Of a DNA stretch of 64,000 nt, positions 1 to 64,000 are shown in pieces (the first letter of the stretch is position 1; every line of letters starts with the position of its first letter). Made by a program: the position numbers and the translations under genes. The notes beneath the pieces are model-generated. The model made no database searches, was not told where the DNA came from, and saw nothing but the letters and a program-made list of their open reading frames with translations. Source of the stretch: Candidatus Eiseniibacteriota bacterium (GTDB lineage Bacteria; Eisenbacteria; RBG-16-71-46; JABDJR01). The stretch is taken from NCBI GenBank assembly GCA_963783375.1, contig CAWANH010000029.1:1152001-1216000 (forward strand), written 5' to 3'.

Positions 1-3000
1 GGGATCGGTGGGCTGACCCTCACCAACTCCGATGTCGACGCCTTGCACAACGGGAACAAGACGTTCGTCCTCTACGCCAGCAACTGCATCTCGGCGGCAT
101 TCGATTACAACTGCATCGGCGAACGTTTCCTGCTCAACCCGAACGGGGGCTCCGTCGCCGTCCTCGGATCCACCCGGGAGAGCTTCGCGGACACCCAGAC
201 CGGCTGGATCCGCCAGTTCTACTCCCTGCTCTTCCGGCAAAAGGTGCTGGATCTGGGAAGGGCCGCGGGGTTGACCAAGGTGCCCTTCATCGGCGCGTCC
301 AACTACGACGGTCCGCAGCGCTGGTCCGAGATGAGCCAGATCTACCTGGGGGACCCCAGCCTGTCCTACTGGCTCCTGGCTCCCGATTCGCTGGTGGTTT
401 CCCACTCCCCGACCTTCTCCCTCGGACAGGGAACGTTCACCGTCGGGGTCGCCCGGAACGGATCCCCGGCGGCGGGGGCGCGGGTGGCCCTGGTGAAGGA
501 CGGCGACGACTACGGGGCGGGCCTCACCGACGCGTTCGGCCAGGCGGTGGTGGCCTTCCATCCCGATATTCCCGGAACGGTGTCGGTGGGCGTATTCGAC
601 GAAGGCGCCCTGCCGTCCTTCGGAACGGCTCAGGTCGTAGCTCCGCCGGGGGCGTTCCTCTTCGCCCAGAGCCAGGAGGTCGACGACGATCAGACCGCGC
701 CCTCCTGGGGGAACGGCGATGGGGAATTCGACGCCGGCGAGACGGTGGAACTTTGGCTCACCATCGGTAACTCCGGCACCACCGCCACCGGTGCGTTCAG
801 CGCCTCCCTCTCCAACTCCGACCCCTACCTGACGGTGGGAGACGGAGCCTCGTCCTTCGGCTCCATCGCGGCGGGGGCTACGGGCTTGGCCCTCGATCCC
901 ATGGTCATCACCGTGGAACGCGGCTTCGGCGGGAAGCACGAAGCGCACGTGAGCCTGACCCTGTCCGGGCCCTCGGGGATCTTCATCCAGGACATCATCT
1001 TCTATCTCCACGGACCGGAGTACGAGTACCTCACCCAAACGATCAGGGACACGGTGGGAAACGGAAACGGCAACGGGTCGATCGAGCCTTCCGAGGATTT
1101 CTCCGTGATCCCCGAACTCGGAAACACCGGCCTGGGCGAGGCCTATCAGGTGACCGCCCGGCTTCGCTCCATCGATCCCGGGGTGACGATCACGGATTCG
1201 ATGAGCGTGATCGGCAACATCGCGCCCGGGACGACCGGCTCGAACCCCGCGGACGGATTCGTCCTCCGGCTGAACGATCCCGCTGCGGCCCACTCGATCT
1301 CGGTCGTAGTGGTCGACGCCTACGGCGAGGAGTCGACCTGGCCGGTGGAGTTCACCCCACCCGGCCCGGTGAGCGGTCTATTGGCATTCGGCGGAGCCAA
1401 TTCCATCGCTCTCGAGTGGACCCAGCCCGCGGATTCCGACCTGCGGAGCTACCTCGTATACCGGGCGCCGACCCCCTCCGGACCGTTCACCCGAGTGAAT
1501 TCCCGGATCAACGAACGAAGCGCGGTTTACGTGGACGAGTCCCTCTCTTCCCTGACCCGATTCTCCTACCGGGTGGCCGCGTTGGACTCCTCCGGCAACC
1601 AGGGTCCGTTATCCCCGGTGATCTCGGCCACGACCTCCCTCGCCATGCACGCGGGTTGGCCGGTGGAGGTCAAGACCGCCACGGTGGGAGGGGTGAGCCT
1701 GGCGCGGCTTGACGGCGCCGGGACTCCGGAAATCCTCGCCGGCGGGGAAGAGCTGTACGCCCTGACCGCCGATGGCGGCGAATACACCGACGGCGACCAC
1801 AGCAGCTCGACCCTGGGGCCGCTCACTCAAACCACGTCGACCGGGTTCTGGAATACGCCCTGTTCGGGCGACGCCCTGCATACCGGATACCAGGTGGTTG
1901 CCGCCGCGGGCTGGTCCGACTACCTCCTTCACGTCGTGGACCGCTTCGGCGCCGAACTTGCCGGGTGGCCCAAGAACATCGACGTGAACGGAACCGGCTC
2001 GATCAACCCCATCGGATCGCCGGCCATGGAGGATCTGGACGGCGACGGCCTGATGGAGATCACGATCACCGCGGGCAGGTGCATCTTCGCCTGGCACGCC
2101 GACGGCACCGAGCTCCGGGATGGGGATTCGAACCCCGCCACCGACGGCGTCCTGGCGGAGACCGGGACGCTCTATTCCTACGGCACCCCGAGCATTGCGG
2201 ACATCGACGGAAACGGCTCCCGAGAGATCATCGCCGGCATGCGGGACGGGAAGCTCTACGTCTTCAACGCGGACGGAACCCCCTATCCCGGGTTCCCATA
2301 CGTCACCGGGGGCGACATCACCATGGGTCCGGCGATAGGCGACATCGACGGGGACGGCCGGCAAGAGATCGTGTTCGGCTCCGGCGTCGACGCCAAGCTC
2401 TACGCCGTCCGCTATGACGGATCTTCCGCCGCCGGGTTTCCGGTGTCGTTGGCATTGAGCGGGGATTGGGATTCTTCCCCCGCCCTGGCCGACCTGAACG
2501 GGGACACCTATCCGGACGTGGTGGTCGGCGGATCCAGCGGCGGTGTCTATGCATTCAGCGGGGTGAACGGGTCCCCCCTCCCCGGCTTCCCCTTCCCCTT
2601 CACCGATGCCATGGGCAACCCGGTGAGCGTCCTCAGCTCCCCCGTGGTGGTCGATCTGGACGGGGATGGCGACCTCGATCTCGTGGTTGCCGATCATAGG
2701 GGCCGGGTGCACGCGATCTCGAGCACGGGGACCGAGTTACCGGGATTCCCGATCCAGACCGGCAACGCCACCGACACCACTCCCCTGGTCTGGGACGTGG
2801 ACGGAGACGGGCTGAGCGAGGTTCTGATCCAGTCCCTGGACCAGAGGGTCTATTGCTGGGACACGCCGTGGACCTTCGACGCGGCCCGCGCCCCCTGGCC
2901 CATGTTCAAGCACGACGAGCGCCACACCGGATGGGCGACCGATGAGATCCTCCAGGTTCTCGCCACCCCCTCCACCCCGGTCGCCGGGAGCGCCCTGCTC

Positions 3001-3273
3001 CAGCAGAACGCCCCCAACCCCTTCCGCGGCTCCACGGTGATCCGGTATCGAATCCCGGAGGGAGCCACCTACCAGAGCGTCAGGCTCCGGGTTTTCGACC
3101 TGAACGGACGGGTGGTGCGGAGCCTGATCGACGGGGAACAGCCTCCTGGCTCCTACTCGGCGTCCTGGGACGGGAGGGACGGCCGCGGGGTCCCGGTGGC
3201 CTCTGGGATCTACCTGTATCGTCTGGAGGCGGCGGGAAGGGCCCTATCCCGAAAGCTGGTCGTTCTCCAGTAG
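1..3273 (+). CDS. C25 (gingipain-like) cysteine peptidase with Ig/FN3 domains, FG-GAP repeats and C-terminal FlgD-Ig/T9SS-like domain; 5' truncated by window edge
   Basis: Frame open from base 1; NCISAAFD (catalytic Cys region) and YLGDP of C25; FN3-like LEWTQP..YLVYRA; repeated DLDGDG/DIDGDG; C-terminal QNAPNPF...WDGRD..G..VASGIYLYRL. Confidence 0.8.
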   Translation, partial: GIGGLTLTNSDVDALHNGNKTFVLYASNCISAAFDYNCIGERFLLNPNGGSVAVLGSTRESFADTQTGWIRQFYSLLFRQKVLDLGRAAGLTKVPFIGASNYDGPQRWSEMSQIYLGDPSLSYWLLAPDSLVVSHSPTFSLGQGTFTVGVARNGSPAAGARVALVKDGDDYGAGLTDAFGQAVVAFHPDIPGTVSVGVFDEGALPSFGTAQVVAPPGAFLFAQSQEVDDDQTAPSWGNGDGEFDAGETVELWLTIGNSGTTATGAFSASLSNSDPYLTVGDGASSFGSIAAGATGLALDPMVITVERGFGGKHEAHVSLTLSGPSGIFIQDIIFYLHGPEYEYLTQTIRDTVGNGNGNGSIEPSEDFSVIPELGNTGLGEAYQVTARLRSIDPGVTITDSMSVIGNIAPGTTGSNPADGFVLRLNDPAAAHSISVVVVDAYGEESTWPVEFTPPGPVSGLLAFGGANSIALEWTQPADSDLRSYLVYRAPTPSGPFTRVNSRINERSAVYVDESLSSLTRFSYRVAALDSSGNQGPLSPVISATTSLAMHAGWPVEVKTATVGGVSLARLDGAGTPEILAGGEELYALTADGGEYTDGDHSSSTLGPLTQTTSTGFWNTPCSGDALHTGYQVVAAAGWSDYLLHVVDRFGAELAGWPKNIDVNGTGSINPIGSPAMEDLDGDGLMEITITAGRCIFAWHADGTELRDGDSNPATDGVLAETGTLYSYGTPSIADIDGNGSREIIAGMRDGKLYVFNADGTPYPGFPYVTGGDITMGPAIGDIDGDGRQEIVFGSGVDAKLYAVRYDGSSAAGFPVSLALSGDWDSSPALADLNGDTYPDVVVGGSSGGVYAFSGVNGSPLPGFPFPFTDAMGNPVSVLSSPVVVDLDGDGDLDLVVADHRGRVHAISSTGTELPGFPIQTGNATDTTPLVWDVDGDGLSEVLIQSLDQRVYCWDTPWTFDAARAPWPMFKHDERHTGWATDEILQVLATPSTPVAGSALLQQNAPNPFRGSTVIRYRIPEGATYQSVRLRVFDLNGRVVRSLIDGEQPPGSYSASWDGRDGRGVPVASGIYLYRLEAAGRALSRKLVVLQ

Positions 3274-5514
3274 CGCTTGGTCGATCGAGGATACGCTTTC
3301 CGGGCCCCCGAACACCCGCCCGATCTGAACCGTGATGTTGTCGGGGCCTCCCCGGCTCCGGGCCAATTCCACCAGCCTCCGACAGGCTCCGCCGGGAGGA
3401 TCGGACATGACCACGTCCCGGATTTCCTCCTCGCTCACCACCTCCCAGAGCCCGTCCGAGCAGAGGAAGACCACGTCGCCGTCCGTCAGGCAAACCGGTT
3501 CGGGCGAGGCCTCCACCTCCAGTTCCTCTTTCTCTCCCAGACAGCGGGTCAGGATGTGACTCGGGATCATCGGTGACGGGCCGTCGTCCCCCGACGTCCG
3601 TCGCATCTCGGCGGCGAGATTGTGATCGCTGGTCAGTTGGGTGATCTCTCTCCTCGAGACCAGGTAGGCCCGGGTGTCCCCAACATGGGCCACGTACAGG
3701 TCGAGGCCGTGGAAGACCGCGGCGGTACAGGTGGTTCCCATCCCTCCCAGGCGATGACTCCCCGCCGCCCGGGCGTGGATCCTCTGATTGGCCCGATTCA
3801 TGGACTCCACCAGGGCGGCTCGCGGTCCCCCCTCGAGCATCAACGCGAAGTAGTCCGACGCGAATGCCTCGACCGCCATCCGGCTCGCCACCTCTCCCGC
3901 CGCCGCCCCCCCCATGCCGTCGGCCAGCACGAGAAGTCCTCCCGGAATATCCGCGCAGCCGGCCACGATGCCGAACGCGTCTTCGTTGTTGGCGCGCACG
4001 CATCCCCGGTCGGTTCGGGCCGCTGCTTCCAGGCGCAGGTTGCCGTCCTCGCTCAGGTACAGGGTCGCTTCCTCGGCCCGATTGTCGGGTTCGGGGAGTT
4101 CCAGCTCCGGAATCGCCGAGGATCCGTCGCCGCTTCCCCACTTCTCGGGAACCGCGATCTTGAATCCCCGCCGCTCCAGGTGGGCCTCCACCGCCCGCGA
4201 GGCGATTTCCCCCCGCGCGTACTTCTCCAGCTCCTCTTCCCCCAGCTCGACGAAGAGGGCGTCTTCGGAGTACAGGTCGATCAGGGCCTCCACCACGTCC
4301 GGGAAGAACTGGGAGCCGGCATGGGCGAGGAGTTCCTCGAAGGCGGCTTCGGGGGATAGGCCGCGCCGGTAGGGACGGTCCGAGGTCATGGCGTCGAAGG
4401 CGGCGGCGGCCATGATGATGCGGCTTCCCACCGGGATGGCGTCTCCCGACAGACCCCGTGGATAGCCGCGGCCGTCGGGCTGCTCGTGGTGGCAGTAGAC
4501 GATATCCGCGGTCTCCGGGAAGAATCTGAACCTCCGGATCATCTCGGCCCCGATGCGGGGGTGGGTCCTGAGAAGCGACTGCTCCGATTCGTCGAGCCGT
4601 CCCGGCTTGTCCAGAACCTCACGCTGGATGACGTTGCGGCCGATGTCGTGGAGAAGCGAGGCGTACTGGATGCCCTCGATTTCCCGGACGGGAAGCCCGA
4701 GGCGCCTTGCCACCGCGGTGGACATCGTGGACACCCGGAGACAGTGGCCCCGGGTGAATGGGTCGGTCGCGTCCACCTCGGACATGAGTTCACGGACCGA
4801 GGTGAGGTGGGTCCGCTTCGACTCCCGCCAGAGCTTCATGGCGTAACGGGTGACCAGGAGCGGAATCAGGAAGAGCGCCGAGCCCATCGGGCCGATCCGG
4901 ATCTGGGTGAGGGCGAGCAGGACCCCGAAAGGGAGGAGCAGGGCCTGGAACGCGCCCTCCGAAGCAATCGTACCGAACCCGGACTCACGCAGGCGTTTCG
5001 GGGACTGAAGCCCGAGGCCGACGGCGGAGAGAGTTCCCCAGGTCAAGAGATAGGCCGCGGCGGCGGCGACGAGAGACCCCACTTCACCGGGGTCGATGAA
5101 CAGGTCCGCTCCCGTCCTCCCCCCCATACCGACGTACACCGTCCCCGCCGCGCCAACCACCAACGCCGCCCGGCCCAAGCGGGCGATGCTCTTGGCCATG
5201 GGGTTCCATTTCTCGGCGATATTGGAGACCAGTCGGGCGTACACCGCGACCCAGCACGCGGTAAGGGGGCCGAAGACCAGGAGCGCGGCCAGATCCAGGG
5301 CCGCGGTGAGCCGCACGGTGCCGGAGCCGCGGGGGAGCGGGACCGGCGACATCGCCGCCACCGAGATCATGGCCAGCCACAGGATGAGGGTCGAAGTCGT
5401 ACCGGCGGCGCGCTCCACCTCCCCGGCCCCTGCCCCCATCGCGGCCAGCACGACGATGCCGGCGCCCAGGAGGGCCAGAGCGAAGAATCGGTACTTCAAG
5501 CTGGTGTGCATCAC
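3244..5514 (-). CDS. Multi-TM sensor + HD-GYP phosphodiesterase + PP2C Ser/Thr phosphatase fusion
   Basis: About 220 aa hydrophobic N-terminus; LHDIG and HHEQPDGRGYPRGL; PP2C motifs RANNED, ADGMGG, CSDGL, GGPDNIT. Confidence 0.85.
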   Translation of the reverse strand: MMHTSLKYRFFALALLGAGIVVLAAMGAGAGEVERAAGTTSTLILWLAMISVAAMSPVPLPRGSGTVRLTAALDLAALLVFGPLTACWVAVYARLVSNIAEKWNPMAKSIARLGRAALVVGAAGTVYVGMGGRTGADLFIDPGEVGSLVAAAAAYLLTWGTLSAVGLGLQSPKRLRESGFGTIASEGAFQALLLPFGVLLALTQIRIGPMGSALFLIPLLVTRYAMKLWRESKRTHLTSVRELMSEVDATDPFTRGHCLRVSTMSTAVARRLGLPVREIEGIQYASLLHDIGRNVIQREVLDKPGRLDESEQSLLRTHPRIGAEMIRRFRFFPETADIVYCHHEQPDGRGYPRGLSGDAIPVGSRIIMAAAAFDAMTSDRPYRRGLSPEAAFEELLAHAGSQFFPDVVEALIDLYSEDALFVELGEEELEKYARGEIASRAVEAHLERRGFKIAVPEKWGSGDGSSAIPELELPEPDNRAEEATLYLSEDGNLRLEAAARTDRGCVRANNEDAFGIVAGCADIPGGLLVLADGMGGAAAGEVASRMAVEAFASDYFALMLEGGPRAALVESMNRANQRIHARAAGSHRLGGMGTTCTAAVFHGLDLYVAHVGDTRAYLVSRREITQLTSDHNLAAEMRRTSGDDGPSPMIPSHILTRCLGEKEELEVEASPEPVCLTDGDVVFLCSDGLWEVVSEEEIRDVVMSDPPGGACRRLVELARSRGGPDNITVQIGRVFGGPESVSSIDQALLENDQLSG

Positions 5515-5742
5515 GGGGATACGTCCTCCCTGTTCGGTCCCACGGAACCCGGACCTTTCATCCTCCTGTCATCGGCTCCTGGGCCTCGCGGCTGAAGCCT
5601 GGAAAGGGGGCAGGACCCCCTCAAGGCGGGCCCCCAGGGAGCCGAAAACCCGAGAACAAGGTCCGGTCAGGCCGGGCCGTACGGCCCCGGGCCGATCCCC
5701 CCGGGCTTCGGGGCCATCCCTTGCCAATGGAGAGCCCTATCC

Positions 5743-7005
5743 ATGAGCGACGGCACCCATCGGAATCCGGCCGGGCCCGATCGGCAATCCTCGGGGGATT
5801 CGGACCGCATTTCGGTTCTTCACTCTCAATCGGTGTCGCGATTTTCCATGCTCCAGTCCGATCTGGTGGGGCTGGATACCCGAATGGCCGACCTGTTCCT
5901 CCGGTTCGCCACTCGGACCAGCGCGGCCCGGAACGACGAGTCCCGGCTCATGTCGGTGATCGGCGAGTTCACCTTCCAGGCCTTCCCGCGAGCCACTCAC
6001 CTGGTCGTGGCCCTGAGCGAACCCGGCGAGAGTGACGTCCGTCCCCTGGTCGCGGTGTCCCGAACCGGAGACGAGCCGGAGGTAAAGCTCAGCACCACCC
6101 TGATGCGCCGGGTGATCGAGGACGGCGTCGCCCTGCTCTACACGCCGGCGCAGTCCGGCTCCGAGTCCTCCACGAGCATCACCCTCTCCCGGATCCAAAC
6201 CGCCTTGTGCGCCCCCCTGTTCAGCATCGAGGATCCCTTCGGGGTGATTCAGCTCGACGTCCGCCATCCGGCCACCGGCACCTTCACCCGCAAGGACGTG
6301 GACCGGATCATCGTCTTCGCCCATCACGTGGCGCTGGTGCTGGACAATCTCCGGCTCTATCAGGAGCAACGCCGGGCCTTCGAGTCTACGATCCGGGCGC
6401 TGGTGCACTCGCTCTCCCTGAAGGATCCCGACACCGCCCATCACTCCGAACGGGTCCAGACCCTGGCCGTTCTGATCGGAGCGGAGATGGGGCTTCGCGG
6501 AAACGACCTGGAATCGCTGGGAGTGGCCGCGGTTCTCCACGACATGGGAAAGCAAGGGATCCGGGACGAAGTGCTGCTCAAGCCCGCCCGCCTGTCCAGC
6601 GTGGAGAGGGAGGAGATGTCCCGCCACTCCGAACTCACCCAGAACGTCCTCGACAAGATCGCCTATCCCCAGCACCTGCGTGACGTGCCCCTCTACGCCG
6701 CCTATCACCACGAAAAGATGAACGGCACCGGGCCCTATCGCATTCCCGGGGAGGAAATCCCCATCCAGGCCCGAATCATCTCGGTGGCCGACGTCTTCGA
6801 CGCCTTGTTCTCGGCTCGGGTGTACAAGGAGCCCAAACCGGTGGAGGAGGTGCTGGCCATCCTGGAGCGCGGCAAGGGGAAGGAATGGGACGCCCGGGTG
6901 GTGGATGCCGTCCGGGCCCTCGCCCCCCGCCTCCTGGCCCGGGTATACGACGCCTCGCCGGCGCCCCGGGGATCGGACGGGATTCCGGGCCGTCAGGCGG
7001 CCTGA
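5743..7005 (+). CDS. GAF + HD-GYP domain protein
   Basis: GAF ALCAPL...GVIQLD; HSERV, LHDMGK, HHEKMNGTGPY, VADVFDAL..RVYK. Confidence 0.85.
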   Translation: MSDGTHRNPAGPDRQSSGDSDRISVLHSQSVSRFSMLQSDLVGLDTRMADLFLRFATRTSAARNDESRLMSVIGEFTFQAFPRATHLVVALSEPGESDVRPLVAVSRTGDEPEVKLSTTLMRRVIEDGVALLYTPAQSGSESSTSITLSRIQTALCAPLFSIEDPFGVIQLDVRHPATGTFTRKDVDRIIVFAHHVALVLDNLRLYQEQRRAFESTIRALVHSLSLKDPDTAHHSERVQTLAVLIGAEMGLRGNDLESLGVAAVLHDMGKQGIRDEVLLKPARLSSVEREEMSRHSELTQNVLDKIAYPQHLRDVPLYAAYHHEKMNGTGPYRIPGEEIPIQARIISVADVFDALFSARVYKEPKPVEEVLAILERGKGKEWDARVVDAVRALAPRLLARVYDASPAPRGSDGIPGRQAA

Positions 7006-7035
7006 TCCCCCCCCGGATGCGCCGGCCGCCGGGAA

Positions 7036-8106
7036 TCAGGCCGCTTCGGCGCGGGCCAGCGAACGCTCGAACTGGCTGGGGTCGATGGCGTGGTCGTAGG
7101 CCTCCTCGCCGGTGATGACGCCCTTCCGCACCAGCTCCCGGAGTTCGGCGTCCAGGCTCTGCATGCCGATCCCGCGTCCGGCCTGGATCACCGAGGTCAA
7201 CTTGTGGCCGTTCCCCGCGCGAATCATCGAGGCGGCCGCGGGGTTGTTGACCAGGATCTCGGCCACCGCCAGCCGTCCCGAACCGTCCGCTCGGCTCACC
7301 AGTTGCTGGGAGATAACCATGCGCAGGCTTTCGGCCAGCATGCTCCGGATCTGCTCCTGGCGGCGGGCCGGAAACACGTTCACGATCCGGTCGATGCTTC
7401 GCGAGGCCCCGCTGGTGTGGAGGCTCCCCAGGACCTGGATCCCGGTCTCCGCCGCGGTGAGAGCCAGGGCGATGGTCTCGACGTCTCGCAGCTCCCCCAC
7501 CAGGATCACGTCGGGGTCCTCGCGGATCGCGTGGCGAAGCGCTTCCGAGAAATCGGGAGCGTGAACCCCGATCTCGCGCTGGGTGACCAGGGAAAGCCGG
7601 TACCCGTGAACGAACTCGATCGGGTCCTCCACCGTGATCACATGCCCCTTCCGGGTGGCGTTGATCTCGTTCACCATGGCGGCCAGGGTGGTCGACTTCC
7701 CGCACCCGGTGGGTCCGGTGGCCAGGGTAAGGCCCTTGGGCTGGGAACAGATCAGCTTGAGCACGGCGGGGAGCCCCAGGTCGTCCAGCACCGGCACCTG
7801 GGCCGGGATCACCCGGAGCGCGACGCCCAGGCCTTTCTGGTGGCGATAGGCGTTGACCCGGAACCGTCCCAGTTCCTGAACCTCGTAGCCGAAATCCACC
7901 GAGAGATGCCGGGCGAGCCGCTCCCGCTGCGCCTCGGTGGTGAACTCCTCCAGTACCCGCTCCATGTCCTCCACCGAGAGCTCGCGGAACCTCACCTTGT
8001 GGAGCACGCCGTTGATGCGAATGCGGGGGGACTGGCCCGAAATCATGTGGAGGTCCGAGCCTCCCTGCTTCACCGCCAGCTCCAGGAAGGTGTTGATCCG
8101 GCTCAT
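7036..8106 (-). CDS. pilT: PilT/PilU-family type IV pilus ATPase (copy 2)
   Basis: SDLH, GRFRVN, Walker A GPTGCGKSTT, EDPIEF, REDPDVILVGELRD, GSLHT. Confidence 0.9.
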   Translation of the reverse strand: MSRINTFLELAVKQGGSDLHMISGQSPRIRINGVLHKVRFRELSVEDMERVLEEFTTEAQRERLARHLSVDFGYEVQELGRFRVNAYRHQKGLGVALRVIPAQVPVLDDLGLPAVLKLICSQPKGLTLATGPTGCGKSTTLAAMVNEINATRKGHVITVEDPIEFVHGYRLSLVTQREIGVHAPDFSEALRHAIREDPDVILVGELRDVETIALALTAAETGIQVLGSLHTSGASRSIDRIVNVFPARRQEQIRSMLAESLRMVISQQLVSRADGSGRLAVAEILVNNPAAASMIRAGNGHKLTSVIQAGRGIGMQSLDAELRELVRKGVITGEEAYDHAIDPSQFERSLARAEAA

Positions 8107-8119
8107 CGGTTCACCTCGC

Positions 8120-9247
8120 TCATGCCGCGTCTTCCTTCCCGGCGACGTCCGGCGCCGCTCCGCCGCCCCCGAACAGACTCTTGAGCTCGGGCCGGGTGAC
8201 GAACCGGGTAAACTCCCGCTTGTCGTTGGCCAGGATGAACGCCTCGTCGGGATCGATGTTCCCGGCCTGGACCATGCTCAACAGGGCCTGGTCCATGAGC
8301 TGCATCCCCGCCCGCCGTCCGGTCGCGATCACGCCGGGAATCTGGAAGGTCTTTCCCTCGCGGATGAGCTGGGACACCGCCGCGTTCACCACCAGGATCT
8401 CGCAGACCGCTCGTCGTCCCCGCCCGTCGGAAACCCGCACCAGCTCCTGGCTCACCACGCACTTCAGGTTCTCGGCCAGGGTGTGACGGATCTGGGACTG
8501 GACCTCGGCGGGAAAGGAATCCACGATGCGGTGGATGGTCTGGTAGGCGCCCCGGGTGTGGAGCGTCCCCAGAACCAGGTGTCCGGTCTCCGAGGCCTCG
8601 ATGGCCAGCGAGATCGTCTCGAAGTCCCGGAGCTCCCCCACCAGGATCACGTCGGGATCCTCCCGCAACCCGGCCCGCAAACCGTCGTGGAACGTGTGCA
8701 CGTGGGTTCCCACCTCACGCTGGACGATGAGCGCCATCTTGCTCTCGTGGACGAACTCGATCGGCTCCTCAAGGGTGAGGATGGTCACGTTGCGGGTGCG
8801 GTTGATCTCTTCGATGATCGAGGCCAAGGTGGTGGACTTTCCGGTCCCCGACCCTCCGGTGACCAGCACCAACCCCGCGTTCAGACCGGTGAATCGGGAG
8901 ATCACGTTGGGGAGCCCCAGGTCGGCGAGGGCCGGCGCATGATCGGGAACCACCCGGCAGATGATGGCGAGCCCGGTCCGATGGCGGCAGACGTTGACCC
9001 GGAAGCGGCCCACGTCCTGGGCGGTGTAGGAGAGGTCCACCGCTCCCTTGACCCCGAGAGCGTCCCAATGCTCGGGGCCAAGAATCTCGCCGGCCAGCCC
9101 GTCGATCTCCGCCGCCTCCAGCTCCCGGTGATCGAGCGAGAGCAGCTCTCCGTCCAGGCGGACGAGGGGGGCGCGCCCCGCGGTCAGGTGGATGTCCGAA
9201 CAGCCCTGCTCCCGGCCGAGCCGGAGGAAGCCATCGATTTCAGGCAT
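8120..9247 (-). CDS. pilT: PilT/PilU-family type IV pilus ATPase (copy 1)
   Basis: SDIH, Walker A GGSGTGKSTT, EEPIEF, REDPDVILVGELRD, GTLHT; ATG 9247 with GGAGG RBS, overlapping kinase stop. Confidence 0.9.
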   Translation of the reverse strand: MPEIDGFLRLGREQGCSDIHLTAGRAPLVRLDGELLSLDHRELEAAEIDGLAGEILGPEHWDALGVKGAVDLSYTAQDVGRFRVNVCRHRTGLAIICRVVPDHAPALADLGLPNVISRFTGLNAGLVLVTGGSGTGKSTTLASIIEEINRTRNVTILTLEEPIEFVHESKMALIVQREVGTHVHTFHDGLRAGLREDPDVILVGELRDFETISLAIEASETGHLVLGTLHTRGAYQTIHRIVDSFPAEVQSQIRHTLAENLKCVVSQELVRVSDGRGRRAVCEILVVNAAVSQLIREGKTFQIPGVIATGRRAGMQLMDQALLSMVQAGNIDPDEAFILANDKREFTRFVTRPELKSLFGGGGAAPDVAGKEDAA

Positions 9248-11657
9248 GTCGCCTCCGAGGTTCGAGTGGGGAGGCATCGAGGAGATCCCGGATCCTCTCT
9301 CCCAGTTCCGCCGCGCTCCCGATGCGTTCGTCCGGTTCGCGGGCCATGGCCGCCGCGGTAAGGGCCTCGATTTCCGGCGGCACCCCCTCGGAAAGCTCGC
9401 TCATGGGCCGCGCCTCCCCTTCGAGGTGCTGGAAGAGGATCTTGACCGGGGTTTCGGCGGTGAACGGGGGCCGCCCGGTGATCATCTCGTAGAGGACGAT
9501 GCCCAGGCCGTACACGTCGACCCGGTGATCGGCTTCCTCGCCGCGGATCTGCTCGGGGGCCATGTACTCGGGGGTCCCGATCAGGAGCCCGCTCTTGGTG
9601 AGCCGGGACCCGACCCTCTGCTCGGCCCACGCCAGGCCGAAGTCCACGATCTTCACCTCGTCGTCCACTCCCACCAGGATGTTCCCGGGCTTGATGTCCC
9701 GGTGCACCACCCCCGCCTCGTGGGCCGCGACCAGACCGTCGCAGGCCTGCGCCAGAATGCCGAGCGAACGCCAGGGATCGAGCTTCCCCGCCTCGGTCAG
9801 GACCTTCCCCAGGTCTCGCCCCGGGAAATACTCCATGGACACCGCGTGCGCGCCGCCCAGATCGATCAGGTCGTAGATGCGGATCACGTTCCGGTGGGTG
9901 ATCTTCCGGGTGAGCTTCAGCTCCTGCACGAAACGACGGATGGCCCCTTCATCCTCGGAGAGGTGGGAGTTCAGGATCTTGAAGATGATGCGGTCCTGGA
10001 CCGCGGTGTCCTCGACCAGGTAGATGGCTCCGAACCCTCCCCGACCGATCCGCTGGACCACGCGATACCGGTTGAGTAGCTCCATCCCCGGGGACAGCTC
10101 GCGGAAGTTGGTGGAGGGGTCCTTGTCCGCCTCGGGGCGTCGCGCCCCGGGGGGAACCGATCCGATGGCCGCGAACGGCGAATCCCCCGAACCCGCGGTC
10201 ACCGGGAACGGCAGGCCCGTTCCGGAACCCTGGTGTCGCTTGCCTTCGACCTGGAGCGGCATGTCGGCGCGCGCCTCGGACTCGGGGCCGATCCGGGCCG
10301 CCCCCAGGGCGTCGTTCACCCGGCGTCGTTCCTCCGCGTCGAGGTCGGCGCTGGAGAGCAGCTTCAGGGCGGAAGCGGCTTCGCGCCGGATCTCCTCGCT
10401 CTCGGACTTCGCGAGCCGGCTCAGGGGCTCCAGCGCCCGGGGATCGCCGATCGCGCCCAGGGCGCGGGCGCAGAGCGGAGCCACCGTCGAATCGGCGGCC
10501 ATCAGATCCATGAGCGGCTCCACCGCGCGCGTATCGCGGGTGCGGGCCAGGGCGTCGATCGACCGTTCCCGGACCCACCAGTCGGAGTCGCCCAGGGCCC
10601 GGATCAAGGGCTCCACCGCGCGCGCGCTGGGAATCGCGTTCAGGATCTCCACCGCGTACCGGCGAACGAACTCGTCCTCTTCTCCGAGCAGGCCGAGCAC
10701 CGCTTCCACCACCCGCTCCCCTCCCAGGCTCCCCAAGGCGTCGGCGGCTCGCACCCGCACCCACCAGTCCTCGTCCCGGAGCGCCCGCACCAGGTCCTGG
10801 ACCGCCTCGGTGGTGGCCACCTCGTTCAGGACCTCCACCGCGGCCCGGCGGGAGTACTCGGACTCGTCCTTCAGGATCTCCAGGAGGTACGGCACCGCGG
10901 AGGAGTCTCCAAGCTCGATCACCGCGTCGATGACCTCGGTCTGCACCTTGAGATCCTCGTCCCGGAGCGCCCGCACCAGATCGCCGATCTGCGAACGCGC
11001 TTCCATCTGGCGGAGCGACCGCACCGCTTCCAGACGGACGCTCTTGTGCTCGTCCTGGAGCGTGGCAATCAGGGCGGGAGCCACCCGTTCGGCGTCGAAC
11101 CGGGCCAGGAGCTTCACCATGTAGAGGCGGATCCACCAGTCCTCGTGGCGGAGGAGTTCGACCATGGGAGCCAGCACGGACTCGTCCGCGTTTCGCTCCA
11201 GGAGCCGAAACACCACCCCCCGGGCCTCCTTGCTGAGACCGGGCAGGACCGCCACCAGCTTTCGCGGGGGCATGTGCGGAGCCTGCGCGGTGAGGATTCC
11301 CTCCAGTACCCCCCTGGGCAAGGTGCGGTCGGCGAGGAGATCGATGAGCCGCTCGGGATCGTACCCCCGGCCCCGCTCCAGTACCTGGGCCACCCCGGAA
11401 ACCACGGCGGGGTTCGGGGAAGAGAGGGCATCCAGATAGGCGGGCAGGGTCTCGTCTTCGAGAAGGCGGGCGAGGATCTCCTGGGCGGGTCCGCGAGCTT
11501 CACCGTGGCTCAGGCAGTCCAGGACGCGAGGAAGCGTGGGCGCGCCCAAAGCCACCAGGTCCTCTTGGGCCCGGCCCAGCGCCGCGGGAGAGACGGAGCG
11601 GGAGACCTTGAGCCTCCGAACGCACCGTCCCGCTCTGAACTCATTGAGCAGGTTCAT
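9240..11657 (-). CDS. HEAT-repeat protein with C-terminal Hanks-type Ser/Thr kinase
   Basis: Repeats such as LRDEDWWVRVRAADALG; kinase GRGGFG, HRDIKPGN, DFG, GTPEYMAPE, DVYGLG. Confidence 0.9.
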   Translation of the reverse strand: MNLLNEFRAGRCVRRLKVSRSVSPAALGRAQEDLVALGAPTLPRVLDCLSHGEARGPAQEILARLLEDETLPAYLDALSSPNPAVVSGVAQVLERGRGYDPERLIDLLADRTLPRGVLEGILTAQAPHMPPRKLVAVLPGLSKEARGVVFRLLERNADESVLAPMVELLRHEDWWIRLYMVKLLARFDAERVAPALIATLQDEHKSVRLEAVRSLRQMEARSQIGDLVRALRDEDLKVQTEVIDAVIELGDSSAVPYLLEILKDESEYSRRAAVEVLNEVATTEAVQDLVRALRDEDWWVRVRAADALGSLGGERVVEAVLGLLGEEDEFVRRYAVEILNAIPSARAVEPLIRALGDSDWWVRERSIDALARTRDTRAVEPLMDLMAADSTVAPLCARALGAIGDPRALEPLSRLAKSESEEIRREAASALKLLSSADLDAEERRRVNDALGAARIGPESEARADMPLQVEGKRHQGSGTGLPFPVTAGSGDSPFAAIGSVPPGARRPEADKDPSTNFRELSPGMELLNRYRVVQRIGRGGFGAIYLVEDTAVQDRIIFKILNSHLSEDEGAIRRFVQELKLTRKITHRNVIRIYDLIDLGGAHAVSMEYFPGRDLGKVLTEAGKLDPWRSLGILAQACDGLVAAHEAGVVHRDIKPGNILVGVDDEVKIVDFGLAWAEQRVGSRLTKSGLLIGTPEYMAPEQIRGEEADHRVDVYGLGIVLYEMITGRPPFTAETPVKILFQHLEGEARPMSELSEGVPPEIEALTAAAMAREPDERIGSAAELGERIRDLLDASPLEPRRRHA

Positions 11658-11721
11658 CCGCGATCATCCTCGCGAGTCGACGGGTCGGCCCGCGGCGGGT
11701 GAAGGGCCGACCCGGCCGGGA

Positions 11722-12333
11722 TCAACCCCGGCCCAGGAACCACAGACCGGCCCCACCCACCAGCACCCCCACCAGGAAGGAGATGATCAGGAGGAGCGTT
11801 ACGGCGGCGTTCGAGAACCCGGTTCGCACGGTCTGCGCGGACATGGAGGCCGGCCTCTCGGTCCCGTCCTGCTCGCGATACTCCGAAGCCAGGTTCTCGA
11901 GTTCCACGGTGGAGAGCACGGTGGTGCCCTGAAAGGCGGTGGGGGTCAACTGCCGCGTGTCCCCCGCCTGGTGGCCGCGGCGTTCGTCCTCGTAGCTGAT
12001 CCAGAGGGAGAACTTCCCGATGTGCAGAACGTCGTTCTCCATCAGGACTTCGCGCTTTGCCTGGATCATCTTCTCGTTCAGGACGGTGCCGTTGGCGCTC
12101 CCCAGATCCTCGGCCTCGTAGTAGCCCCGGGGGACGGCGTGGAGCCGCAAGTGGTGGCGGGACACCCCGGGATTGTCCAGAAAGACATCGCTGTCCGGGT
12201 CCCGACCCACCGTGACCATCTCCTGTTTGAAACGATAGGAGCGGATCGGCCTCCCCTTCAGGGAGAGCCGCACCTTGAGAACCTTGGTTCCCGGCTGAGG
12301 GGCTCCGTCGCTTACGTGTTCGGGCAGTCCCAT
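11722..12333 (-). CDS. FHA-domain protein with C-terminal transmembrane anchor
   Basis: VGRDPDSDVFLDNPGVSRHH, DLGSANGT; hydrophobic C-terminus; AAGGAGG upstream of ATG 12333. Confidence 0.85.
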   Translation of the reverse strand: MGLPEHVSDGAPQPGTKVLKVRLSLKGRPIRSYRFKQEMVTVGRDPDSDVFLDNPGVSRHHLRLHAVPRGYYEAEDLGSANGTVLNEKMIQAKREVLMENDVLHIGKFSLWISYEDERRGHQAGDTRQLTPTAFQGTTVLSTVELENLASEYREQDGTERPASMSAQTVRTGFSNAAVTLLLIISFLVGVLVGGAGLWFLGRG

Positions 12334-12691
12334 CGTGTCCACGCCTCCTTCCTGCGCGCGAGGTTCGATACGCCTCGTGTCGTTATCGGCACGCCGGATA
12401 TGGGGTTTAAGGCCGCGAGGCGTCGGCGGGGCAACGGGGACGGCTCGCGGGGTGGGGGGACGGGCCTATCGGCTTATCCGGCAAGAAGTTGGAGCTTTCG
12501 AGGACCTCCGGCCGCTCCCCGAGACCCCGACGTGGACGCCGGCGCGCCGCCCATCGGGCAAAGGGATTTGCGTTATCCACCGCATTTCGCCCGGCCGCGG
12601 GTGCTTAATCAAGTGGGCTCATGGCGATGGGGTCGCCCGCGGAGGCAGGCGGCCAGCCGGTTTCTCGTGGAAGGCGGAGGCGGGGAGTTCG

Positions 12692-15600
12692 ATGGACGAG
12701 GCTCTCGGGCGGGAAGGCCGATCTTCTCCGGAGCCCTCCTCCGGGGCGGCGGGGGGAGACGGCGCCCGGGCGCGGGCGATCGCCGACCAGTTCGAGGTCG
12801 CCCTGGGCTGCCCCGATGCGGTGACCGCGGCCCTGGCCGGAATCCTGGCGGGGACCGGTACCCTGCCCACCGGGCGCGAGAAGACGCTCCTCGGCCTGGC
12901 TCCCCTGCTTCGGCGGCGCACCGGGGCGGTGGCCGCCGCGCTCTTCGACGGTCTGTCCTCCGCCCTGGACCGCCTCCCCGATCCCCGGCCGCTCCTTCTG
13001 GAACTTCTTCGCACCCGGGATCCCGAACTGCTTTCCCGCGCGCTCGCCCACACGGAACGCCTGGTCGCGGCGAAGGCCGTTCATCCGGACCGCCGACTGC
13101 TGGCCTTCTTCGCCGAGCGATTCGAGGAACGCGGCGGGCTTTGGGAGCGCCCCGAGACCCTGAATCGCGTGGCCGAACTGGTGGAATCCTCCGGCCCTTC
13201 TCCGCCCTGGACCGATTTGCTGACCGATCCCGCCGACCCCGGTAGCGCCCGGTTGGCCGCGCGAGCCCTCGACCGGCACGGGGAACCCGCCCCCCCCGGG
13301 GTCGCCCGGCGGATCCTCGGGGAGGTGGCCTACGCATTTCTCGCCCCCTACCTGGCCTACACCCGGGCCGGCCATGCCGATCTCCTGGCCCTGGTCCCCC
13401 GCCCCGGCGCCCCGCCGCCGGCGCTCGCCGCCCTCCGCCGGGCGGCCGAGCGATGCGGCGAGAGCGCCCTCCGGGACATCGTGGCCCGGTTGGGCTGGCC
13501 GGCCGTGAACCTGGGGCTCGAGGCGGGGCCGGTATGGGAGGTCTCGCTGGCGGGAGCCTTCCCGTACCTGATGTCCCCGGAAGAAGCGCCGCTCCTCGAA
13601 GCGGTGGGCGAGACCCGGAAACACGGCGAGGCGATCCTCGCGGTGGCTCACGGCGGAGCGCCCGACCCCGGACGGGAGGGGCCGGGAGCCGAGGACCCGG
13701 TGGCCCGCTTTCGGGCCATGAACCTGGTCCACGCCGAGCTTCTGGCCGAGATCCTCGACGTCTCCCCCCTCACCCCGGAGAAGGTGCGCCGGATCCTCGG
13801 TGGGATGGACCGGATCGTCGCCGATTTCGTCGGAGTCTTCGCCCGCCACGCCGAGGACGAGGCGGCGGCGCTCCCCGGTCTCTACGCCGCACTCAAGGGT
13901 CGGGTCGAGGCGGAGCTCACCCCCGAGTCCCGCCCCGCCCAGCTCTCTGCCGAACTCACCCGGCTGGTCCAGGCCTTCGAAGACCCCCAAAGCCTCGCCG
14001 AGGTTCGCACCCTCCACGGCCTCAAGCGCTACCTCCACCAGCGGGGCCTCCGCCTGGGGTTCCGCCTGGTCGAGGCCGGACGCGCCACCAACCGGAGCGT
14101 CCGGGTTCTGGTGCTTCGGCCCCGGCGGGAGCCGCCGTCCCCGGTCGTCCTTCGCTACGTGGATTTCGAGCCCGGGGACTACGCGCCGGACTCCGCCCCC
14201 CCGGTTCCCTATCCGGTTCGGGCCCTGGCCGAAGGGATTTCCCGGCAGCTCCTTGTGGGAACATTGGAGTTTCCTGACGTTAAAATATTTTGCTATGGCA
14301 ACGAGGTCCACTACTACCTCGCTTTCGGCACCCATCCCGCGTTCCTCCGGGTGGACTACGCGCCGCCGCTCCGGGGGGGCATGGTCGACCTCGAGTACTA
14401 CGGGGTGAGCAAGGTGGATCTGGGGGCGCATCCCGACCCCAGCCTGGCCGGTATCCGCCTCCTCCTCGAACGGCTCGATTTCGACGTCACCATCGACGCC
14501 ACCCGGGTCCATGCCCGCTACGACAAGGAGCGGGCGCTGGATCTCGGAGAGCTGTGCGAGCACGCCGAGGCCCTCCTCCGTCTCCTCCCCCACGTGATGG
14601 ACGTGGACTGGACGATCGGGTCGCTCCGGCTCTCGCCGGCGGCGCGGTGCGCGACCGCGGAGGCCTGGGCGGAGTTCTTCCTGCGCTGGGGGTCGCTTCC
14701 GGTCGAGCGCTTCCTCACCGACGACCGGGTGGGGATCACCACCGGGCGGGAGACGGGCCCGGCCGGAGACCGCGAAACGGTGTGGGACGGCCGGGGGCCC
14801 TACCGCGACCGGTACCGCCCCGCCCCCGCGGCCCGGGATTTCCTGCCGCTGGTGGAGAGCCTGGGGGCCGGGGGCCGGGCGATTGCCGCGGAACTGGAGT
14901 CGGCGGGGGGTGAACCGATGGGGCAACTCGCCCTGGAGCGGCTCGTGCTCCGCCCGCTCCACGAGGCGGCGGGAGAACCCTCCGCCGGGGCCACGCACTC
15001 CGGGAGGCGACCCGGCGGCCCGCCTCCCCACGAGGCCGAGCGATTCGCACACATCCTGGAGGGAGGCGTGGAGCCGGTCGCCGCCGCGGCGCGCGCGGCG
15101 GCCCTGGTCGCCCCGCTCACCCGAAGCCTCCGCTTCCGGACCACCGGGTCGGTGGAGGGTTTTGCCACCCAGCACGCGGTGGTTCCCCTTCGAGGGGCCC
15201 GCCTGGACGCACACGTGCTCCGCGATCCCTCGGGGCTGATCCGCCTCGCCTACTTCACCGGAGTCGGAAGAGACGGCCGGCGGAGGCTCGGGGGAGTGGG
15301 GTGGCCCGGCGAAGCCGGTCCGGAGGAGGGAACCGCGATCACCGGAGAAGGGACCGGCGCCGGCGATCCGGGGCTCGACGCCGCGCGCCTGGCCGCCCTC
15401 CTCCGGCGAAACAGCTACCCCGTGGTCGAGACCGGGGGGAGCGATTCGGAGGTGGAAGCCGAAGCCCGTGAAACGCTCGCCGCGGTCGGGCGCTCCGCCC
15501 ACCTCCCCCGTCCCCGACCCATCCCCGGAGAGCGATTGGTCACCGGGCTCCGCGCTTCCCCCGGCCGCGCGGTGGGGCGGGCGGTTCTCGATGCGGCGGG

Positions 15601-17835
15601 CCGGACCCCCGAATCGCTTCGCGGCGCGGTGCTGGTCGCCGCTTCCGTCCGTCCCGAGGACACGGTGTTCTTGTTTCACGCGGCGGGGGTGGTCTCCACC
15701 GGGGGCGGGATCCTGAGCCACGCCGGCCTCACCGCGGTGCAGTTTCGAAAACCCGCGCTGGTGATCTCCGGCCGCTGGGAAATGCGCCCGGACGGCGTTC
15801 GCGTGCTCTGGTACCGGGTCACGAGCTGGCGGCCGGAGATCCGCACCGTGGCCGGCTTCGAGATCGAGATGCGCCGGGATCTCCGGGAGAGCGAGCACGC
15901 CCTGGCCGAAGGGGATCTGGTGGTGGTGGACGCCGAGTCGGGAAGGCTCCGGGTGCTGGGGCAGGATCGCGAGGTCCTGGCCCTGACCGAGGATCTGGCC
16001 GAGTTGGGCGAGGCCCACCGCCTTCTGGCCGGCGCCCGGGACGAGCGGGAGATTCTGGCCCTTCGCGGGCGGCGGCTCAGGGCCCGTCACCAACTGTTGA
16101 AGCTCCTGGGGCGACTCCACGATCCGATCCCGGCCCGGCACGCGGTGGAGGAAATCCTGAGCGGGGTTTCCCTGGCCACCGGAGCGGGGGCGCGGGAAGA
16201 GAAGGGACCGCTCCTCATCGCCCTTCTGGCCAACCCCTTCACCGGGGGCGCGGCGCGCGACGCGCTCCTGGCGCTCACCCGCGGGCTGGCCCGGCGGGTG
16301 GCCGTGCGGGCCGCCGAAGCGGTGCGACGGCTTCCCACCGCCGACACCCTCTTCGAGATCCTGGCCCAGCGCCTCGGCCTGGTCCGGGTCCAAAGCGCCC
16401 TGGAGGAAGCGACGGCGGCGCTCACCGCCTGCGGTCTCCCCCCCGAGTCGGCCGAACCCGCCTTCGATCTCGCCGCTTTCGACGTGGGCGCGCGGGAGCG
16501 GCTCCTGGCCATCCGAAGCGAGCAGCTCCGTGCGGTGACTGGATCCGACGCCGGCGGCCCCCGGCTCCGCCATCACCTCCGACGGCTCCGCCGGCTGGAC
16601 GCGGTGCTCGACGTCCCCGAGGCCGACCGGCGGGACGTCACCGCGCTCGACCGGGCGCTGGCCCGCCGCGACCGGGCGGTGCGGACGGGATGCCAGGGGC
16701 GCCAGGTCCTCCTCCCCGCCGAGTGCGGTTTCGAGATGAACCCCCTGATCGGCTGGAAGGCGGCGAACCTGGCCGAGGTGGAGCGGCTGATCGGACCGGA
16801 CCGGGTGCCCCGCTGGTTCGTGGTGACCCACGGCTCCTTCGCGGAGATGCTCCGAAACCCCCTCCCCCGCGGGGAACCGACGAGCGAAGGACCCCGGTGG
16901 CGCTCGGGGAGGCGATCGGCGTGGTGCTGGAACGGGCCGATCTCACCCCGGGGCAGAAGTCCCTCCGCATCCACGATCTGTGGGAGAAGGCGACCCTGCC
17001 GCCGCTCCTGGTGCGGGAGGTGACCGCGGCCTATCGCGCGCTGGCCGAGGCCCCGCCGGACGCGGACCGGGGCGGGCCGCCGTCCCCGGAGACGGAGGGC
17101 GACGAGGCCGGCCTCCCCTACGTGGCCGTCCGTTCCTCCGCGCGCGAGGAGGACGCCGAAGCTGCGGCCCGGGCCGGCGAGTTCGACACCTTCCTCTACA
17201 TCCGGGGGGTGGAGCCGCTCCTCGGATTTCTGAAGCGGGCCTGGAGCGGTCTCTGGACCGAGCGGGCAATCCACAGCCGGTCGGCGTTCGGGATCGGCCT
17301 GGAGGAAATCGGAGGGGGCGTGCTCGTTCAGCGCATCGTCCCCGCCCGGGTCGCCGGGGTGCTCCAGACCGTGAACGTGGGCGAGGACGAGCACCGGGAA
17401 ATGGTGCTGAACGCCGGGCTCGGGCTCGGGGAAGGGGTGGTCTCGGGCACGGTGGGCGCGGATCACGTGGTGGTCCGGAAGGAGGGGGACCTGGAGCATG
17501 CCCCGCTCCGTTTCCGCTACGTGACCGCGGACAAGCGGGAGCGGGTGGTTTTCGACGCCCGCACCGGGTTCGGCACCGAGCGCGTCGAATCGCTCTACCA
17601 CCAACGGCTCCGCCCCGCCCTCGAATACGTGGAACTCAGGGAGCTGGTGATCACCGCCCAACGCCTGGAAGAGGCCTACGGCTACCCCCTCGACCTGGAG
17701 TTCGCGGTGGAGGGGAGCCGGACCTGGATCCTCCAGGTGCGACCGGTGGCCACCTTTCTCTCCGCCCTCAACGAGACCCTCGAGCGCCGGCCCCTCGGTT
17801 CCACGGCCGCCGCCCTCAAGGAGACGACGCCATGA
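12692..17835 (+). CDS. Large PEP-synthase/PPDK-like dikinase, order: unknown region - phospho-His swivel - ATP-grasp; frameshift at ~16890
   Basis: GGILSHAGLTAVQFRKPALV (His at 15719); IGWKAANLAE then, in next frame, AVRSSAREED, AGEFDT, GLGEGVVSG, DLEFA, ILQVRP; start codon uncertain. Confidence 0.75.
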
Positions 17836-20088
17836 TCCGACGCGAGGATTCCCTCACCTATCACGCTGCCGGGCGCCCCGGAAAGATCGAGGTGCGGGGG
17901 ACCAAGCCCTGCCTCACCCCGCGCGAGATGCGGCTGGCTTACCTCCCCGGCGCGGCATTCCCTTCGGCGGAGATCGCCGAGACCCCGGCCGAGGTATTCC
18001 GCTACACCGCGCGCGGGAATCTGGTGGGGGTGATCACCAATGGATCCGCCGTCCCCGGCCTCGGCAACGTCGGCCCCGAGGCGGCCAAGCCCATGCTCGA
18101 GGGGATGGCGGTGCTGTTCAAGCGCCTGGCTGACATCGACGTTTTCGATCTCGAACTCGCGGTGGAGGACCCCGATCACTTCGTGGAGGTGGTGAAGGCG
18201 CTGGAGCCCACCTTCGGCGGGGTGAACCTGAAGGACATCCGCGCCCCCGAGGGCCTCATCCTCTTCGACCGGTTGAGCGAGGCCCTCCACATCCCGGTTT
18301 TCCACGAGAACCTCTACAGCTCGGCGGTGGTGGCGGGGGCGGCGCTGCTGAACGCTCTCGACCTGGTGGAGAAACGGATCGGGGAGATCCGGGTTGTGGT
18401 GTGCGGGGCGGGCACCATGGGGACCGGCTGCGTGCGGCTTTTCCTGCGCCTGGGGGTGCGGCCGGAGAACCTCCTGGTCTACGACCTCCACGGCCTCGTG
18501 CATCCGGCGCGCACCGATCTCCACGACTTCCAGCGTCTCTACGCCCGCGACCACGCCGCGCGCACCCTGGCGGAAGGACTTCGAGGCGCCGACGTGTTCC
18601 TCGGAGCCTCGGCCGCCGGAGTCCTGACCCCCGAGATGATCCGCTCCATGGGCCGCTATCCGGTGGTCTTCGCCCTGGCCACCCCGGAGCCGGAGATCGG
18701 GTACGAAGCGGCGCGCTCTAGCCGGAAGGACGTGATCGTGGCCACCAGCCTCGGCCAGGACCCGAACGCGGTGGTGGACCTGTTGAGCTTTCCCTACATC
18801 TTCCGCGGGGCACTGGACGCCGGGGCCACCCGTATCACCGAGGGCATGCTGCTCGCGGCCTCGCGCGCCCTGGCCGAACTGGCCCGGGAGGACGTGGTGG
18901 AGGAGGTGGAGCGGGCCTACGGCCACCCGCACTTCGTCTTCGGACCGGAATACCTTCTCCCCAAGGCCATCGATCCCCGGATCCTGGTGCGGGAATCGGC
19001 GGCGGTGGCCCGCCAGGCGGTGGAGGAAGGGGTGGCGCGCCACCCCCTGGCCGACGCCGCCTACCAGGAGAGCCTCGCCGTCCGCCTGGGAACCGGAAGG
19101 GAGACCCTGCGCGGGCTGATCCTGAAAGCCCGCCAGGAAAACCCGCGGGTGGTCTTTCCCGAGGGCACCAACGAGACCATTCTTCGCGCCGCGGGCATCC
19201 TGCTCGACGAGGGGATCGCCCGACCGATCCTGCTCGGCCGCGAGGACGAGGTGCGGGAGTCGATCCGCCGGCTCGGGCTCGACCTGGGCGGGGTCCAGGT
19301 GGTGGATCCGGCGAAGAGCGCGCGGGCCGAGATCTACGCGGAGGCCTACTTCCGCATGCGGAGGCCGGCGCGGGGTCATGCGGGAGGCGGCCCGCGAACG
19401 GCTGGAGCGCCGGGACGTGTTCGCGGCCATGATGCTCCACTCCGGGGACGCGGACATGATGGTGGCGGGGATCCTCGCCCATTACGCGGAGTCCCTCCGC
19501 ACCATCCTCGAGGTGATCGGGCCCGCGCCGGGGGTGAAGCGGATCGCCAGCCACTACCTGGTGCTCCTCCCCAAGGACGTCTACCTGCTGGCCGACTGCG
19601 CGGTGAACATCGACCCCGATGCCGACGAGCTGGCGGAGACCGCCCTCATCTCCGCCCGCATGGCCCGCTCGGTGGGGATCGAGCCGAGGGTGGCCATGCT
19701 CTCCTTCTCCAACTACGGGAGCGTCGACCATCCCTCCACCCTGAAGGTCCGCCGGGCGGTGGAGATCGCCCGGGAGCGGGAGCCGGGACTCATCATCGAC
19801 GGCGAGATGCAGATCGCCACCGCGGTAAACGGGGAACTCCGGCGCGAGCACTTCCCCTTCACCCGGCTGGAGAAGGACGCCAACGTGCTGGTCTTCCCCG
19901 ATCTCCAGTCCGGCAACCTCGCGCTCCAGGTGCTCCAGCACCTCGGGGAGGCGGTGCCGATCGGACCGGTCCTCATGGGCACGCGGCTCCCGGCCCACCT
20001 CCTCCAGTACGGCACCACGGTGGAGGAGGTGGTGAACCTGACCGCGGTGGGGGTAGTGGAGGCGGCGGCGGCGCGGCGCTCGGGGTAG
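17832..20088 (+). CDS. maeB: MaeB-type malic enzyme-phosphotransacetylase fusion with degenerate active site; frameshift at ~19365
   Basis: [40 protein letters not shown]; PTA domain ADCAVN, AMLSFSN, DGEMQ, ANVLVFP; ATGA overlap with upstream gene. Confidence 0.85.
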
Positions 20089-20129
20089 GCGGGGGCGGCG
20101 GTCGGCGCCGGGACGGACCCCGCGCCGGC

Positions 20130-22418
20130 TCAGAGCGCGGCCAGGATCCGGCGGGCCTCCTCCGCCTCCGGACCCTTCGGATCGCCGGCCAGGTAGCGCT
20201 CCAGCTCCCGGCGCGCCCGGGCGGGCTCCCGGGCGACGGGGTTCAACGCGTGGAGGAGCCCGGCGGCCCGGATCACCTCCGGATCGGCGGGGACGGTTTC
20301 GGCAAGATAGCGGTCCAGGAACCCGGTGAGCTTCGCGAACCCCGGATACGCTTCGGGCCGGAGCGCCGAGGCCTCGGGTTGACAGAGGAGAATCGCGGCG
20401 CGAACGACGACGTCCTCCACCCGGCCGAGGTTCTCCGCCTCGAAGCTGGTGGGGTCGTAGCGGCGGAAGAAGCCGGCCAGCCGAAACCGCTCGAATTCGT
20501 TCAGGGCCTCGGCCGCCTGGTCTCCGAGGCCCGGCGCCTCTCCCTTGGGCGCCACGAGATCGACGAAGCCTCGGGGGACGAGATCGTAGCGCAGGGTGTA
20601 GCTCGTCTCCTTCACTCCGAGGAAGGCCGCCGGCCGCCGCCCGTTCAGGTGGTCCAGCCAGAGGACGTTCAACGTGCCGGGAAGCCCGGAGTACCGGTCG
20701 TCGGCCGGAGGGACCAACCCGGTGTTCGTGTAGGCGCGTTTCCGGTCGACGAAGAGGCTCTCGGGGGGGACGTCGCGGTCGATGCCCGCGATCTCGGTCG
20801 AGTCGAGGCTCACCAGCCGGTCGGGGGTCATGAAGCGAAGGCCGCCGGGCGCCCGGCCGAGGATCTTTCCCTCCAGCACCCGGCCCTCGGCGAGGCGCAC
20901 CCGCTCTCCCCCGCCGAGGGGCGGAAGGAGACCGGGGTGGCGGCGCCGGACCTCGCGCACGTACCAGCCCATGGTGAGAAGCTCCTGGTCCACCACGGTC
21001 ACGTCGGGGCGCTCCCCCTCCACCAGGGTGAGGTAGGCGAGGCCGTTGTGGAAGAGGTCCCCCTGGGTGAAGAGCACCGCGTTCGGAGGGAGCGAGGCGA
21101 GGACGTTCCGGTTGAGGTCCCCGGCGAAGGTGTTCCCGCGTTGATCCGCCAGGCGGAAGTGCGCGGCGAGGGGCCAGAGGCCGGCGGCGAGAACGAGTGC
21201 GAGGGCCGCCGCCGGCCGCGAGCGGTTCGGGAGGCGGGCGAGGAGCATCGCCGCGCCGAGCCCGGCGGCCAGGGCCAGCATCAGGTCGGGGAGGATGTAG
21301 AAGCGCTCCACCACCCCGAGATAGACCGCGGGGTGGGTGGGAAACCCGACCCGGGTGAAGAAGAGGGCCTGGAGGGCGAGGAACGCGGTCAGCACGAAGG
21401 CGAGGGCCCGCCGGCGACGGAGGGCGGTGGCCAGGCCGAGGATGGCCAGCGCCGTCCCGAGCGGGGTGAGATCGCGCCATACCGAGACCGCGTAGAGAAC
21501 TGCGTGGCTCCGGTCGGCGGTGAGCCCCGCCGCCTGGGGATCGAGACGCAAGGTGCCGTAGTCCATGCGGAGGAGGAGCCGCAGGAACGCTCGCCAGCCC
21601 TCGGGGTCGCCCCAGTTGAGCGCGGGGTGGCGCGCGGCGGTGATCGGAAGATAGGCGAGGACGGAGAGCCCCACCAGGAACACCGCAACCATCCAGGCGA
21701 GGGCTCGGGGGCCGAGCCGGTAGGGGCGGCGGTAGCCGGGAAGGAGTTTCCGCAGCCGGGGCTCCGGAAGCAGCACCAGGCACGCCGCGGCCAGGTCCAC
21801 CGGCAGGGCGAGGAGAACCAAGGTGTGGTGGTGCGCGGGAATGAGTCCGGTCAGGAGCGCAAGAAGAAAGAGCGGCCAGGGGCGGTTGCCTTCCCGTGGC
21901 GGTTCCGCGCCGAGTCCCGCGTGCTCGAGCATGTGGACGAAGGCGACCAGGATCGCCGCGGCGAAGACGCTCGAAAGGGCGAACACCTCGGCCACCAGGG
22001 CGTACTTCCAGAAGGGAGCGGCGAAGGCGAGCGTCAGCCCCGCCACGAACGCGCCGGGGGCCGAGCGGGTGAGCCGGTGGACGGCGTGGCCGAGGAGCGT
22101 CACCGCCCCCACCGAGAGCACCAGGGAGAAGAGGTTGAGCCGGAAGGCCACCGATCCCAACGGCACGAGGATGGCCCAGACGTGCGCGAGCAGGGTGTAG
22201 AGGGGATATCCGGGGGGATGCGCCACCCCGAGCGTCCAGGCCGCGGCGATGAGCTCGCCTGAGTCTCCGGCGGGCAGGCCGGGGTGGATCGTCCACGCGT
22301 AGACCACGGCGGCGATCGCTCCCGGGAGGAGGACCACGGAGAGGTTTCCCCCGCGCCGCGTCCCGCGCGGGGGGTCGCGGTCGAAGGCTCTGGTCGATGG
22401 TTCGGTTCGACTCGACAC
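20130..22418 (-). CDS. DUF2723/TMEM260-like membrane glycosyltransferase
   Basis: GDSGELIAAAWTLGVAHPPGYPLYTLL signature, multiple TM helices, LNWGDP; GTG start uncertain. Confidence 0.8.
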   Translation of the reverse strand: MSSRTEPSTRAFDRDPPRGTRRGGNLSVVLLPGAIAAVVYAWTIHPGLPAGDSGELIAAAWTLGVAHPPGYPLYTLLAHVWAILVPLGSVAFRLNLFSLVLSVGAVTLLGHAVHRLTRSAPGAFVAGLTLAFAAPFWKYALVAEVFALSSVFAAAILVAFVHMLEHAGLGAEPPREGNRPWPLFLLALLTGLIPAHHHTLVLLALPVDLAAACLVLLPEPRLRKLLPGYRRPYRLGPRALAWMVAVFLVGLSVLAYLPITAARHPALNWGDPEGWRAFLRLLLRMDYGTLRLDPQAAGLTADRSHAVLYAVSVWRDLTPLGTALAILGLATALRRRRALAFVLTAFLALQALFFTRVGFPTHPAVYLGVVERFYILPDLMLALAAGLGAAMLLARLPNRSRPAAALALVLAAGLWPLAAHFRLADQRGNTFAGDLNRNVLASLPPNAVLFTQGDLFHNGLAYLTLVEGERPDVTVVDQELLTMGWYVREVRRRHPGLLPPLGGGERVRLAEGRVLEGKILGRAPGGLRFMTPDRLVSLDSTEIAGIDRDVPPESLFVDRKRAYTNTGLVPPADDRYSGLPGTLNVLWLDHLNGRRPAAFLGVKETSYTLRYDLVPRGFVDLVAPKGEAPGLGDQAAEALNEFERFRLAGFFRRYDPTSFEAENLGRVEDVVVRAAILLCQPEASALRPEAYPGFAKLTGFLDRYLAETVPADPEVIRAAGLLHALNPVAREPARARRELERYLAGDPKGPEAEEARRILAAL

Positions 22419-22618
22419 AAATCCTCGGGGTGACGCGCGCCGCGGCCCGCCGGTCGCCGTCCGGAGTAAGGAACGAACGCGCCCGCCTCGGCCCGTCCGT
22501 TTCCGCCACAAGGTTAACTGACTGTAGGAGAACGCAGTACCCGGGTAAAGCCCGAACCGCCGGCATCTGCGATAATCGTCCGAACCCAAGAGCGACCGCC
22601 CCATCCCAAGGAGTCCTC

Positions 22619-23107
22619 ATGCCCTATACCCCCATCATCGGTACCCTCGGCTACGTGCTCTCCCCCGACCGCGCGCAAACGCTTCTCATCCACCGAAACG
22701 CCCGCCCCGACGACCAGCACCTGGGGAAATACAACGGACTGGGGGGGAAGATGGATCCTCACGAGGACGTGGTGACCTGCATGCGCCGGGAGATCCACGA
22801 GGAGGCGGGGATCCAGTGCGCGGAGATGGCGCTTCGGGGTACCATCAACTGGACGGGATTCGGTCCGCACGGCGAGGACTGGCTGGGGTTCATCTTCCGC
22901 ATCGACCGCTTCACCGGGACGCCGCTGGCCGAGAACCCGGAAGGGAGCCTGGTGTGGCATCCGGTGGACCGACTCCTGGAACTCCCTCTCTGGGAAGGCG
23001 ACCGGCACTTCCTCGACCTGGTGTTCGACGACGATCCGCGGACCTTTCACGGGGTCATGCCCTACGAGAACGACCGGCCCCTCTCCTGGAGCTACGTGCG
23101 GATCTGA
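22619..23107 (+). CDS. Nudix hydrolase (8-oxo-dGTP diphosphatase/MutX-like)
   Basis: KYNGLGGK...REIHEEAG Nudix box, LWEGD; AGGAG RBS. Confidence 0.85.
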   Translation: MPYTPIIGTLGYVLSPDRAQTLLIHRNARPDDQHLGKYNGLGGKMDPHEDVVTCMRREIHEEAGIQCAEMALRGTINWTGFGPHGEDWLGFIFRIDRFTGTPLAENPEGSLVWHPVDRLLELPLWEGDRHFLDLVFDDDPRTFHGVMPYENDRPLSWSYVRI

Positions 23108-23134
23108 TCCCCCGACGATCGCCGGCATGAAAAC

Positions 23135-23162
23135 GGGGCGGACCCGACAACGGGCCCGCCCC
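23135..23162. terminator. GC-rich hairpin between convergent genes, probable bidirectional terminator
   Basis: GGGGCGGACCCG-ACAA-CGGGCCCGCCCC with A-run upstream and T-rich bases downstream. Confidence 0.6.
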
Positions 23163-23193
23163 TTCGTTCATCGCGTTCCTGGCCGCGATCCGA

Positions 23194-26100
23194 TCACCGC
23201 ACCACGAACACCTTCTTCACCTGGGTCAGCCCCGGCGCCTGGATCCGGTAGAAGTACATGCCGCTCGGCATGGTCCGCCCGCCGGAGTCCCGGCCGTCCC
23301 AGTCGATCCGGTGGGCCCCCGCCGAGAGGTCCTCGTTCACCAGGGTCCGGACCCGCTGGCCCAGCACGTTATAGATCTCGACCAGCACCGGACCGGTGGC
23401 CGGTAGCACCAGCGTTCCCGGCTCCTGGGCGGTGGACGGATCCGACGTCGCGTCGCCCGGATCGGTGGGCGTCCCCGGATCGTTTCCGTTCCCCCAGGGG
23501 AGGAGCGTGTTGAAGGTGATCGGCTCCCCCAGGGCCAGGATGTCCGGCACCAGGTAGTCCGTCCCGTCCTGGGTCCGGTAGTGGAGCCCCAGGGGAACCG
23601 GCTTGGGGTTCGCCTTCACCTTCCCCGGGTCCGTCCCCAGGTCGGCGGCGAGCGCGGCCAGCCGGCGCACCGCGTTCCCGTCGTACATGAGCACCAGGTC
23701 GGGGAGCCCGTCTCCGGTCACCTCGGTCACCAGGTGGTAGTTGGGCTTCACCACCCCGAAGGTGTTGCCGACGTAGGCCTGGAGCGGGAGCACCCCCGAC
23801 ACGTCGAAGCCGTCGCCGGACGGGATGACCAGGGTGTAGGACACGGCGTTCCCGTCGAGGTCGGCGCCGGTGGCGGTGAACCCGGCCGAGCACACCGCTC
23901 CCCCGCCCTGATCGTGCGGAACGCGAACGTAGGTCGTGTCCCAGGCCATGTTGTCGCTGGCGTCGGTGGCCCGATGGATGACCGTGTACAGCCGGCCGCC
24001 CCCGCCTCCCTGCCGCTCGGACCGGAGGGAGAACATGACGTCCGCGGTTTCGGTGACCGCGTCCTGTATGTCGTCGACGGTGTTCCCGTCCCCCTTGCCG
24101 TTGTCCGGCTCGCTGGATTCGATGCTCTCCAGCACGAAGGTGGGGTTCGGGTCGCAGACGTCGCTCACCGTGACGTCGGCCTCGATCGGGGCCATCTTGT
24201 GGTTCGGAGGCCAGAGACAGTCCCGGTTCAGCTCCACCAGGATCTCCGGCGGCGTGGTGTCCTCCACCGTCACCGTGGCGGTGCAGGTCTCGGTGTTGCC
24301 GCAGGCGTCGGTCGCGGTGAAGGTGACCACCCTCGACCCGAGCACGAAGTAGTCCGGCGCATCGTTGGTGATGACCGGGTTCGCGGTGCAGTTGTCGCTG
24401 GCCGAGACCCCGGCGAAGAACGCCGTGAGCTGCGGGTCGGTCTTGGGGGTCCCCAGGTGCGACGTGCACTCGACCGTGGTGTCCGCCGGACAGGTGATCA
24501 CCGGCTTGATGCTGTCGATGACGTCCACCGTCTTCACGCAATCGGTGGCCGCATTTCCGCAGACGTCGTCGGCCTGGACGGTCAGCCTGACCGTGGCCGG
24601 GCAGCTCGTCAGAGCCGAGACCGTCACGCTCCCGGTGAAGGTCACGGTCTTCTCGTCCACCGCGGTCGGGGTCACCGAGACCGTGCCGTGGGAGGCGTTA
24701 CCGGTGATGACGTCGACGGAGACCGAGAACCCGTCGACGGCCATGGCCATGTCGTCGGTGATGCTTCCGCTGAAGGTCACCGTGGCCTCGCAGGACCCGT
24801 CCACCGAACCTCCGACCACGCTGCAGGAGATCGTGGGGGGACCGGCGTCCAGGGTGCAGAGGGCCTGCACCATGTCCAGCCGGCCGGCGCCGGCGTTGTT
24901 GTCGGGACCGGCGGCGTCGATGTCCACCGCCGAGGCGTTGAAGGCGGCGGCCACCTGGGCCGGGGTGAGGGTCGGATCGGCTTCCAGGAGCAGCGCGGCC
25001 AGCCCGGCGATGTGCGGGGTGGAGGCCGAGGTCCCGAAGAAACCGCACCCGCCGGCGGGAACCGGCGGACAGGAGCTTCCGCAGGCGAAGCAGCCGGCGC
25101 CGGAAACCGTGACGCCGTCGGTGGCCGCGCCGTCCGGTTTCAGGATGCTGGTCTGGGCCGGGAAGAAGCGGAGCGCGGGCCCGCGGCTGGAGTAGCTGGT
25201 GACGATGCTCGGGGAGGAGGCGTTGACCGCGGCGGCCACGTAGACCTGGGGCATCCGCGAGGCGCCGTTCAGGCTCCCGGCCTTCACCAGGTACTGGTCG
25301 TAGGAGAGGCCGCCGGCGAAGCTCCGGAGATCGATGAACACGTTCGGGGCCGAGCCGCCCACGTGGTCCACGACGATCTGGCCCGGGTTCCCCGCGGTGG
25401 CCGCGAAGGAAACGAACTCCGACGGGTTGTCGTTGCCGTTCTGGGTGTTGGTGGAGCTGGCGAGGATGTTGCCGGCGCCGTCCAGGACGTAGAGGTCGAG
25501 GTCCACTCCTGCGCTTCCGTAGAGTTCGCTCCACTGGAGTTCGATGTCGTTCTGGGCGGCGAGGGTGATGTTGAGGGTCACGTCGCCGCCGGCGAAGGCG
25601 TGCGGGTTGCTGAAGTTGGTGGGGCCGACGCTGGTGGCCCCGGCGCCGCTGAAGTTCCCCTGGTAGTGCTGGTTGCCGCGGTTCCCCGCCGAACAGGTGT
25701 AGAAGATGCCCGCGGCCACCGCGGCCTGCTTGGCCTGGGCGATGGGACCGTCCTCGAACAGCGGCTCCTCGGGGTGCGGCAGATCGTCGGTGATGATGTT
25801 CATGCCGGCGATCGCGGACAGGCTGGTGATGGCGTTGATCATGTTCGTCGTGCTCGGGTTCCCGCCGCAGAAGGCCAGGGTCGCGCCCGGGGCGAGATCG
25901 GCCACGATCTCGAGCATGGCCGTCCCCTCGTCCCCGGAGCCCGTGCAGCCCCCGGGGACGTTGACCGCGGGAAGCTCACCCCAACCCTGGGAGGTGGCCA
26001 GGCTCGTGACCCCGTCGGAGATCACCCCCACCGTGACCCCGGCGCCGGTGAGATTGAACGCCGCACGCGCGTCGTCGGCGTTGTGGATGGCGTCGCCCTC

Positions 26101-26679
26101 GGTGACCCGGGGGCCGAGGTCGGTGAACGAGGGCAGCATGTGCCGGATGAAGCGCACGTCGGACCGGGCGGCGAACTCCGAGAGCCGGGCGGCCGGGATC
26201 CACGCGGTGAGGTAGCCGTAGCCGCGGGCGACCTCGTCGAGGCGGCCCCCGATCGAGCGGAAATAGGCGTCGTCGAAGGACCCCACGTAGTCGACCTTGC
26301 ACTCCACGAGGAGGCGGCCGTCGGCGTCGATCGGCACCTCGTCGGTCGAGAAGGCCCTGGCTTCGATCAGCCGGGCCGGGGCAAGCACCCCTTCCGCTCC
26401 CAGGAATGCGAGCCGGTCGCGGATCATCGCATCGATCTTCTGGTCGGATTCCGAGAGGGCGCTCTTGGTGGCCCGGGCCACCGCGGGGGTGGTGACCGGC
26501 TGGTACACCGCGGGAACACCGGCCCGCTCGGCGGCGGCGCGCGCGGCCATCACGTCGGCCGGAAAGGGTTCCTGGGCCATGGCGGTCCCGGCCAGGACCA
26601 GGATCGCAAGGGCGAGCCCGGCCGGGATGACGGTTCGATTCAGGAATTTGCGGAGGGAGAGATATGCGGCGAACTTCAT
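23194..26679 (-). CDS. Secreted S8/S53-like serine protease with HYR/Ig domains and C-terminal FlgD-Ig domain
   Basis: Signal peptide; VGVISDG, DEGTAMLEIV, SAGN, FFGTSASTPHIAG; C-terminal YNVLGQRVRTL...WDGRD...SGMYFYR. Confidence 0.8.
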   Translation of the reverse strand: MKFAAYLSLRKFLNRTVIPAGLALAILVLAGTAMAQEPFPADVMAARAAAERAGVPAVYQPVTTPAVARATKSALSESDQKIDAMIRDRLAFLGAEGVLAPARLIEARAFSTDEVPIDADGRLLVECKVDYVGSFDDAYFRSIGGRLDEVARGYGYLTAWIPAARLSEFAARSDVRFIRHMLPSFTDLGPRVTEGDAIHNADDARAAFNLTGAGVTVGVISDGVTSLATSQGWGELPAVNVPGGCTGSGDEGTAMLEIVADLAPGATLAFCGGNPSTTNMINAITSLSAIAGMNIITDDLPHPEEPLFEDGPIAQAKQAAVAAGIFYTCSAGNRGNQHYQGNFSGAGATSVGPTNFSNPHAFAGGDVTLNITLAAQNDIELQWSELYGSAGVDLDLYVLDGAGNILASSTNTQNGNDNPSEFVSFAATAGNPGQIVVDHVGGSAPNVFIDLRSFAGGLSYDQYLVKAGSLNGASRMPQVYVAAAVNASSPSIVTSYSSRGPALRFFPAQTSILKPDGAATDGVTVSGAGCFACGSSCPPVPAGGCGFFGTSASTPHIAGLAALLLEADPTLTPAQVAAAFNASAVDIDAAGPDNNAGAGRLDMVQALCTLDAGPPTISCSVVGGSVDGSCEATVTFSGSITDDMAMAVDGFSVSVDVITGNASHGTVSVTPTAVDEKTVTFTGSVTVSALTSCPATVRLTVQADDVCGNAATDCVKTVDVIDSIKPVITCPADTTVECTSHLGTPKTDPQLTAFFAGVSASDNCTANPVITNDAPDYFVLGSRVVTFTATDACGNTETCTATVTVEDTTPPEILVELNRDCLWPPNHKMAPIEADVTVSDVCDPNPTFVLESIESSEPDNGKGDGNTVDDIQDAVTETADVMFSLRSERQGGGGGRLYTVIHRATDASDNMAWDTTYVRVPHDQGGGAVCSAGFTATGADLDGNAVSYTLVIPSGDGFDVSGVLPLQAYVGNTFGVVKPNYHLVTEVTGDGLPDLVLMYDGNAVRRLAALAADLGTDPGKVKANPKPVPLGLHYRTQDGTDYLVPDILALGEPITFNTLLPWGNGNDPGTPTDPGDATSDPSTAQEPGTLVLPATGPVLVEIYNVLGQRVRTLVNEDLSAGAHRIDWDGRDSGGRTMPSGMYFYRIQAPGLTQVKKVFVVR

Positions 26680-26882
26680 GTTGAGCTCCGTTCTGGATAG
26701 GGGGACCGGGGAGCAGGCCGCCTTCAACCGGAGAGAGTCGGGAGACGGCAACGTGGCCAGTGTACCCGGATGATAGACAATTTCAATGGATAAAAGTGAC
26801 TGGTAATATTACCCGACAGGAGATGTCGGTTTTTCTGCCAATGGAGGAGCAGCCCCGGGCCGGAGCATCCCGATCCCCGGAT

Positions 26883-28628
26883 TCAACGGCCCAGAACGGC
26901 GGCCGACCCTCCCGGAAGTAACATCGTGTTTCCCTCCACCGAGATTCCCTCGTCGGAGGCCAGGAGCACGGCGCGGGGGCGATCGGGGGCGACCGGGATC
27001 CGCGCCGGGGCCTCGGAAAGGTTGGCGCAGATCGTTACCGGTCCCCGCTCCATCCGGATCCAGCCCGCCCCCGCGTCGAACTCCACCCGAACCGCTCCGC
27101 GGTCCCCGTCGGTGAGGGCGGGATGGGCGCGCCGAATCCGGAGCAGATCGCGATACCAGGCCAGCGTGGAACGGTGGGGCTCGCGGTCAGGCTCGGCCCA
27201 GTCGAGGCGGGAGCGTTCGAAAGTCGCCGGGTCCTGGGGATCGGGCACCTCCTCCGGCGCCCAGCCGAAGGCCGCGAACTCCCGGCGCCGGCCGTCGCGC
27301 ACCGCTTCGGCCAGGGCCGGGTCCCGATGGTCGGTGAAGTACTGGAAGGGGGCGGTGGCTCCCCATTCCTCGCCCTGGAAGAGCATGGGAACGAAGGGGG
27401 CGCAGAGCACCACCGCCGCCGCCGCCCGCACCCGGCCCGGGCTCACGAGATGGCCGATCCGTTCCCCCCGGGCGCGGTTTCCCACCTGGTCGTGGGTCTG
27501 GAGATAGCCCAGGAACCGGTTGCCGGAGAGCCCGGTCGCCGGCCGACCGTGGCGGCGTCGGCGGAAGGCGGAGTAGCGTCCGTCGTAGACGTAGGCGTCG
27601 GTCAGCGCCTTGGCCACGTCTCCCAGGCCCTCGAAGTCCTCGTAGTAGCCGCTGCGTTCCCCGGTCAGGGCCACGTGGAGGGCGTGATGGAGATCGTCCG
27701 ACCACTGGGCGTCGATGCCGTAGCCGCCGTGCTCCCGGGGGCGCACGATCCGCGGATCGTTGAGGTTGCTTTCGGCGATCAGCACCCGGGAACGGCCGGT
27801 CTCGCGCTCCAGCGCATCCACCTCGGCCGCCAGCTGCTCCAGGATGTGCACCGCCGAGGTGTCCACGATGGCGTGGACGGCGTCGATCCGGAGCCCGTCC
27901 AGGTGATAGTCCCGCAGCCACATGAGCGCGTTGTCGCAGAAGAACCGGCGCACCTCGTCGCTATCGGAACCGTCCAGGTTCACCGCGTCTCCCCAGGGAG
28001 TGCGGTAGCGGTCGGTGAAGTACGGGCCGAACCGGCCCAGGTAATTCCCCTCCGGGCCGAGGTGGTTGTAGACCACGTCCAGGAGCACGGCGAGGCCCCG
28101 GGCGTGGCCGGCGTCCACCAGGCGTTTGAGCCCGTCGGGACCGCCGTAGGCCTCGTGGGGAGCGAAGAGGTTCACCCCGTCGTAGCCCCAGCCGCGGGTT
28201 CCGGAGAACCCGTTCACCGGCATCAGCCCGAGGTGGGTGATCCCCAGGTCCTTCAGGTGATCCAGGCGCGCCGTGACCCCGTCGAACGTCCCCTCCGGCG
28301 AGAACGTCCCCACGTGGAGTTCGTACACCGAGGCCCCGGCGAAGGGTTCGGGTACGAACCCCGCGTCGGTCCAGGCGAACGCCGCGTGATCCACCGTTTG
28401 CGAGGGACCGTGGACTCCGCGGGGCTGGCGCGGGGAGCGGGGATCGGGAAGCGGCGCCCCCCCGTCGAGAGAGAAGGCGTATTCGGTTCCGGGAGGGACG
28501 GCGGCCGCCGCCGCCCACCATCCCCCGCCGGTCCGTTCCATGTCGAGCCGCCGCTCCCCCAGCGCGAGAGCCACCGCGTCCGCGCGGGGGGCCCAGACCC
28601 GGATCGGCTCGATCGCGCGGTCCGTCAT
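26883..28628 (-). CDS. treZ: Malto-oligosyltrehalose trehalohydrolase
   Basis: RVWAP, YELHVGTF, WGYDG, LRIDAVHAI, IAES, HDQVGNR. Confidence 0.92.
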   Translation of the reverse strand: MTDRAIEPIRVWAPRADAVALALGERRLDMERTGGGWWAAAAAVPPGTEYAFSLDGGAPLPDPRSPRQPRGVHGPSQTVDHAAFAWTDAGFVPEPFAGASVYELHVGTFSPEGTFDGVTARLDHLKDLGITHLGLMPVNGFSGTRGWGYDGVNLFAPHEAYGGPDGLKRLVDAGHARGLAVLLDVVYNHLGPEGNYLGRFGPYFTDRYRTPWGDAVNLDGSDSDEVRRFFCDNALMWLRDYHLDGLRIDAVHAIVDTSAVHILEQLAAEVDALERETGRSRVLIAESNLNDPRIVRPREHGGYGIDAQWSDDLHHALHVALTGERSGYYEDFEGLGDVAKALTDAYVYDGRYSAFRRRRHGRPATGLSGNRFLGYLQTHDQVGNRARGERIGHLVSPGRVRAAAAVVLCAPFVPMLFQGEEWGATAPFQYFTDHRDPALAEAVRDGRRREFAAFGWAPEEVPDPQDPATFERSRLDWAEPDREPHRSTLAWYRDLLRIRRAHPALTDGDRGAVRVEFDAGAGWIRMERGPVTICANLSEAPARIPVAPDRPRAVLLASDEGISVEGNTMLLPGGSAAVLGR

Positions 28629-28671
28629 GGTGCAATCCGTCCCCGGCGGAACCGGCGGCGCCCCGAACCCA

Positions 28672-31321
28672 TCATTCCGCCCGAACCAGGAGGGCGACCG
28701 GGAACCGGGAGAGAAGATCCTCGACCGGACGCGCGCCGCCGGAAACCGCATCGCCGGTGAGAACGTTCCGCCAGCTTCCCTCGGGAAGCTCGACCGCCGC
28801 GTGGGCCCACACCGCCCCGAGCCGGACGCTCTGCCGCGGGACCAGGGTGGCCGCGGCCTCGGCCCGAATGTAGGCCACCGCGTGGTCGGCACGGGCGCCC
28901 GCCACGTCCAGTCGCCGGTAGCCTGCCTGGTCTCCGAACCACTCGGGGTGCTCTCCGCGAACTTCCAGGGCGCGCCGGATCACCCAGAGCTTGGGGAGCC
29001 CCTCGTCCATCCGGGCGAGGACCGCTTCAGGGTCGAGCCCCTCCAGTTCGGCCAGAAGCCGCCGCCGGAGCTCGAAGTCCACCGGGCGCCGGTTGTCGGG
29101 ATCGACCAGGCTCAGGTCCCAGAGCTCGGATCCCTGGTAGAAGTCCGGCACCCCGGGGGCGGTGAGCTTGACGAGGATCTGGGCCAGGGAGTTCACGCGC
29201 CCCGCTTCCACCACCGGCGGGAGGAAGGCCTGGAGATCGGACCGGAAGACCTCGTCCTCCAGCGCCCCGCGAACGAAGGCGAGGAGGGCCTCCTCGTAGG
29301 CGGGATCGGGGCGGCCCCATGAGGTGTGGACCTTGGCCTCGCGCACCGCCTTCTGCATGGCCGCCCCCGCCCGTTCCACGTCGAGGGGCCACGCCCCCAC
29401 CAGGGTCTGGTAGAAGAGGTACTCGGCGTTCCGGTCGGGAAAGTCCCCCCGGCGATGGCGTTCGTTGTGCTCCGACCACCGGCGGACCGCGGCCGTCCAG
29501 CGATCCGGAATCTCCGAGAGCACGGCAAGGCGAGCGCGTACGTCCTCGCTCCGCTTGGTATCGTGGGTCGAGGTGGCGAGCATGGCCCGGGGGCGAGTGG
29601 CCGAGGCCTCGGAGAGGGCGGCATGGAACTCGTCCAACCCCAGGCCGAACCGGCTGGGATCCCCCCCACCTCGTTCAGGGCCACGAAGCGGTTGTAGGAG
29701 TAGAACGCGGTGTCCTCCACCCCCTTGGCCGCGACCGGTCCGGTGAGCTGCTGGAAGCGCATGACCAGCTCCCCTTCCGGATCGCCCCGATGGGTGAGGA
29801 GCAGGATGTCGCGGAGGAAGTCGAACAGCTCGGGATCGAGATCGGGACAGCGGGTCCGGGCCGCGTCCAGGGCGTCGCGCACCATCCGCGCGTCCTCCTC
29901 CCGGATCTCGCCTGCCTGGGCCCGGACGTAGGTGCGATAGACGGGAAAGCTGGCCAGGGCCTGGCGCAGGGCCTCGTGGACCTCGGGGCGGGTGTAGTCC
30001 CGGTAGCGCCGGTGCTGCTCACAGACCCGGAGAAGCAGGTGGGTGAGCCGGTTGAGATCGCTACCCAGGATCTCGTCCATCACCTGGAGCTTCTTCTCCA
30101 GCTCGAGGGCGGGGTAGTCGGAGGGCGCTCCGGTGAACTCCTCGTAGAATCGGGTCAGGGGAGCTTCCCCCGCCGGGTCCACCAGGAGCCCGTTCACCGC
30201 GTTCAGGAAGTCGTAGCCGGTGGTGCCGGCCACCGGCCACCGGGGGGGAGCGTCTCCCCCGCCCCCAGGATCTTCTCCACCACGATCCATGCCTCGGGAG
30301 CCGCTTCCCGCAACCGGCGGAGGTAGCGGCCGGGGTCGCGAAGCCCGTCCGGATGATCGATCCGCAGCCCGTCCGCGGCGCCCTGGGCGAGCCAGTCCAG
30401 GATGAGCCGGTGAGTGTCCTCGAACACCGTCTCGTCCTCCACCCGGAGGGCGATCAGGGTGTTGATGTCGAAGAACCGTCGATAGCCCAGATCGCTCCGC
30501 GCGGTCCGCCAGTAAGCCAGGCGATAGTTCTGCCGCTCCAGGAACGCGTCCATGGCGTCCGGATAGGCGTTCATCTCCTCCACCAGCTCGTCCACCGCGG
30601 CCGCGGTCTCCGGCTGCTCGTCCAGGAGCCGGGCGAGCTGCTTCCGGATCACTTCCTTGTCCCGATGCCGGCGGAGCACGCTCTCCCGATCCACCGCGGT
30701 GGGCAGGGGGAGCCGCTCCAGGGAATCGGCGATGAAGGCCAAGTCGTCCGAGCCGACCCGGGCCCCCGCGCGGGCGGCGATCCCGTCCAGGGACCGCGGG
30801 GCGGCCGGAAGCAGGTGATCGTAGTAGCGGACCAGGAACGTCCCCTCCCGGCGTTCCAGCCGGATCTCCTTCGACTCCACCACGCGTCCGTAGTGATCGC
30901 CCAGGATGGGAATGAGCACCTTGTTGGCCGGCCGGGCTTCGGGGGTCTCCCATTCCACGTCGAAGTAGGCGGCATACCGGCTCGAGGGGCCGTTCTCCAG
31001 CACGTCCCACCACCAGGTGTTCTCGGGGCCGGTGATGGCCATGTGGTTGGGAACCACGTCGAGAATCTGCCCCAGGCCGTGGGCCTCGAGGGCGGCGAGG
31101 AGCCGCGCGTGCCCCTCGGCGCCCCCCAGCTCCTCGTTCACCTTCCCCGGATCCACCACGTCGTAGCCGTGGGTGCTTCCCGGCGCGGCCTGGAGATAGG
31201 GGGAGGCGTAGAGGTGGCTCACCCCGAGGGCGACCAGGTAGTCGGCCGCGGCGGCCGCCCGGTCGAAACCGAATCCCGCGTGCAGCTGAAGACGATAGGT
31301 GGCTCGGAGATTGCGGTCCAT
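28672..31321 (-). CDS. treY: Malto-oligosyltrehalose synthase, split by two frameshifts (~30243, ~29665)
   Basis: ATYRLQ, GSTHGYDV, GLRIDHPDGL; GTTGYDF, AKGVEDTAFY, LNEVGG; STHDTKRSED, LVDPDNRRPVD in three consecutive frames; shifts sit in 7-base G/C runs. Confidence 0.88.
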
Positions 31322-31322
31322 G

Positions 31323-33425
31323 TCACTCGGTCCGGCGGAGGAGAACGACGGAGCGGTCCCGGACCCGGATCATCCCGCCCGAGGTGAGAACATCCCCCTC
31401 CCTCTCTCCGGCCGCGTCGTCGGTGTCGAACTCGATAACCCAGTGTGTCCCCCACTCGGGCCCGGGGAGGGTGAAGTCCAGGGGTTCGTAATGGCCGTTC
31501 AGGAGCAGGTAGAAGCTGTCGTCCGTCACCCGCTCCCCGCGCTCGTCCGGGCTCCAGATTCCCTCGCCGTTCAGGAACACACCCAGGGACTTGGCATAGC
31601 CCTCTCCCCAGTGGTCCTCCTCCATCTCCGTGCCGTCGGGGGTGAACCAGCCGATGTCGTGGACGTCGCTCCCGTGGATGGCCCGCCCCAGGAACCACTT
31701 CCGCCGGCGGAGGACGGGATGTTCGATCCGGAGCCGGATCAACTGCCGGGTGAACTCCAGGAGTCCCCGGTCGGTGTGCTCCCAGTCCAGCCACGAGATC
31801 TCGTTGTCCTGGCAGTACGCGTTGTTGTTGCCGCCCTGGGTGCGGCCGATCTCGTCCCCGCCAAGGAGCATCGGCACCCCCTGGGAGAGGAAGAGCGTGG
31901 CCAGGAAATTGCGGCGCTGACGGGCCCGGAGCTCGAGCACGGCCGGGTCGTCGGTAGGGCCCTCCACCCCGCAATTCCAGGACCGGTTATGGCTCTCTCC
32001 GTCCCGGCCGTCTTCCAGGTTGGCCTCGTTGTGCCGCTCGTTGTAGGCCGCGAGGTCGCGGAGGGTGAACCCGTCGTGGGCGGTGACGAAGTTGAGGCTG
32101 GCATAGGGGCGTCGGCCGGTGGCCTCGTAGAGATCGGAGCTTCCGGTGAGCCGGTAGGCGAACTCGGCCAGGGTCTGGTCGTCCCCCCGCCAGTAGTCCC
32201 GCACGCAGTCCCGGTACTTCCCGTTCCATTCCGTCCACAGCGGGGGGAAGTTTCCCACCTGATAGCCCCCCTCCCCCACGTCCCAGGGCTCGGCGATGAG
32301 CTTCACCTGGCTCACCACCGGATCCTGCTGGATGAGGTCGAAGAAGGCGTTCAGCCGGTCCACGTCGTGGAGACCCCGGGCGAGGGCGGCGGCGAGATCG
32401 AACCGGAAGCCGTCCACGTGCATGTCGAGAACCCAGTAGCGGAGCGAATCCATGATCAGCTGCAGCACGTGGGGATGGCGCATGTTGAGGGTATTGCCGG
32501 TCCCGGTGTAGTCGGTGTAGTAGCGGGGGTCCTCCCCGGATAGACGGTAATAGGCCGCGTTGTCGATGCCCTTCATGCAGAGCATGGGGCCGAGGTGGTT
32601 CCCCTCCGCAGTGTGGTTGTAGACCACGTCCAGGAGCACCTCGATCCCCGCGGCGTGCAGAGCCTTCACCATCTCCTTGAACTCGGCGGCCTGGCGCTCC
32701 GGACCCTGCGTGGCGGCGTACTCGTTGTGGGGGGCGAAATAGCCGATGGTGTTGTAGCCCCAGTAGTTTCGGAGCCCCGCCTGGACCAGCCGGTGGTCGT
32801 GAATGAACTGGTGCACCGGCATGAGCTCCACCGCGGTGATCCCCAGCTTCTGAAAGTGCTCGATCGCGGCGGGATGGGCCAGACCGGCGTACGTCCCCCG
32901 AAGCTCCTCGGGGATCTCCGGATGCCGGCGGGTGAAGCCCTTGACGTGGAGCTCGTAGACCACGGTCTCGTGCCACGGAACCCCCGGCTTGGGATCGTGG
33001 CCCCAGTCGAAATGGGGCTGGCAGACCACCGAACGGGGCACGTGGGGCGCGCTGTCGGCGGAGTCGGCCTCGTCGGGACGGTCCGCCCGGTAGGGAAAGA
33101 CCGCCGGGTCCCAGCGCACCCCGCCCTCCACCCCTTTGGCGTAGGGATCGAGAAGGAGCTTGGCCGGGTTGTGGCGGAGCCCCCGCGCGGGATCCCACGG
33201 CCCGTGGATGCGGTACCCGTAGCGCTGCCCCGGCCCGACGTCGGGGAGATGGACGTGCCAGCAGAATCCGGTTGTCTCGGTGAGGTCGATCCGCGATTCG
33301 CCGCCGGCGGCGTCGAACAGGCAGAGATCCACCCGCTCCGCCGACTCCGAGAATATCGAGAAGTTGGTGCCGGTGCCGTCGTAGGTGGCGCCGAGGGGAT
33401 ACGGGGTGCCGGGACGAGTTTTCAC
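31323..33425 (-). CDS. glgX: Glycogen debranching enzyme (GlgX/TreX)
   Basis: PYPLGAT, NYWGY, DGFRFDLA, IAEPWD, HDGFTL. Confidence 0.95.
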   Translation of the reverse strand: MKTRPGTPYPLGATYDGTGTNFSIFSESAERVDLCLFDAAGGESRIDLTETTGFCWHVHLPDVGPGQRYGYRIHGPWDPARGLRHNPAKLLLDPYAKGVEGGVRWDPAVFPYRADRPDEADSADSAPHVPRSVVCQPHFDWGHDPKPGVPWHETVVYELHVKGFTRRHPEIPEELRGTYAGLAHPAAIEHFQKLGITAVELMPVHQFIHDHRLVQAGLRNYWGYNTIGYFAPHNEYAATQGPERQAAEFKEMVKALHAAGIEVLLDVVYNHTAEGNHLGPMLCMKGIDNAAYYRLSGEDPRYYTDYTGTGNTLNMRHPHVLQLIMDSLRYWVLDMHVDGFRFDLAAALARGLHDVDRLNAFFDLIQQDPVVSQVKLIAEPWDVGEGGYQVGNFPPLWTEWNGKYRDCVRDYWRGDDQTLAEFAYRLTGSSDLYEATGRRPYASLNFVTAHDGFTLRDLAAYNERHNEANLEDGRDGESHNRSWNCGVEGPTDDPAVLELRARQRRNFLATLFLSQGVPMLLGGDEIGRTQGGNNNAYCQDNEISWLDWEHTDRGLLEFTRQLIRLRIEHPVLRRRKWFLGRAIHGSDVHDIGWFTPDGTEMEEDHWGEGYAKSLGVFLNGEGIWSPDERGERVTDDSFYLLLNGHYEPLDFTLPGPEWGTHWVIEFDTDDAAGEREGDVLTSGGMIRVRDRSVVLLRRTE

Positions 33426-33762
33426 GGAGTCCTGTCCTCCGGCGCGGGGGCGCCGCGGGCGCCAACGGAGTTCGAGCTGATCGGGTACGGAAGGTTCACC
33501 GGAACCATCATGGCGAAGAATTCGGCAGCGCGCAAGGCGCGCGGACGACCCGGGGCCGTTGCTCCTACCGGTTGCCCTCCGTCCATCGCGTGGTTAGGCT
33601 ATGGGCCGGCGGACGGCGGATTCGGCCGTCGGGGACCGGCCGCCCTCGGCCGCGCCGCCGGCCGAGGCTTCGGAGTTCGGGACCGGGTGGCCGCCGCACG
33701 GTCGAAAGACGCCCTTCGCGGGGGAGAACGGGCATGTCGAACACGTCGGCGGACCTCGGACC

Positions 33763-34599
33763 ATGACCATCGTCGAGCTCACCCTGCTCATCGCGCTCAC
33801 CGCGTTCGCCGCCGGATTCCTCGGGGCCATCACCGGGCTCGGGGGCGGCGTGGTCATCGTCCCCTCCCTGGCGCTCCTCTTCGGGGTGGACATCCGCTAC
33901 GCCATCGGGGCGTCCCTGGTCGCGGTGATCGCCACCTCTTCGGCCGCCGCCGCCGCCTACGTTCGGGAAGGGTTCACCAACATCCGGATCGGCATGTTCC
34001 TGGAGATCGCCACCACGGTGGGAGCGGTCCTGAGCGCTTCGTTGGCCTCGTACTTTCCCGCCGCCGCGATCGCAGTGATCTTCGGCGTGATGCTCCTCTA
34101 CTCCGCCTATCTCTCCATCACCGCCGCCCCACGCCAACGGGAGAGCGAAGTCCCCGATCCCCTGGCCACCCGCCTCATGATGAACGGCGAATACCCCCAT
34201 CCGGGGGGCCCCCGTTCCTACCTCGTCCGCTCGGTGCCCGCGGGCTTCGGCCTCATGTTCGTGGCCGGCGCCCTCTCCGGGCTGCTGGGCATCGGCTCGG
34301 GGGCGCTCAAGGTGATCGCCATGGACCGGATCATGGGCATCCCATTCAAGGTCTCCACCACCACCAGCAACTTCATGATCGGGGTCACCGCCGCGGCCAG
34401 CGCCGGGGTCTACCTCCACCGGGGCTACATCGACCCGGGTCTGGCCATGCCGGTCTGCCTGGGAGTCCTGGCCGGATCGCTGATCGGCACCCGGCTTCTC
34501 CTGGCCGCGCGCACCAAGGCGCTCCGGATCGTGTTCGCCCTGGTCATCACCGTGCTCGGGATCCAGATGCTGGTGCACGGACTCGCGGGGAGAATGTAG
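33763..34599 (+). CDS. Sulfite exporter TauE/SafE family membrane protein
   Basis: GAITGLGGG, SGLLGIGSGALKV, STTTSNFMIGVTAAAS. Confidence 0.85.
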   Translation: MTIVELTLLIALTAFAAGFLGAITGLGGGVVIVPSLALLFGVDIRYAIGASLVAVIATSSAAAAAYVREGFTNIRIGMFLEIATTVGAVLSASLASYFPAAAIAVIFGVMLLYSAYLSITAAPRQRESEVPDPLATRLMMNGEYPHPGGPRSYLVRSVPAGFGLMFVAGALSGLLGIGSGALKVIAMDRIMGIPFKVSTTTSNFMIGVTAAASAGVYLHRGYIDPGLAMPVCLGVLAGSLIGTRLLLAARTKALRIVFALVITVLGIQMLVHGLAGRM

Positions 34600-35016
34600 A
34601 TGGCCGCAACCACCCCACGGATCACCGACGAGGAGATCGAACGGATCATGGGGAACCTGCTCCGCGCCGCGGTCCTGGTCTCCGCGGCGGTGGTCCTGGT
34701 CGGGGGACTCGTCTACCTATCCCGCCACGCCGGCGAAGTTCCCGCCTACCAGGTCTTCCGGGGCGAGCCGGCGTCGTTCCGGACCTTCACCGGCATCGTG
34801 CAGAGCGTGGAGAACGCCCGGGGCCGGGGGATCATCCAGGCGGGAATCCTTCTCCTCATCGCCACCCCGGTGGCCCGGGTGGCCCTGGGGGTGGCCGCTT
34901 TCGCGCTGCAGCGGGACCGGCTGTACGTGACGGTCAGCCTCATCGTGTTGACCGTGCTCCTCTACAGCATCCTCGGAGGGTACTTCCTGGAGGCCGCCTT
35001 CGCCGCCGTGCGGTGA
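34600..35016 (+). CDS. DUF1634 membrane protein
   Basis: GILLLIATPVARV motif; abuts the TauE gene. Confidence 0.75.
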   Translation: MAATTPRITDEEIERIMGNLLRAAVLVSAAVVLVGGLVYLSRHAGEVPAYQVFRGEPASFRTFTGIVQSVENARGRGIIQAGILLLIATPVARVALGVAAFALQRDRLYVTVSLIVLTVLLYSILGGYFLEAAFAAVR

Positions 35017-35080
35017 TGTGAACGACGCCGGGCGCGCCGAGGTCCGGCGGAACAAGTGACGAGATTCCCCGGAGGAAACG

Positions 35081-36262
35081 CTAGTTCAGATCCTCCAGCT
35101 TCAGGGGGAGCTGAACCGATTTCCCTCCGCGCCGGACGGTGAGGGTCACCTTGTCCCCCGGCTGGTGGGTGTCGAGGGCCGCGAACAGGTCGTCGAAGTT
35201 GTTGATCGGTTTCCCGTCGATGGCGGTGATGTCGTCGAAGGAGCGCACCCGGCCCCACTGGTCCACCCGGATGGGTTGAAGGCCGGCTTTCGCCGCCTCG
35301 GTCTCCGCGGCCACGGAGCGGACGATCACTCCCTTCACCCCCCAGCGACGGGCGAGGGCGTCCGGGATCACCGAGATCGCGAGCCCGGCGTGCTTCACCT
35401 TCCCGTAGCGGATGAGCTGGGGGACGATCCGCTTCACCGTGTTCACCGGAACCGCGAACCCCACCCCGGCGCTGGTGCCGGAGGGGCTGAGGATGGCGGT
35501 GTTGACCCCGATCAGCCGTCCCGAGGAGTCGATCAGGGTTCCCCCGGAGTTCCCGGGGTTGATCGAGGCGTCGGTCTGGATCATCCCCTCGATGAGCGTA
35601 CCGGCCACCGAGCGAATCTCCCGACCCAGGGCGCTGATCACCCCGGTGGTCAGGGTCTGGTCGAGCCCGAAGGGATTCCCGAGGGCCAACACCTTCTGCC
35701 CCACCATCAGGTTCCCGGAGTCCCCCAGGTCCACCGCGGTGAGGCTGTCCGCCGAGACGTCGATGAGGAGAACGGCGAGATCCTTGGTGGGCTCGGTCCC
35801 GATCAGGGCGGCGGGATAGGTCATGCCGTCGGCCAGGGTGACGGTGAAGGAGTTCCCGTTCTGGACCACATGGAAGTTGGTGACCACGTGTCCCTGCTTG
35901 TCCCAGATGAAGCCCGAGCCGGTGCCGGCGGGGATCTCGGACACGTTCATGCTGAAGGGATCCCGCCGGAGCTGGCGGTTGGTGATGTAGACCACGGAGT
36001 TCGACACCCGGCGGAAGATGTCGATGGTGTTCCGTTCGTTGTCGAGCAGGCCGGCGGGAAGGGGGCCCTCCCCGGTGGTGTCGGGGGCCGATTCGAGGCC
36101 CCCCTGGGCCGGACCGGACACGGAGACCGGCGTGGAAACCGGGGCGGCGACGGACAGGGAGGCCTGCGCCGGTCGGTCCAGCCGGGTTCCGAGAACGATT
36201 CCGAACAGGATCAGCGATGTCGCGAGCGCGATTCCGAAGAGCCAATTGAGCACCGTCTTCAT
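35081..36262 (-). CDS. HtrA/DegP-like S1C serine protease with one PDZ domain
   Basis: GSGFIW, VTNFHV, DLAV, QTDASINPGNSGG; N-terminal TM. Confidence 0.92.
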   Translation of the reverse strand: MKTVLNWLFGIALATSLILFGIVLGTRLDRPAQASLSVAAPVSTPVSVSGPAQGGLESAPDTTGEGPLPAGLLDNERNTIDIFRRVSNSVVYITNRQLRRDPFSMNVSEIPAGTGSGFIWDKQGHVVTNFHVVQNGNSFTVTLADGMTYPAALIGTEPTKDLAVLLIDVSADSLTAVDLGDSGNLMVGQKVLALGNPFGLDQTLTTGVISALGREIRSVAGTLIEGMIQTDASINPGNSGGTLIDSSGRLIGVNTAILSPSGTSAGVGFAVPVNTVKRIVPQLIRYGKVKHAGLAISVIPDALARRWGVKGVIVRSVAAETEAAKAGLQPIRVDQWGRVRSFDDITAIDGKPINNFDDLFAALDTHQPGDKVTLTVRRGGKSVQLPLKLEDLN

Positions 36263-36685
36263 GGGTCAGGATCCTCCGGGGTGACGCCACCCTCCGGAAT
36301 GCGTGCGTTGAACCGGTAACCGCTCGTATCGTAGTGGATTGTCCCGATGGGCCGACTCGGGGGAGCGGCCCTTCGGGCCGCGCCGCCGAGGCATCGGCGC
36401 GCGATGCGGGCGGCCGGAGAGGATCGCGGCCGCTCTCCCTTTCTACCCGCGCCCCCTCCCCACGCTTCCCATAGCATAGCGGGTATCGCGCCGGTTACCC
36501 AGCCCCCAACTACATACCTCATATGAAGTTATCATACGCGATGTGATATCTGGATATGGCTTTTCCCCCTCCCCGGGCCCACCGATTCCGACTAAGGTTG
36601 TCCAGTATCTTTGGGTTCTGCAGGTCGCACGCGCGCTCCGAAACCCGCCGGGGGCGGTCGGAGCCGAGGAAGCAGGAGACCACGA

Positions 36686-37363
36686 ATGGGTTGGCTGAGC
36701 ACGTTTTACCGATCGTCGATCGGGAAGAAGATCACGGTGGCGGTGACCGGAGTCATCATGGTCCTCTTCCTCATCGGGCACATGATGGGGAACCTCCTCC
36801 TCTTCGAGGGCCCCGGACAAGCCGGAGAGCCGGCCCGCCTCAATCAGTACGCGGAACTCCTCCGGTTCGAGCCGGTGATGCTCTGGATCATCCGGCTGGT
36901 GCTGCTGGCCACGGTGGTCCTACACGTGATCACCGTGATCCAGCTGAGCCTGGAGAACAACCGGGCACGGAACGTGAAGTACGCGGTGAAGAAACACCAG
37001 GCGGCGACCGTCTCCTCGCGGACCATGCTCTGGGGCGGGTTCATCGTGGCGGCGTTCATCGTCTTCCATATCCTTCACTTCACCACCGGCACGATCTACT
37101 CGGCCCACTACGAGCACCTGAAGCCGTACCACAACGTGATCACGAGCTTCCAGAACCCGATCTTCGCGGGGCTCTACATCCTCGCCATGGTCGTCATCTT
37201 TTTCCACCTGAACCACGGCATCAAGAGCGGCTTCGAGACCCTCGGAGTCACCCACCCGCGCTACGTGAACCTGGTTCGCCTGGGCGGTCCCATTCTGGCC
37301 CTCCTCATCGCCGCCGGCTTCCTGCTGGTGCCGTTGGCGGTCCTGGCCGGATGGGTGAAGTAG
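36686..37363 (+). CDS. sdhC: Succinate dehydrogenase cytochrome b subunit
   Basis: [18 protein letters not shown], five TM helices with His ligands. Confidence 0.9.
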
Positions 37364-37377
37364 AGGGGAGGAACGCC

Positions 37378-39293
<1,916 letters not shown>

Positions 39294-39294
<1 letters not shown>

Positions 39295-40052
39295 TGAGGA
39301 TCAAGCTCAAGGTCTGGCGTCAGGCGGGACCGAACGCGAAGGGTCGCTTCCAGGAGATCGACGTTCCCGAGGTGAGCGAGGACTCCTCGTTCCTCGAGAT
39401 GCTGGACATGGTGAACCAGGGGCTGATCGAGAAGGGTGAGGAGCCCGTCGCCTTCGACAGCGACTGCCGGGAGGGCATCTGCGGCACCTGCGGGGTGATG
39501 ATCAACGGCGAGGCCCACGGGCCGCTCCCCGGGACCACCACCTGCCAGCACCACATGCGGCACTTCAAGGACGGCGAAACCCTGGTGGTCGAGCCCTGGC
39601 GGGCCAAGGCCTTTCCCATCATCAAGGACCTGGTGGTGAACCGGAACGCCTTCGACCGCATCATCCGGGCCGGGGGCTACGTCAGCGTGGACACCGGCGC
39701 CGCCCCCGAGGCCGGGGCGATCCTGGTGTCGAAGGACGCCTCGGACACCGCCTTCGAGAGCGCGGCCTGTATCGGCTGCGGGGCGTGCGTGGCCGCCTGC
39801 CCCAACGCCAGCGCCATGCTCTTCGTGGGGGCCAAGATCAGCCATCTGGCGGTGCTCCCCCAGGGCCAGCCCGAGCGCATGGACCGCGCGGTGCGGATGG
39901 TGGCCACCATGGACGACGAGGGCTTCGGGAACTGCACCAATCATGGCGAATGCGAGAAGGCCTGCCCCAAAGAGATCAAGATGACCAACATCTACCGGAT
40001 GAACGCCGACTACCTGAAGGCGAGCCTGGTGGAGAAGAAGGTGCCGAAGTAG
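39294..40052 (+). CDS. sdhB: Succinate dehydrogenase iron-sulfur subunit
   Basis: [32 protein letters not shown]. Confidence 0.95.
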
Positions 40053-40091
40053 GGAGCGGGTAGCGCGGCTCGGGATACGGAACGAATCGAT

Positions 40092-40123
40092 ACGGCCCGG
40101 GGCTGGGAGCTCCGGGCCGTTTG
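40092..40123 (+). terminator. Possible terminator hairpin after sdhB
   Basis: ACGGCCCGG...CCGGGCCGT 9-bp stem with only a short T run. Confidence 0.4.
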
Positions 40124-40238
40124 CCGTGCTCCTCCGGGACGCGGTCGAGGCTCCGGTGTCCGGAGAACCGAGCCGGGTAATCGGTGCCACGAGAAGCGGT
40201 CAACCCGAGCGGACGGCGGGCCAGTCGCAGACTCCCGC

Positions 40239-40536
40239 CGGGCTTTATTGCGAACATTGTGTACCCGGGGAAGCACGGATGACAGCGGCCGCGCGACGGG
40301 GGCGCATGGGCCGGCCTGCTCCTGAGCGAGGCGAGAATCTGGAGGCGCGATGGGAGCGGAGCGGGTCCCGTCGCGCCGGAAGAGCGAGCGATGGATCGTC
40401 CGGCGGACGACCCGAGCGAGCGCTGAGCGCCGAGACGAAGGGGCACCGGCCCAAAGACCCCGCCGCCCGATGCCGGCGGGCTTCGAGGGAATCGTGGTTC
40501 CGGGCGCTATTGCGAACATCGCGTACCCGGGGAAGC
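40239..40536 (+). repeat. 36-bp imperfect direct repeat (40239-40274 and 40501-40536)
   Basis: CGGGC(TT/GC)TATTGCGAACAT(T/C)G(T/C)GTACCCGGGGAAGC, 4 mismatches. Confidence 0.9.
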
Positions 40537-40554
40537 GAAGTTCGCAATAAAGCC
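40241..40554. mobile_element. MITE-like non-coding element with perfect 15-bp terminal inverted repeats
   Basis: GGCTTTATTGCGAAC (40241-40255) and GTTCGCAATAAAGCC (40540-40554); no transposase, no clear target duplication. Confidence 0.5.
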
Positions 40555-40649
40555 TTTGGTGCGGCGCCGCGGATGAAGCAGCCCATGCGCCGTGGCAGAT
40601 CTCAGGCGCGGGCGAGCGGCGGCCCTCGGAGGACGGTTGGCCCGAAGGT

Positions 40650-41240
40650 CTACCCGAAGCCCAGCTCCAACCGGGCGGCCTCGGTCATGCGGCTCATGTC
40701 CCACGGGGGATCCCAGACGATGTCCACCCGGACGTCGTCCACCCCGGGAAGCCGGCTGATCTTATCCTCGGCTTCGCCGCGCAGCACGTCCCCCATGCCG
40801 CAACCGGGGGCGGTCATGGTCATGGCGATCTCGACCGACGAGCCGTGCCCGGCGGGCGCGACCTTGCATTCGTAGATGAGCCCGAGGTCCACGACGTTGA
40901 CCGGGATCTCGGGGTCGAAGATCGTGCGGAGCTCGTCCCAGATCGCCTTCTCCAACTCGGCCGCGTCCACCGCGGCGGGCGAGCCGCCGTTGGCGGACTC
41001 GGCGGGCTTCGCCGCGGCCGCCGGGGCGGGGGCCGCGGTCGGTTCCTTCCCCAGGGCGTCGGCGTCGCGGCCGTCCACCCGGGCCATGTACCCCTGGGGG
41101 GTGATCACGGTGTAGGAACCGCCCAGGGACTGGGTGATGGTGACCGTCACCCCTTCCGGGATGAGGATCCGGTTCCCGGCCGGGATCACCACCGCTTCCA
41201 CGTCCCGGGTGATCTCCACGTCTTCAGAATGTCTCATCAT
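40650..41240 (-). CDS. sufT: Fe-S cluster assembly protein SufT (DUF59)
   Basis: ITQSLGGSYTV, DPEIPVNVVDLGLIY, TAPGCGMG, WDPPW. Confidence 0.9.
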   Translation of the reverse strand: MMRHSEDVEITRDVEAVVIPAGNRILIPEGVTVTITQSLGGSYTVITPQGYMARVDGRDADALGKEPTAAPAPAAAAKPAESANGGSPAAVDAAELEKAIWDELRTIFDPEIPVNVVDLGLIYECKVAPAGHGSSVEIAMTMTAPGCGMGDVLRGEAEDKISRLPGVDDVRVDIVWDPPWDMSRMTEAARLELGFG

Positions 41241-41322
41241 CGATGGTCCTTCTCCGTCCGCTGCCCGCGTCCCGCGGCGGTTCCGGATCGCGGGCCGGGC
41301 GCGCCCGCCCGGGGCGGGCGAA

Positions 41323-41775
41323 CTACTCCGTGGAGGCCGTCTCGTCCTGCTGGCGCAGGGCGGAGGCCACGGTGTGCCAGCACAGGGTGGCGCATTTGAC
41401 CCGGGACGGGAACTGGTTCACCCCGGCGACCGCGGCCAGCTCGCCCAGGGCCAGGAGGTCCTCCTCTGACTGGGGCTTGCCGGTCACCATCTTCTGGAAC
41501 TGCTCGAACATCGCCTCCGCTTCGGCCCGGGTCTTTCCCTTGAGCACCGTGGTCATGACCGAGGCCGACGCCTGGGAGATCGCGCACCCCGAACCCCTGA
41601 AACCCACCTCGGCGATCCGGTCGCCGTCCATCTTCAGATACACGATGAGCTTGTCCCCGCAGAGAGGGTTGTAGCCCTCGGCCGTGTGGTTGGCGCCTTC
41701 GGGCTTTCCCTGGTTCCGGGGGTTCCTGTTGTGGTCGAGGATGACTTCCTGGTAGAGATCCGAAAGATCCGACAT
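41323..41775 (-). CDS. sufU: SUF-type NifU/SufU protein
   Basis: LYQEVILDH, NPLCGD, GCAISQASAS, RVKCA. Confidence 0.92.
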   Translation of the reverse strand: MSDLSDLYQEVILDHNRNPRNQGKPEGANHTAEGYNPLCGDKLIVYLKMDGDRIAEVGFRGSGCAISQASASVMTTVLKGKTRAEAEAMFEQFQKMVTGKPQSEEDLLALGELAAVAGVNQFPSRVKCATLCWHTVASALRQQDETASTE

Positions 41776-43089
41776 CTAGAACCTCGCTTCCAGGAACGCG
41801 GCCAGCTTCTCCCGGACCGGCACGATGCCCACCCGGTCCAGCATCTCCCCCGCGAACCCCTGGATCATGATCCGCCGGGCCTCGCCGCGTTCGATCCCCC
41901 GGGAGCATAGATAGAAGAGCGCCTCCTCGTCGATCTGGCCGATGGTGGCACCGTGGCGGGCCTTGACGTCGTCGGCGAAGATCTCGAGCTCCGGGTTGGT
42001 GTTGACCAGCGCCTCGTTCGAGAGCAGAAGGTTGTTGTTGGTCTGGGAGGCGTCGATCCGCTGGGCTCCCTCGCGGATGAGGACCCGGCCGTTGAAGACC
42101 CCGGTGGCCTTCCCGTCCAGAACGCCCTTGTAGAGCTGGCGGCTGGATGTATGGGGGCTCTTGTGGTCCACGTAGGTATGGTGGTCCACGTGCTGGCGTC
42201 CCGCCACCGCATAGAGTCCGTTCAGGGCGCACTCCGAGCCCTCGCCGTCCATCATCGCGTCGACGTCGGTCCGGACCAGCCGCCCGCCGAACGAAAGCGA
42301 ATGGCTGGTGAACCGGGCGTTTCGTCCCAGCCGCGCGGCGACGGCCCCGATGTGGATGGACTTGAGCCCTTCCCGCTGAAGCTTCACGTGGTCGAGGGAG
42401 GCGTTGTCCCCCACCAGGATCTCGGTCACCGGGGCGGTGAAGACCGCCGCGTCATCGGGCCCCACGAACTCCTCGATCACCCTGGCCCGCGAACCCGGGG
42501 CCATCTCGATCACCACCCGGGGATGGACGGCCCGCGGCTCCCCGCCGCCGGCGGTCACGAATAGCAGATGGATCGGCGCCTCGATCGCGGTGTCCCGCGG
42601 AATCCGGATGACCGCGCCGTCGGTCATGAAAGCGGTGTTGAGGGCGGCGAAGGGGTGGCGTTCGAGGTCCACCGCGGTCCCGAGGAGTCCGGACGGCATG
42701 GCCTCGCGGTCCCCGAGCAGCGCGGCCAGGCCGGAGGCGACCGCACCCTCGGCGGGGAGGCGCTCCCGGGAGAGCGCGGGCGAAAACGAGCCGTTCACGA
42801 AGGTCAGCCGTACCCCGCCGGCGTCGGCCAGAACCATGGACTCGACTTCCCGGGGGGACGTCGCCGCCGCGTCGGATCCCGGGCTCCACCGGAACTCCTG
42901 TTTGCGGAGCGGCTTCAGGTTGGTGAAGCGCCAGGCCTCGACCCGGGTATCGGGGACCCCGGCCTCGCGGAACCGCTCCGCCCCGCGCCGACGAAGCCCG
43001 GCCAGCCACGGCGGACCCCCGGCGGCCGGGGCGCCGGCCAGGAGCCCTTCCACCACCGGATCCAGATCGGCCAATGCGCGGGTCGTCAT
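41776..43089 (-). CDS. sufD: Fe-S cluster assembly protein SufD
   Basis: EAWRFT, FAALN, PELEIFADDVKARHGAT. Confidence 0.92.
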   Translation of the reverse strand: MTTRALADLDPVVEGLLAGAPAAGGPPWLAGLRRRGAERFREAGVPDTRVEAWRFTNLKPLRKQEFRWSPGSDAAATSPREVESMVLADAGGVRLTFVNGSFSPALSRERLPAEGAVASGLAALLGDREAMPSGLLGTAVDLERHPFAALNTAFMTDGAVIRIPRDTAIEAPIHLLFVTAGGGEPRAVHPRVVIEMAPGSRARVIEEFVGPDDAAVFTAPVTEILVGDNASLDHVKLQREGLKSIHIGAVAARLGRNARFTSHSLSFGGRLVRTDVDAMMDGEGSECALNGLYAVAGRQHVDHHTYVDHKSPHTSSRQLYKGVLDGKATGVFNGRVLIREGAQRIDASQTNNNLLLSNEALVNTNPELEIFADDVKARHGATIGQIDEEALFYLCSRGIERGEARRIMIQGFAGEMLDRVGIVPVREKLAAFLEARF

Positions 43090-43877
43090 CTTCCGGAGGC
43101 TCCCGCGGTCCGGGCGACCTCGTCCTCGATCCAGCCGTAGCCCCGCTCTTCCAGCTCCAGGGCCAGCTCCTTCCCCCCGGTCTTCACGATCTGACCGTTC
43201 ACCAGGACGTGGACCCGGTCGGGGACCACGTAGCCCAGGAGCCGCTGGTAATGGGTCACCAGCACGATGGACCGGTCCTCGCGGCGGTGCAGGTTGATCC
43301 CATTGGCCACGATCTTCAGGGCGTCGATGTCCAGGCCGGAATCGGTCTCGTCCAGGATGGCCAGGGTCGGATCCAGGAGCCCGAGCTGGAGGATCTCGTT
43401 CCGCTTCTTCTCACCCCCCGAAAACCCGTCGTTCACGAAGCGGGTGAGGAGCGACTCGTCCAGCTCCACCAGCTTCGCCTTCTCCTTGAGGAGGCCCAGG
43501 AATTCCACCGCCCCGATCTCGGCCTCGCCGCGGTACTTGCGAACCGCGTTGAGCGCGGAGCGGAGAAAGTACCGGTTGCTGACCCCGGGAATCTCCACCG
43601 GATACTGGAAACCCAGAAAGATGCCCTCTCCCGCCCGCTCCTCGGGCTCCATGGCCAGGAGGTCACGACCGCGGTAGAGAACCTCCCCCTCGGTCACTTC
43701 CAGGCCGGGAGCGCCGGCCAGCACCTTGGCCAGGGTGCTCTTCCCGGAGCCGTTCGGCCCCATGATGGCGTGAACCTCCCCCGCGTTCACGGTGAGGTCG
43801 ATCCCGCGGAGGATGTCCTTCTCCTCGGCGCGGGCGTGCAGGTTCCTGACGACGAGCATCGGTCCTTCCTGGGTCAT
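43086..43877 (-). CDS. sufC: Fe-S cluster assembly ATPase SufC
   Basis: GPNGSGKST, FSGGEKKRNE, LDETDSGLDID. Confidence 0.95.
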   Translation of the reverse strand: MTQEGPMLVVRNLHARAEEKDILRGIDLTVNAGEVHAIMGPNGSGKSTLAKVLAGAPGLEVTEGEVLYRGRDLLAMEPEERAGEGIFLGFQYPVEIPGVSNRYFLRSALNAVRKYRGEAEIGAVEFLGLLKEKAKLVELDESLLTRFVNDGFSGGEKKRNEILQLGLLDPTLAILDETDSGLDIDALKIVANGINLHRREDRSIVLVTHYQRLLGYVVPDRVHVLVNGQIVKTGGKELALELEERGYGWIEDEVARTAGASGR

Positions 43878-44056
43878 TCCATCCGTCCCTTCAACGTCAA
43901 TCGATCGGGTCACTGACTTCCATCATTCGGGGGCCGGCGGTCGGCGCCGAAACCCGCGTCCGGCGCCGTTCGCCCCGAGGCCTCGGCGGTCGCTCAGGTG
44001 CTCGATCCGAGGGCCATCCGCTCCCCCTCGCGACACGGCTTCCTGAAGAGGTCGGG

Positions 44057-45547
<1,491 letters not shown>

Positions 45548-45685
45548 TGTTTTCGGATCATCCTTTCCCAGCTCCTTCAAGGGGCGTTCCCCCGGAGCGG
45601 GTCGCACGGGCTGGCCGGCGCCGCCCGCAGACGTCCCACCCTCCGGAGCTTCAACAGATAGGCGGTTGGCCGTGGATAGATGACA

Positions 45686-45714
45686 AGATTACTCGCTTTT
45701 CCGCCTACTGGCAA
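45686..45714 (-). promoter_or_regulatory. Putative sigma70 promoter of the suf operon
   Basis: TTGCCA-17 bp-TAATCT on minus strand, ~140 bp upstream of sufB. Confidence 0.55.
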
Positions 45715-46121
45715 GCCACTGGGGCCAAACGCTCTATCCTCTTGCAATACCGCCAAGAAGCCCAATCGCATCCCTGCCCGGGCTCGGGCCCCTTTGCGGT
45801 TTATCATACGACAAAAACTATAGTGTTTCACAGCCCGCTCCGCCTCTGGCTCCGAATCGCCGGAGTGTTGAACCCATTCTGAGGAAAGACGCAAGCCGAT
45901 GGGATGAGGTTACGCCCCCCTTCCGACCGGCAACAGAGCGGATAACCCGTATTCAAATTAGACAACCTTGTCCTTAATCCAGATCGCGGGCTGTCGAGTC
46001 GCGGTTTCGGACGCCCGGTCGCCGGCGGGAGCGATTGTAGCCGCCGGGGCAGCGTCCGTCACCTCCGGCCCGACCCATTCACGACCCGCCGCGGCGGCGG
46101 GCATCCGACCGGCAGGTCGGC

Positions 46122-47018
46122 CTAGGCCGCGAGCCAGCGGGCCAGCGCGTCGAGCGCCCCCGTCCAGCCCTCGGCGAGGTCGGCCACCGCGTCCGGGCCG
46201 TCGAAGCCGAAGTGGCGGAGCTTGACCAGGGTCTCCCCCGGCGCGGCCGTCTCGAACTCCACGGTGACCGTGGTCCCGGGGGCGTGCCCGGGATTCTCCC
46301 AGGTAAAGGACAGCCGCCGGGGCGGAAGCACGGTGAGGAAACGCCCCGCGTCCCCGTCGGCGTTCCGGTAGCGCCCGCCCACCCACGGCTCCACCACCGG
46401 GTCCCGGGTGAACCAGCCCGAGAGCGCCTCGGCCGAGGTCCAGGCCGCGAACACCCGCTCGGGGGCCCCGGTCACCCGGCGGGACAGGGTCAAGCCGGCC
46501 CCCGGTTCCCCGCCCGGCCGCTCGGCGGCGTACACCGTGGCTCCCTCGATGCCGAAATAACCGCCCACTCCCTGGTAGGCCATCCCGGTCTTCTCCAGCA
46601 CCCGCCGGGAGGCCAGGTTGGCCGGATAGGTGATCCCGATCACCCGGGTGAGCCCGAGGGCGTCGAAGCCGTGGTCGAGAAGCGCCCGCGCCGCCTCGGT
46701 GGCGTAGCCCTTCCCCCACGCCGCGCGGGCGAACTGGTAGGCCACCTCGATCTCGGGTCCCTCCTCCACCACCGCCAGCGCCCCCCCGCCGATCACTTCG
46801 CCGGTTTCCCGGAGGGTGATCGCCCAGCTCCCCAGCCGGTCCGTTTCGTAGCGGCCGATCCGCCGGGCCACGAACTCGCGCATGGCCTCGAGGTTCGGGA
46901 CCGGGCGCCCGTCTCCCACGTAGCGCATGACCTCCGGATCGGAGCACATGGCGAAGGCGGCCGGAACGTCGTCCAGTCTCCAGCGGCGGATCTCGAGCCG
47001 GGGGGTGGTCAGGCGCAT
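46122..47018 (-). CDS. RimJ/RimL-type GNAT acetyltransferase fused to an SRPBCC/AHSA1 domain
   Basis: WGKGYATEAA, NLASRRVLEKTGM; PERVFAAWT...LSFTW...GWTGALDAL. Confidence 0.8.
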   Translation of the reverse strand: MRLTTPRLEIRRWRLDDVPAAFAMCSDPEVMRYVGDGRPVPNLEAMREFVARRIGRYETDRLGSWAITLRETGEVIGGGALAVVEEGPEIEVAYQFARAAWGKGYATEAARALLDHGFDALGLTRVIGITYPANLASRRVLEKTGMAYQGVGGYFGIEGATVYAAERPGGEPGAGLTLSRRVTGAPERVFAAWTSAEALSGWFTRDPVVEPWVGGRYRNADGDAGRFLTVLPPRRLSFTWENPGHAPGTTVTVEFETAAPGETLVKLRHFGFDGPDAVADLAEGWTGALDALARWLAA

Positions 47019-47079
47019 GGGAACCTCCACGGTCGGCGGACCCTCCGCCCGGAAACGAGGCCCGGCCGGGGCCGGCGGT

Positions 47080-48219
47080 TCAACGGACGGAGGGGGGCGG
47101 CTCGATGATACCTCCCCCGAGCACGACCTCCCCGCGGTAGAAGACCGCGGACTGCCCCGGAGCCACCGCCCGCTGGGGTTCGCGGAAACGGACCCGCATC
47201 CGGCCGGGGCCGGCCGGCGTCACGGTGGCCGGAACCGGGCGCGTCCGGTAACGCACCTTCACCTCGGCTTCCAGAACGCCCGAGGGCGGCTCGCAGGAGA
47301 CCCAGTTCACCTCGCGCACCTCCATGGCGTCGATATGGAGATCGCGTTCGCTTCCCACCACCACGCGGTTCCGGGCCGCATCCACGCGCACCACGTAGAG
47401 GGGATCCCCGGCGGCCACTCCGAGGCCCCGGCGCTGGCCCACCGTGTAGTGGATCGCTCCCCGGTGCTCCCCCAGCACCGCCCCCGCCAGATCCACGATC
47501 TCCCCCGGCCGGGCCTGGGGCGCGCCTTCGGCCCGCGCGCTCACGAAGTCCCCGTAGTGGCCGCCCTGGACGAAGCAGATGTCCTGGCTCTCGACCTTCT
47601 CCGCCACCCGGAGTCCCGCCCGACGGGCGGCGGCCCGGGCCTCGGCCTTGGTTCTCGCGCCCAGGGGGAAGCGGCTGGCCGCGAGGTCTTTCCGCGAAAG
47701 GCCCCAGAGGACGTAGGACTGGTCCTTGGTCCGGTCCGTCGCACGGGCCAGAACCGGTCCGTCCGTAGTCTGCTCGAGCCGTGCGTAGTGGCCGGTGGCC
47801 ACCGCGTCGAAGCCCAGCCGCCGCGCCCGGGTCAACAGATTCCCGAACTTCAGGTGGGTGTTGCAGCGCACGCAGGGGTTGGGGGTCTCCCCGGCCAGAT
47901 AGGACCGGACGAAGGGCGCCACCACCTCACGGTCGAAGTCCGACTCTTCGTCCAGCACGTAGTGGCGGATCCCCAGGGCGGCGGCGGAGGCGCGCGCGTC
48001 CTCGATGTCGCGGAGCGAGCAGCAGGAGCGGGGCGAGGCCTCGGCCCCGCCGTAGCACCAGAGCTTCAGGGTCGCCCCCACCACATCGTGCCCCGCCTCC
48101 ACCAGGAACGCGGCGGCGGCGGCGCTGTCCACCCCGCCGGACATGGCGACCAGGACCCGCTCCCGGCGCGGCCCGGTCGTCGCCGGCGTTTCGGCGGGGT
48201 TCGGAGGATCCTGGGTCAT
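47080..48219 (-). CDS. mnmA: tRNA-specific 2-thiouridylase
   Basis: AMSGGVDS, TPNPC, ATGHYA, KDQSY, ESQDICF, PGQSAVFY. Confidence 0.95.
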   Translation of the reverse strand: MTQDPPNPAETPATTGPRRERVLVAMSGGVDSAAAAAFLVEAGHDVVGATLKLWCYGGAEASPRSCCSLRDIEDARASAAALGIRHYVLDEESDFDREVVAPFVRSYLAGETPNPCVRCNTHLKFGNLLTRARRLGFDAVATGHYARLEQTTDGPVLARATDRTKDQSYVLWGLSRKDLAASRFPLGARTKAEARAAARRAGLRVAEKVESQDICFVQGGHYGDFVSARAEGAPQARPGEIVDLAGAVLGEHRGAIHYTVGQRRGLGVAAGDPLYVVRVDAARNRVVVGSERDLHIDAMEVREVNWVSCEPPSGVLEAEVKVRYRTRPVPATVTPAGPGRMRVRFREPQRAVAPGQSAVFYRGEVVLGGGIIEPPPSVR

Positions 48220-48269
48220 GAAAATCGCTTCCTCCGGCCGGGGTCGGGCGGCGGTCGTTCGGCCCGGGA

Positions 48270-48303
48270 GCTACGGGCTACGGGCTACGGGCTACGGGCT
48301 ACG
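48270..48303 (+). repeat. Heptamer tandem repeat (GCTACGG) x ~5
   Basis: Four perfect units plus GCTACG, overlapping the iscS stop codon. Confidence 0.9.
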
Positions 48304-49435
48304 AAGCCCGCGATCCTAGCAGGCGGGCCGCGGCCTCCACAAACCGCTCGATCTCGTCCCCGGTGTTCCCCGGTCCCAGGCTCACCCGCACCGCGGTCCG
48401 AGCCTCCCGCGGAGAGCGGCCCATGGCCAGGAGCACGTGGCTCGGCGCCTCGGACCCCGACTGGCAGGCCGATCCCGCCGAGACCGCGAACCCCTCCAGA
48501 TCGAAGGCGGGGACCAGATCCACCGGGGCGTCCTCGCCGAAGGTGAAGTGGGCGGTGTTGGGAAGGCGCTCGCTCTCCCCCGCAGTGAGCCGGGCTCCGG
48601 GGACGCGGCGAGCCATGTCGCGCTCCAGGCGGTTCCGAAGCTCCCTGAGGCGCGTCGCGCTCGACTCCCGGTCCCGGAGCGCCACCCGCGCCGCCGCACC
48701 GAACCCCACGATTCCGCCGACGTTCAGGGTCCCCCCGCGGAGGCCTCGTTCCTGCGAGCCGGGAACGACGGCCGCGAGCCGGAGCCCGGGGCGCTTCCAG
48801 AGCGCCCCCACTCCCATCGGTCCCCCCAGCTTGTGCGCGGCCACCGAGACCAGGTCGGCCCCCCACGCCTCCGCCGCCACCTCGATCTTGCCCGCGCTCT
48901 GAATCGCGTCGACATGGTAGAGCACGTCCCGGTCCCGGCAGAGCGACGCTATGGCCGCCGCCGGCTGGACCACCCCGGTCTCGTTGTTGGCGTGAAGCAC
49001 GGAGACCAGCACGGTGTCGGGGCGCAGAGACCCCGCCACCGCCTCCGGGGAGATCGCCCCCGAAACGGGATCCGGCATCACCCGCGTGACCTCCCACCCG
49101 GCTGCTTCCAGCAGCGCCGCCGCATCCAGGCCGGCGCGGTGTTCGATGGCCGAGACCACCAGGTGCCGCCCCCGGTCGGCGTGGGCCCGCGCCGAGCCGG
49201 CCAGAGCGGTGAACACCGCTTCGGTGCCCGAGCCGGTGAACACCAGATCCCCGTCCGGCCCCCCCACCAGCTCCCGCACCTCACCCCGGGCCCGATCCAC
49301 CGCCGCCCCCGCGGCCTGGCCGAAGGAGTGAACGCTGGAGGGGTTCCCGAACACCTCGCCGGCGAGCCGCGCCATGATCTCCCGGACCTCGGCCCTCACC
49401 GGGCTGGTGGCGTTGTGATCGAAATAGACCGGCAT
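48299..49435 (-). CDS. iscS: Class I cysteine desulfurase (IscS/NifS family)
   Basis: YFDHNATS, GNPSS, ANNETG, AHKLGGP, SAGSAC. Confidence 0.88.
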   Translation of the reverse strand: MPVYFDHNATSPVRAEVREIMARLAGEVFGNPSSVHSFGQAAGAAVDRARGEVRELVGGPDGDLVFTGSGTEAVFTALAGSARAHADRGRHLVVSAIEHRAGLDAAALLEAAGWEVTRVMPDPVSGAISPEAVAGSLRPDTVLVSVLHANNETGVVQPAAAIASLCRDRDVLYHVDAIQSAGKIEVAAEAWGADLVSVAAHKLGGPMGVGALWKRPGLRLAAVVPGSQERGLRGGTLNVGGIVGFGAAARVALRDRESSATRLRELRNRLERDMARRVPGARLTAGESERLPNTAHFTFGEDAPVDLVPAFDLEGFAVSAGSACQSGSEAPSHVLLAMGRSPREARTAVRVSLGPGNTGDEIERFVEAAARLLGSRAS

Positions 49436-49568
49436 CGAACGGATCCTCGCGGCGCGGGACGTCGGAACCGCACAGAAAGCCCGTACAAACAGAAGGGCCG
49501 TTCCCGGAGGAACGGCCCGATCCCGTATCGGGCCGGTCACCCGGCCCGGGAGGCGGAGCTGACCGGAA

Positions 49569-50261
49569 TCAGGGTTTCGTCACTTTGGCCTGGGTGATGA
49601 CCACCTTCCGGAGGGCCCGGTTGCTGTTCTCGTGACCCGCGTTCTTCACCCGGGCGATCTTGTCCACGGTGTCCATCCCCTCCACCACCTGGCCGAACAC
49701 GCTGTAGCCGTTCTGGTCCAGGCTGGGGAGGTCGGCCAGGCAGATGTAGAACTGGTTCCCGTTGGATTTCTTCTCCGGGTTCAGCGCGTCGGCCAGACGC
49801 GCCGCCGCCACCGCGCCGCGAACGTGCCTTCGCCCGATCTCCGCCGGGATGGCGTTGGCGGCTCCGCCCGTACCCACCTTGGGGCTCCTCCAATCGCTCT
49901 TGGAGATCGGGTCGCCGCCCTGGATGATGAACCCGGGGACGATTCGATGGAATGTGGTCCCGTCGTAGGCGCCCCCGCGCACCAGCTTGAGAAAGTTCTC
50001 GACGTGCTTGGGGGCGTCCTTGGGGTAGAGCTCGATCACGATGTTGCCCAGTGCGGTCGACGTCCCCGTTTCGTCCTCCACCGACACGGTCAGGGTCACA
50101 CGGTCCGGGGAGGCGGCTCCGTCGGGGGAGCCGGGTTCCTGGGCCACGGTGGTGTCTTCCGCCGCCGGCTGGTCGTCCTGGGCGGCCACGGACAGGGGGA
50201 GAGTTCCGGCCAGGAAGAGGACCCCCATGAGGAGGACCGACCTCTTTGCCGCTCGATGCAT
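49569..50261 (-). CDS. Exported cyclophilin-type peptidyl-prolyl isomerase
   Basis: Signal peptide; FHRIVPGFIIQGGDP, QFYI, YSVFGQV; GGAG RBS. Confidence 0.9.
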   Translation of the reverse strand: MHRAAKRSVLLMGVLFLAGTLPLSVAAQDDQPAAEDTTVAQEPGSPDGAASPDRVTLTVSVEDETGTSTALGNIVIELYPKDAPKHVENFLKLVRGGAYDGTTFHRIVPGFIIQGGDPISKSDWRSPKVGTGGAANAIPAEIGRRHVRGAVAAARLADALNPEKKSNGNQFYICLADLPSLDQNGYSVFGQVVEGMDTVDKIARVKNAGHENSNRALRKVVITQAKVTKP

Positions 50262-50296
50262 ACGTACTCCTTCCGGCAACCCGGCCCCCTTTGCCA

Positions 50297-51571
50297 CTAG
50301 TCGCCCTGCTGCTCTTTCGCCTTCATCTGCTTGGCCCGCTCGATGAGCTGGTCCAGTCGCATGATCTCCTTGCGGCCGTAGTCCCCGAAATCCTTGTCGC
50401 TCAGGACGCTCTGGAACTTGATCTTGGCCTCGCCGTAAGTGGAGATGGATCGGTCGTAGTCGCGATTGCGAAGCTGGTCGTCCGCCCGAAGCTCCAGCCC
50501 CTTCCCCCACACCGCGTAGAGGCACCCCTGCACCGGAGCGTTCTCCGCGATCCCTCTCATGGCGGTGGAAACGGCCTTCTCCCCGTTCTTGCAGTCGAGG
50601 GCGTAGAGGAAGCCGAGGTTGCAGTAGAGCGACTTCTTGTCGGGACCGCTCTGGATGAGCAGCTCGTACTGCTGGGCTGCGTCGTCGCACCGGTCCAGTT
50701 TCTGGAGCACCTTGGCGTAGATGGCGCGGTCGTTCACCCGGGTGCTGTCGATGTCGAGGAGCCGCTTGTAGGCCGGAGCGGCGTCCTTCCAGTCCTCGGC
50801 CTTGTAGTACAGGTAGGCGAGCTTGCTGGCCACGTCCAGGTTCTTGGGATCCTGCTCCATCATCTTCTCGTAGACCCCGGCCGCCTTGTCGGGCTGGTTG
50901 GCCGAGAAGTAGATCTCTCCCAGGGTGTTGAGGGCGCCGAGATCGTCCGGGCAGAGTTCGGTCACCTTGGTGTAGGCGTCGACCGCCGCGGTCATGTGCT
51001 TCTGGGCATCCGGAGACGCAGCGGCGGCGGCGGTGCCTTTCGCCCGATCGGCCAGGAGCTTCTCCGCGCTGCCGATCTGGGACCAGATGGCGCAGTCCTT
51101 GGGGGTGATGGTGAGGATCTGCTGGTAGGTGGCGATGGCGTCGTCCAGGTCCCCGATCGCCGCCTGGACGTAGGCGATGTTCTTCCGGACGTCCACGTCA
51201 TCGGCCGGGAGCAGATCCTTGAGGTCCTGGTAGGTGTCCAGGGCGTCCTGGTAGTAGTCCGCATCGGACTTCGCCATCTCGGTGTAGGCCAGGGCCAGGC
51301 GGCGGAAGGCGTCCACATACTTGGGATTCTCGTCGATGGCCAGCTGGAACTGCTCCACCGCATCCAGATACTTGAGGTTGTTCATGAGTTCCACGCCGTG
51401 GCGGTAATAGCCTTGAGCCTTGCTCACCTCGCCCTTTCCGGCGTCGCCCTGGCTCGCGTCCTGAGCCAGGAGAACCGGGGTTGCGGCGGGAGAGGCGGCC
51501 CTCCCCGGTGACGGCACGACCAAGGCGCATACCACACTCAAGAGCACGAGCGCCTGAGCCGATCGGTTCAT
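50297..51571 (-). CDS. Exported tetratricopeptide-repeat protein
   Basis: Signal peptide; multiple TPR-like helical units ending in D/N/T-P. Confidence 0.75.
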   Translation of the reverse strand: MNRSAQALVLLSVVCALVVPSPGRAASPAATPVLLAQDASQGDAGKGEVSKAQGYYRHGVELMNNLKYLDAVEQFQLAIDENPKYVDAFRRLALAYTEMAKSDADYYQDALDTYQDLKDLLPADDVDVRKNIAYVQAAIGDLDDAIATYQQILTITPKDCAIWSQIGSAEKLLADRAKGTAAAAASPDAQKHMTAAVDAYTKVTELCPDDLGALNTLGEIYFSANQPDKAAGVYEKMMEQDPKNLDVASKLAYLYYKAEDWKDAAPAYKRLLDIDSTRVNDRAIYAKVLQKLDRCDDAAQQYELLIQSGPDKKSLYCNLGFLYALDCKNGEKAVSTAMRGIAENAPVQGCLYAVWGKGLELRADDQLRNRDYDRSISTYGEAKIKFQSVLSDKDFGDYGRKEIMRLDQLIERAKQMKAKEQQGD

Positions 51572-51648
51572 GATTCGCTCCTTTCCCAAGCCATTGGGAT
51601 CCTCGCCAGCGGCACACCGCCTCGTCGGGGCGGCGCCGGAGAACGTCT

Positions 51649-52365
51649 CTACTTGCCCGACTTGCCGGTAGGGATGGAGGGGACCGGCGACTTGGTGAAT
51701 CGCTCCAGGATCTTGATGTTTTCCTTGGCGTTTTCCGCCGCGTCGGTCCCGGGAGCCACCTCCACCACCTTCTGCCACCAGTTGACCGCCTCCCGGAAGA
51801 GACCGGCGTCGGCGAAAGCCACGCCGAAGTTGTACAGCGCCGAATAGCACTTCGGGTCCTTGTCGATGGCCCGTTGGTATTCAAAGATCGCGTCCGGATA
51901 TTTTTCCTGCGCGTAATAGGCGTTTCCAAGGTTGCTGCGCGCCATGCAATCGTCGGGGTTCAGGGACAGCGCCTGCTGGAACGACTTGATGGCGTTGTCC
52001 TGGTCGCCCAGGTCCCCCTGCACGATGCCCAGGTTGACCAGCGCCTCGACGTACTTGGGGTTCAGGTCCACCGCCTTCTGGTAGGCGGCCAACGCCTTGT
52101 TGGACAGACCGCCGTCGTAGTAGGCGTTCCCCAACTGGTACTGAAGACGATAGTTGTCGGGGGAGGCCGCGACCTGGGTCTCCAGGCGGGAAATCTTGGC
52201 CTGGACCTCGTTCCCGGCCACCGTCCCCTTCTTGACGTTCCCGCCCAGAAGGCCGTCGGACTGGGCCTGGGCGGAAACCGGGCTCAAAGCCAGGATCGGC
52301 GCCAGCGCCAGAGCGGCGAGCGCGAGGAGGGAGCGTCCAGGATCCAGTTTCATCCCGAGCATCAT
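51649..52365 (-). CDS. Exported tetratricopeptide-repeat protein
   Basis: Signal peptide; LGNAYY...YQKAVDLNP TPR consensus. Confidence 0.85.
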   Translation of the reverse strand: MMLGMKLDPGRSLLALAALALAPILALSPVSAQAQSDGLLGGNVKKGTVAGNEVQAKISRLETQVAASPDNYRLQYQLGNAYYDGGLSNKALAAYQKAVDLNPKYVEALVNLGIVQGDLGDQDNAIKSFQQALSLNPDDCMARSNLGNAYYAQEKYPDAIFEYQRAIDKDPKCYSALYNFGVAFADAGLFREAVNWWQKVVEVAPGTDAAENAKENIKILERFTKSPVPSIPTGKSGK

Positions 52366-52445
52366 CGTGATTCCTGTTCTGCTTCGTGACAGCGACGCGA
52401 TGGGCCGATGGAGGCGAAAAACCGCCGAAAGAAGTGCAGCCGGCA

Positions 52446-52474
52446 ATTTTAGGGATCGGCAGGGGGGGTGTCAA
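52446..52474 (-). promoter_or_regulatory. Near-consensus sigma70 promoter for TPR-TPR-PPIase genes
   Basis: TTGACA-17 bp-TAAAAT on minus strand. Confidence 0.7.
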
Positions 52475-52652
52475 CCGAAGCCCCCGCCCCTCCCCGCGCC
52501 CAACCTCAAGCGGTCCAGTTTGTTATGGTCCGCTTCCATCGCTCTCCAATACCCGGCTCCGGCGGGGGCTATTCCAGAGACCGGGGCGGGCCTGGAGGGC
52601 CGGGGAGAGGGTCCCCGGGCATCCCCCGGGAGATCGGAACCGGGCCCGGAGA

Positions 52653-55208
52653 TCAGAACCAGGTGATCAGGGTGATCTCGTTGGGCACCAGAGCGTCGGG
52701 ATGGGCGGGACGCACCCGGACCGCGTACCCGTAGAGGCCGCTTTGCCGGCAGGGAAGGAGCCCCTCGTACCACCAGGCCCCGTCCTCCTGCTTCTTGGGC
52801 TCCAGGGGGGTCGCCGAGCCCTCGTTCACCTGGCGGTCCACCCCGGCGATCCCGTGGTAGAGCTCCACGCTCACCTGATCCGGCTTGATCGGCCCCAGAC
52901 GCACCTTGACCCGCACCGGGACCCGCACCCCGACGTGGAGGTGGTTCCCACCTCCTTGCTCCACCTCCTCCACCTTCACTTCCTTCCAGTTCTCGTGGAT
53001 GAACCGGTCCCAGGTCACCAGGTCCCGGACCCGCCCGAGGTCCCCGTTCAGGAAGGTGCGGCTCCGGCGGGCGGCGGGGATGTAGAACCGCTCGGCGTAC
53101 TCCCCCACCATGCGGTTGGTGTTGAAGACGGGGGCCAGGGTCTTCATCGAAGCCTTCATCTTGCCGGTCCAGCCCGCGGGCAGCCCGGCCTCGTCGCGCT
53201 GGTAGTAGAGCGGCACCACCTCGCGCTCCAGGATCTCGTAGAGGGCGTTCGCCTCGACCTCGTCCTGGTACTCGGGGTCCTCGTACTGCTCGCCGTGGCC
53301 GATGCTCCAGCCCACGTCGCTGGTGAACCCTTCCGCCCACCAGCCGTCCATGACCGAGAGGTTCAGGATCCCGTTGGCCGCGCCCTTCATGCCGCTGGTC
53401 CCGCTGGCTTCCAGGGGCCGGCGGGGCGTGTTCAGCCACACGTCCACCCCCTGCACCATGTACCGGGCCACGCTCATGTCGTAGTTTTCGAGGAAGGCGA
53501 CCGATCCTCGCACCTCGGGATCCCGCGCGAAGTGGGCGAGCTGCTTGATCAGCTCCTTCCCCGCCGAGTCGGCGGGATGAGCCTTGCCGGCGAAGATGAA
53601 CTGCACCGGTCGTTCCGGGTTCGTGATGATGCGCTTGAGCCGGGCACGGTCGCGCAACAGCAGGGTGGCCCGCTTGTAGGCGGCGAAGCGCCGGGCGAAA
53701 CCGATGGTCAGGCGGTTCGGGGAGAAGATCCGCCGCGCCTCCTCCTCGGCCATGGTGGGGCCCCCGCGGTTCCGGATCTGGGTGGCCACGTGCTCCCGGG
53801 CGAAGTTGACCAGGCGCTCCTTGGAGGCCATGTGGGTCCGCCAGAGCTCCTCGTCGGGGATCTGGTCCAGCCGTTGCCACTCCGCGGTGTCGGCCGGGTT
53901 GTCCGACCAGCCGGGGCCGAGATAGCGGTTCAGGAGTCTCCGCATCTCCACCGAGATCCAGGTGCGGGTGTGGATGCCGTTGGTGATGTGCTCCACCGGC
54001 ACCTCGCTCTCCGGGTACCCCTGCCACTCCGATTCCCACATGTGCCGGGAGACCTTGCCGTGGAGGCGGCTCACCGCGTTCCGGTAGCTGGCGTTCCGCA
54101 TGGCGAAGAGCGCCATGTTGAAGGGCTGGGTGGAATCGTCGGCCTTTTCCTGGCCCAACCGCATCAGGTCGTCGAAGCCGATACCCAGCTCCTCCGCGAA
54201 CACCGTGAAGTATTTCCGCATGAGGCTGGGGTCGAAGATGTCGAAGCCGGCGGGGACCGGGGTATGGGTGGTGAAGATCGAGGACGCGGAGACCACCCGC
54301 CGGGCGGTCTCGAACTTCAGGTCCCGTCCGGTCATGATCTGGCGGATGCGCTCGATGGCCAGGAACGCGGCGTGCCCCTCGTTGATGTGGCACACGTCGG
54401 GCTGGATCCCCAGGAGCCGGAGCGCCCGCACCCCGCCGATCCCCAGCACGATCTCGTGCTGGATGCGGGTCTCCCGGTCCCCACCGTAGAGCTGGTGAGT
54501 GATCCGCTGGTCCTCGAGGCTGTTCTCGGCCAGGTTGGAATCCAGGAGGTAGAGCGGCACCCGCCCCACCTGGGCCCGCCAGATCTGGAGCAGCACCTCG
54601 CGCCCCGGGAACGGGAGCGACACCTTGAGGCGGTGCCCCTCGGCATCCCGCATCAGCTCGAGCGGCATGTTGTAGAAATCGTTTTCGCGGTAGGCCTCCT
54701 GCTGCCAGCCGTCGGCGTTCAGGTACTGGTTCAGGTAGCCCACCTTGTAGGCCAGGCCCACCCCCACCATGGGGAGCCCCAGCTCGCTGGCCGACTTCAG
54801 ATGGTCCCCGGCCAGGACCCCGAGTCCCCCGGAGTAGAATGGCAGACACCCGGCGATCCCGAACTCCGCGCTGAAGTAGGCGATGGTGAAATCGTGGAGG
54901 TCCCGGTGATAACGCTGGAACCAGGCCGAGCGGGCCAGGAGCTCGGTGAGGTTCTCGTGGGCCCGATCCATGTGGGCGAGGAAGACCGGATCGTTGGCCG
55001 CCCACTCCAGGCGGTCCTGGGCGATGGACCCCAGCAGCCGGACGGGATTATGGCCGGTCGTCTCCCACAGGTTCCGGTCCAGGCGCACGAAGAGTTCGGC
55101 GGTCTCGGGATGCCAGACCCACCGCACGTTGAAGGCCAGGTCGCGGAGCGGGGTCAGGCGTTCGGGAAGGGCGGGCTGGACGTGGAGCAACTGGAACCTG
55201 GGCGTCAT
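52653..55208 (-). CDS. glgP: Alpha-glucan (glycogen) phosphorylase
   Basis: YSGGLGVLAGDHLK, NEGHA, FARRFAAYKR, EASGTSGMK. Confidence 0.95.
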   Translation of the reverse strand: MTPRFQLLHVQPALPERLTPLRDLAFNVRWVWHPETAELFVRLDRNLWETTGHNPVRLLGSIAQDRLEWAANDPVFLAHMDRAHENLTELLARSAWFQRYHRDLHDFTIAYFSAEFGIAGCLPFYSGGLGVLAGDHLKSASELGLPMVGVGLAYKVGYLNQYLNADGWQQEAYRENDFYNMPLELMRDAEGHRLKVSLPFPGREVLLQIWRAQVGRVPLYLLDSNLAENSLEDQRITHQLYGGDRETRIQHEIVLGIGGVRALRLLGIQPDVCHINEGHAAFLAIERIRQIMTGRDLKFETARRVVSASSIFTTHTPVPAGFDIFDPSLMRKYFTVFAEELGIGFDDLMRLGQEKADDSTQPFNMALFAMRNASYRNAVSRLHGKVSRHMWESEWQGYPESEVPVEHITNGIHTRTWISVEMRRLLNRYLGPGWSDNPADTAEWQRLDQIPDEELWRTHMASKERLVNFAREHVATQIRNRGGPTMAEEEARRIFSPNRLTIGFARRFAAYKRATLLLRDRARLKRIITNPERPVQFIFAGKAHPADSAGKELIKQLAHFARDPEVRGSVAFLENYDMSVARYMVQGVDVWLNTPRRPLEASGTSGMKGAANGILNLSVMDGWWAEGFTSDVGWSIGHGEQYEDPEYQDEVEANALYEILEREVVPLYYQRDEAGLPAGWTGKMKASMKTLAPVFNTNRMVGEYAERFYIPAARRSRTFLNGDLGRVRDLVTWDRFIHENWKEVKVEEVEQGGGNHLHVGVRVPVRVKVRLGPIKPDQVSVELYHGIAGVDRQVNEGSATPLEPKKQEDGAWWYEGLLPCRQSGLYGYAVRVRPAHPDALVPNEITLITWF

Positions 55209-55499
55209 GCGTCGTGGTTTCCTCCGGGAAGGGCGTCGTTCGGAACCGGCGCTCGGAGACCGGGCCCGGGTGCGCTCTGGATGCGCATCCGCCTAGTTTA
55301 GACCGGTCCAAACCGGCCGGGGAGCCCCCATCTCACCCGGGTTATCGGCCGGAGGCCACCGGTTTTCGCGGTAAAAGCTTTCACTGCCGAGGATTGCCGT
55401 CCGTTCACGCGGTGCCCGCATCCCCGGTGCCGAGGCCTCGGGGGGGCACAGACGGAGGCCGGTGGGACCGGACCGCCCCCGTGGTATCGTCGCCCGGTC

Positions 55500-56324
55500 A
55501 TGGCCACCTACGTGATCGGCGACGTTCAGGGCTGCTTCCGGACGCTCACGAACCTTCTGAGGCGGATCGACCATCGCCCGGGTCGCGACCGGCTGTGGCT
55601 GGCCGGGGACCTGGTGAACCGCGGCCCCGCCTCGCTCCGGGTCCTGCGCTGGGCGGCGAACCAGGGCGAGGGCATCACCGCGGTGATGGGCAATCACGAC
55701 CTGCACCTCCTCGCTCGGGCCGCCGGCGCGGCGGAGGCCGAACCCGGCGACACCCTGGACGACGTCCTCGCCGCCCCCGACCGTGACGCGCTCCTGGACT
55801 GGCTTCGCGCGCGGCCGCTCTTCTTCGTGGACGGGGCGCACGCGCTGGTCCACGCCGGGCTCCACCCGGCGTGGACGGTGGAACGCGCGGCGGAACTCGC
55901 CGCCGAAGCCTCGGAGCGGGTGCGCGGCGGGAAGGGCCTGGCACGGCTCTATACCCCCGAACCACTCCCCCCCTGGAGCGACGACCTCGACCCCGATGAA
56001 CGGTTCCGGTTCACGACCGCCGTCTTCACCCGGCTCCGCACGCTGCGCGGGGACGGCGTCCCCTGCCTGGAGTTCTCCGGCCCGCCCGGGGAGGCGCCCC
56101 CGGGATGCGCCCCCTGGTACGCGGCACCGGACCGGCGAAGCGTCGGGACCCGGGTGTTCTTCGCCCACTGGTCGGCCCTGGGCCTTCACCTGGAGCCGGA
56201 CGCGGTTGGGCTCGACACCGGATGCGTTTGGGGGGGAACGCTCACCGCGTTCCGGCTCGAGGACGGGACGGTGTTCCGGGAGCCTCTTGCCGATCCCGTC
56301 GCGCCGCGCCGCAGTCGAGGGTGA
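55500..56324 (+). CDS. apaH: Symmetrical bis(5'-nucleosyl)-tetraphosphatase
   Basis: IGDVQGC, GDLVNRGP, GNHDLH, HAG, LDTGCVWGG. Confidence 0.92.
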   Translation: MATYVIGDVQGCFRTLTNLLRRIDHRPGRDRLWLAGDLVNRGPASLRVLRWAANQGEGITAVMGNHDLHLLARAAGAAEAEPGDTLDDVLAAPDRDALLDWLRARPLFFVDGAHALVHAGLHPAWTVERAAELAAEASERVRGGKGLARLYTPEPLPPWSDDLDPDERFRFTTAVFTRLRTLRGDGVPCLEFSGPPGEAPPGCAPWYAAPDRRSVGTRVFFAHWSALGLHLEPDAVGLDTGCVWGGTLTAFRLEDGTVFREPLADPVAPRRSRG

Positions 56325-56336
56325 TGCGGACGCGGG

Positions 56337-56834
56337 TCAGGCGCCGAGCTTCCGGAGCGCCCGCGGCTCCATGAGCCATTCCAGGTGGCCTCGGCCGGCG
56401 TGGGGCTCCCAGTCGACGCAGGCCACCCCCGCCTTCCTGAGGGCAAATGGAGGCTCGGCCCGGAACCCGAGACACGCCGCGATCAACCGGTCCAGGTTGG
56501 GCGCGTGCCCCACGCAGAGGATGGCCGTCTCCGAGCGCCGCTCCAGGGTGCGGAGAAACGCGGCGGGATCGCCCTCGGGACGCAGGTCCGCGGCGACCTC
56601 CACTTCGGCCGGATCCTCCCCCAGCACCAGGGCGGCGATCTCCGCGGTCTGCCGGGCCCGCACCAGGGGGCTCGCCAGCACCGCATCGATCGCGATCCCC
56701 TGGGCGGCCAGGCCCCGGGCCGCGTAGCGGGTCCGCCGCGCCCCCTTGGGGGTGAGCGGGCGCTCGTCGTCGGGGGGGCAGGCGGGATCCATCCGATCCA
56801 CCGCGATCCCGTGCCGCATCAGGTAGAGCTTCAT
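56337..56834 (-). CDS. sixA: Phosphohistidine phosphatase SixA
   Basis: LYLMRHG, RPLT..G, SPLVRARQTA, VGHAP; overlaps CHAD gene stop. Confidence 0.88.
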   Translation of the reverse strand: MKLYLMRHGIAVDRMDPACPPDDERPLTPKGARRTRYAARGLAAQGIAIDAVLASPLVRARQTAEIAALVLGEDPAEVEVAADLRPEGDPAAFLRTLERRSETAILCVGHAPNLDRLIAACLGFRAEPPFALRKAGVACVDWEPHAGRGHLEWLMEPRALRKLGA

Positions 56835-58363
56835 CGTTCGTCCTTCGGATGCGCCGCCGCAGCGGCGCGGGCCCGGCGGCGGAGTTTTCCGGTCAGCTTC
56901 CCGAACTCCCGCCACAGAACCTCGAACCGCTTCCGTCGGCGTTTCGCTTTCCGCTTCCGACGGTCGATCAGTGCGCCCAGAACGAGGAGCCGGTCCACGT
57001 TGGGATGGGGGTCCGACGCGATCACCCCGGCCAACCCGCGCAGGTGGTCGATGGCCACCCGGGCGTCCTGGGCCTCCCCCAGCACGTCCTGAAATCGGGC
57101 CAGCCGGCGGACCGCCTTCCGGAATCCCGCCGGCTCGATATCCGAGAAGCACTCGCTCACGTAGCGAAGCCGCTTGAGCCCGATCCGGATCCGGTGCCGG
57201 TCCTCCTCGCTCAGGCTCTCCACCGGACGCTTCCGCCACCGGCTCACCTTGGACGACGCCCGCCCGATCACCGGAACCGCGGCCTCGGCCACCGTCCGGG
57301 GGCGGGGCGCTCCGGTGGCGGGGGGTTCGGCGGGGCGGAGGGACTCGAGCCTCCCCACCAGGGCGTCGAACTCCGCCGAGGCCAGCTCACGCCGCGCGTC
57401 CTCGGCGGTGGCGGTCCGGCGCCGCGCGAAGGCCTCGAGGAGCCACGCGGCGGTCTTGGGTGGGGCCTCGACGGCGACGAGCTCCGATTCCAGGAGCGGA
57501 AGCAGGACGTCGAAGTCCCGCGCCCGCCCCAGGCGCCGCCCCAACTCTCCCAGGTCGCGCGATACCGCGGCCGCCCGCGGGGATTCCAGCTCGCCGGCGA
57601 AGACCCGGAGCACGGCGCGGGCGCGTCGGATGGCCACCCGGATCTGGTGCAGGTACTCGGGGTCGAGATCGAGCGCCGCGCCGCGGCGGTGGGCGCGAAG
57701 GACCCGGACCTGGCGGGCGAGGAGCTTCCGCGCGGCCTCTCCCGGGACGTCCTCGGGCTGTACCCGGAGCGCCTCGGGGACCGGGGCGCCGGGTTCTGGG
57801 AGCCCCAGGGCGTCGAGCCCCGCGCGCATCGGATCGAAGGCCTCGACCGCGTCCCCGGCCACCCGGCTCATCACGAAGTCCCGGATCTCCAGGTCGGCCG
57901 GACCGGCCCCGGAGGCGTGGACACGCACCGGGCCCTCGATCTCGCGGCCGTCGAGGGGGTCGATGAAGGTGAACTCCTCCACCGTCACCGCGATGTCGTG
58001 GCCGCGCCCCGCCCGATAGGTGCGGGAGCGGCAGCCCACGGTGAGGAGCGGCACCAGCCCCTCTCCCGCGGAAGCCTTCCGCACCCGCTTCGCCACCGGC
58101 CCCGGCGGCGGACCGGCGGGATCGTACTCCCCTTCCTGGGTCGCGCGCTTCTTCGCGTCGCCGGTGAGCGCCCAGCCCGCGTGGTCCCGGTGCATGAGGC
58201 GGAGTCCGCAGCGGGAGAGCCGACCGGTCACGGTCTCCAGGTAGGTCTCGGTCCACCGGCGGTCGGCGGCGGGATCGTCCGCCAGCCCGCCCTCCGCGAA
58301 GAGGAGCGGGAGCTGGGTCCTGACCCGGCCGATTTCCCGGCGATCGATGAGTTTCATGTCCAT
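56831..58363 (-). CDS. CHAD-domain protein with degenerate CYTH-like N-terminus
   Basis: EYLHQIRVAIRRAR, RDFDV, HRIRIGLKRLRY, QDVLGEAQD. Confidence 0.85.
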   Translation of the reverse strand: MDMKLIDRREIGRVRTQLPLLFAEGGLADDPAADRRWTETYLETVTGRLSRCGLRLMHRDHAGWALTGDAKKRATQEGEYDPAGPPPGPVAKRVRKASAGEGLVPLLTVGCRSRTYRAGRGHDIAVTVEEFTFIDPLDGREIEGPVRVHASGAGPADLEIRDFVMSRVAGDAVEAFDPMRAGLDALGLPEPGAPVPEALRVQPEDVPGEAARKLLARQVRVLRAHRRGAALDLDPEYLHQIRVAIRRARAVLRVFAGELESPRAAAVSRDLGELGRRLGRARDFDVLLPLLESELVAVEAPPKTAAWLLEAFARRRTATAEDARRELASAEFDALVGRLESLRPAEPPATGAPRPRTVAEAAVPVIGRASSKVSRWRKRPVESLSEEDRHRIRIGLKRLRYVSECFSDIEPAGFRKAVRRLARFQDVLGEAQDARVAIDHLRGLAGVIASDPHPNVDRLLVLGALIDRRKRKAKRRRKRFEVLWREFGKLTGKLRRRARAAAAAHPKDER

Positions 58364-58431
58364 GGCATGGCCCGATGTGCGCGGCGGGTTCCCCGATCCG
58401 GTTCCCCCGCGCCCGGCCCGCGTCGAAGCGG

Positions 58432-58830
58432 TCAGCCCGCGTCGATGAGCGCGGCGATGTCTTCGGTCAACTTCTGGAGGCGGGCCAGATCCTTGGCCCG
58501 TCCCTTTTCCGGTTTGAGCTTGGTGGTACCGATCCGTCCCAGCGCCTCGCGGGATGTCGCGGTGGGGGGAACCATGGGCGAAGCCCCGTCCCCCTCCAGC
58601 CGGGCCAGAACCGCGGCGAGGTCGCCGTCCACCCGGGCGGTGTACTGCTCGAGGGTCTCCCGAAGCGCGACGCGTAGACCCTGGACTTCCCGGGCCAGGG
58701 TCTCGGCCAGAGCGCGCTTCCCGGAACCCCGGCGGGCCGCCGCTCCCGGCTTCGGTCCCGTTCCCTTCGGCGGGGCCGCGTCCCCGGATGGTTTCCGCCT
58801 ACCGGCCCGCGCCGGTTTCGCTGCTTCCAT
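58432..58830 (-). CDS. Small basic hypothetical protein in the polyP operon
   Basis: 132 aa ORF co-oriented within the operon; helical C-terminal half. Confidence 0.5.
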   Translation of the reverse strand: MEAAKPARAGRRKPSGDAAPPKGTGPKPGAAARRGSGKRALAETLAREVQGLRVALRETLEQYTARVDGDLAAVLARLEGDGASPMVPPTATSREALGRIGTTKLKPEKGRAKDLARLQKLTEDIAALIDAG

Positions 58831-59542
58831 GATTGCTTTCCCCCGCCGGACCCCTGCGGCCGAGGACCGCCTGGACCCGGCTCTTCAGATCCCGGTTGAG
58901 GACCGGGATCGACCGGTTGCCGTTCAGCTGCTCGAAGCCGTAGGTCGTCTCCAGGCGCTTGAACGCGGCGCGCAGGCGCCGCTGGTAGCGGACGAAGCTT
59001 TCGTGCCAGTCGCGCGAGAGTCCGAGGTCCATCCCCGATTCCCAGTAGTCGAGGCTCCCCCGGGCCCGGAGGATCCGTTCGGCCAGGTTGTTGGTGGAGA
59101 CCACGAGGTGGTAGACCGCGTCGGGGACGATGGCCATGGAGTAGAGGGAGCGGAGCCAATCCTCGTCGCCTCCGCGCACCATGTCCCGGGCCATGAGGGT
59201 GAAGATGTAGCGGTCGGCCAGCACCACGTAGCCGGCGCGAAGGGCGGGCACGATCCGGTTCTCGAGCTGATCGTAGAAATCGGAGGCGTAGAAGAGGGAC
59301 ATGGTGCGGGGGCTCAGGACGTTGCCTTCCTGGGCCTTCTCCAGGACCGGGGCGACCAGGGTGGAGCGTTTGATCCCGGCCTCGGCCACCGCATAGCCGC
59401 TCTGCTCCAGCCACTGGGAGAGGAGCCCGATCTGGGTGGAGCGGCCCGATGCGTCGGGGCCCTCGATCACGATGAGGAAGCCGCCCAACCCGGCCGGGTC
59501 CACCCCGGGGAGGGGATCGCCGAAGAACCGTTTGATGCTCAT
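58799..59542 (-). CDS. Thymidylate-kinase-like protein (copy 2, P-loop Lys to Arg)
   Basis: IEGPDASGRSTQ, VLADRYIFT; ATGA overlap with copy 1. Confidence 0.8.
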   Translation of the reverse strand: MSIKRFFGDPLPGVDPAGLGGFLIVIEGPDASGRSTQIGLLSQWLEQSGYAVAEAGIKRSTLVAPVLEKAQEGNVLSPRTMSLFYASDFYDQLENRIVPALRAGYVVLADRYIFTLMARDMVRGGDEDWLRSLYSMAIVPDAVYHLVVSTNNLAERILRARGSLDYWESGMDLGLSRDWHESFVRYQRRLRAAFKRLETTYGFEQLNGNRSIPVLNRDLKSRVQAVLGRRGPAGESNHGSSETGAGR

Positions 59543-60201
59543 GTGCGGGCCCTCGTCCGGAACCGCGGAAGATCGATCCGCTCCGAGATGATCTCGCGGA
59601 CGTGATGCTGCTGGTCGGGAATGGTGCGGGTGGCGTCCATGACCGTGAACCCGAACTCGTCCACCATCTCCAGGTACTGCTCCATCACCCGCCCCTGGAA
59701 GATCCGGAAGCTCTCGGCGATGTCCGGGGAGAGATTGAGATCCATCCCCGCCTCGAAGAACTTGAGCCGGGGGCGCCCGGCGAGAATCCGCCCCAGGGTG
59801 ACCTCCAGGGGGGCGTGGAAGAAGAAGGTGATGTCGGGCACCCGGGCGAATTGATACAGGTTCCGGAGCCACTCCGCATCGCAACCGCGCACCGCGTCCC
59901 GGGCGAAGGAGGTGAAGAAATAACGATCGCAGAGGACGAGGTAGCCGGCCTTGAGCATGGGGAGGATCTGTCGCTCGTAGCGATCGGTGAAATCGGTGGC
60001 GTGGATCAGGCTGAAGGTGGTGGGGGTGAGGAGCTGGCGCTTCTTCCCCTTCTTGGTGGCCGCCTTCACCAGCTCACTGGAGTTCCACTCCGAGAACGAG
60101 ACCCGGTACCCCAGGCCGGAGAGCCACTCGTGGACCAGATGAATCTGGGTGGACTTGCCCGATCCGTCGAGCCCCTCCACCGCGATCAGCTTTCCCGGCA
60201 T
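59539..60201 (-). CDS. Thymidylate-kinase-like protein (copy 1)
   Basis: VEGLDGSGKSTQ, LCDRY; GGAGG RBS. Confidence 0.85.
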   Translation of the reverse strand: MPGKLIAVEGLDGSGKSTQIHLVHEWLSGLGYRVSFSEWNSSELVKAATKKGKKRQLLTPTTFSLIHATDFTDRYERQILPMLKAGYLVLCDRYFFTSFARDAVRGCDAEWLRNLYQFARVPDITFFFHAPLEVTLGRILAGRPRLKFFEAGMDLNLSPDIAESFRIFQGRVMEQYLEMVDEFGFTVMDATRTIPDQQHHVREIISERIDLPRFRTRART

Positions 60202-60250
60202 CGTGTCTCCTCCCTCCCCGCCGGCCGATAGCCCGCGCGGTCCCCGTACC

Positions 60251-61840
60251 TCATTCCGTCTCCCGCTCCGGGCGGATCCGGACCTCCACCCCGAACGTCT
60301 TCTCGAAGAGCTGGGCCCGCTTTCCCAGGGACCACCGCTCGAGGAGAATCTCCTCCTCCACTCGGGGCTTCAGCACCACCGTCTCCCCCTTCACGTTCGC
60401 CCGCACTCCGCGGACCAGCTGCCGGTGCTCGCGATCCAGCGCGTCGGCCATCCGGAGGAGCCCCGCCATGCGCACCACCCGGGTCCGGTCCTTCTCGTCG
60501 AGGCGGGCGAAGAGCTCGTGCTCCAGGCTCGGATCGCTCTTCCGGTGGTAGCGGGCCACGTGGGCGGTGAGGAGAATCTCCCGCGGGGAGAGCCCGGCCA
60601 CCTCGGAATTGGAGATGACGTAGAAACTGTGGCGGTGGTGTTTCTTGTAGCTGATGTACCCCCCCACGTCGTGGAGGAGCGCGGCGGCGAGGAGGATCCG
60701 GCGGTACTCCGGAGCCAGCCCGTGGAGGCCGCTCAACTGGTCGAAAAGGTCGCGGGCCAGGCCGGCCACGTGGGCGGCGTGGTCCTCGTCGAAGAGGTAG
60801 CGGCGGCCGAGGTTCAACGCGGCGTCGAACACCTCCCGCTCCCGGCGCTCGTCATGGCTCACCTGGCTGGTCAGGGCGTCCACCACGTCGAGAAGGACGC
60901 CCTCCTTCACCCCCGCGTGGGGGACGGTGATGCGGCTCACCCCGACCAACTCGGCCAGCCGGGCGAAGACCAGGGCGGCCGGGAAGATCACGTCGGCCCG
61001 GTCCTCGCGGAGCCCCAGCTCATCGACCCGGCGGCGGTAGGAGAGCCGGGACAGGGTCTCGATGACCCGGCGGAGGTCGGCGACCGGGACCACGCTCACC
61101 CCGCTTCCGTCCGGCTCCGCTCCGGCCAGCTTGGCCAGGGACTCCATGTTCCCGCCGGTGGCGATCAGGCCGTAGGGCTTCCGGTGGCGGGTCACCGAGG
61201 GGACGCGAAGGGTATCCACGTACTCCGAGAGGACGCGGCGGAAGCGCCCCGGATCCTCGTCGGCGCCGGCCAGTTCCTCGAGGAGCCGCACCGAGCCCAT
61301 GGTGTGGGACTCGCTCCAGAGAATGCCCGAGTCGTCGACCAGCGAGACCTCGACGCTTCCTCCTCCCAGATCCACCAGCACCCACTGCTCGCGGCCCAGG
61401 GTAACCCGGTTCCGGATGGCCAGGTGCACCAGCCGCGCTTCCTCGGAGCCGGTGATGAGATCCACTTCCAGGCCGGATTCCTTTTTCACCCGGGCGAGGA
61501 ACGCCTCCCCGTTGGTGGCTTCGCGGACCGCGCTGGTGGCCACCGCCCGGTAGGCGGCGATCTCCTGCTCTTCCATGGTGCGGCGGAAGCCGGCCAGCGC
61601 AGCCACCGCCTCGTCCATGGCCGCCTCGGAAAGCTTTCCGGTGAGGAACACCCCGTGACCCAACCGCACCGCCACCCGTTCCGAGGCGAGGATGGTGGAG
61701 CGGTGCCGGTCGGTGAACTCGGCGGCCAGGAAGCGGATGGCGTTGGAACCCGCATCGACGCAGGCCACGCGGACCGGAAACGATGTCTTGGCCCGGCCGG
61801 TGGGCGCGGCCGAAGCCCCGGTGCTCGTGGAGTGGCTCAT
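60251..61840 (-). CDS. ppx: Ppx/GppA exopolyphosphatase with C-terminal HD domain
   Basis: DAGSNAIR, ATSAVREA, EEARL, DLGGGS, RADVI, LLHDVG. Confidence 0.9.
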   Translation of the reverse strand: MSHSTSTGASAAPTGRAKTSFPVRVACVDAGSNAIRFLAAEFTDRHRSTILASERVAVRLGHGVFLTGKLSEAAMDEAVAALAGFRRTMEEQEIAAYRAVATSAVREATNGEAFLARVKKESGLEVDLITGSEEARLVHLAIRNRVTLGREQWVLVDLGGGSVEVSLVDDSGILWSESHTMGSVRLLEELAGADEDPGRFRRVLSEYVDTLRVPSVTRHRKPYGLIATGGNMESLAKLAGAEPDGSGVSVVPVADLRRVIETLSRLSYRRRVDELGLREDRADVIFPAALVFARLAELVGVSRITVPHAGVKEGVLLDVVDALTSQVSHDERREREVFDAALNLGRRYLFDEDHAAHVAGLARDLFDQLSGLHGLAPEYRRILLAAALLHDVGGYISYKKHHRHSFYVISNSEVAGLSPREILLTAHVARYHRKSDPSLEHELFARLDEKDRTRVVRMAGLLRMADALDREHRQLVRGVRANVKGETVVLKPRVEEEILLERWSLGKRAQLFEKTFGVEVRIRPERETE

Positions 61841-61976
61841 GACGACCATTGTAGACAATCCGGCGCCTCTCTTGGGGATCGACGGGCGGCCCGGATTGCC
61901 GGACACCGGACCCGCGCGGTAGGCTTGAGATCCTCGTCCCGCCCCACCTCCCGATCCCCCGCCTTGAGGACGCGCC

Positions 61977-63492
61977 ATGCTTGCCCAGGTTCGAACCATC
62001 TCCCTCTGGGGGATCGACGTCGTGCCCGTCACCGTGGAAACCGACGTGGGGGACGGCCTCCCCCGCACCGTGATCGTGGGACTCCCCGACAGCACCATCC
62101 GCGAGAGCCAGGAGCGGTTGGTGGCCGCCTTCAAGCACTCGGGGCTGGAGCTTCCCGACGGCCGGGTCACCGTGAACCTCTCCCCCACCGATCTTCGGAA
62201 GAGCGGCTCGCACTACGATCTCCCCATCGCGGTGTCCCTGGGCCTGGCCGCGGGAATCGTACCCAAGGCGCGGGTGGCGGACCTGGCTTTCCTGGGCGAG
62301 CTGGCCCTGGACGGATCCCTACGCCCGGTCAGCGGGGTGCTCCCCGCGGCCCGGTGGGCGCGTTCGGCGGGGGTGCGCGCGCTGGTGGTGCCCGAGGCCA
62401 ACGGCGTCGAGGCCGCGGCGGCCGGCCTTCCGGTATGGGCGGTGCGGACCCTTGCGGATCTCTTCCGATACCTCTGGGAGGGGGGCGATGCCGCGCCCCC
62501 TCCCGCGGCGGCCGCGCCGGCAACGGCGGCCCCGGTGGGCGACCTGGCCGACGTCCGCGGGCAGCTGCCGGCCAAGCGCGCCCTCGAGGTCGCGGCGGCC
62601 GGGGGGACACAACTTGCTGTTCGTGGGCCCGCCGGGATCGGGAAAGACCATCCTGGCCCGGCGGGTGCCGGGGATCCTCCCCGAGCTTTCGGGGGAGGAC
62701 GCCATCGAGGCCACCTGCATCCACTCCGCGGCGGGACAGCTTCGCCCGGGTGAAGGGCTGCTGCGCGTGCCGCCGTTTCGGGCGCCCCATCACACGGTCT
62801 CGAGCGTGGCCCTGGTGGGCGGCGGCTCGGTTCCCCGTCCCGGCGAGGTGAGCCTGGCCCACAACGGGGTGCTCTTCCTGGACGAGTTCGCCGAGTTCCA
62901 CCGGGACGCGCTGGAGGCGTTGCGCCAGCCCCTGGAAGAGGGCCGGGCGGTCATCTCCCGCGCCCGCTACACCGTCACCTTTCCGGCCCGGTTCACGCTC
63001 ATCGCCGCGGCCAACCCGTGTCCCTGCGGCCACCACGGCGACGCCCTGCGGGTCTGCCGCTGCACCGCCCACCAGGTGGAGCAGTACCGGCGGCGGATCT
63101 CGGGGCCGCTCCTGGACCGCATGGACCTCCAGATCGAGGTGCCCCGGGTGCGGGTGGAGGATCTCTCGGGGGGGAAGCGCGGCGAGGCGTCGTCGGTGGT
63201 GGCCGCCCGGGTGGCCCGGGCGCGGGAGGTGCAGCTGGAGCGCCAGGGGCGGTTGAACGGACACCTGGGCCTGAAATCCACCGAGCGCTGGTGCCGCGCC
63301 GAGCCCGACGCCCAACGCATGCTGGAGCACGCGTTGGAGCGATTCGGGCTCTCGGCGCGGGCGTACCACCGGGTCCTGCGCGTGGCCCGGACGACGGCCG
63401 ACCTGGGGCGCTCCCCCGCCATCACCACCGCCCACATCGCCGAGGCGGTGCAGTACCGGGCGCTGGACCGGAGCGCGGTGAGGCGGGATTAG
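61977..63492 (+). CDS. comM: YifB/ComM Mg-chelatase-like AAA ATPase; frameshift at ~62603
   Basis: VGLPD, VNLSP, GELALDG, AAAGG then HNLL..GPPGSGKT, FRAPHH, LAHNGVLFLDE in next frame; shift in a G6 run. Confidence 0.9.
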
Positions 63493-63559
63493 GCGCGGGA
63501 TCCAGGGTCCCGCCCGACGGATCCAACGGGATACCCCGGGGAGGAAGGCGCGTTCTTCG

Positions 63560-64000
63560 TCAGCCGGAACGCATACGCCGGGCCTCGATGACGCTTTCGA
63601 ATCCCCAGTAGTACCACGTTCCCTTGAGCACGCGGTTCCGCCGCCGGGACCGCCTCTCCTGCACCGCTCCCAGCAGGTACATCAGCCGCATCGTGCCGCG
63701 GTTCCGGCGCACCCGCCGCGTGACCGTGAATCCCCGCGATTCCACCCGGGCCAGGATCTCGTCGAAGCGCGGAAGCGATCGGTGGGTCGGATCGTCGTGG
63801 AAGTTCAACGTCCCGTCACGGGAAGGGAACTCCGTCGAGGCCTCGGACGGAAAGGCCAGGTAGAGCCTTCCTCCGGCGGCGACGACCTCGCACATCGCAT
63901 CGAGCACCGCCCGGGGGTCGTCGCAATGCTCCAGGTTGTGCGAGGACAGGACCGCGTCGAAGCCGTCCCCCACGGCCCGGATCCCCTCGGGGAATCTCCC
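63560..64000 (-). CDS. Class I SAM-dependent methyltransferase, 5' truncated by window edge
   Basis: FDAVLSSHNLEH..DP...GGRLYL. Confidence 0.7.
   Translation of the reverse strand, partial: GRFPEGIRAVGDGFDAVLSSHNLEHCDDPRAVLDAMCEVVAAGGRLYLAFPSEASTEFPSRDGTLNFHDDPTHRSLPRFDEILARVESRGFTVTRRVRRNRGTMRLMYLLGAVQERRSRRRNRVLKGTWYYWGFESVIEARRMRSG

Follow-up and report, generated by a model that had tools for sequence, protein, structure and literature searches.

What do two PilT ATPases do beside a Ser/Thr kinase, an FHA protein and a pair of HD-GYP genes? We addressed this question for a locus of a Candidatus Eiseniibacteriota genome, within a stretch of 64,000 nucleotides (hereafter the window). All six genes carry the domains claimed for them in the initial annotation (Table 1), and the tight run it described was recovered: by coordinates, the FHA and kinase genes are 64 nt apart and pilT_A and pilT_B 13 nt apart, while the likely pilT_A start, ATGCCTGA, overlaps the kinase stop by 8 nt. 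This start is preceded by GGAGG, and its Met corresponds to the first Met of PilT_A homologues. The two HD genes, one of them fused to PP2C, are divergent as claimed, with 228 nt between them; pilT_B and the GAF-HD-GYP gene are convergent and 30 nt apart. A promoter and terminator scan returned no promoters and two terminator-like sites, against 3.7 expected. In a random 9.1-kb stretch of the same genome, the chance of meeting an HD-GYP gene is p ~0.013 and that of meeting a pilT p ~0.012; given these values and a gene order kept across phyla, the clustering is not due to chance.

Table 1 Genes and candidate phospho-sites of the locus, with positions in the window.
Feature	Position	Strand	Evidence
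FHA protein	11722-12342	-	Pfam FHA 2.4e-16; one C-terminal transmembrane helix
HEAT+kinase	9240-11657	-	Pfam HEAT_2 5e-52, Pkinase 1.8e-47
PilT_A	8120-9247	-	TIGR01420 406.5 bits; PilU-like Walker A, conserved C-terminal tail
PilT_B	7036-8106	-	TIGR01420 417.9 bits
GAF-HD-GYP	5743-7005	+	Pfam HD_5 2.8e-31; antisense insert
Membrane domain + degenerate HD-GYP + PP2C	3244-5514	-	Pfam HD_5, PP2C
Thr140 codon of FHA protein, candidate phospho-site	11923-11925	-	Invariant Thr
Ser24 codon of GAF-HD-GYP, candidate phospho-site	5812-5814	+	Thr/Ser-hydrophobic-hydrophobic motif

The kinase and two PilT relatives are adjacent in many uncultured bacteria of at least three phyla, usually accompanied by a pThr reader and often by a cyclic-nucleotide enzyme. 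We compared near loci (Eisenbacteria-type) with distant loci (partly Gammaproteobacterial). The pilT_A gene follows the kinase at 55/55 near and 26/26 distant loci, so the expected co-occurrence in other genomes was borne out at 81 of 81 loci. Both PilTs accompany the kinase at 45 of 46 near loci and all 23 distant loci, and at the sole near exception (L165) both were found in a separate neighbourhood listing. Counted by genome, PilT_A is present in 60 of the 63 kinase-bearing genomes and adjoins the kinase in 56 of these 60; one genome holds an A-B-HD copy (L281) without the kinase. The distribution of the kinase is patchy (63 of 201 phylum genomes), and it is absent from the searched genomes of several families. 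The phylum of genome G201 gave partial matches in 7 of 251 genomes and no full-length match. The kinase, pilT_A and pilT_B thus form a fixed core, and the remaining genes vary. The proposed signalling module holds for these three invariant genes, whereas PP2C and the HD-GYPs are accessory; PP2C in particular was rejected as a core component, being seen at only 11/33 near loci (6/43 distant loci). The distance matrices of PilT_A, PilT_B and the kinase are correlated (rho 0.84-0.89, 47 loci), as expected from operon co-inheritance, and contact is not implied. No account of a kinase-twin-PilT module was found in our literature searches.

PilT_A and PilT_B both exceed the TIGR01420 cut-off (319.1 bits). 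In a quick tree with SH-aLRT support and no bootstrap, they formed two separate clades (SH-aLRT 99 each) with matching sub-branches, apart from the clade of four reference PilUs; they were placed near Gammaproteobacterial PilT (SH-aLRT 93), yet grouped neither with it nor with the PilT of pilB-pilT-pilC loci. These separate clades and the 81/81 kinase linkage rule out a canonical PilT/PilU pair, one of the outcomes by which the initial annotation would have been refuted. Likeness to the PilT/PilU pair of V. cholerae, A. baylyi and P. aeruginosa nevertheless includes the tandem arrangement of two TIGR01420 ATPases in which Walker A/B, the Asp box, H229 and the arginines are all intact. Across both clades, K136 and E163 are present in 97/97 sequences, E204 in 96/97 and H229 in 95/97, and R82, R97, R176 and R239 in 97/97; D196 and D207 are PilT-like in both. 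As in the known pair, one member is extended at its C terminus and reads GATGTGKS at Walker A. PilU-like traits are divided, PilT_A having this Walker A and a conserved tail of ~12-15 residues, and PilT_B having N242 in place of Asp242 (48/48); H222 is found in 0/48 PilT_B sequences, a further departure from the known pair. Positions 2 and 53, which lie on the partner-motor binding face of V. cholerae PilT (bioRxiv 2025.10.30.685630), are likewise conserved (R2 in 89/97, E53 in 92/97), with position 2 being Arg here instead of Asp.

The kinase comprises HEAT repeats (~aa 2-463) and a Hanks-type Ser/Thr kinase domain (~aa 520-795). In its predicted model (pLDDT 88.6) the linker 463-513 is disordered, and fold comparison found the kinase domain to be PknB-like. 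The GxGxxG motif, catalytic Lys, alphaC Glu, HRDxKPxN, DFG and xPE are invariant in 83 kinase sequences, which by sequence identifies it as a Hanks-type Ser/Thr kinase. Neither a transmembrane segment nor a ligand-sensing domain was found, and the kinase is predicted to be cytoplasmic; its input is therefore likely to be a protein. A search for a phospho-site in the linker revealed no conserved one, T-hydrophobic-hydrophobic occurring in only 27/83 linkers, and an Atlas search with the HEAT region returned generic HEAT clusters only. A complex prediction of HEAT 150-440 with PilT_A and PilT_B, without the N-terminal 149 residues, scored 0.34, a level matched by the control (0.35), in which the partner and PilT_B were retained; the score speaks neither for nor against binding.

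The FHA gene lies directly upstream of the kinase at 56/59 near loci and is missing at three. Its product has a hydrophobic segment at 179-197, and G46, R47, S61, R62, H64, N84 and G85 occur in 55/55 aligned sequences. It thus keeps the pThr-binding residues (G-R, S-x-x-H, N-G) and is predicted to be a pThr reader. Within its poorly conserved post-FHA linker, Thr140 (T-x-V-L) is present in 55/55 sequences, with Leu at +3 in 53/55, and the Thr of an EPTMF motif invariably occupies the equivalent position in distant FHA proteins (19/19). The position of Ser24 in the GAF-HD-GYP protein is Thr in 16, Ser in 3 and another residue in 5 of 24 aligned sequences. We infer that Thr140 and this Ser/Thr are candidate targets of the kinase.

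Hydrolysis of cyclic dinucleotides by the HD-GYP domains, as originally assigned, survives for one copy at most. In the GAF-HD-GYP protein, the equivalents of H189, H221, D222, K225, H276, H277, D305 and D308 of PmGH are kept in 21/21 sequences (a ligand count that leaves out H250 and E185), and of the two it alone looks like a working hydrolase. GP[FY] replaces GYP, which leaves the substrate of this protein uncertain; in PmGH, GYP mutations lower activity little. The PP2C-fused copy keeps RxxR (40/40) and GYP, but the D305 equivalent is absent in 40/40 homologues, K225 is Arg in 35/40 and H189 is Arg in 19/40. In PmGH, K225A and H189A abolish activity, and D305A markedly reduces it to a still detectable level. 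Because a metal ligand is missing throughout, this domain is probably a c-di-GMP binder rather than a hydrolase, and two active HD-GYPs can be dismissed. The adjoining PP2C domain scores 190 bits against NF033484, under the cut-off of 230; metal-binding motifs are found in 12-13 of 13 fusions, and judged by motifs it is an intact Stp1-like domain. The membrane domain of the fusion matched nothing in Pfam at E values up to 5.

These partner genes vary between loci. GAF-HD-GYP was found at 18/42 near loci, and 7/23 of its homologues are FHA-fused; an HD gene is co-oriented with the kinase operon at 35/39 near loci, and at loci missing the GAF-HD gene a membrane-HD-GYP-PP2C gene directly follows pilT_B. 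Distant loci have FHA-GAF-HD-GYP, FHA-EAL, FHA-GAF-cyclase or no such partner, with a cyclic-nucleotide enzyme at 9/43 loci, many of them short, and at 2/14 loci with full flanks. The interchangeable FHA-fused enzymes suggest that the cyclic-nucleotide arm is an output of the kinase.

Within the window, no match was found to pilin, PilB, PilC, PilM or secretin. The PilTs are orphans in this local sense only, since the rest of the genome encodes a complete type IVa system (pilB-pilT-pilC/pilM-Q) with pilins, besides four further pilT loci and GGDEF genes; its PilC genes include those at C29:170928 and C28:209086. A pilus-less host is excluded by these genes. PilB-like genes are present in 195/201 phylum genomes, so that co-occurrence of the module with pili discriminates nothing, and together with the full system of the host this removes the earlier argument from missing pilus genes to a non-pilus task. 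The module likely ties the host's own pili to second-messenger signalling.

We tentatively favour a reading, to which we give somewhat less than an even chance, in which the two PilTs act as accessory motors of the host pilus and gate the kinase, whose signal is handed on to FHA-bound cyclic-nucleotide enzymes. PilT_A and PilT_B would co-oligomerise and engage PilC of the host type IV pilus. The HEAT repeats would bind the motors, whose engagement or load would switch the kinase. The kinase would then phosphorylate both the membrane-anchored FHA protein, at Thr140, and GAF-HD-GYP, at Ser24/Thr; the phosphorylated hydrolase would be recruited to the membrane via the FHA domain, lowering c-di-GMP, and PP2C would reset the circuit, possibly tuned by c-di-GMP on the degenerate HD-GYP. 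The last two steps would not be general, since most distant loci show neither a cyclic-nucleotide enzyme nor PP2C. In favour of motor gating, partner enzymes vary while the motors are constant, and the PknG TPR scaffold, which couples a signal to FHA-protein phosphorylation (PMC8546545), is a precedent; erosion of the AIRNLIRE motif in both PilT clades stands against pilus docking. In a further reading, which we consider doubtful, the PilT paralogues would have been recruited as a dedicated mechanosensor, their heteromeric ring directly activating the HEAT kinase, which drives plug-in c-di-GMP/cyclic-NMP enzymes via FHA. The mechanosensor reading allows the conformational state of the ring to be set on or off the pilus.

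Alternatively, the motors may be the output: the kinase would phosphorylate PilT_A/PilT_B, for example at Thr351, switching an accessory retraction motor, with the c-di-GMP genes as parallel regulators. That the core survives without a cyclic-nucleotide enzyme at most distant loci speaks for this, as do Thr351 in the PilT_A tail (31/38) and the split of PilU-like traits between two motors that both keep catalytic residues. Nevertheless, a sensor-less kinase would then have no input, it is the FHA proteins that carry the strongest invariant Thr sites (55/55, 19/19), and no paper on PilT phosphorylation, hence no precedent, was found in the literature searched; we regard this alternative as unlikely, if worth keeping in mind.

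It is more improbable that the PilT pair works off the pilus, as a free cytoplasmic ATPase ring that allosterically activates or remodels the HEAT kinase. AIRNLIRE lies at the PilC interface according to a model, and its counterparts in the window are AVSQLIRE (PilT_A) and AAASMIRA (PilT_B). In both clades Ala or Ser usually stands in for R290, E295 is lost in near PilT_B, and R294/E295 are lost from distant PilT_A; by sequence, neither protein has the intact motif of a canonical primary PilT. This erosion would suit a free ring, as would a clade-specific N-terminal surface common to PilT_A and PilT_B and the lack of a pilus structural gene among recurrent neighbours (43 distant loci) or beside the near loci examined. 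Against it, one motor per lineage (near PilT_A, distant PilT_B) retains I-R-E-x-K, both PilTs lie near Gammaproteobacterial PilT in the tree, PilTs function across pilus systems (bioRxiv 2021.10.23.465551), and canonical pilT/pilU are likewise encoded apart from pilus genes.

The patchy distribution and the matches of PADLOC kinase models to the kinase domain would fit a role in phage defence or stress, with the kinase and ATPases shutting off either the pili or the cell. We judge it very improbable: PADLOC matches are limited to the generic kinase, PP2C domain or P-loop with no system-specific components, the single-copy genes are 36-66% conserved across long distances, neighbours are housekeeping genes, and a plasmid search gave three partial HEAT matches, all with coverage below 80%. 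Although pilT-like genes often occur in tandem and both copies here score above the TIGR01420 cut-off, an ordinary PilT/PilU pair that merely adjoins unrelated signalling genes is barely credible in view of the tree and the constant kinase linkage.

Among known systems, GarA/OdhI is an FHA protein that binds its own phospho-Thr, and in the T6SS the kinase PpkA, the FHA reader Fha1 and the PP2C PppA are encoded alongside the ATPase of an envelope machine, PpkA being a membrane receptor kinase inside T6SS clusters; no T6SS gene recurs at kinase-PilT loci. PknG-GarA/OdhI of Actinobacteria pairs a cytoplasmic Hanks kinase, also with a scaffold of helical repeats, with a small FHA protein whose Thr lies outside the domain (PMC8546545). 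Here the repeats are HEAT and not TPR, the FHA protein is anchored in the membrane and has its Thr after the domain, and PilT ATPases and cyclic-nucleotide enzymes take the place of TCA enzymes as partners. ArnA/ArnB (FHA-vWA) of the Sulfolobus archaellum also place a type IV filament system under FHA/phosphorylation control (PMC6509490); they act on archaellum gene expression, with vWA partners and without a dedicated PilT pair.

Two cross-phylum PilT subfamilies are thus accompanied by a kinase of their own, by candidate phospho-sites and by exchangeable second-messenger enzymes. To our knowledge, the means by which pilus motors signal contact with a surface is still an open question, and most additional PilT paralogues lack an explanation. 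If true, the mechanosensor reading would amount to a motor-gated kinase, a bacterial signal input of which no description was found in the literature searched. Since only two of the parts are not soluble, in vitro work with named residues could establish which way the signal runs. For annotation, genes labelled plain pilT deserve correction, and one gene annotated as an 'HD-GYP phosphodiesterase' probably encodes a receptor instead. A search for DUF6812 in the same genome gave no match, and a 155-aa protein of distant loci weakly matched Sm/Hfq-like folds (best Z 4.4).

The kinase-twin PilT module, in which the gene for a HEAT-repeat Ser/Thr kinase adjoins pilT_A and pilT_B, is real. Gene and domain calls confirmed the six genes named in the initial annotation (FHA, HEAT kinase, two pilT and two HD-GYP genes, one fused to PP2C) in the source genome (4.73 Mb, 97% complete), where pilT_A likely starts at 9247, a start shared by homologues, and overlaps the kinase stop by 8 nt. 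The kinase's close relatives are from Candidatus Eisenbacteria. Its HEAT region had matches at E 1e-20 in 85 of 201 phylum genomes (63 strong, E 3.3e-77 or better; 22 weak or fragmentary) and the PilT_A N-terminal domain in 61/201. Kinase and PilT_A were both present in 60 genomes, adjacent in 56 and on separate contigs in four, so that the co-occurrence expected among neighbourhoods of kinase homologues held. In the phylum of G203, a genome with a Krumholzibacteriia locus, 4/121 genomes were positive, with the same gene run in the three regions fetched. Furthermore, a metagenome scan yielded 43 distant loci (36-43% identity, 35-70% GC) among the best 80 of 529 confirmed stretches, and of 7998 candidates scored with a distant-kinase profile, 2978 matched at E 1e-100. 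The minority of distant proteins with a source name are from Gammaproteobacteria; most carry none. No cultured carrier was identified.

Gene content was counted over 71 near (Eisenbacteria-type) and 40 distant loci, with nine duplicates removed and sufficient flank length required per feature; as the loci include kin, rows are not independent. At near loci, PilT_A lay next to the kinase in 55/55 and both PilTs were present in 45/46, with FHA upstream in 56/59, a co-oriented HD-GYP in 35/39, an antisense GAF-HD-GYP in 18/42, PP2C in 11/33 and any cyclic-nucleotide enzyme in 32/34. The distant loci had PilT_A next to the kinase in 26/26, both PilTs in 23/23, FHA behind pilT_B in 15/20, PP2C in 2/12 and a cyclic-nucleotide enzyme in 2/14 (6/43 and 9/43, respectively, with the flank filter off), the enzymes being FHA-GAF-HD-GYP, GAF-HD-GYP, FHA-EAL or FHA-GAF-cyclase. 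Each part comes from a known family; what appears not to have been described is their fixed arrangement, with two PilT subfamilies coupled to a HEAT kinase. In CC-licensed PMC/bioRxiv texts, judged by the matches listed, we found no description of a module of PilT, HEAT-repeat kinase, FHA and type IV pili and, by phrase, no mention of PilT phosphorylation; nothing related to an operon of PilT paralogs with threonine kinase phosphorylation was among the top matches listed, and the only match for Eisenbacteria and type IV pili concerns Gemmatimonadota.

The HD-GYP genes had been described as a divergent pair. That layout stands, but where the GAF-HD gene is missing the HD-GYP(-PP2C) gene usually lies directly behind pilT_B; it is therefore the fifth operon gene, and the divergence reflects an antisense insertion. 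Since the window has no terminator-like site between pilT_B and the GAF-HD-GYP gene, antisense transcription by read-through is possible. At loci L127 and L128 the HD-GYP gene is relocated upstream. Compared with residues of the reference phosphodiesterase PmGH (PMC4159591), GAF-HD-GYP kept all ligands counted (21/21), with GP[FY] for GYP. The PP2C-fused domain retains RxxR (40/40) and GYP, lacks the D305 equivalent (40/40) and carries Arg at the K225 position in 35/40 and at the H189 position in 19/40. Because PmGH D305A alone leaves some activity (PMC4159591), we grade this domain from these residues as weak or inactive in catalysis and probably a binder. Inactive HD-GYPs work via binding and protein contacts (bioRxiv 2021.11.05.467447, in whose available text neither FHA nor HEAT occurs). 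A GGDEF search of the genome gave nine matches.

The kinase, in which a disordered linker joins a helical repeat to a PknB-like domain, lacks any membrane segment, and its catalytic residues do not vary across 83 sequences. The pThr-binding residues of FHA are retained in 55/55. Thr140 is invariant within the otherwise variable linker of the FHA protein, a Thr at the equivalent place is likewise invariant in the distant FHA proteins (19/19), and GAF-HD-GYP proteins have Thr/Ser in similar context in 19/24, all five exceptions being FHA-fused forms; we infer that these are candidate kinase sites. FHA domains show a preference at the +3 residue, and GarA/OdhI show self-binding. PknG sets a precedent for a repeat scaffold that couples a signal to phosphorylation of an FHA protein (PMC8546545), and ArnA/ArnB offer one for a type IV filament under FHA control (PMC6509490).

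In a quick IQ-TREE tree (midpoint root, no bootstrap) built from 88 of the 138 collected PilT-family sequences, PilT_A (24 rows) and PilT_B (23 rows) are each set off by a branch with SH-aLRT 99. Both belong, along with five other rows, to one group (SH-aLRT 96) that adjoins Gammaproteobacterial PilT (93) and is distinct from PilU and the PilTs of pilB-pilT-pilC. A, B and kinase have correlated distances (rho 0.84-0.89, 47 loci), which is evidence of co-inheritance only. In a residue comparison (Acinetobacter numbering; 49 A, 48 B, 14 canonical, 4 PilU), both retain the catalytic residues. PilT_A has a PilU-like Walker A and a conserved tail and lacks H154 (0/49); PilT_B lacks H222 (0/48) and has N242 (48/48), D242 of PilT being an inter-subunit residue (bioRxiv 672212). 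Both have R2 and E53, which lie on the face that in V. cholerae PilT binds the PilU tail through D2/E53 (bioRxiv 2025.10.30.685630).

We tentatively favour a reading in which the two motors would sit on the host pilus and signal to the HEAT kinase, which would pass the signal to FHA proteins or FHA-linked enzymes, because this sensor-less kinase has the two motors as its invariant partners, the partners that vary are enzymes linked to FHA, and the strongest candidate sites lie on the FHA side. The reverse direction, from kinase to motor, is somewhat unlikely, and the two can both be true. That the PilTs form a pilus-independent ring is doubtful. AIRNLIRE, modelled at the PilC interface (bioRxiv 2025.10.30.685630), is eroded in both PilTs, at positions differing between the lineages, and this sequence feature counts against simple PilC docking; in V. 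cholerae, PilU-mediated retraction is not abolished by AIRNLIRE substitutions (bioRxiv 2021.10.23.465551). A defence system is most improbable, and an ordinary PilT pair is scarcely credible, both PilTs having fallen outside the canonical groups when checked against PilT and PilU in the quick tree.

A pilus-less genome was ruled out by pilus genes elsewhere on its contigs (C29, C28), and the second locus may offer the module's motors another place to dock. Four more pilT loci occur, one of them in duplicate on C15. PilB-like genes are found in 195/201 genomes of the phylum and score above the family cut-off in 160 of them.

Pilus loci and further features in the source genome and at related loci
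Feature	Position	Remark
First pilus locus: pilB, pilT, pilC, pilins, pilM, secretin	C29:168-193 kb	family searches
Split pilM	C29:188265-189267	
Second type IV pilus/T2SS-like locus: pilB/gspE-pilC-pilin-pilM-secretin-pilT	C28:200169-212209	family searches; own divergent pilT immediately behind secretin
Degenerate PilT-like domain immediately ahead of intact pilT	C29:1025260-1027457; C15:7448-9486	two contigs
Antisense GAF-HD-GYP gene breaking an operon uninterrupted elsewhere	window 3244-7036	equivalent GAF-HD-GYP/HD-GYP block inverted at locus L152
C25 peptidase, FG-GAP repeats, T9SS-like C-terminal domain	window 1-3273	
Large PEP-utiliser/PPDK_N gene	window 12335-17835	broken over two frames
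Malic enzyme-phosphotransacetylase gene	window 17832-20088	broken over two frames
Second pilT_A-pilT_B-HD-GYP copy (genome G041)	L281:5889-8973	no kinase or FHA; its A on a long branch
Conserved ~155-aa gene directly upstream of kinase	L192:1234-1725	31 other distant loci have it too
ORF like the 155-aa protein (by eye) ahead of PilT from A/B sister group	L284:5360-7992	no kinase nearby

The 155-aa gene lies upstream in 30/36 distant loci, and neither near loci nor the source genome yielded it. Its product is tentatively linked to DUF6812 (34% of one Atlas cluster; Pfam E 0.039), a family without mention found in CC-licensed PMC/bioRxiv, and a confident two-repeat beta model with weak Hfq/Sm-like fold matches (Z up to 4.4). 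As cyanobacterial Hfq binds PilB (PMC8092324), it may by analogy be a motor adaptor. The three split genes may be assembly indels. The 3' end of the C25 peptidase gene and the end of the PP2C gene share 30 nt.
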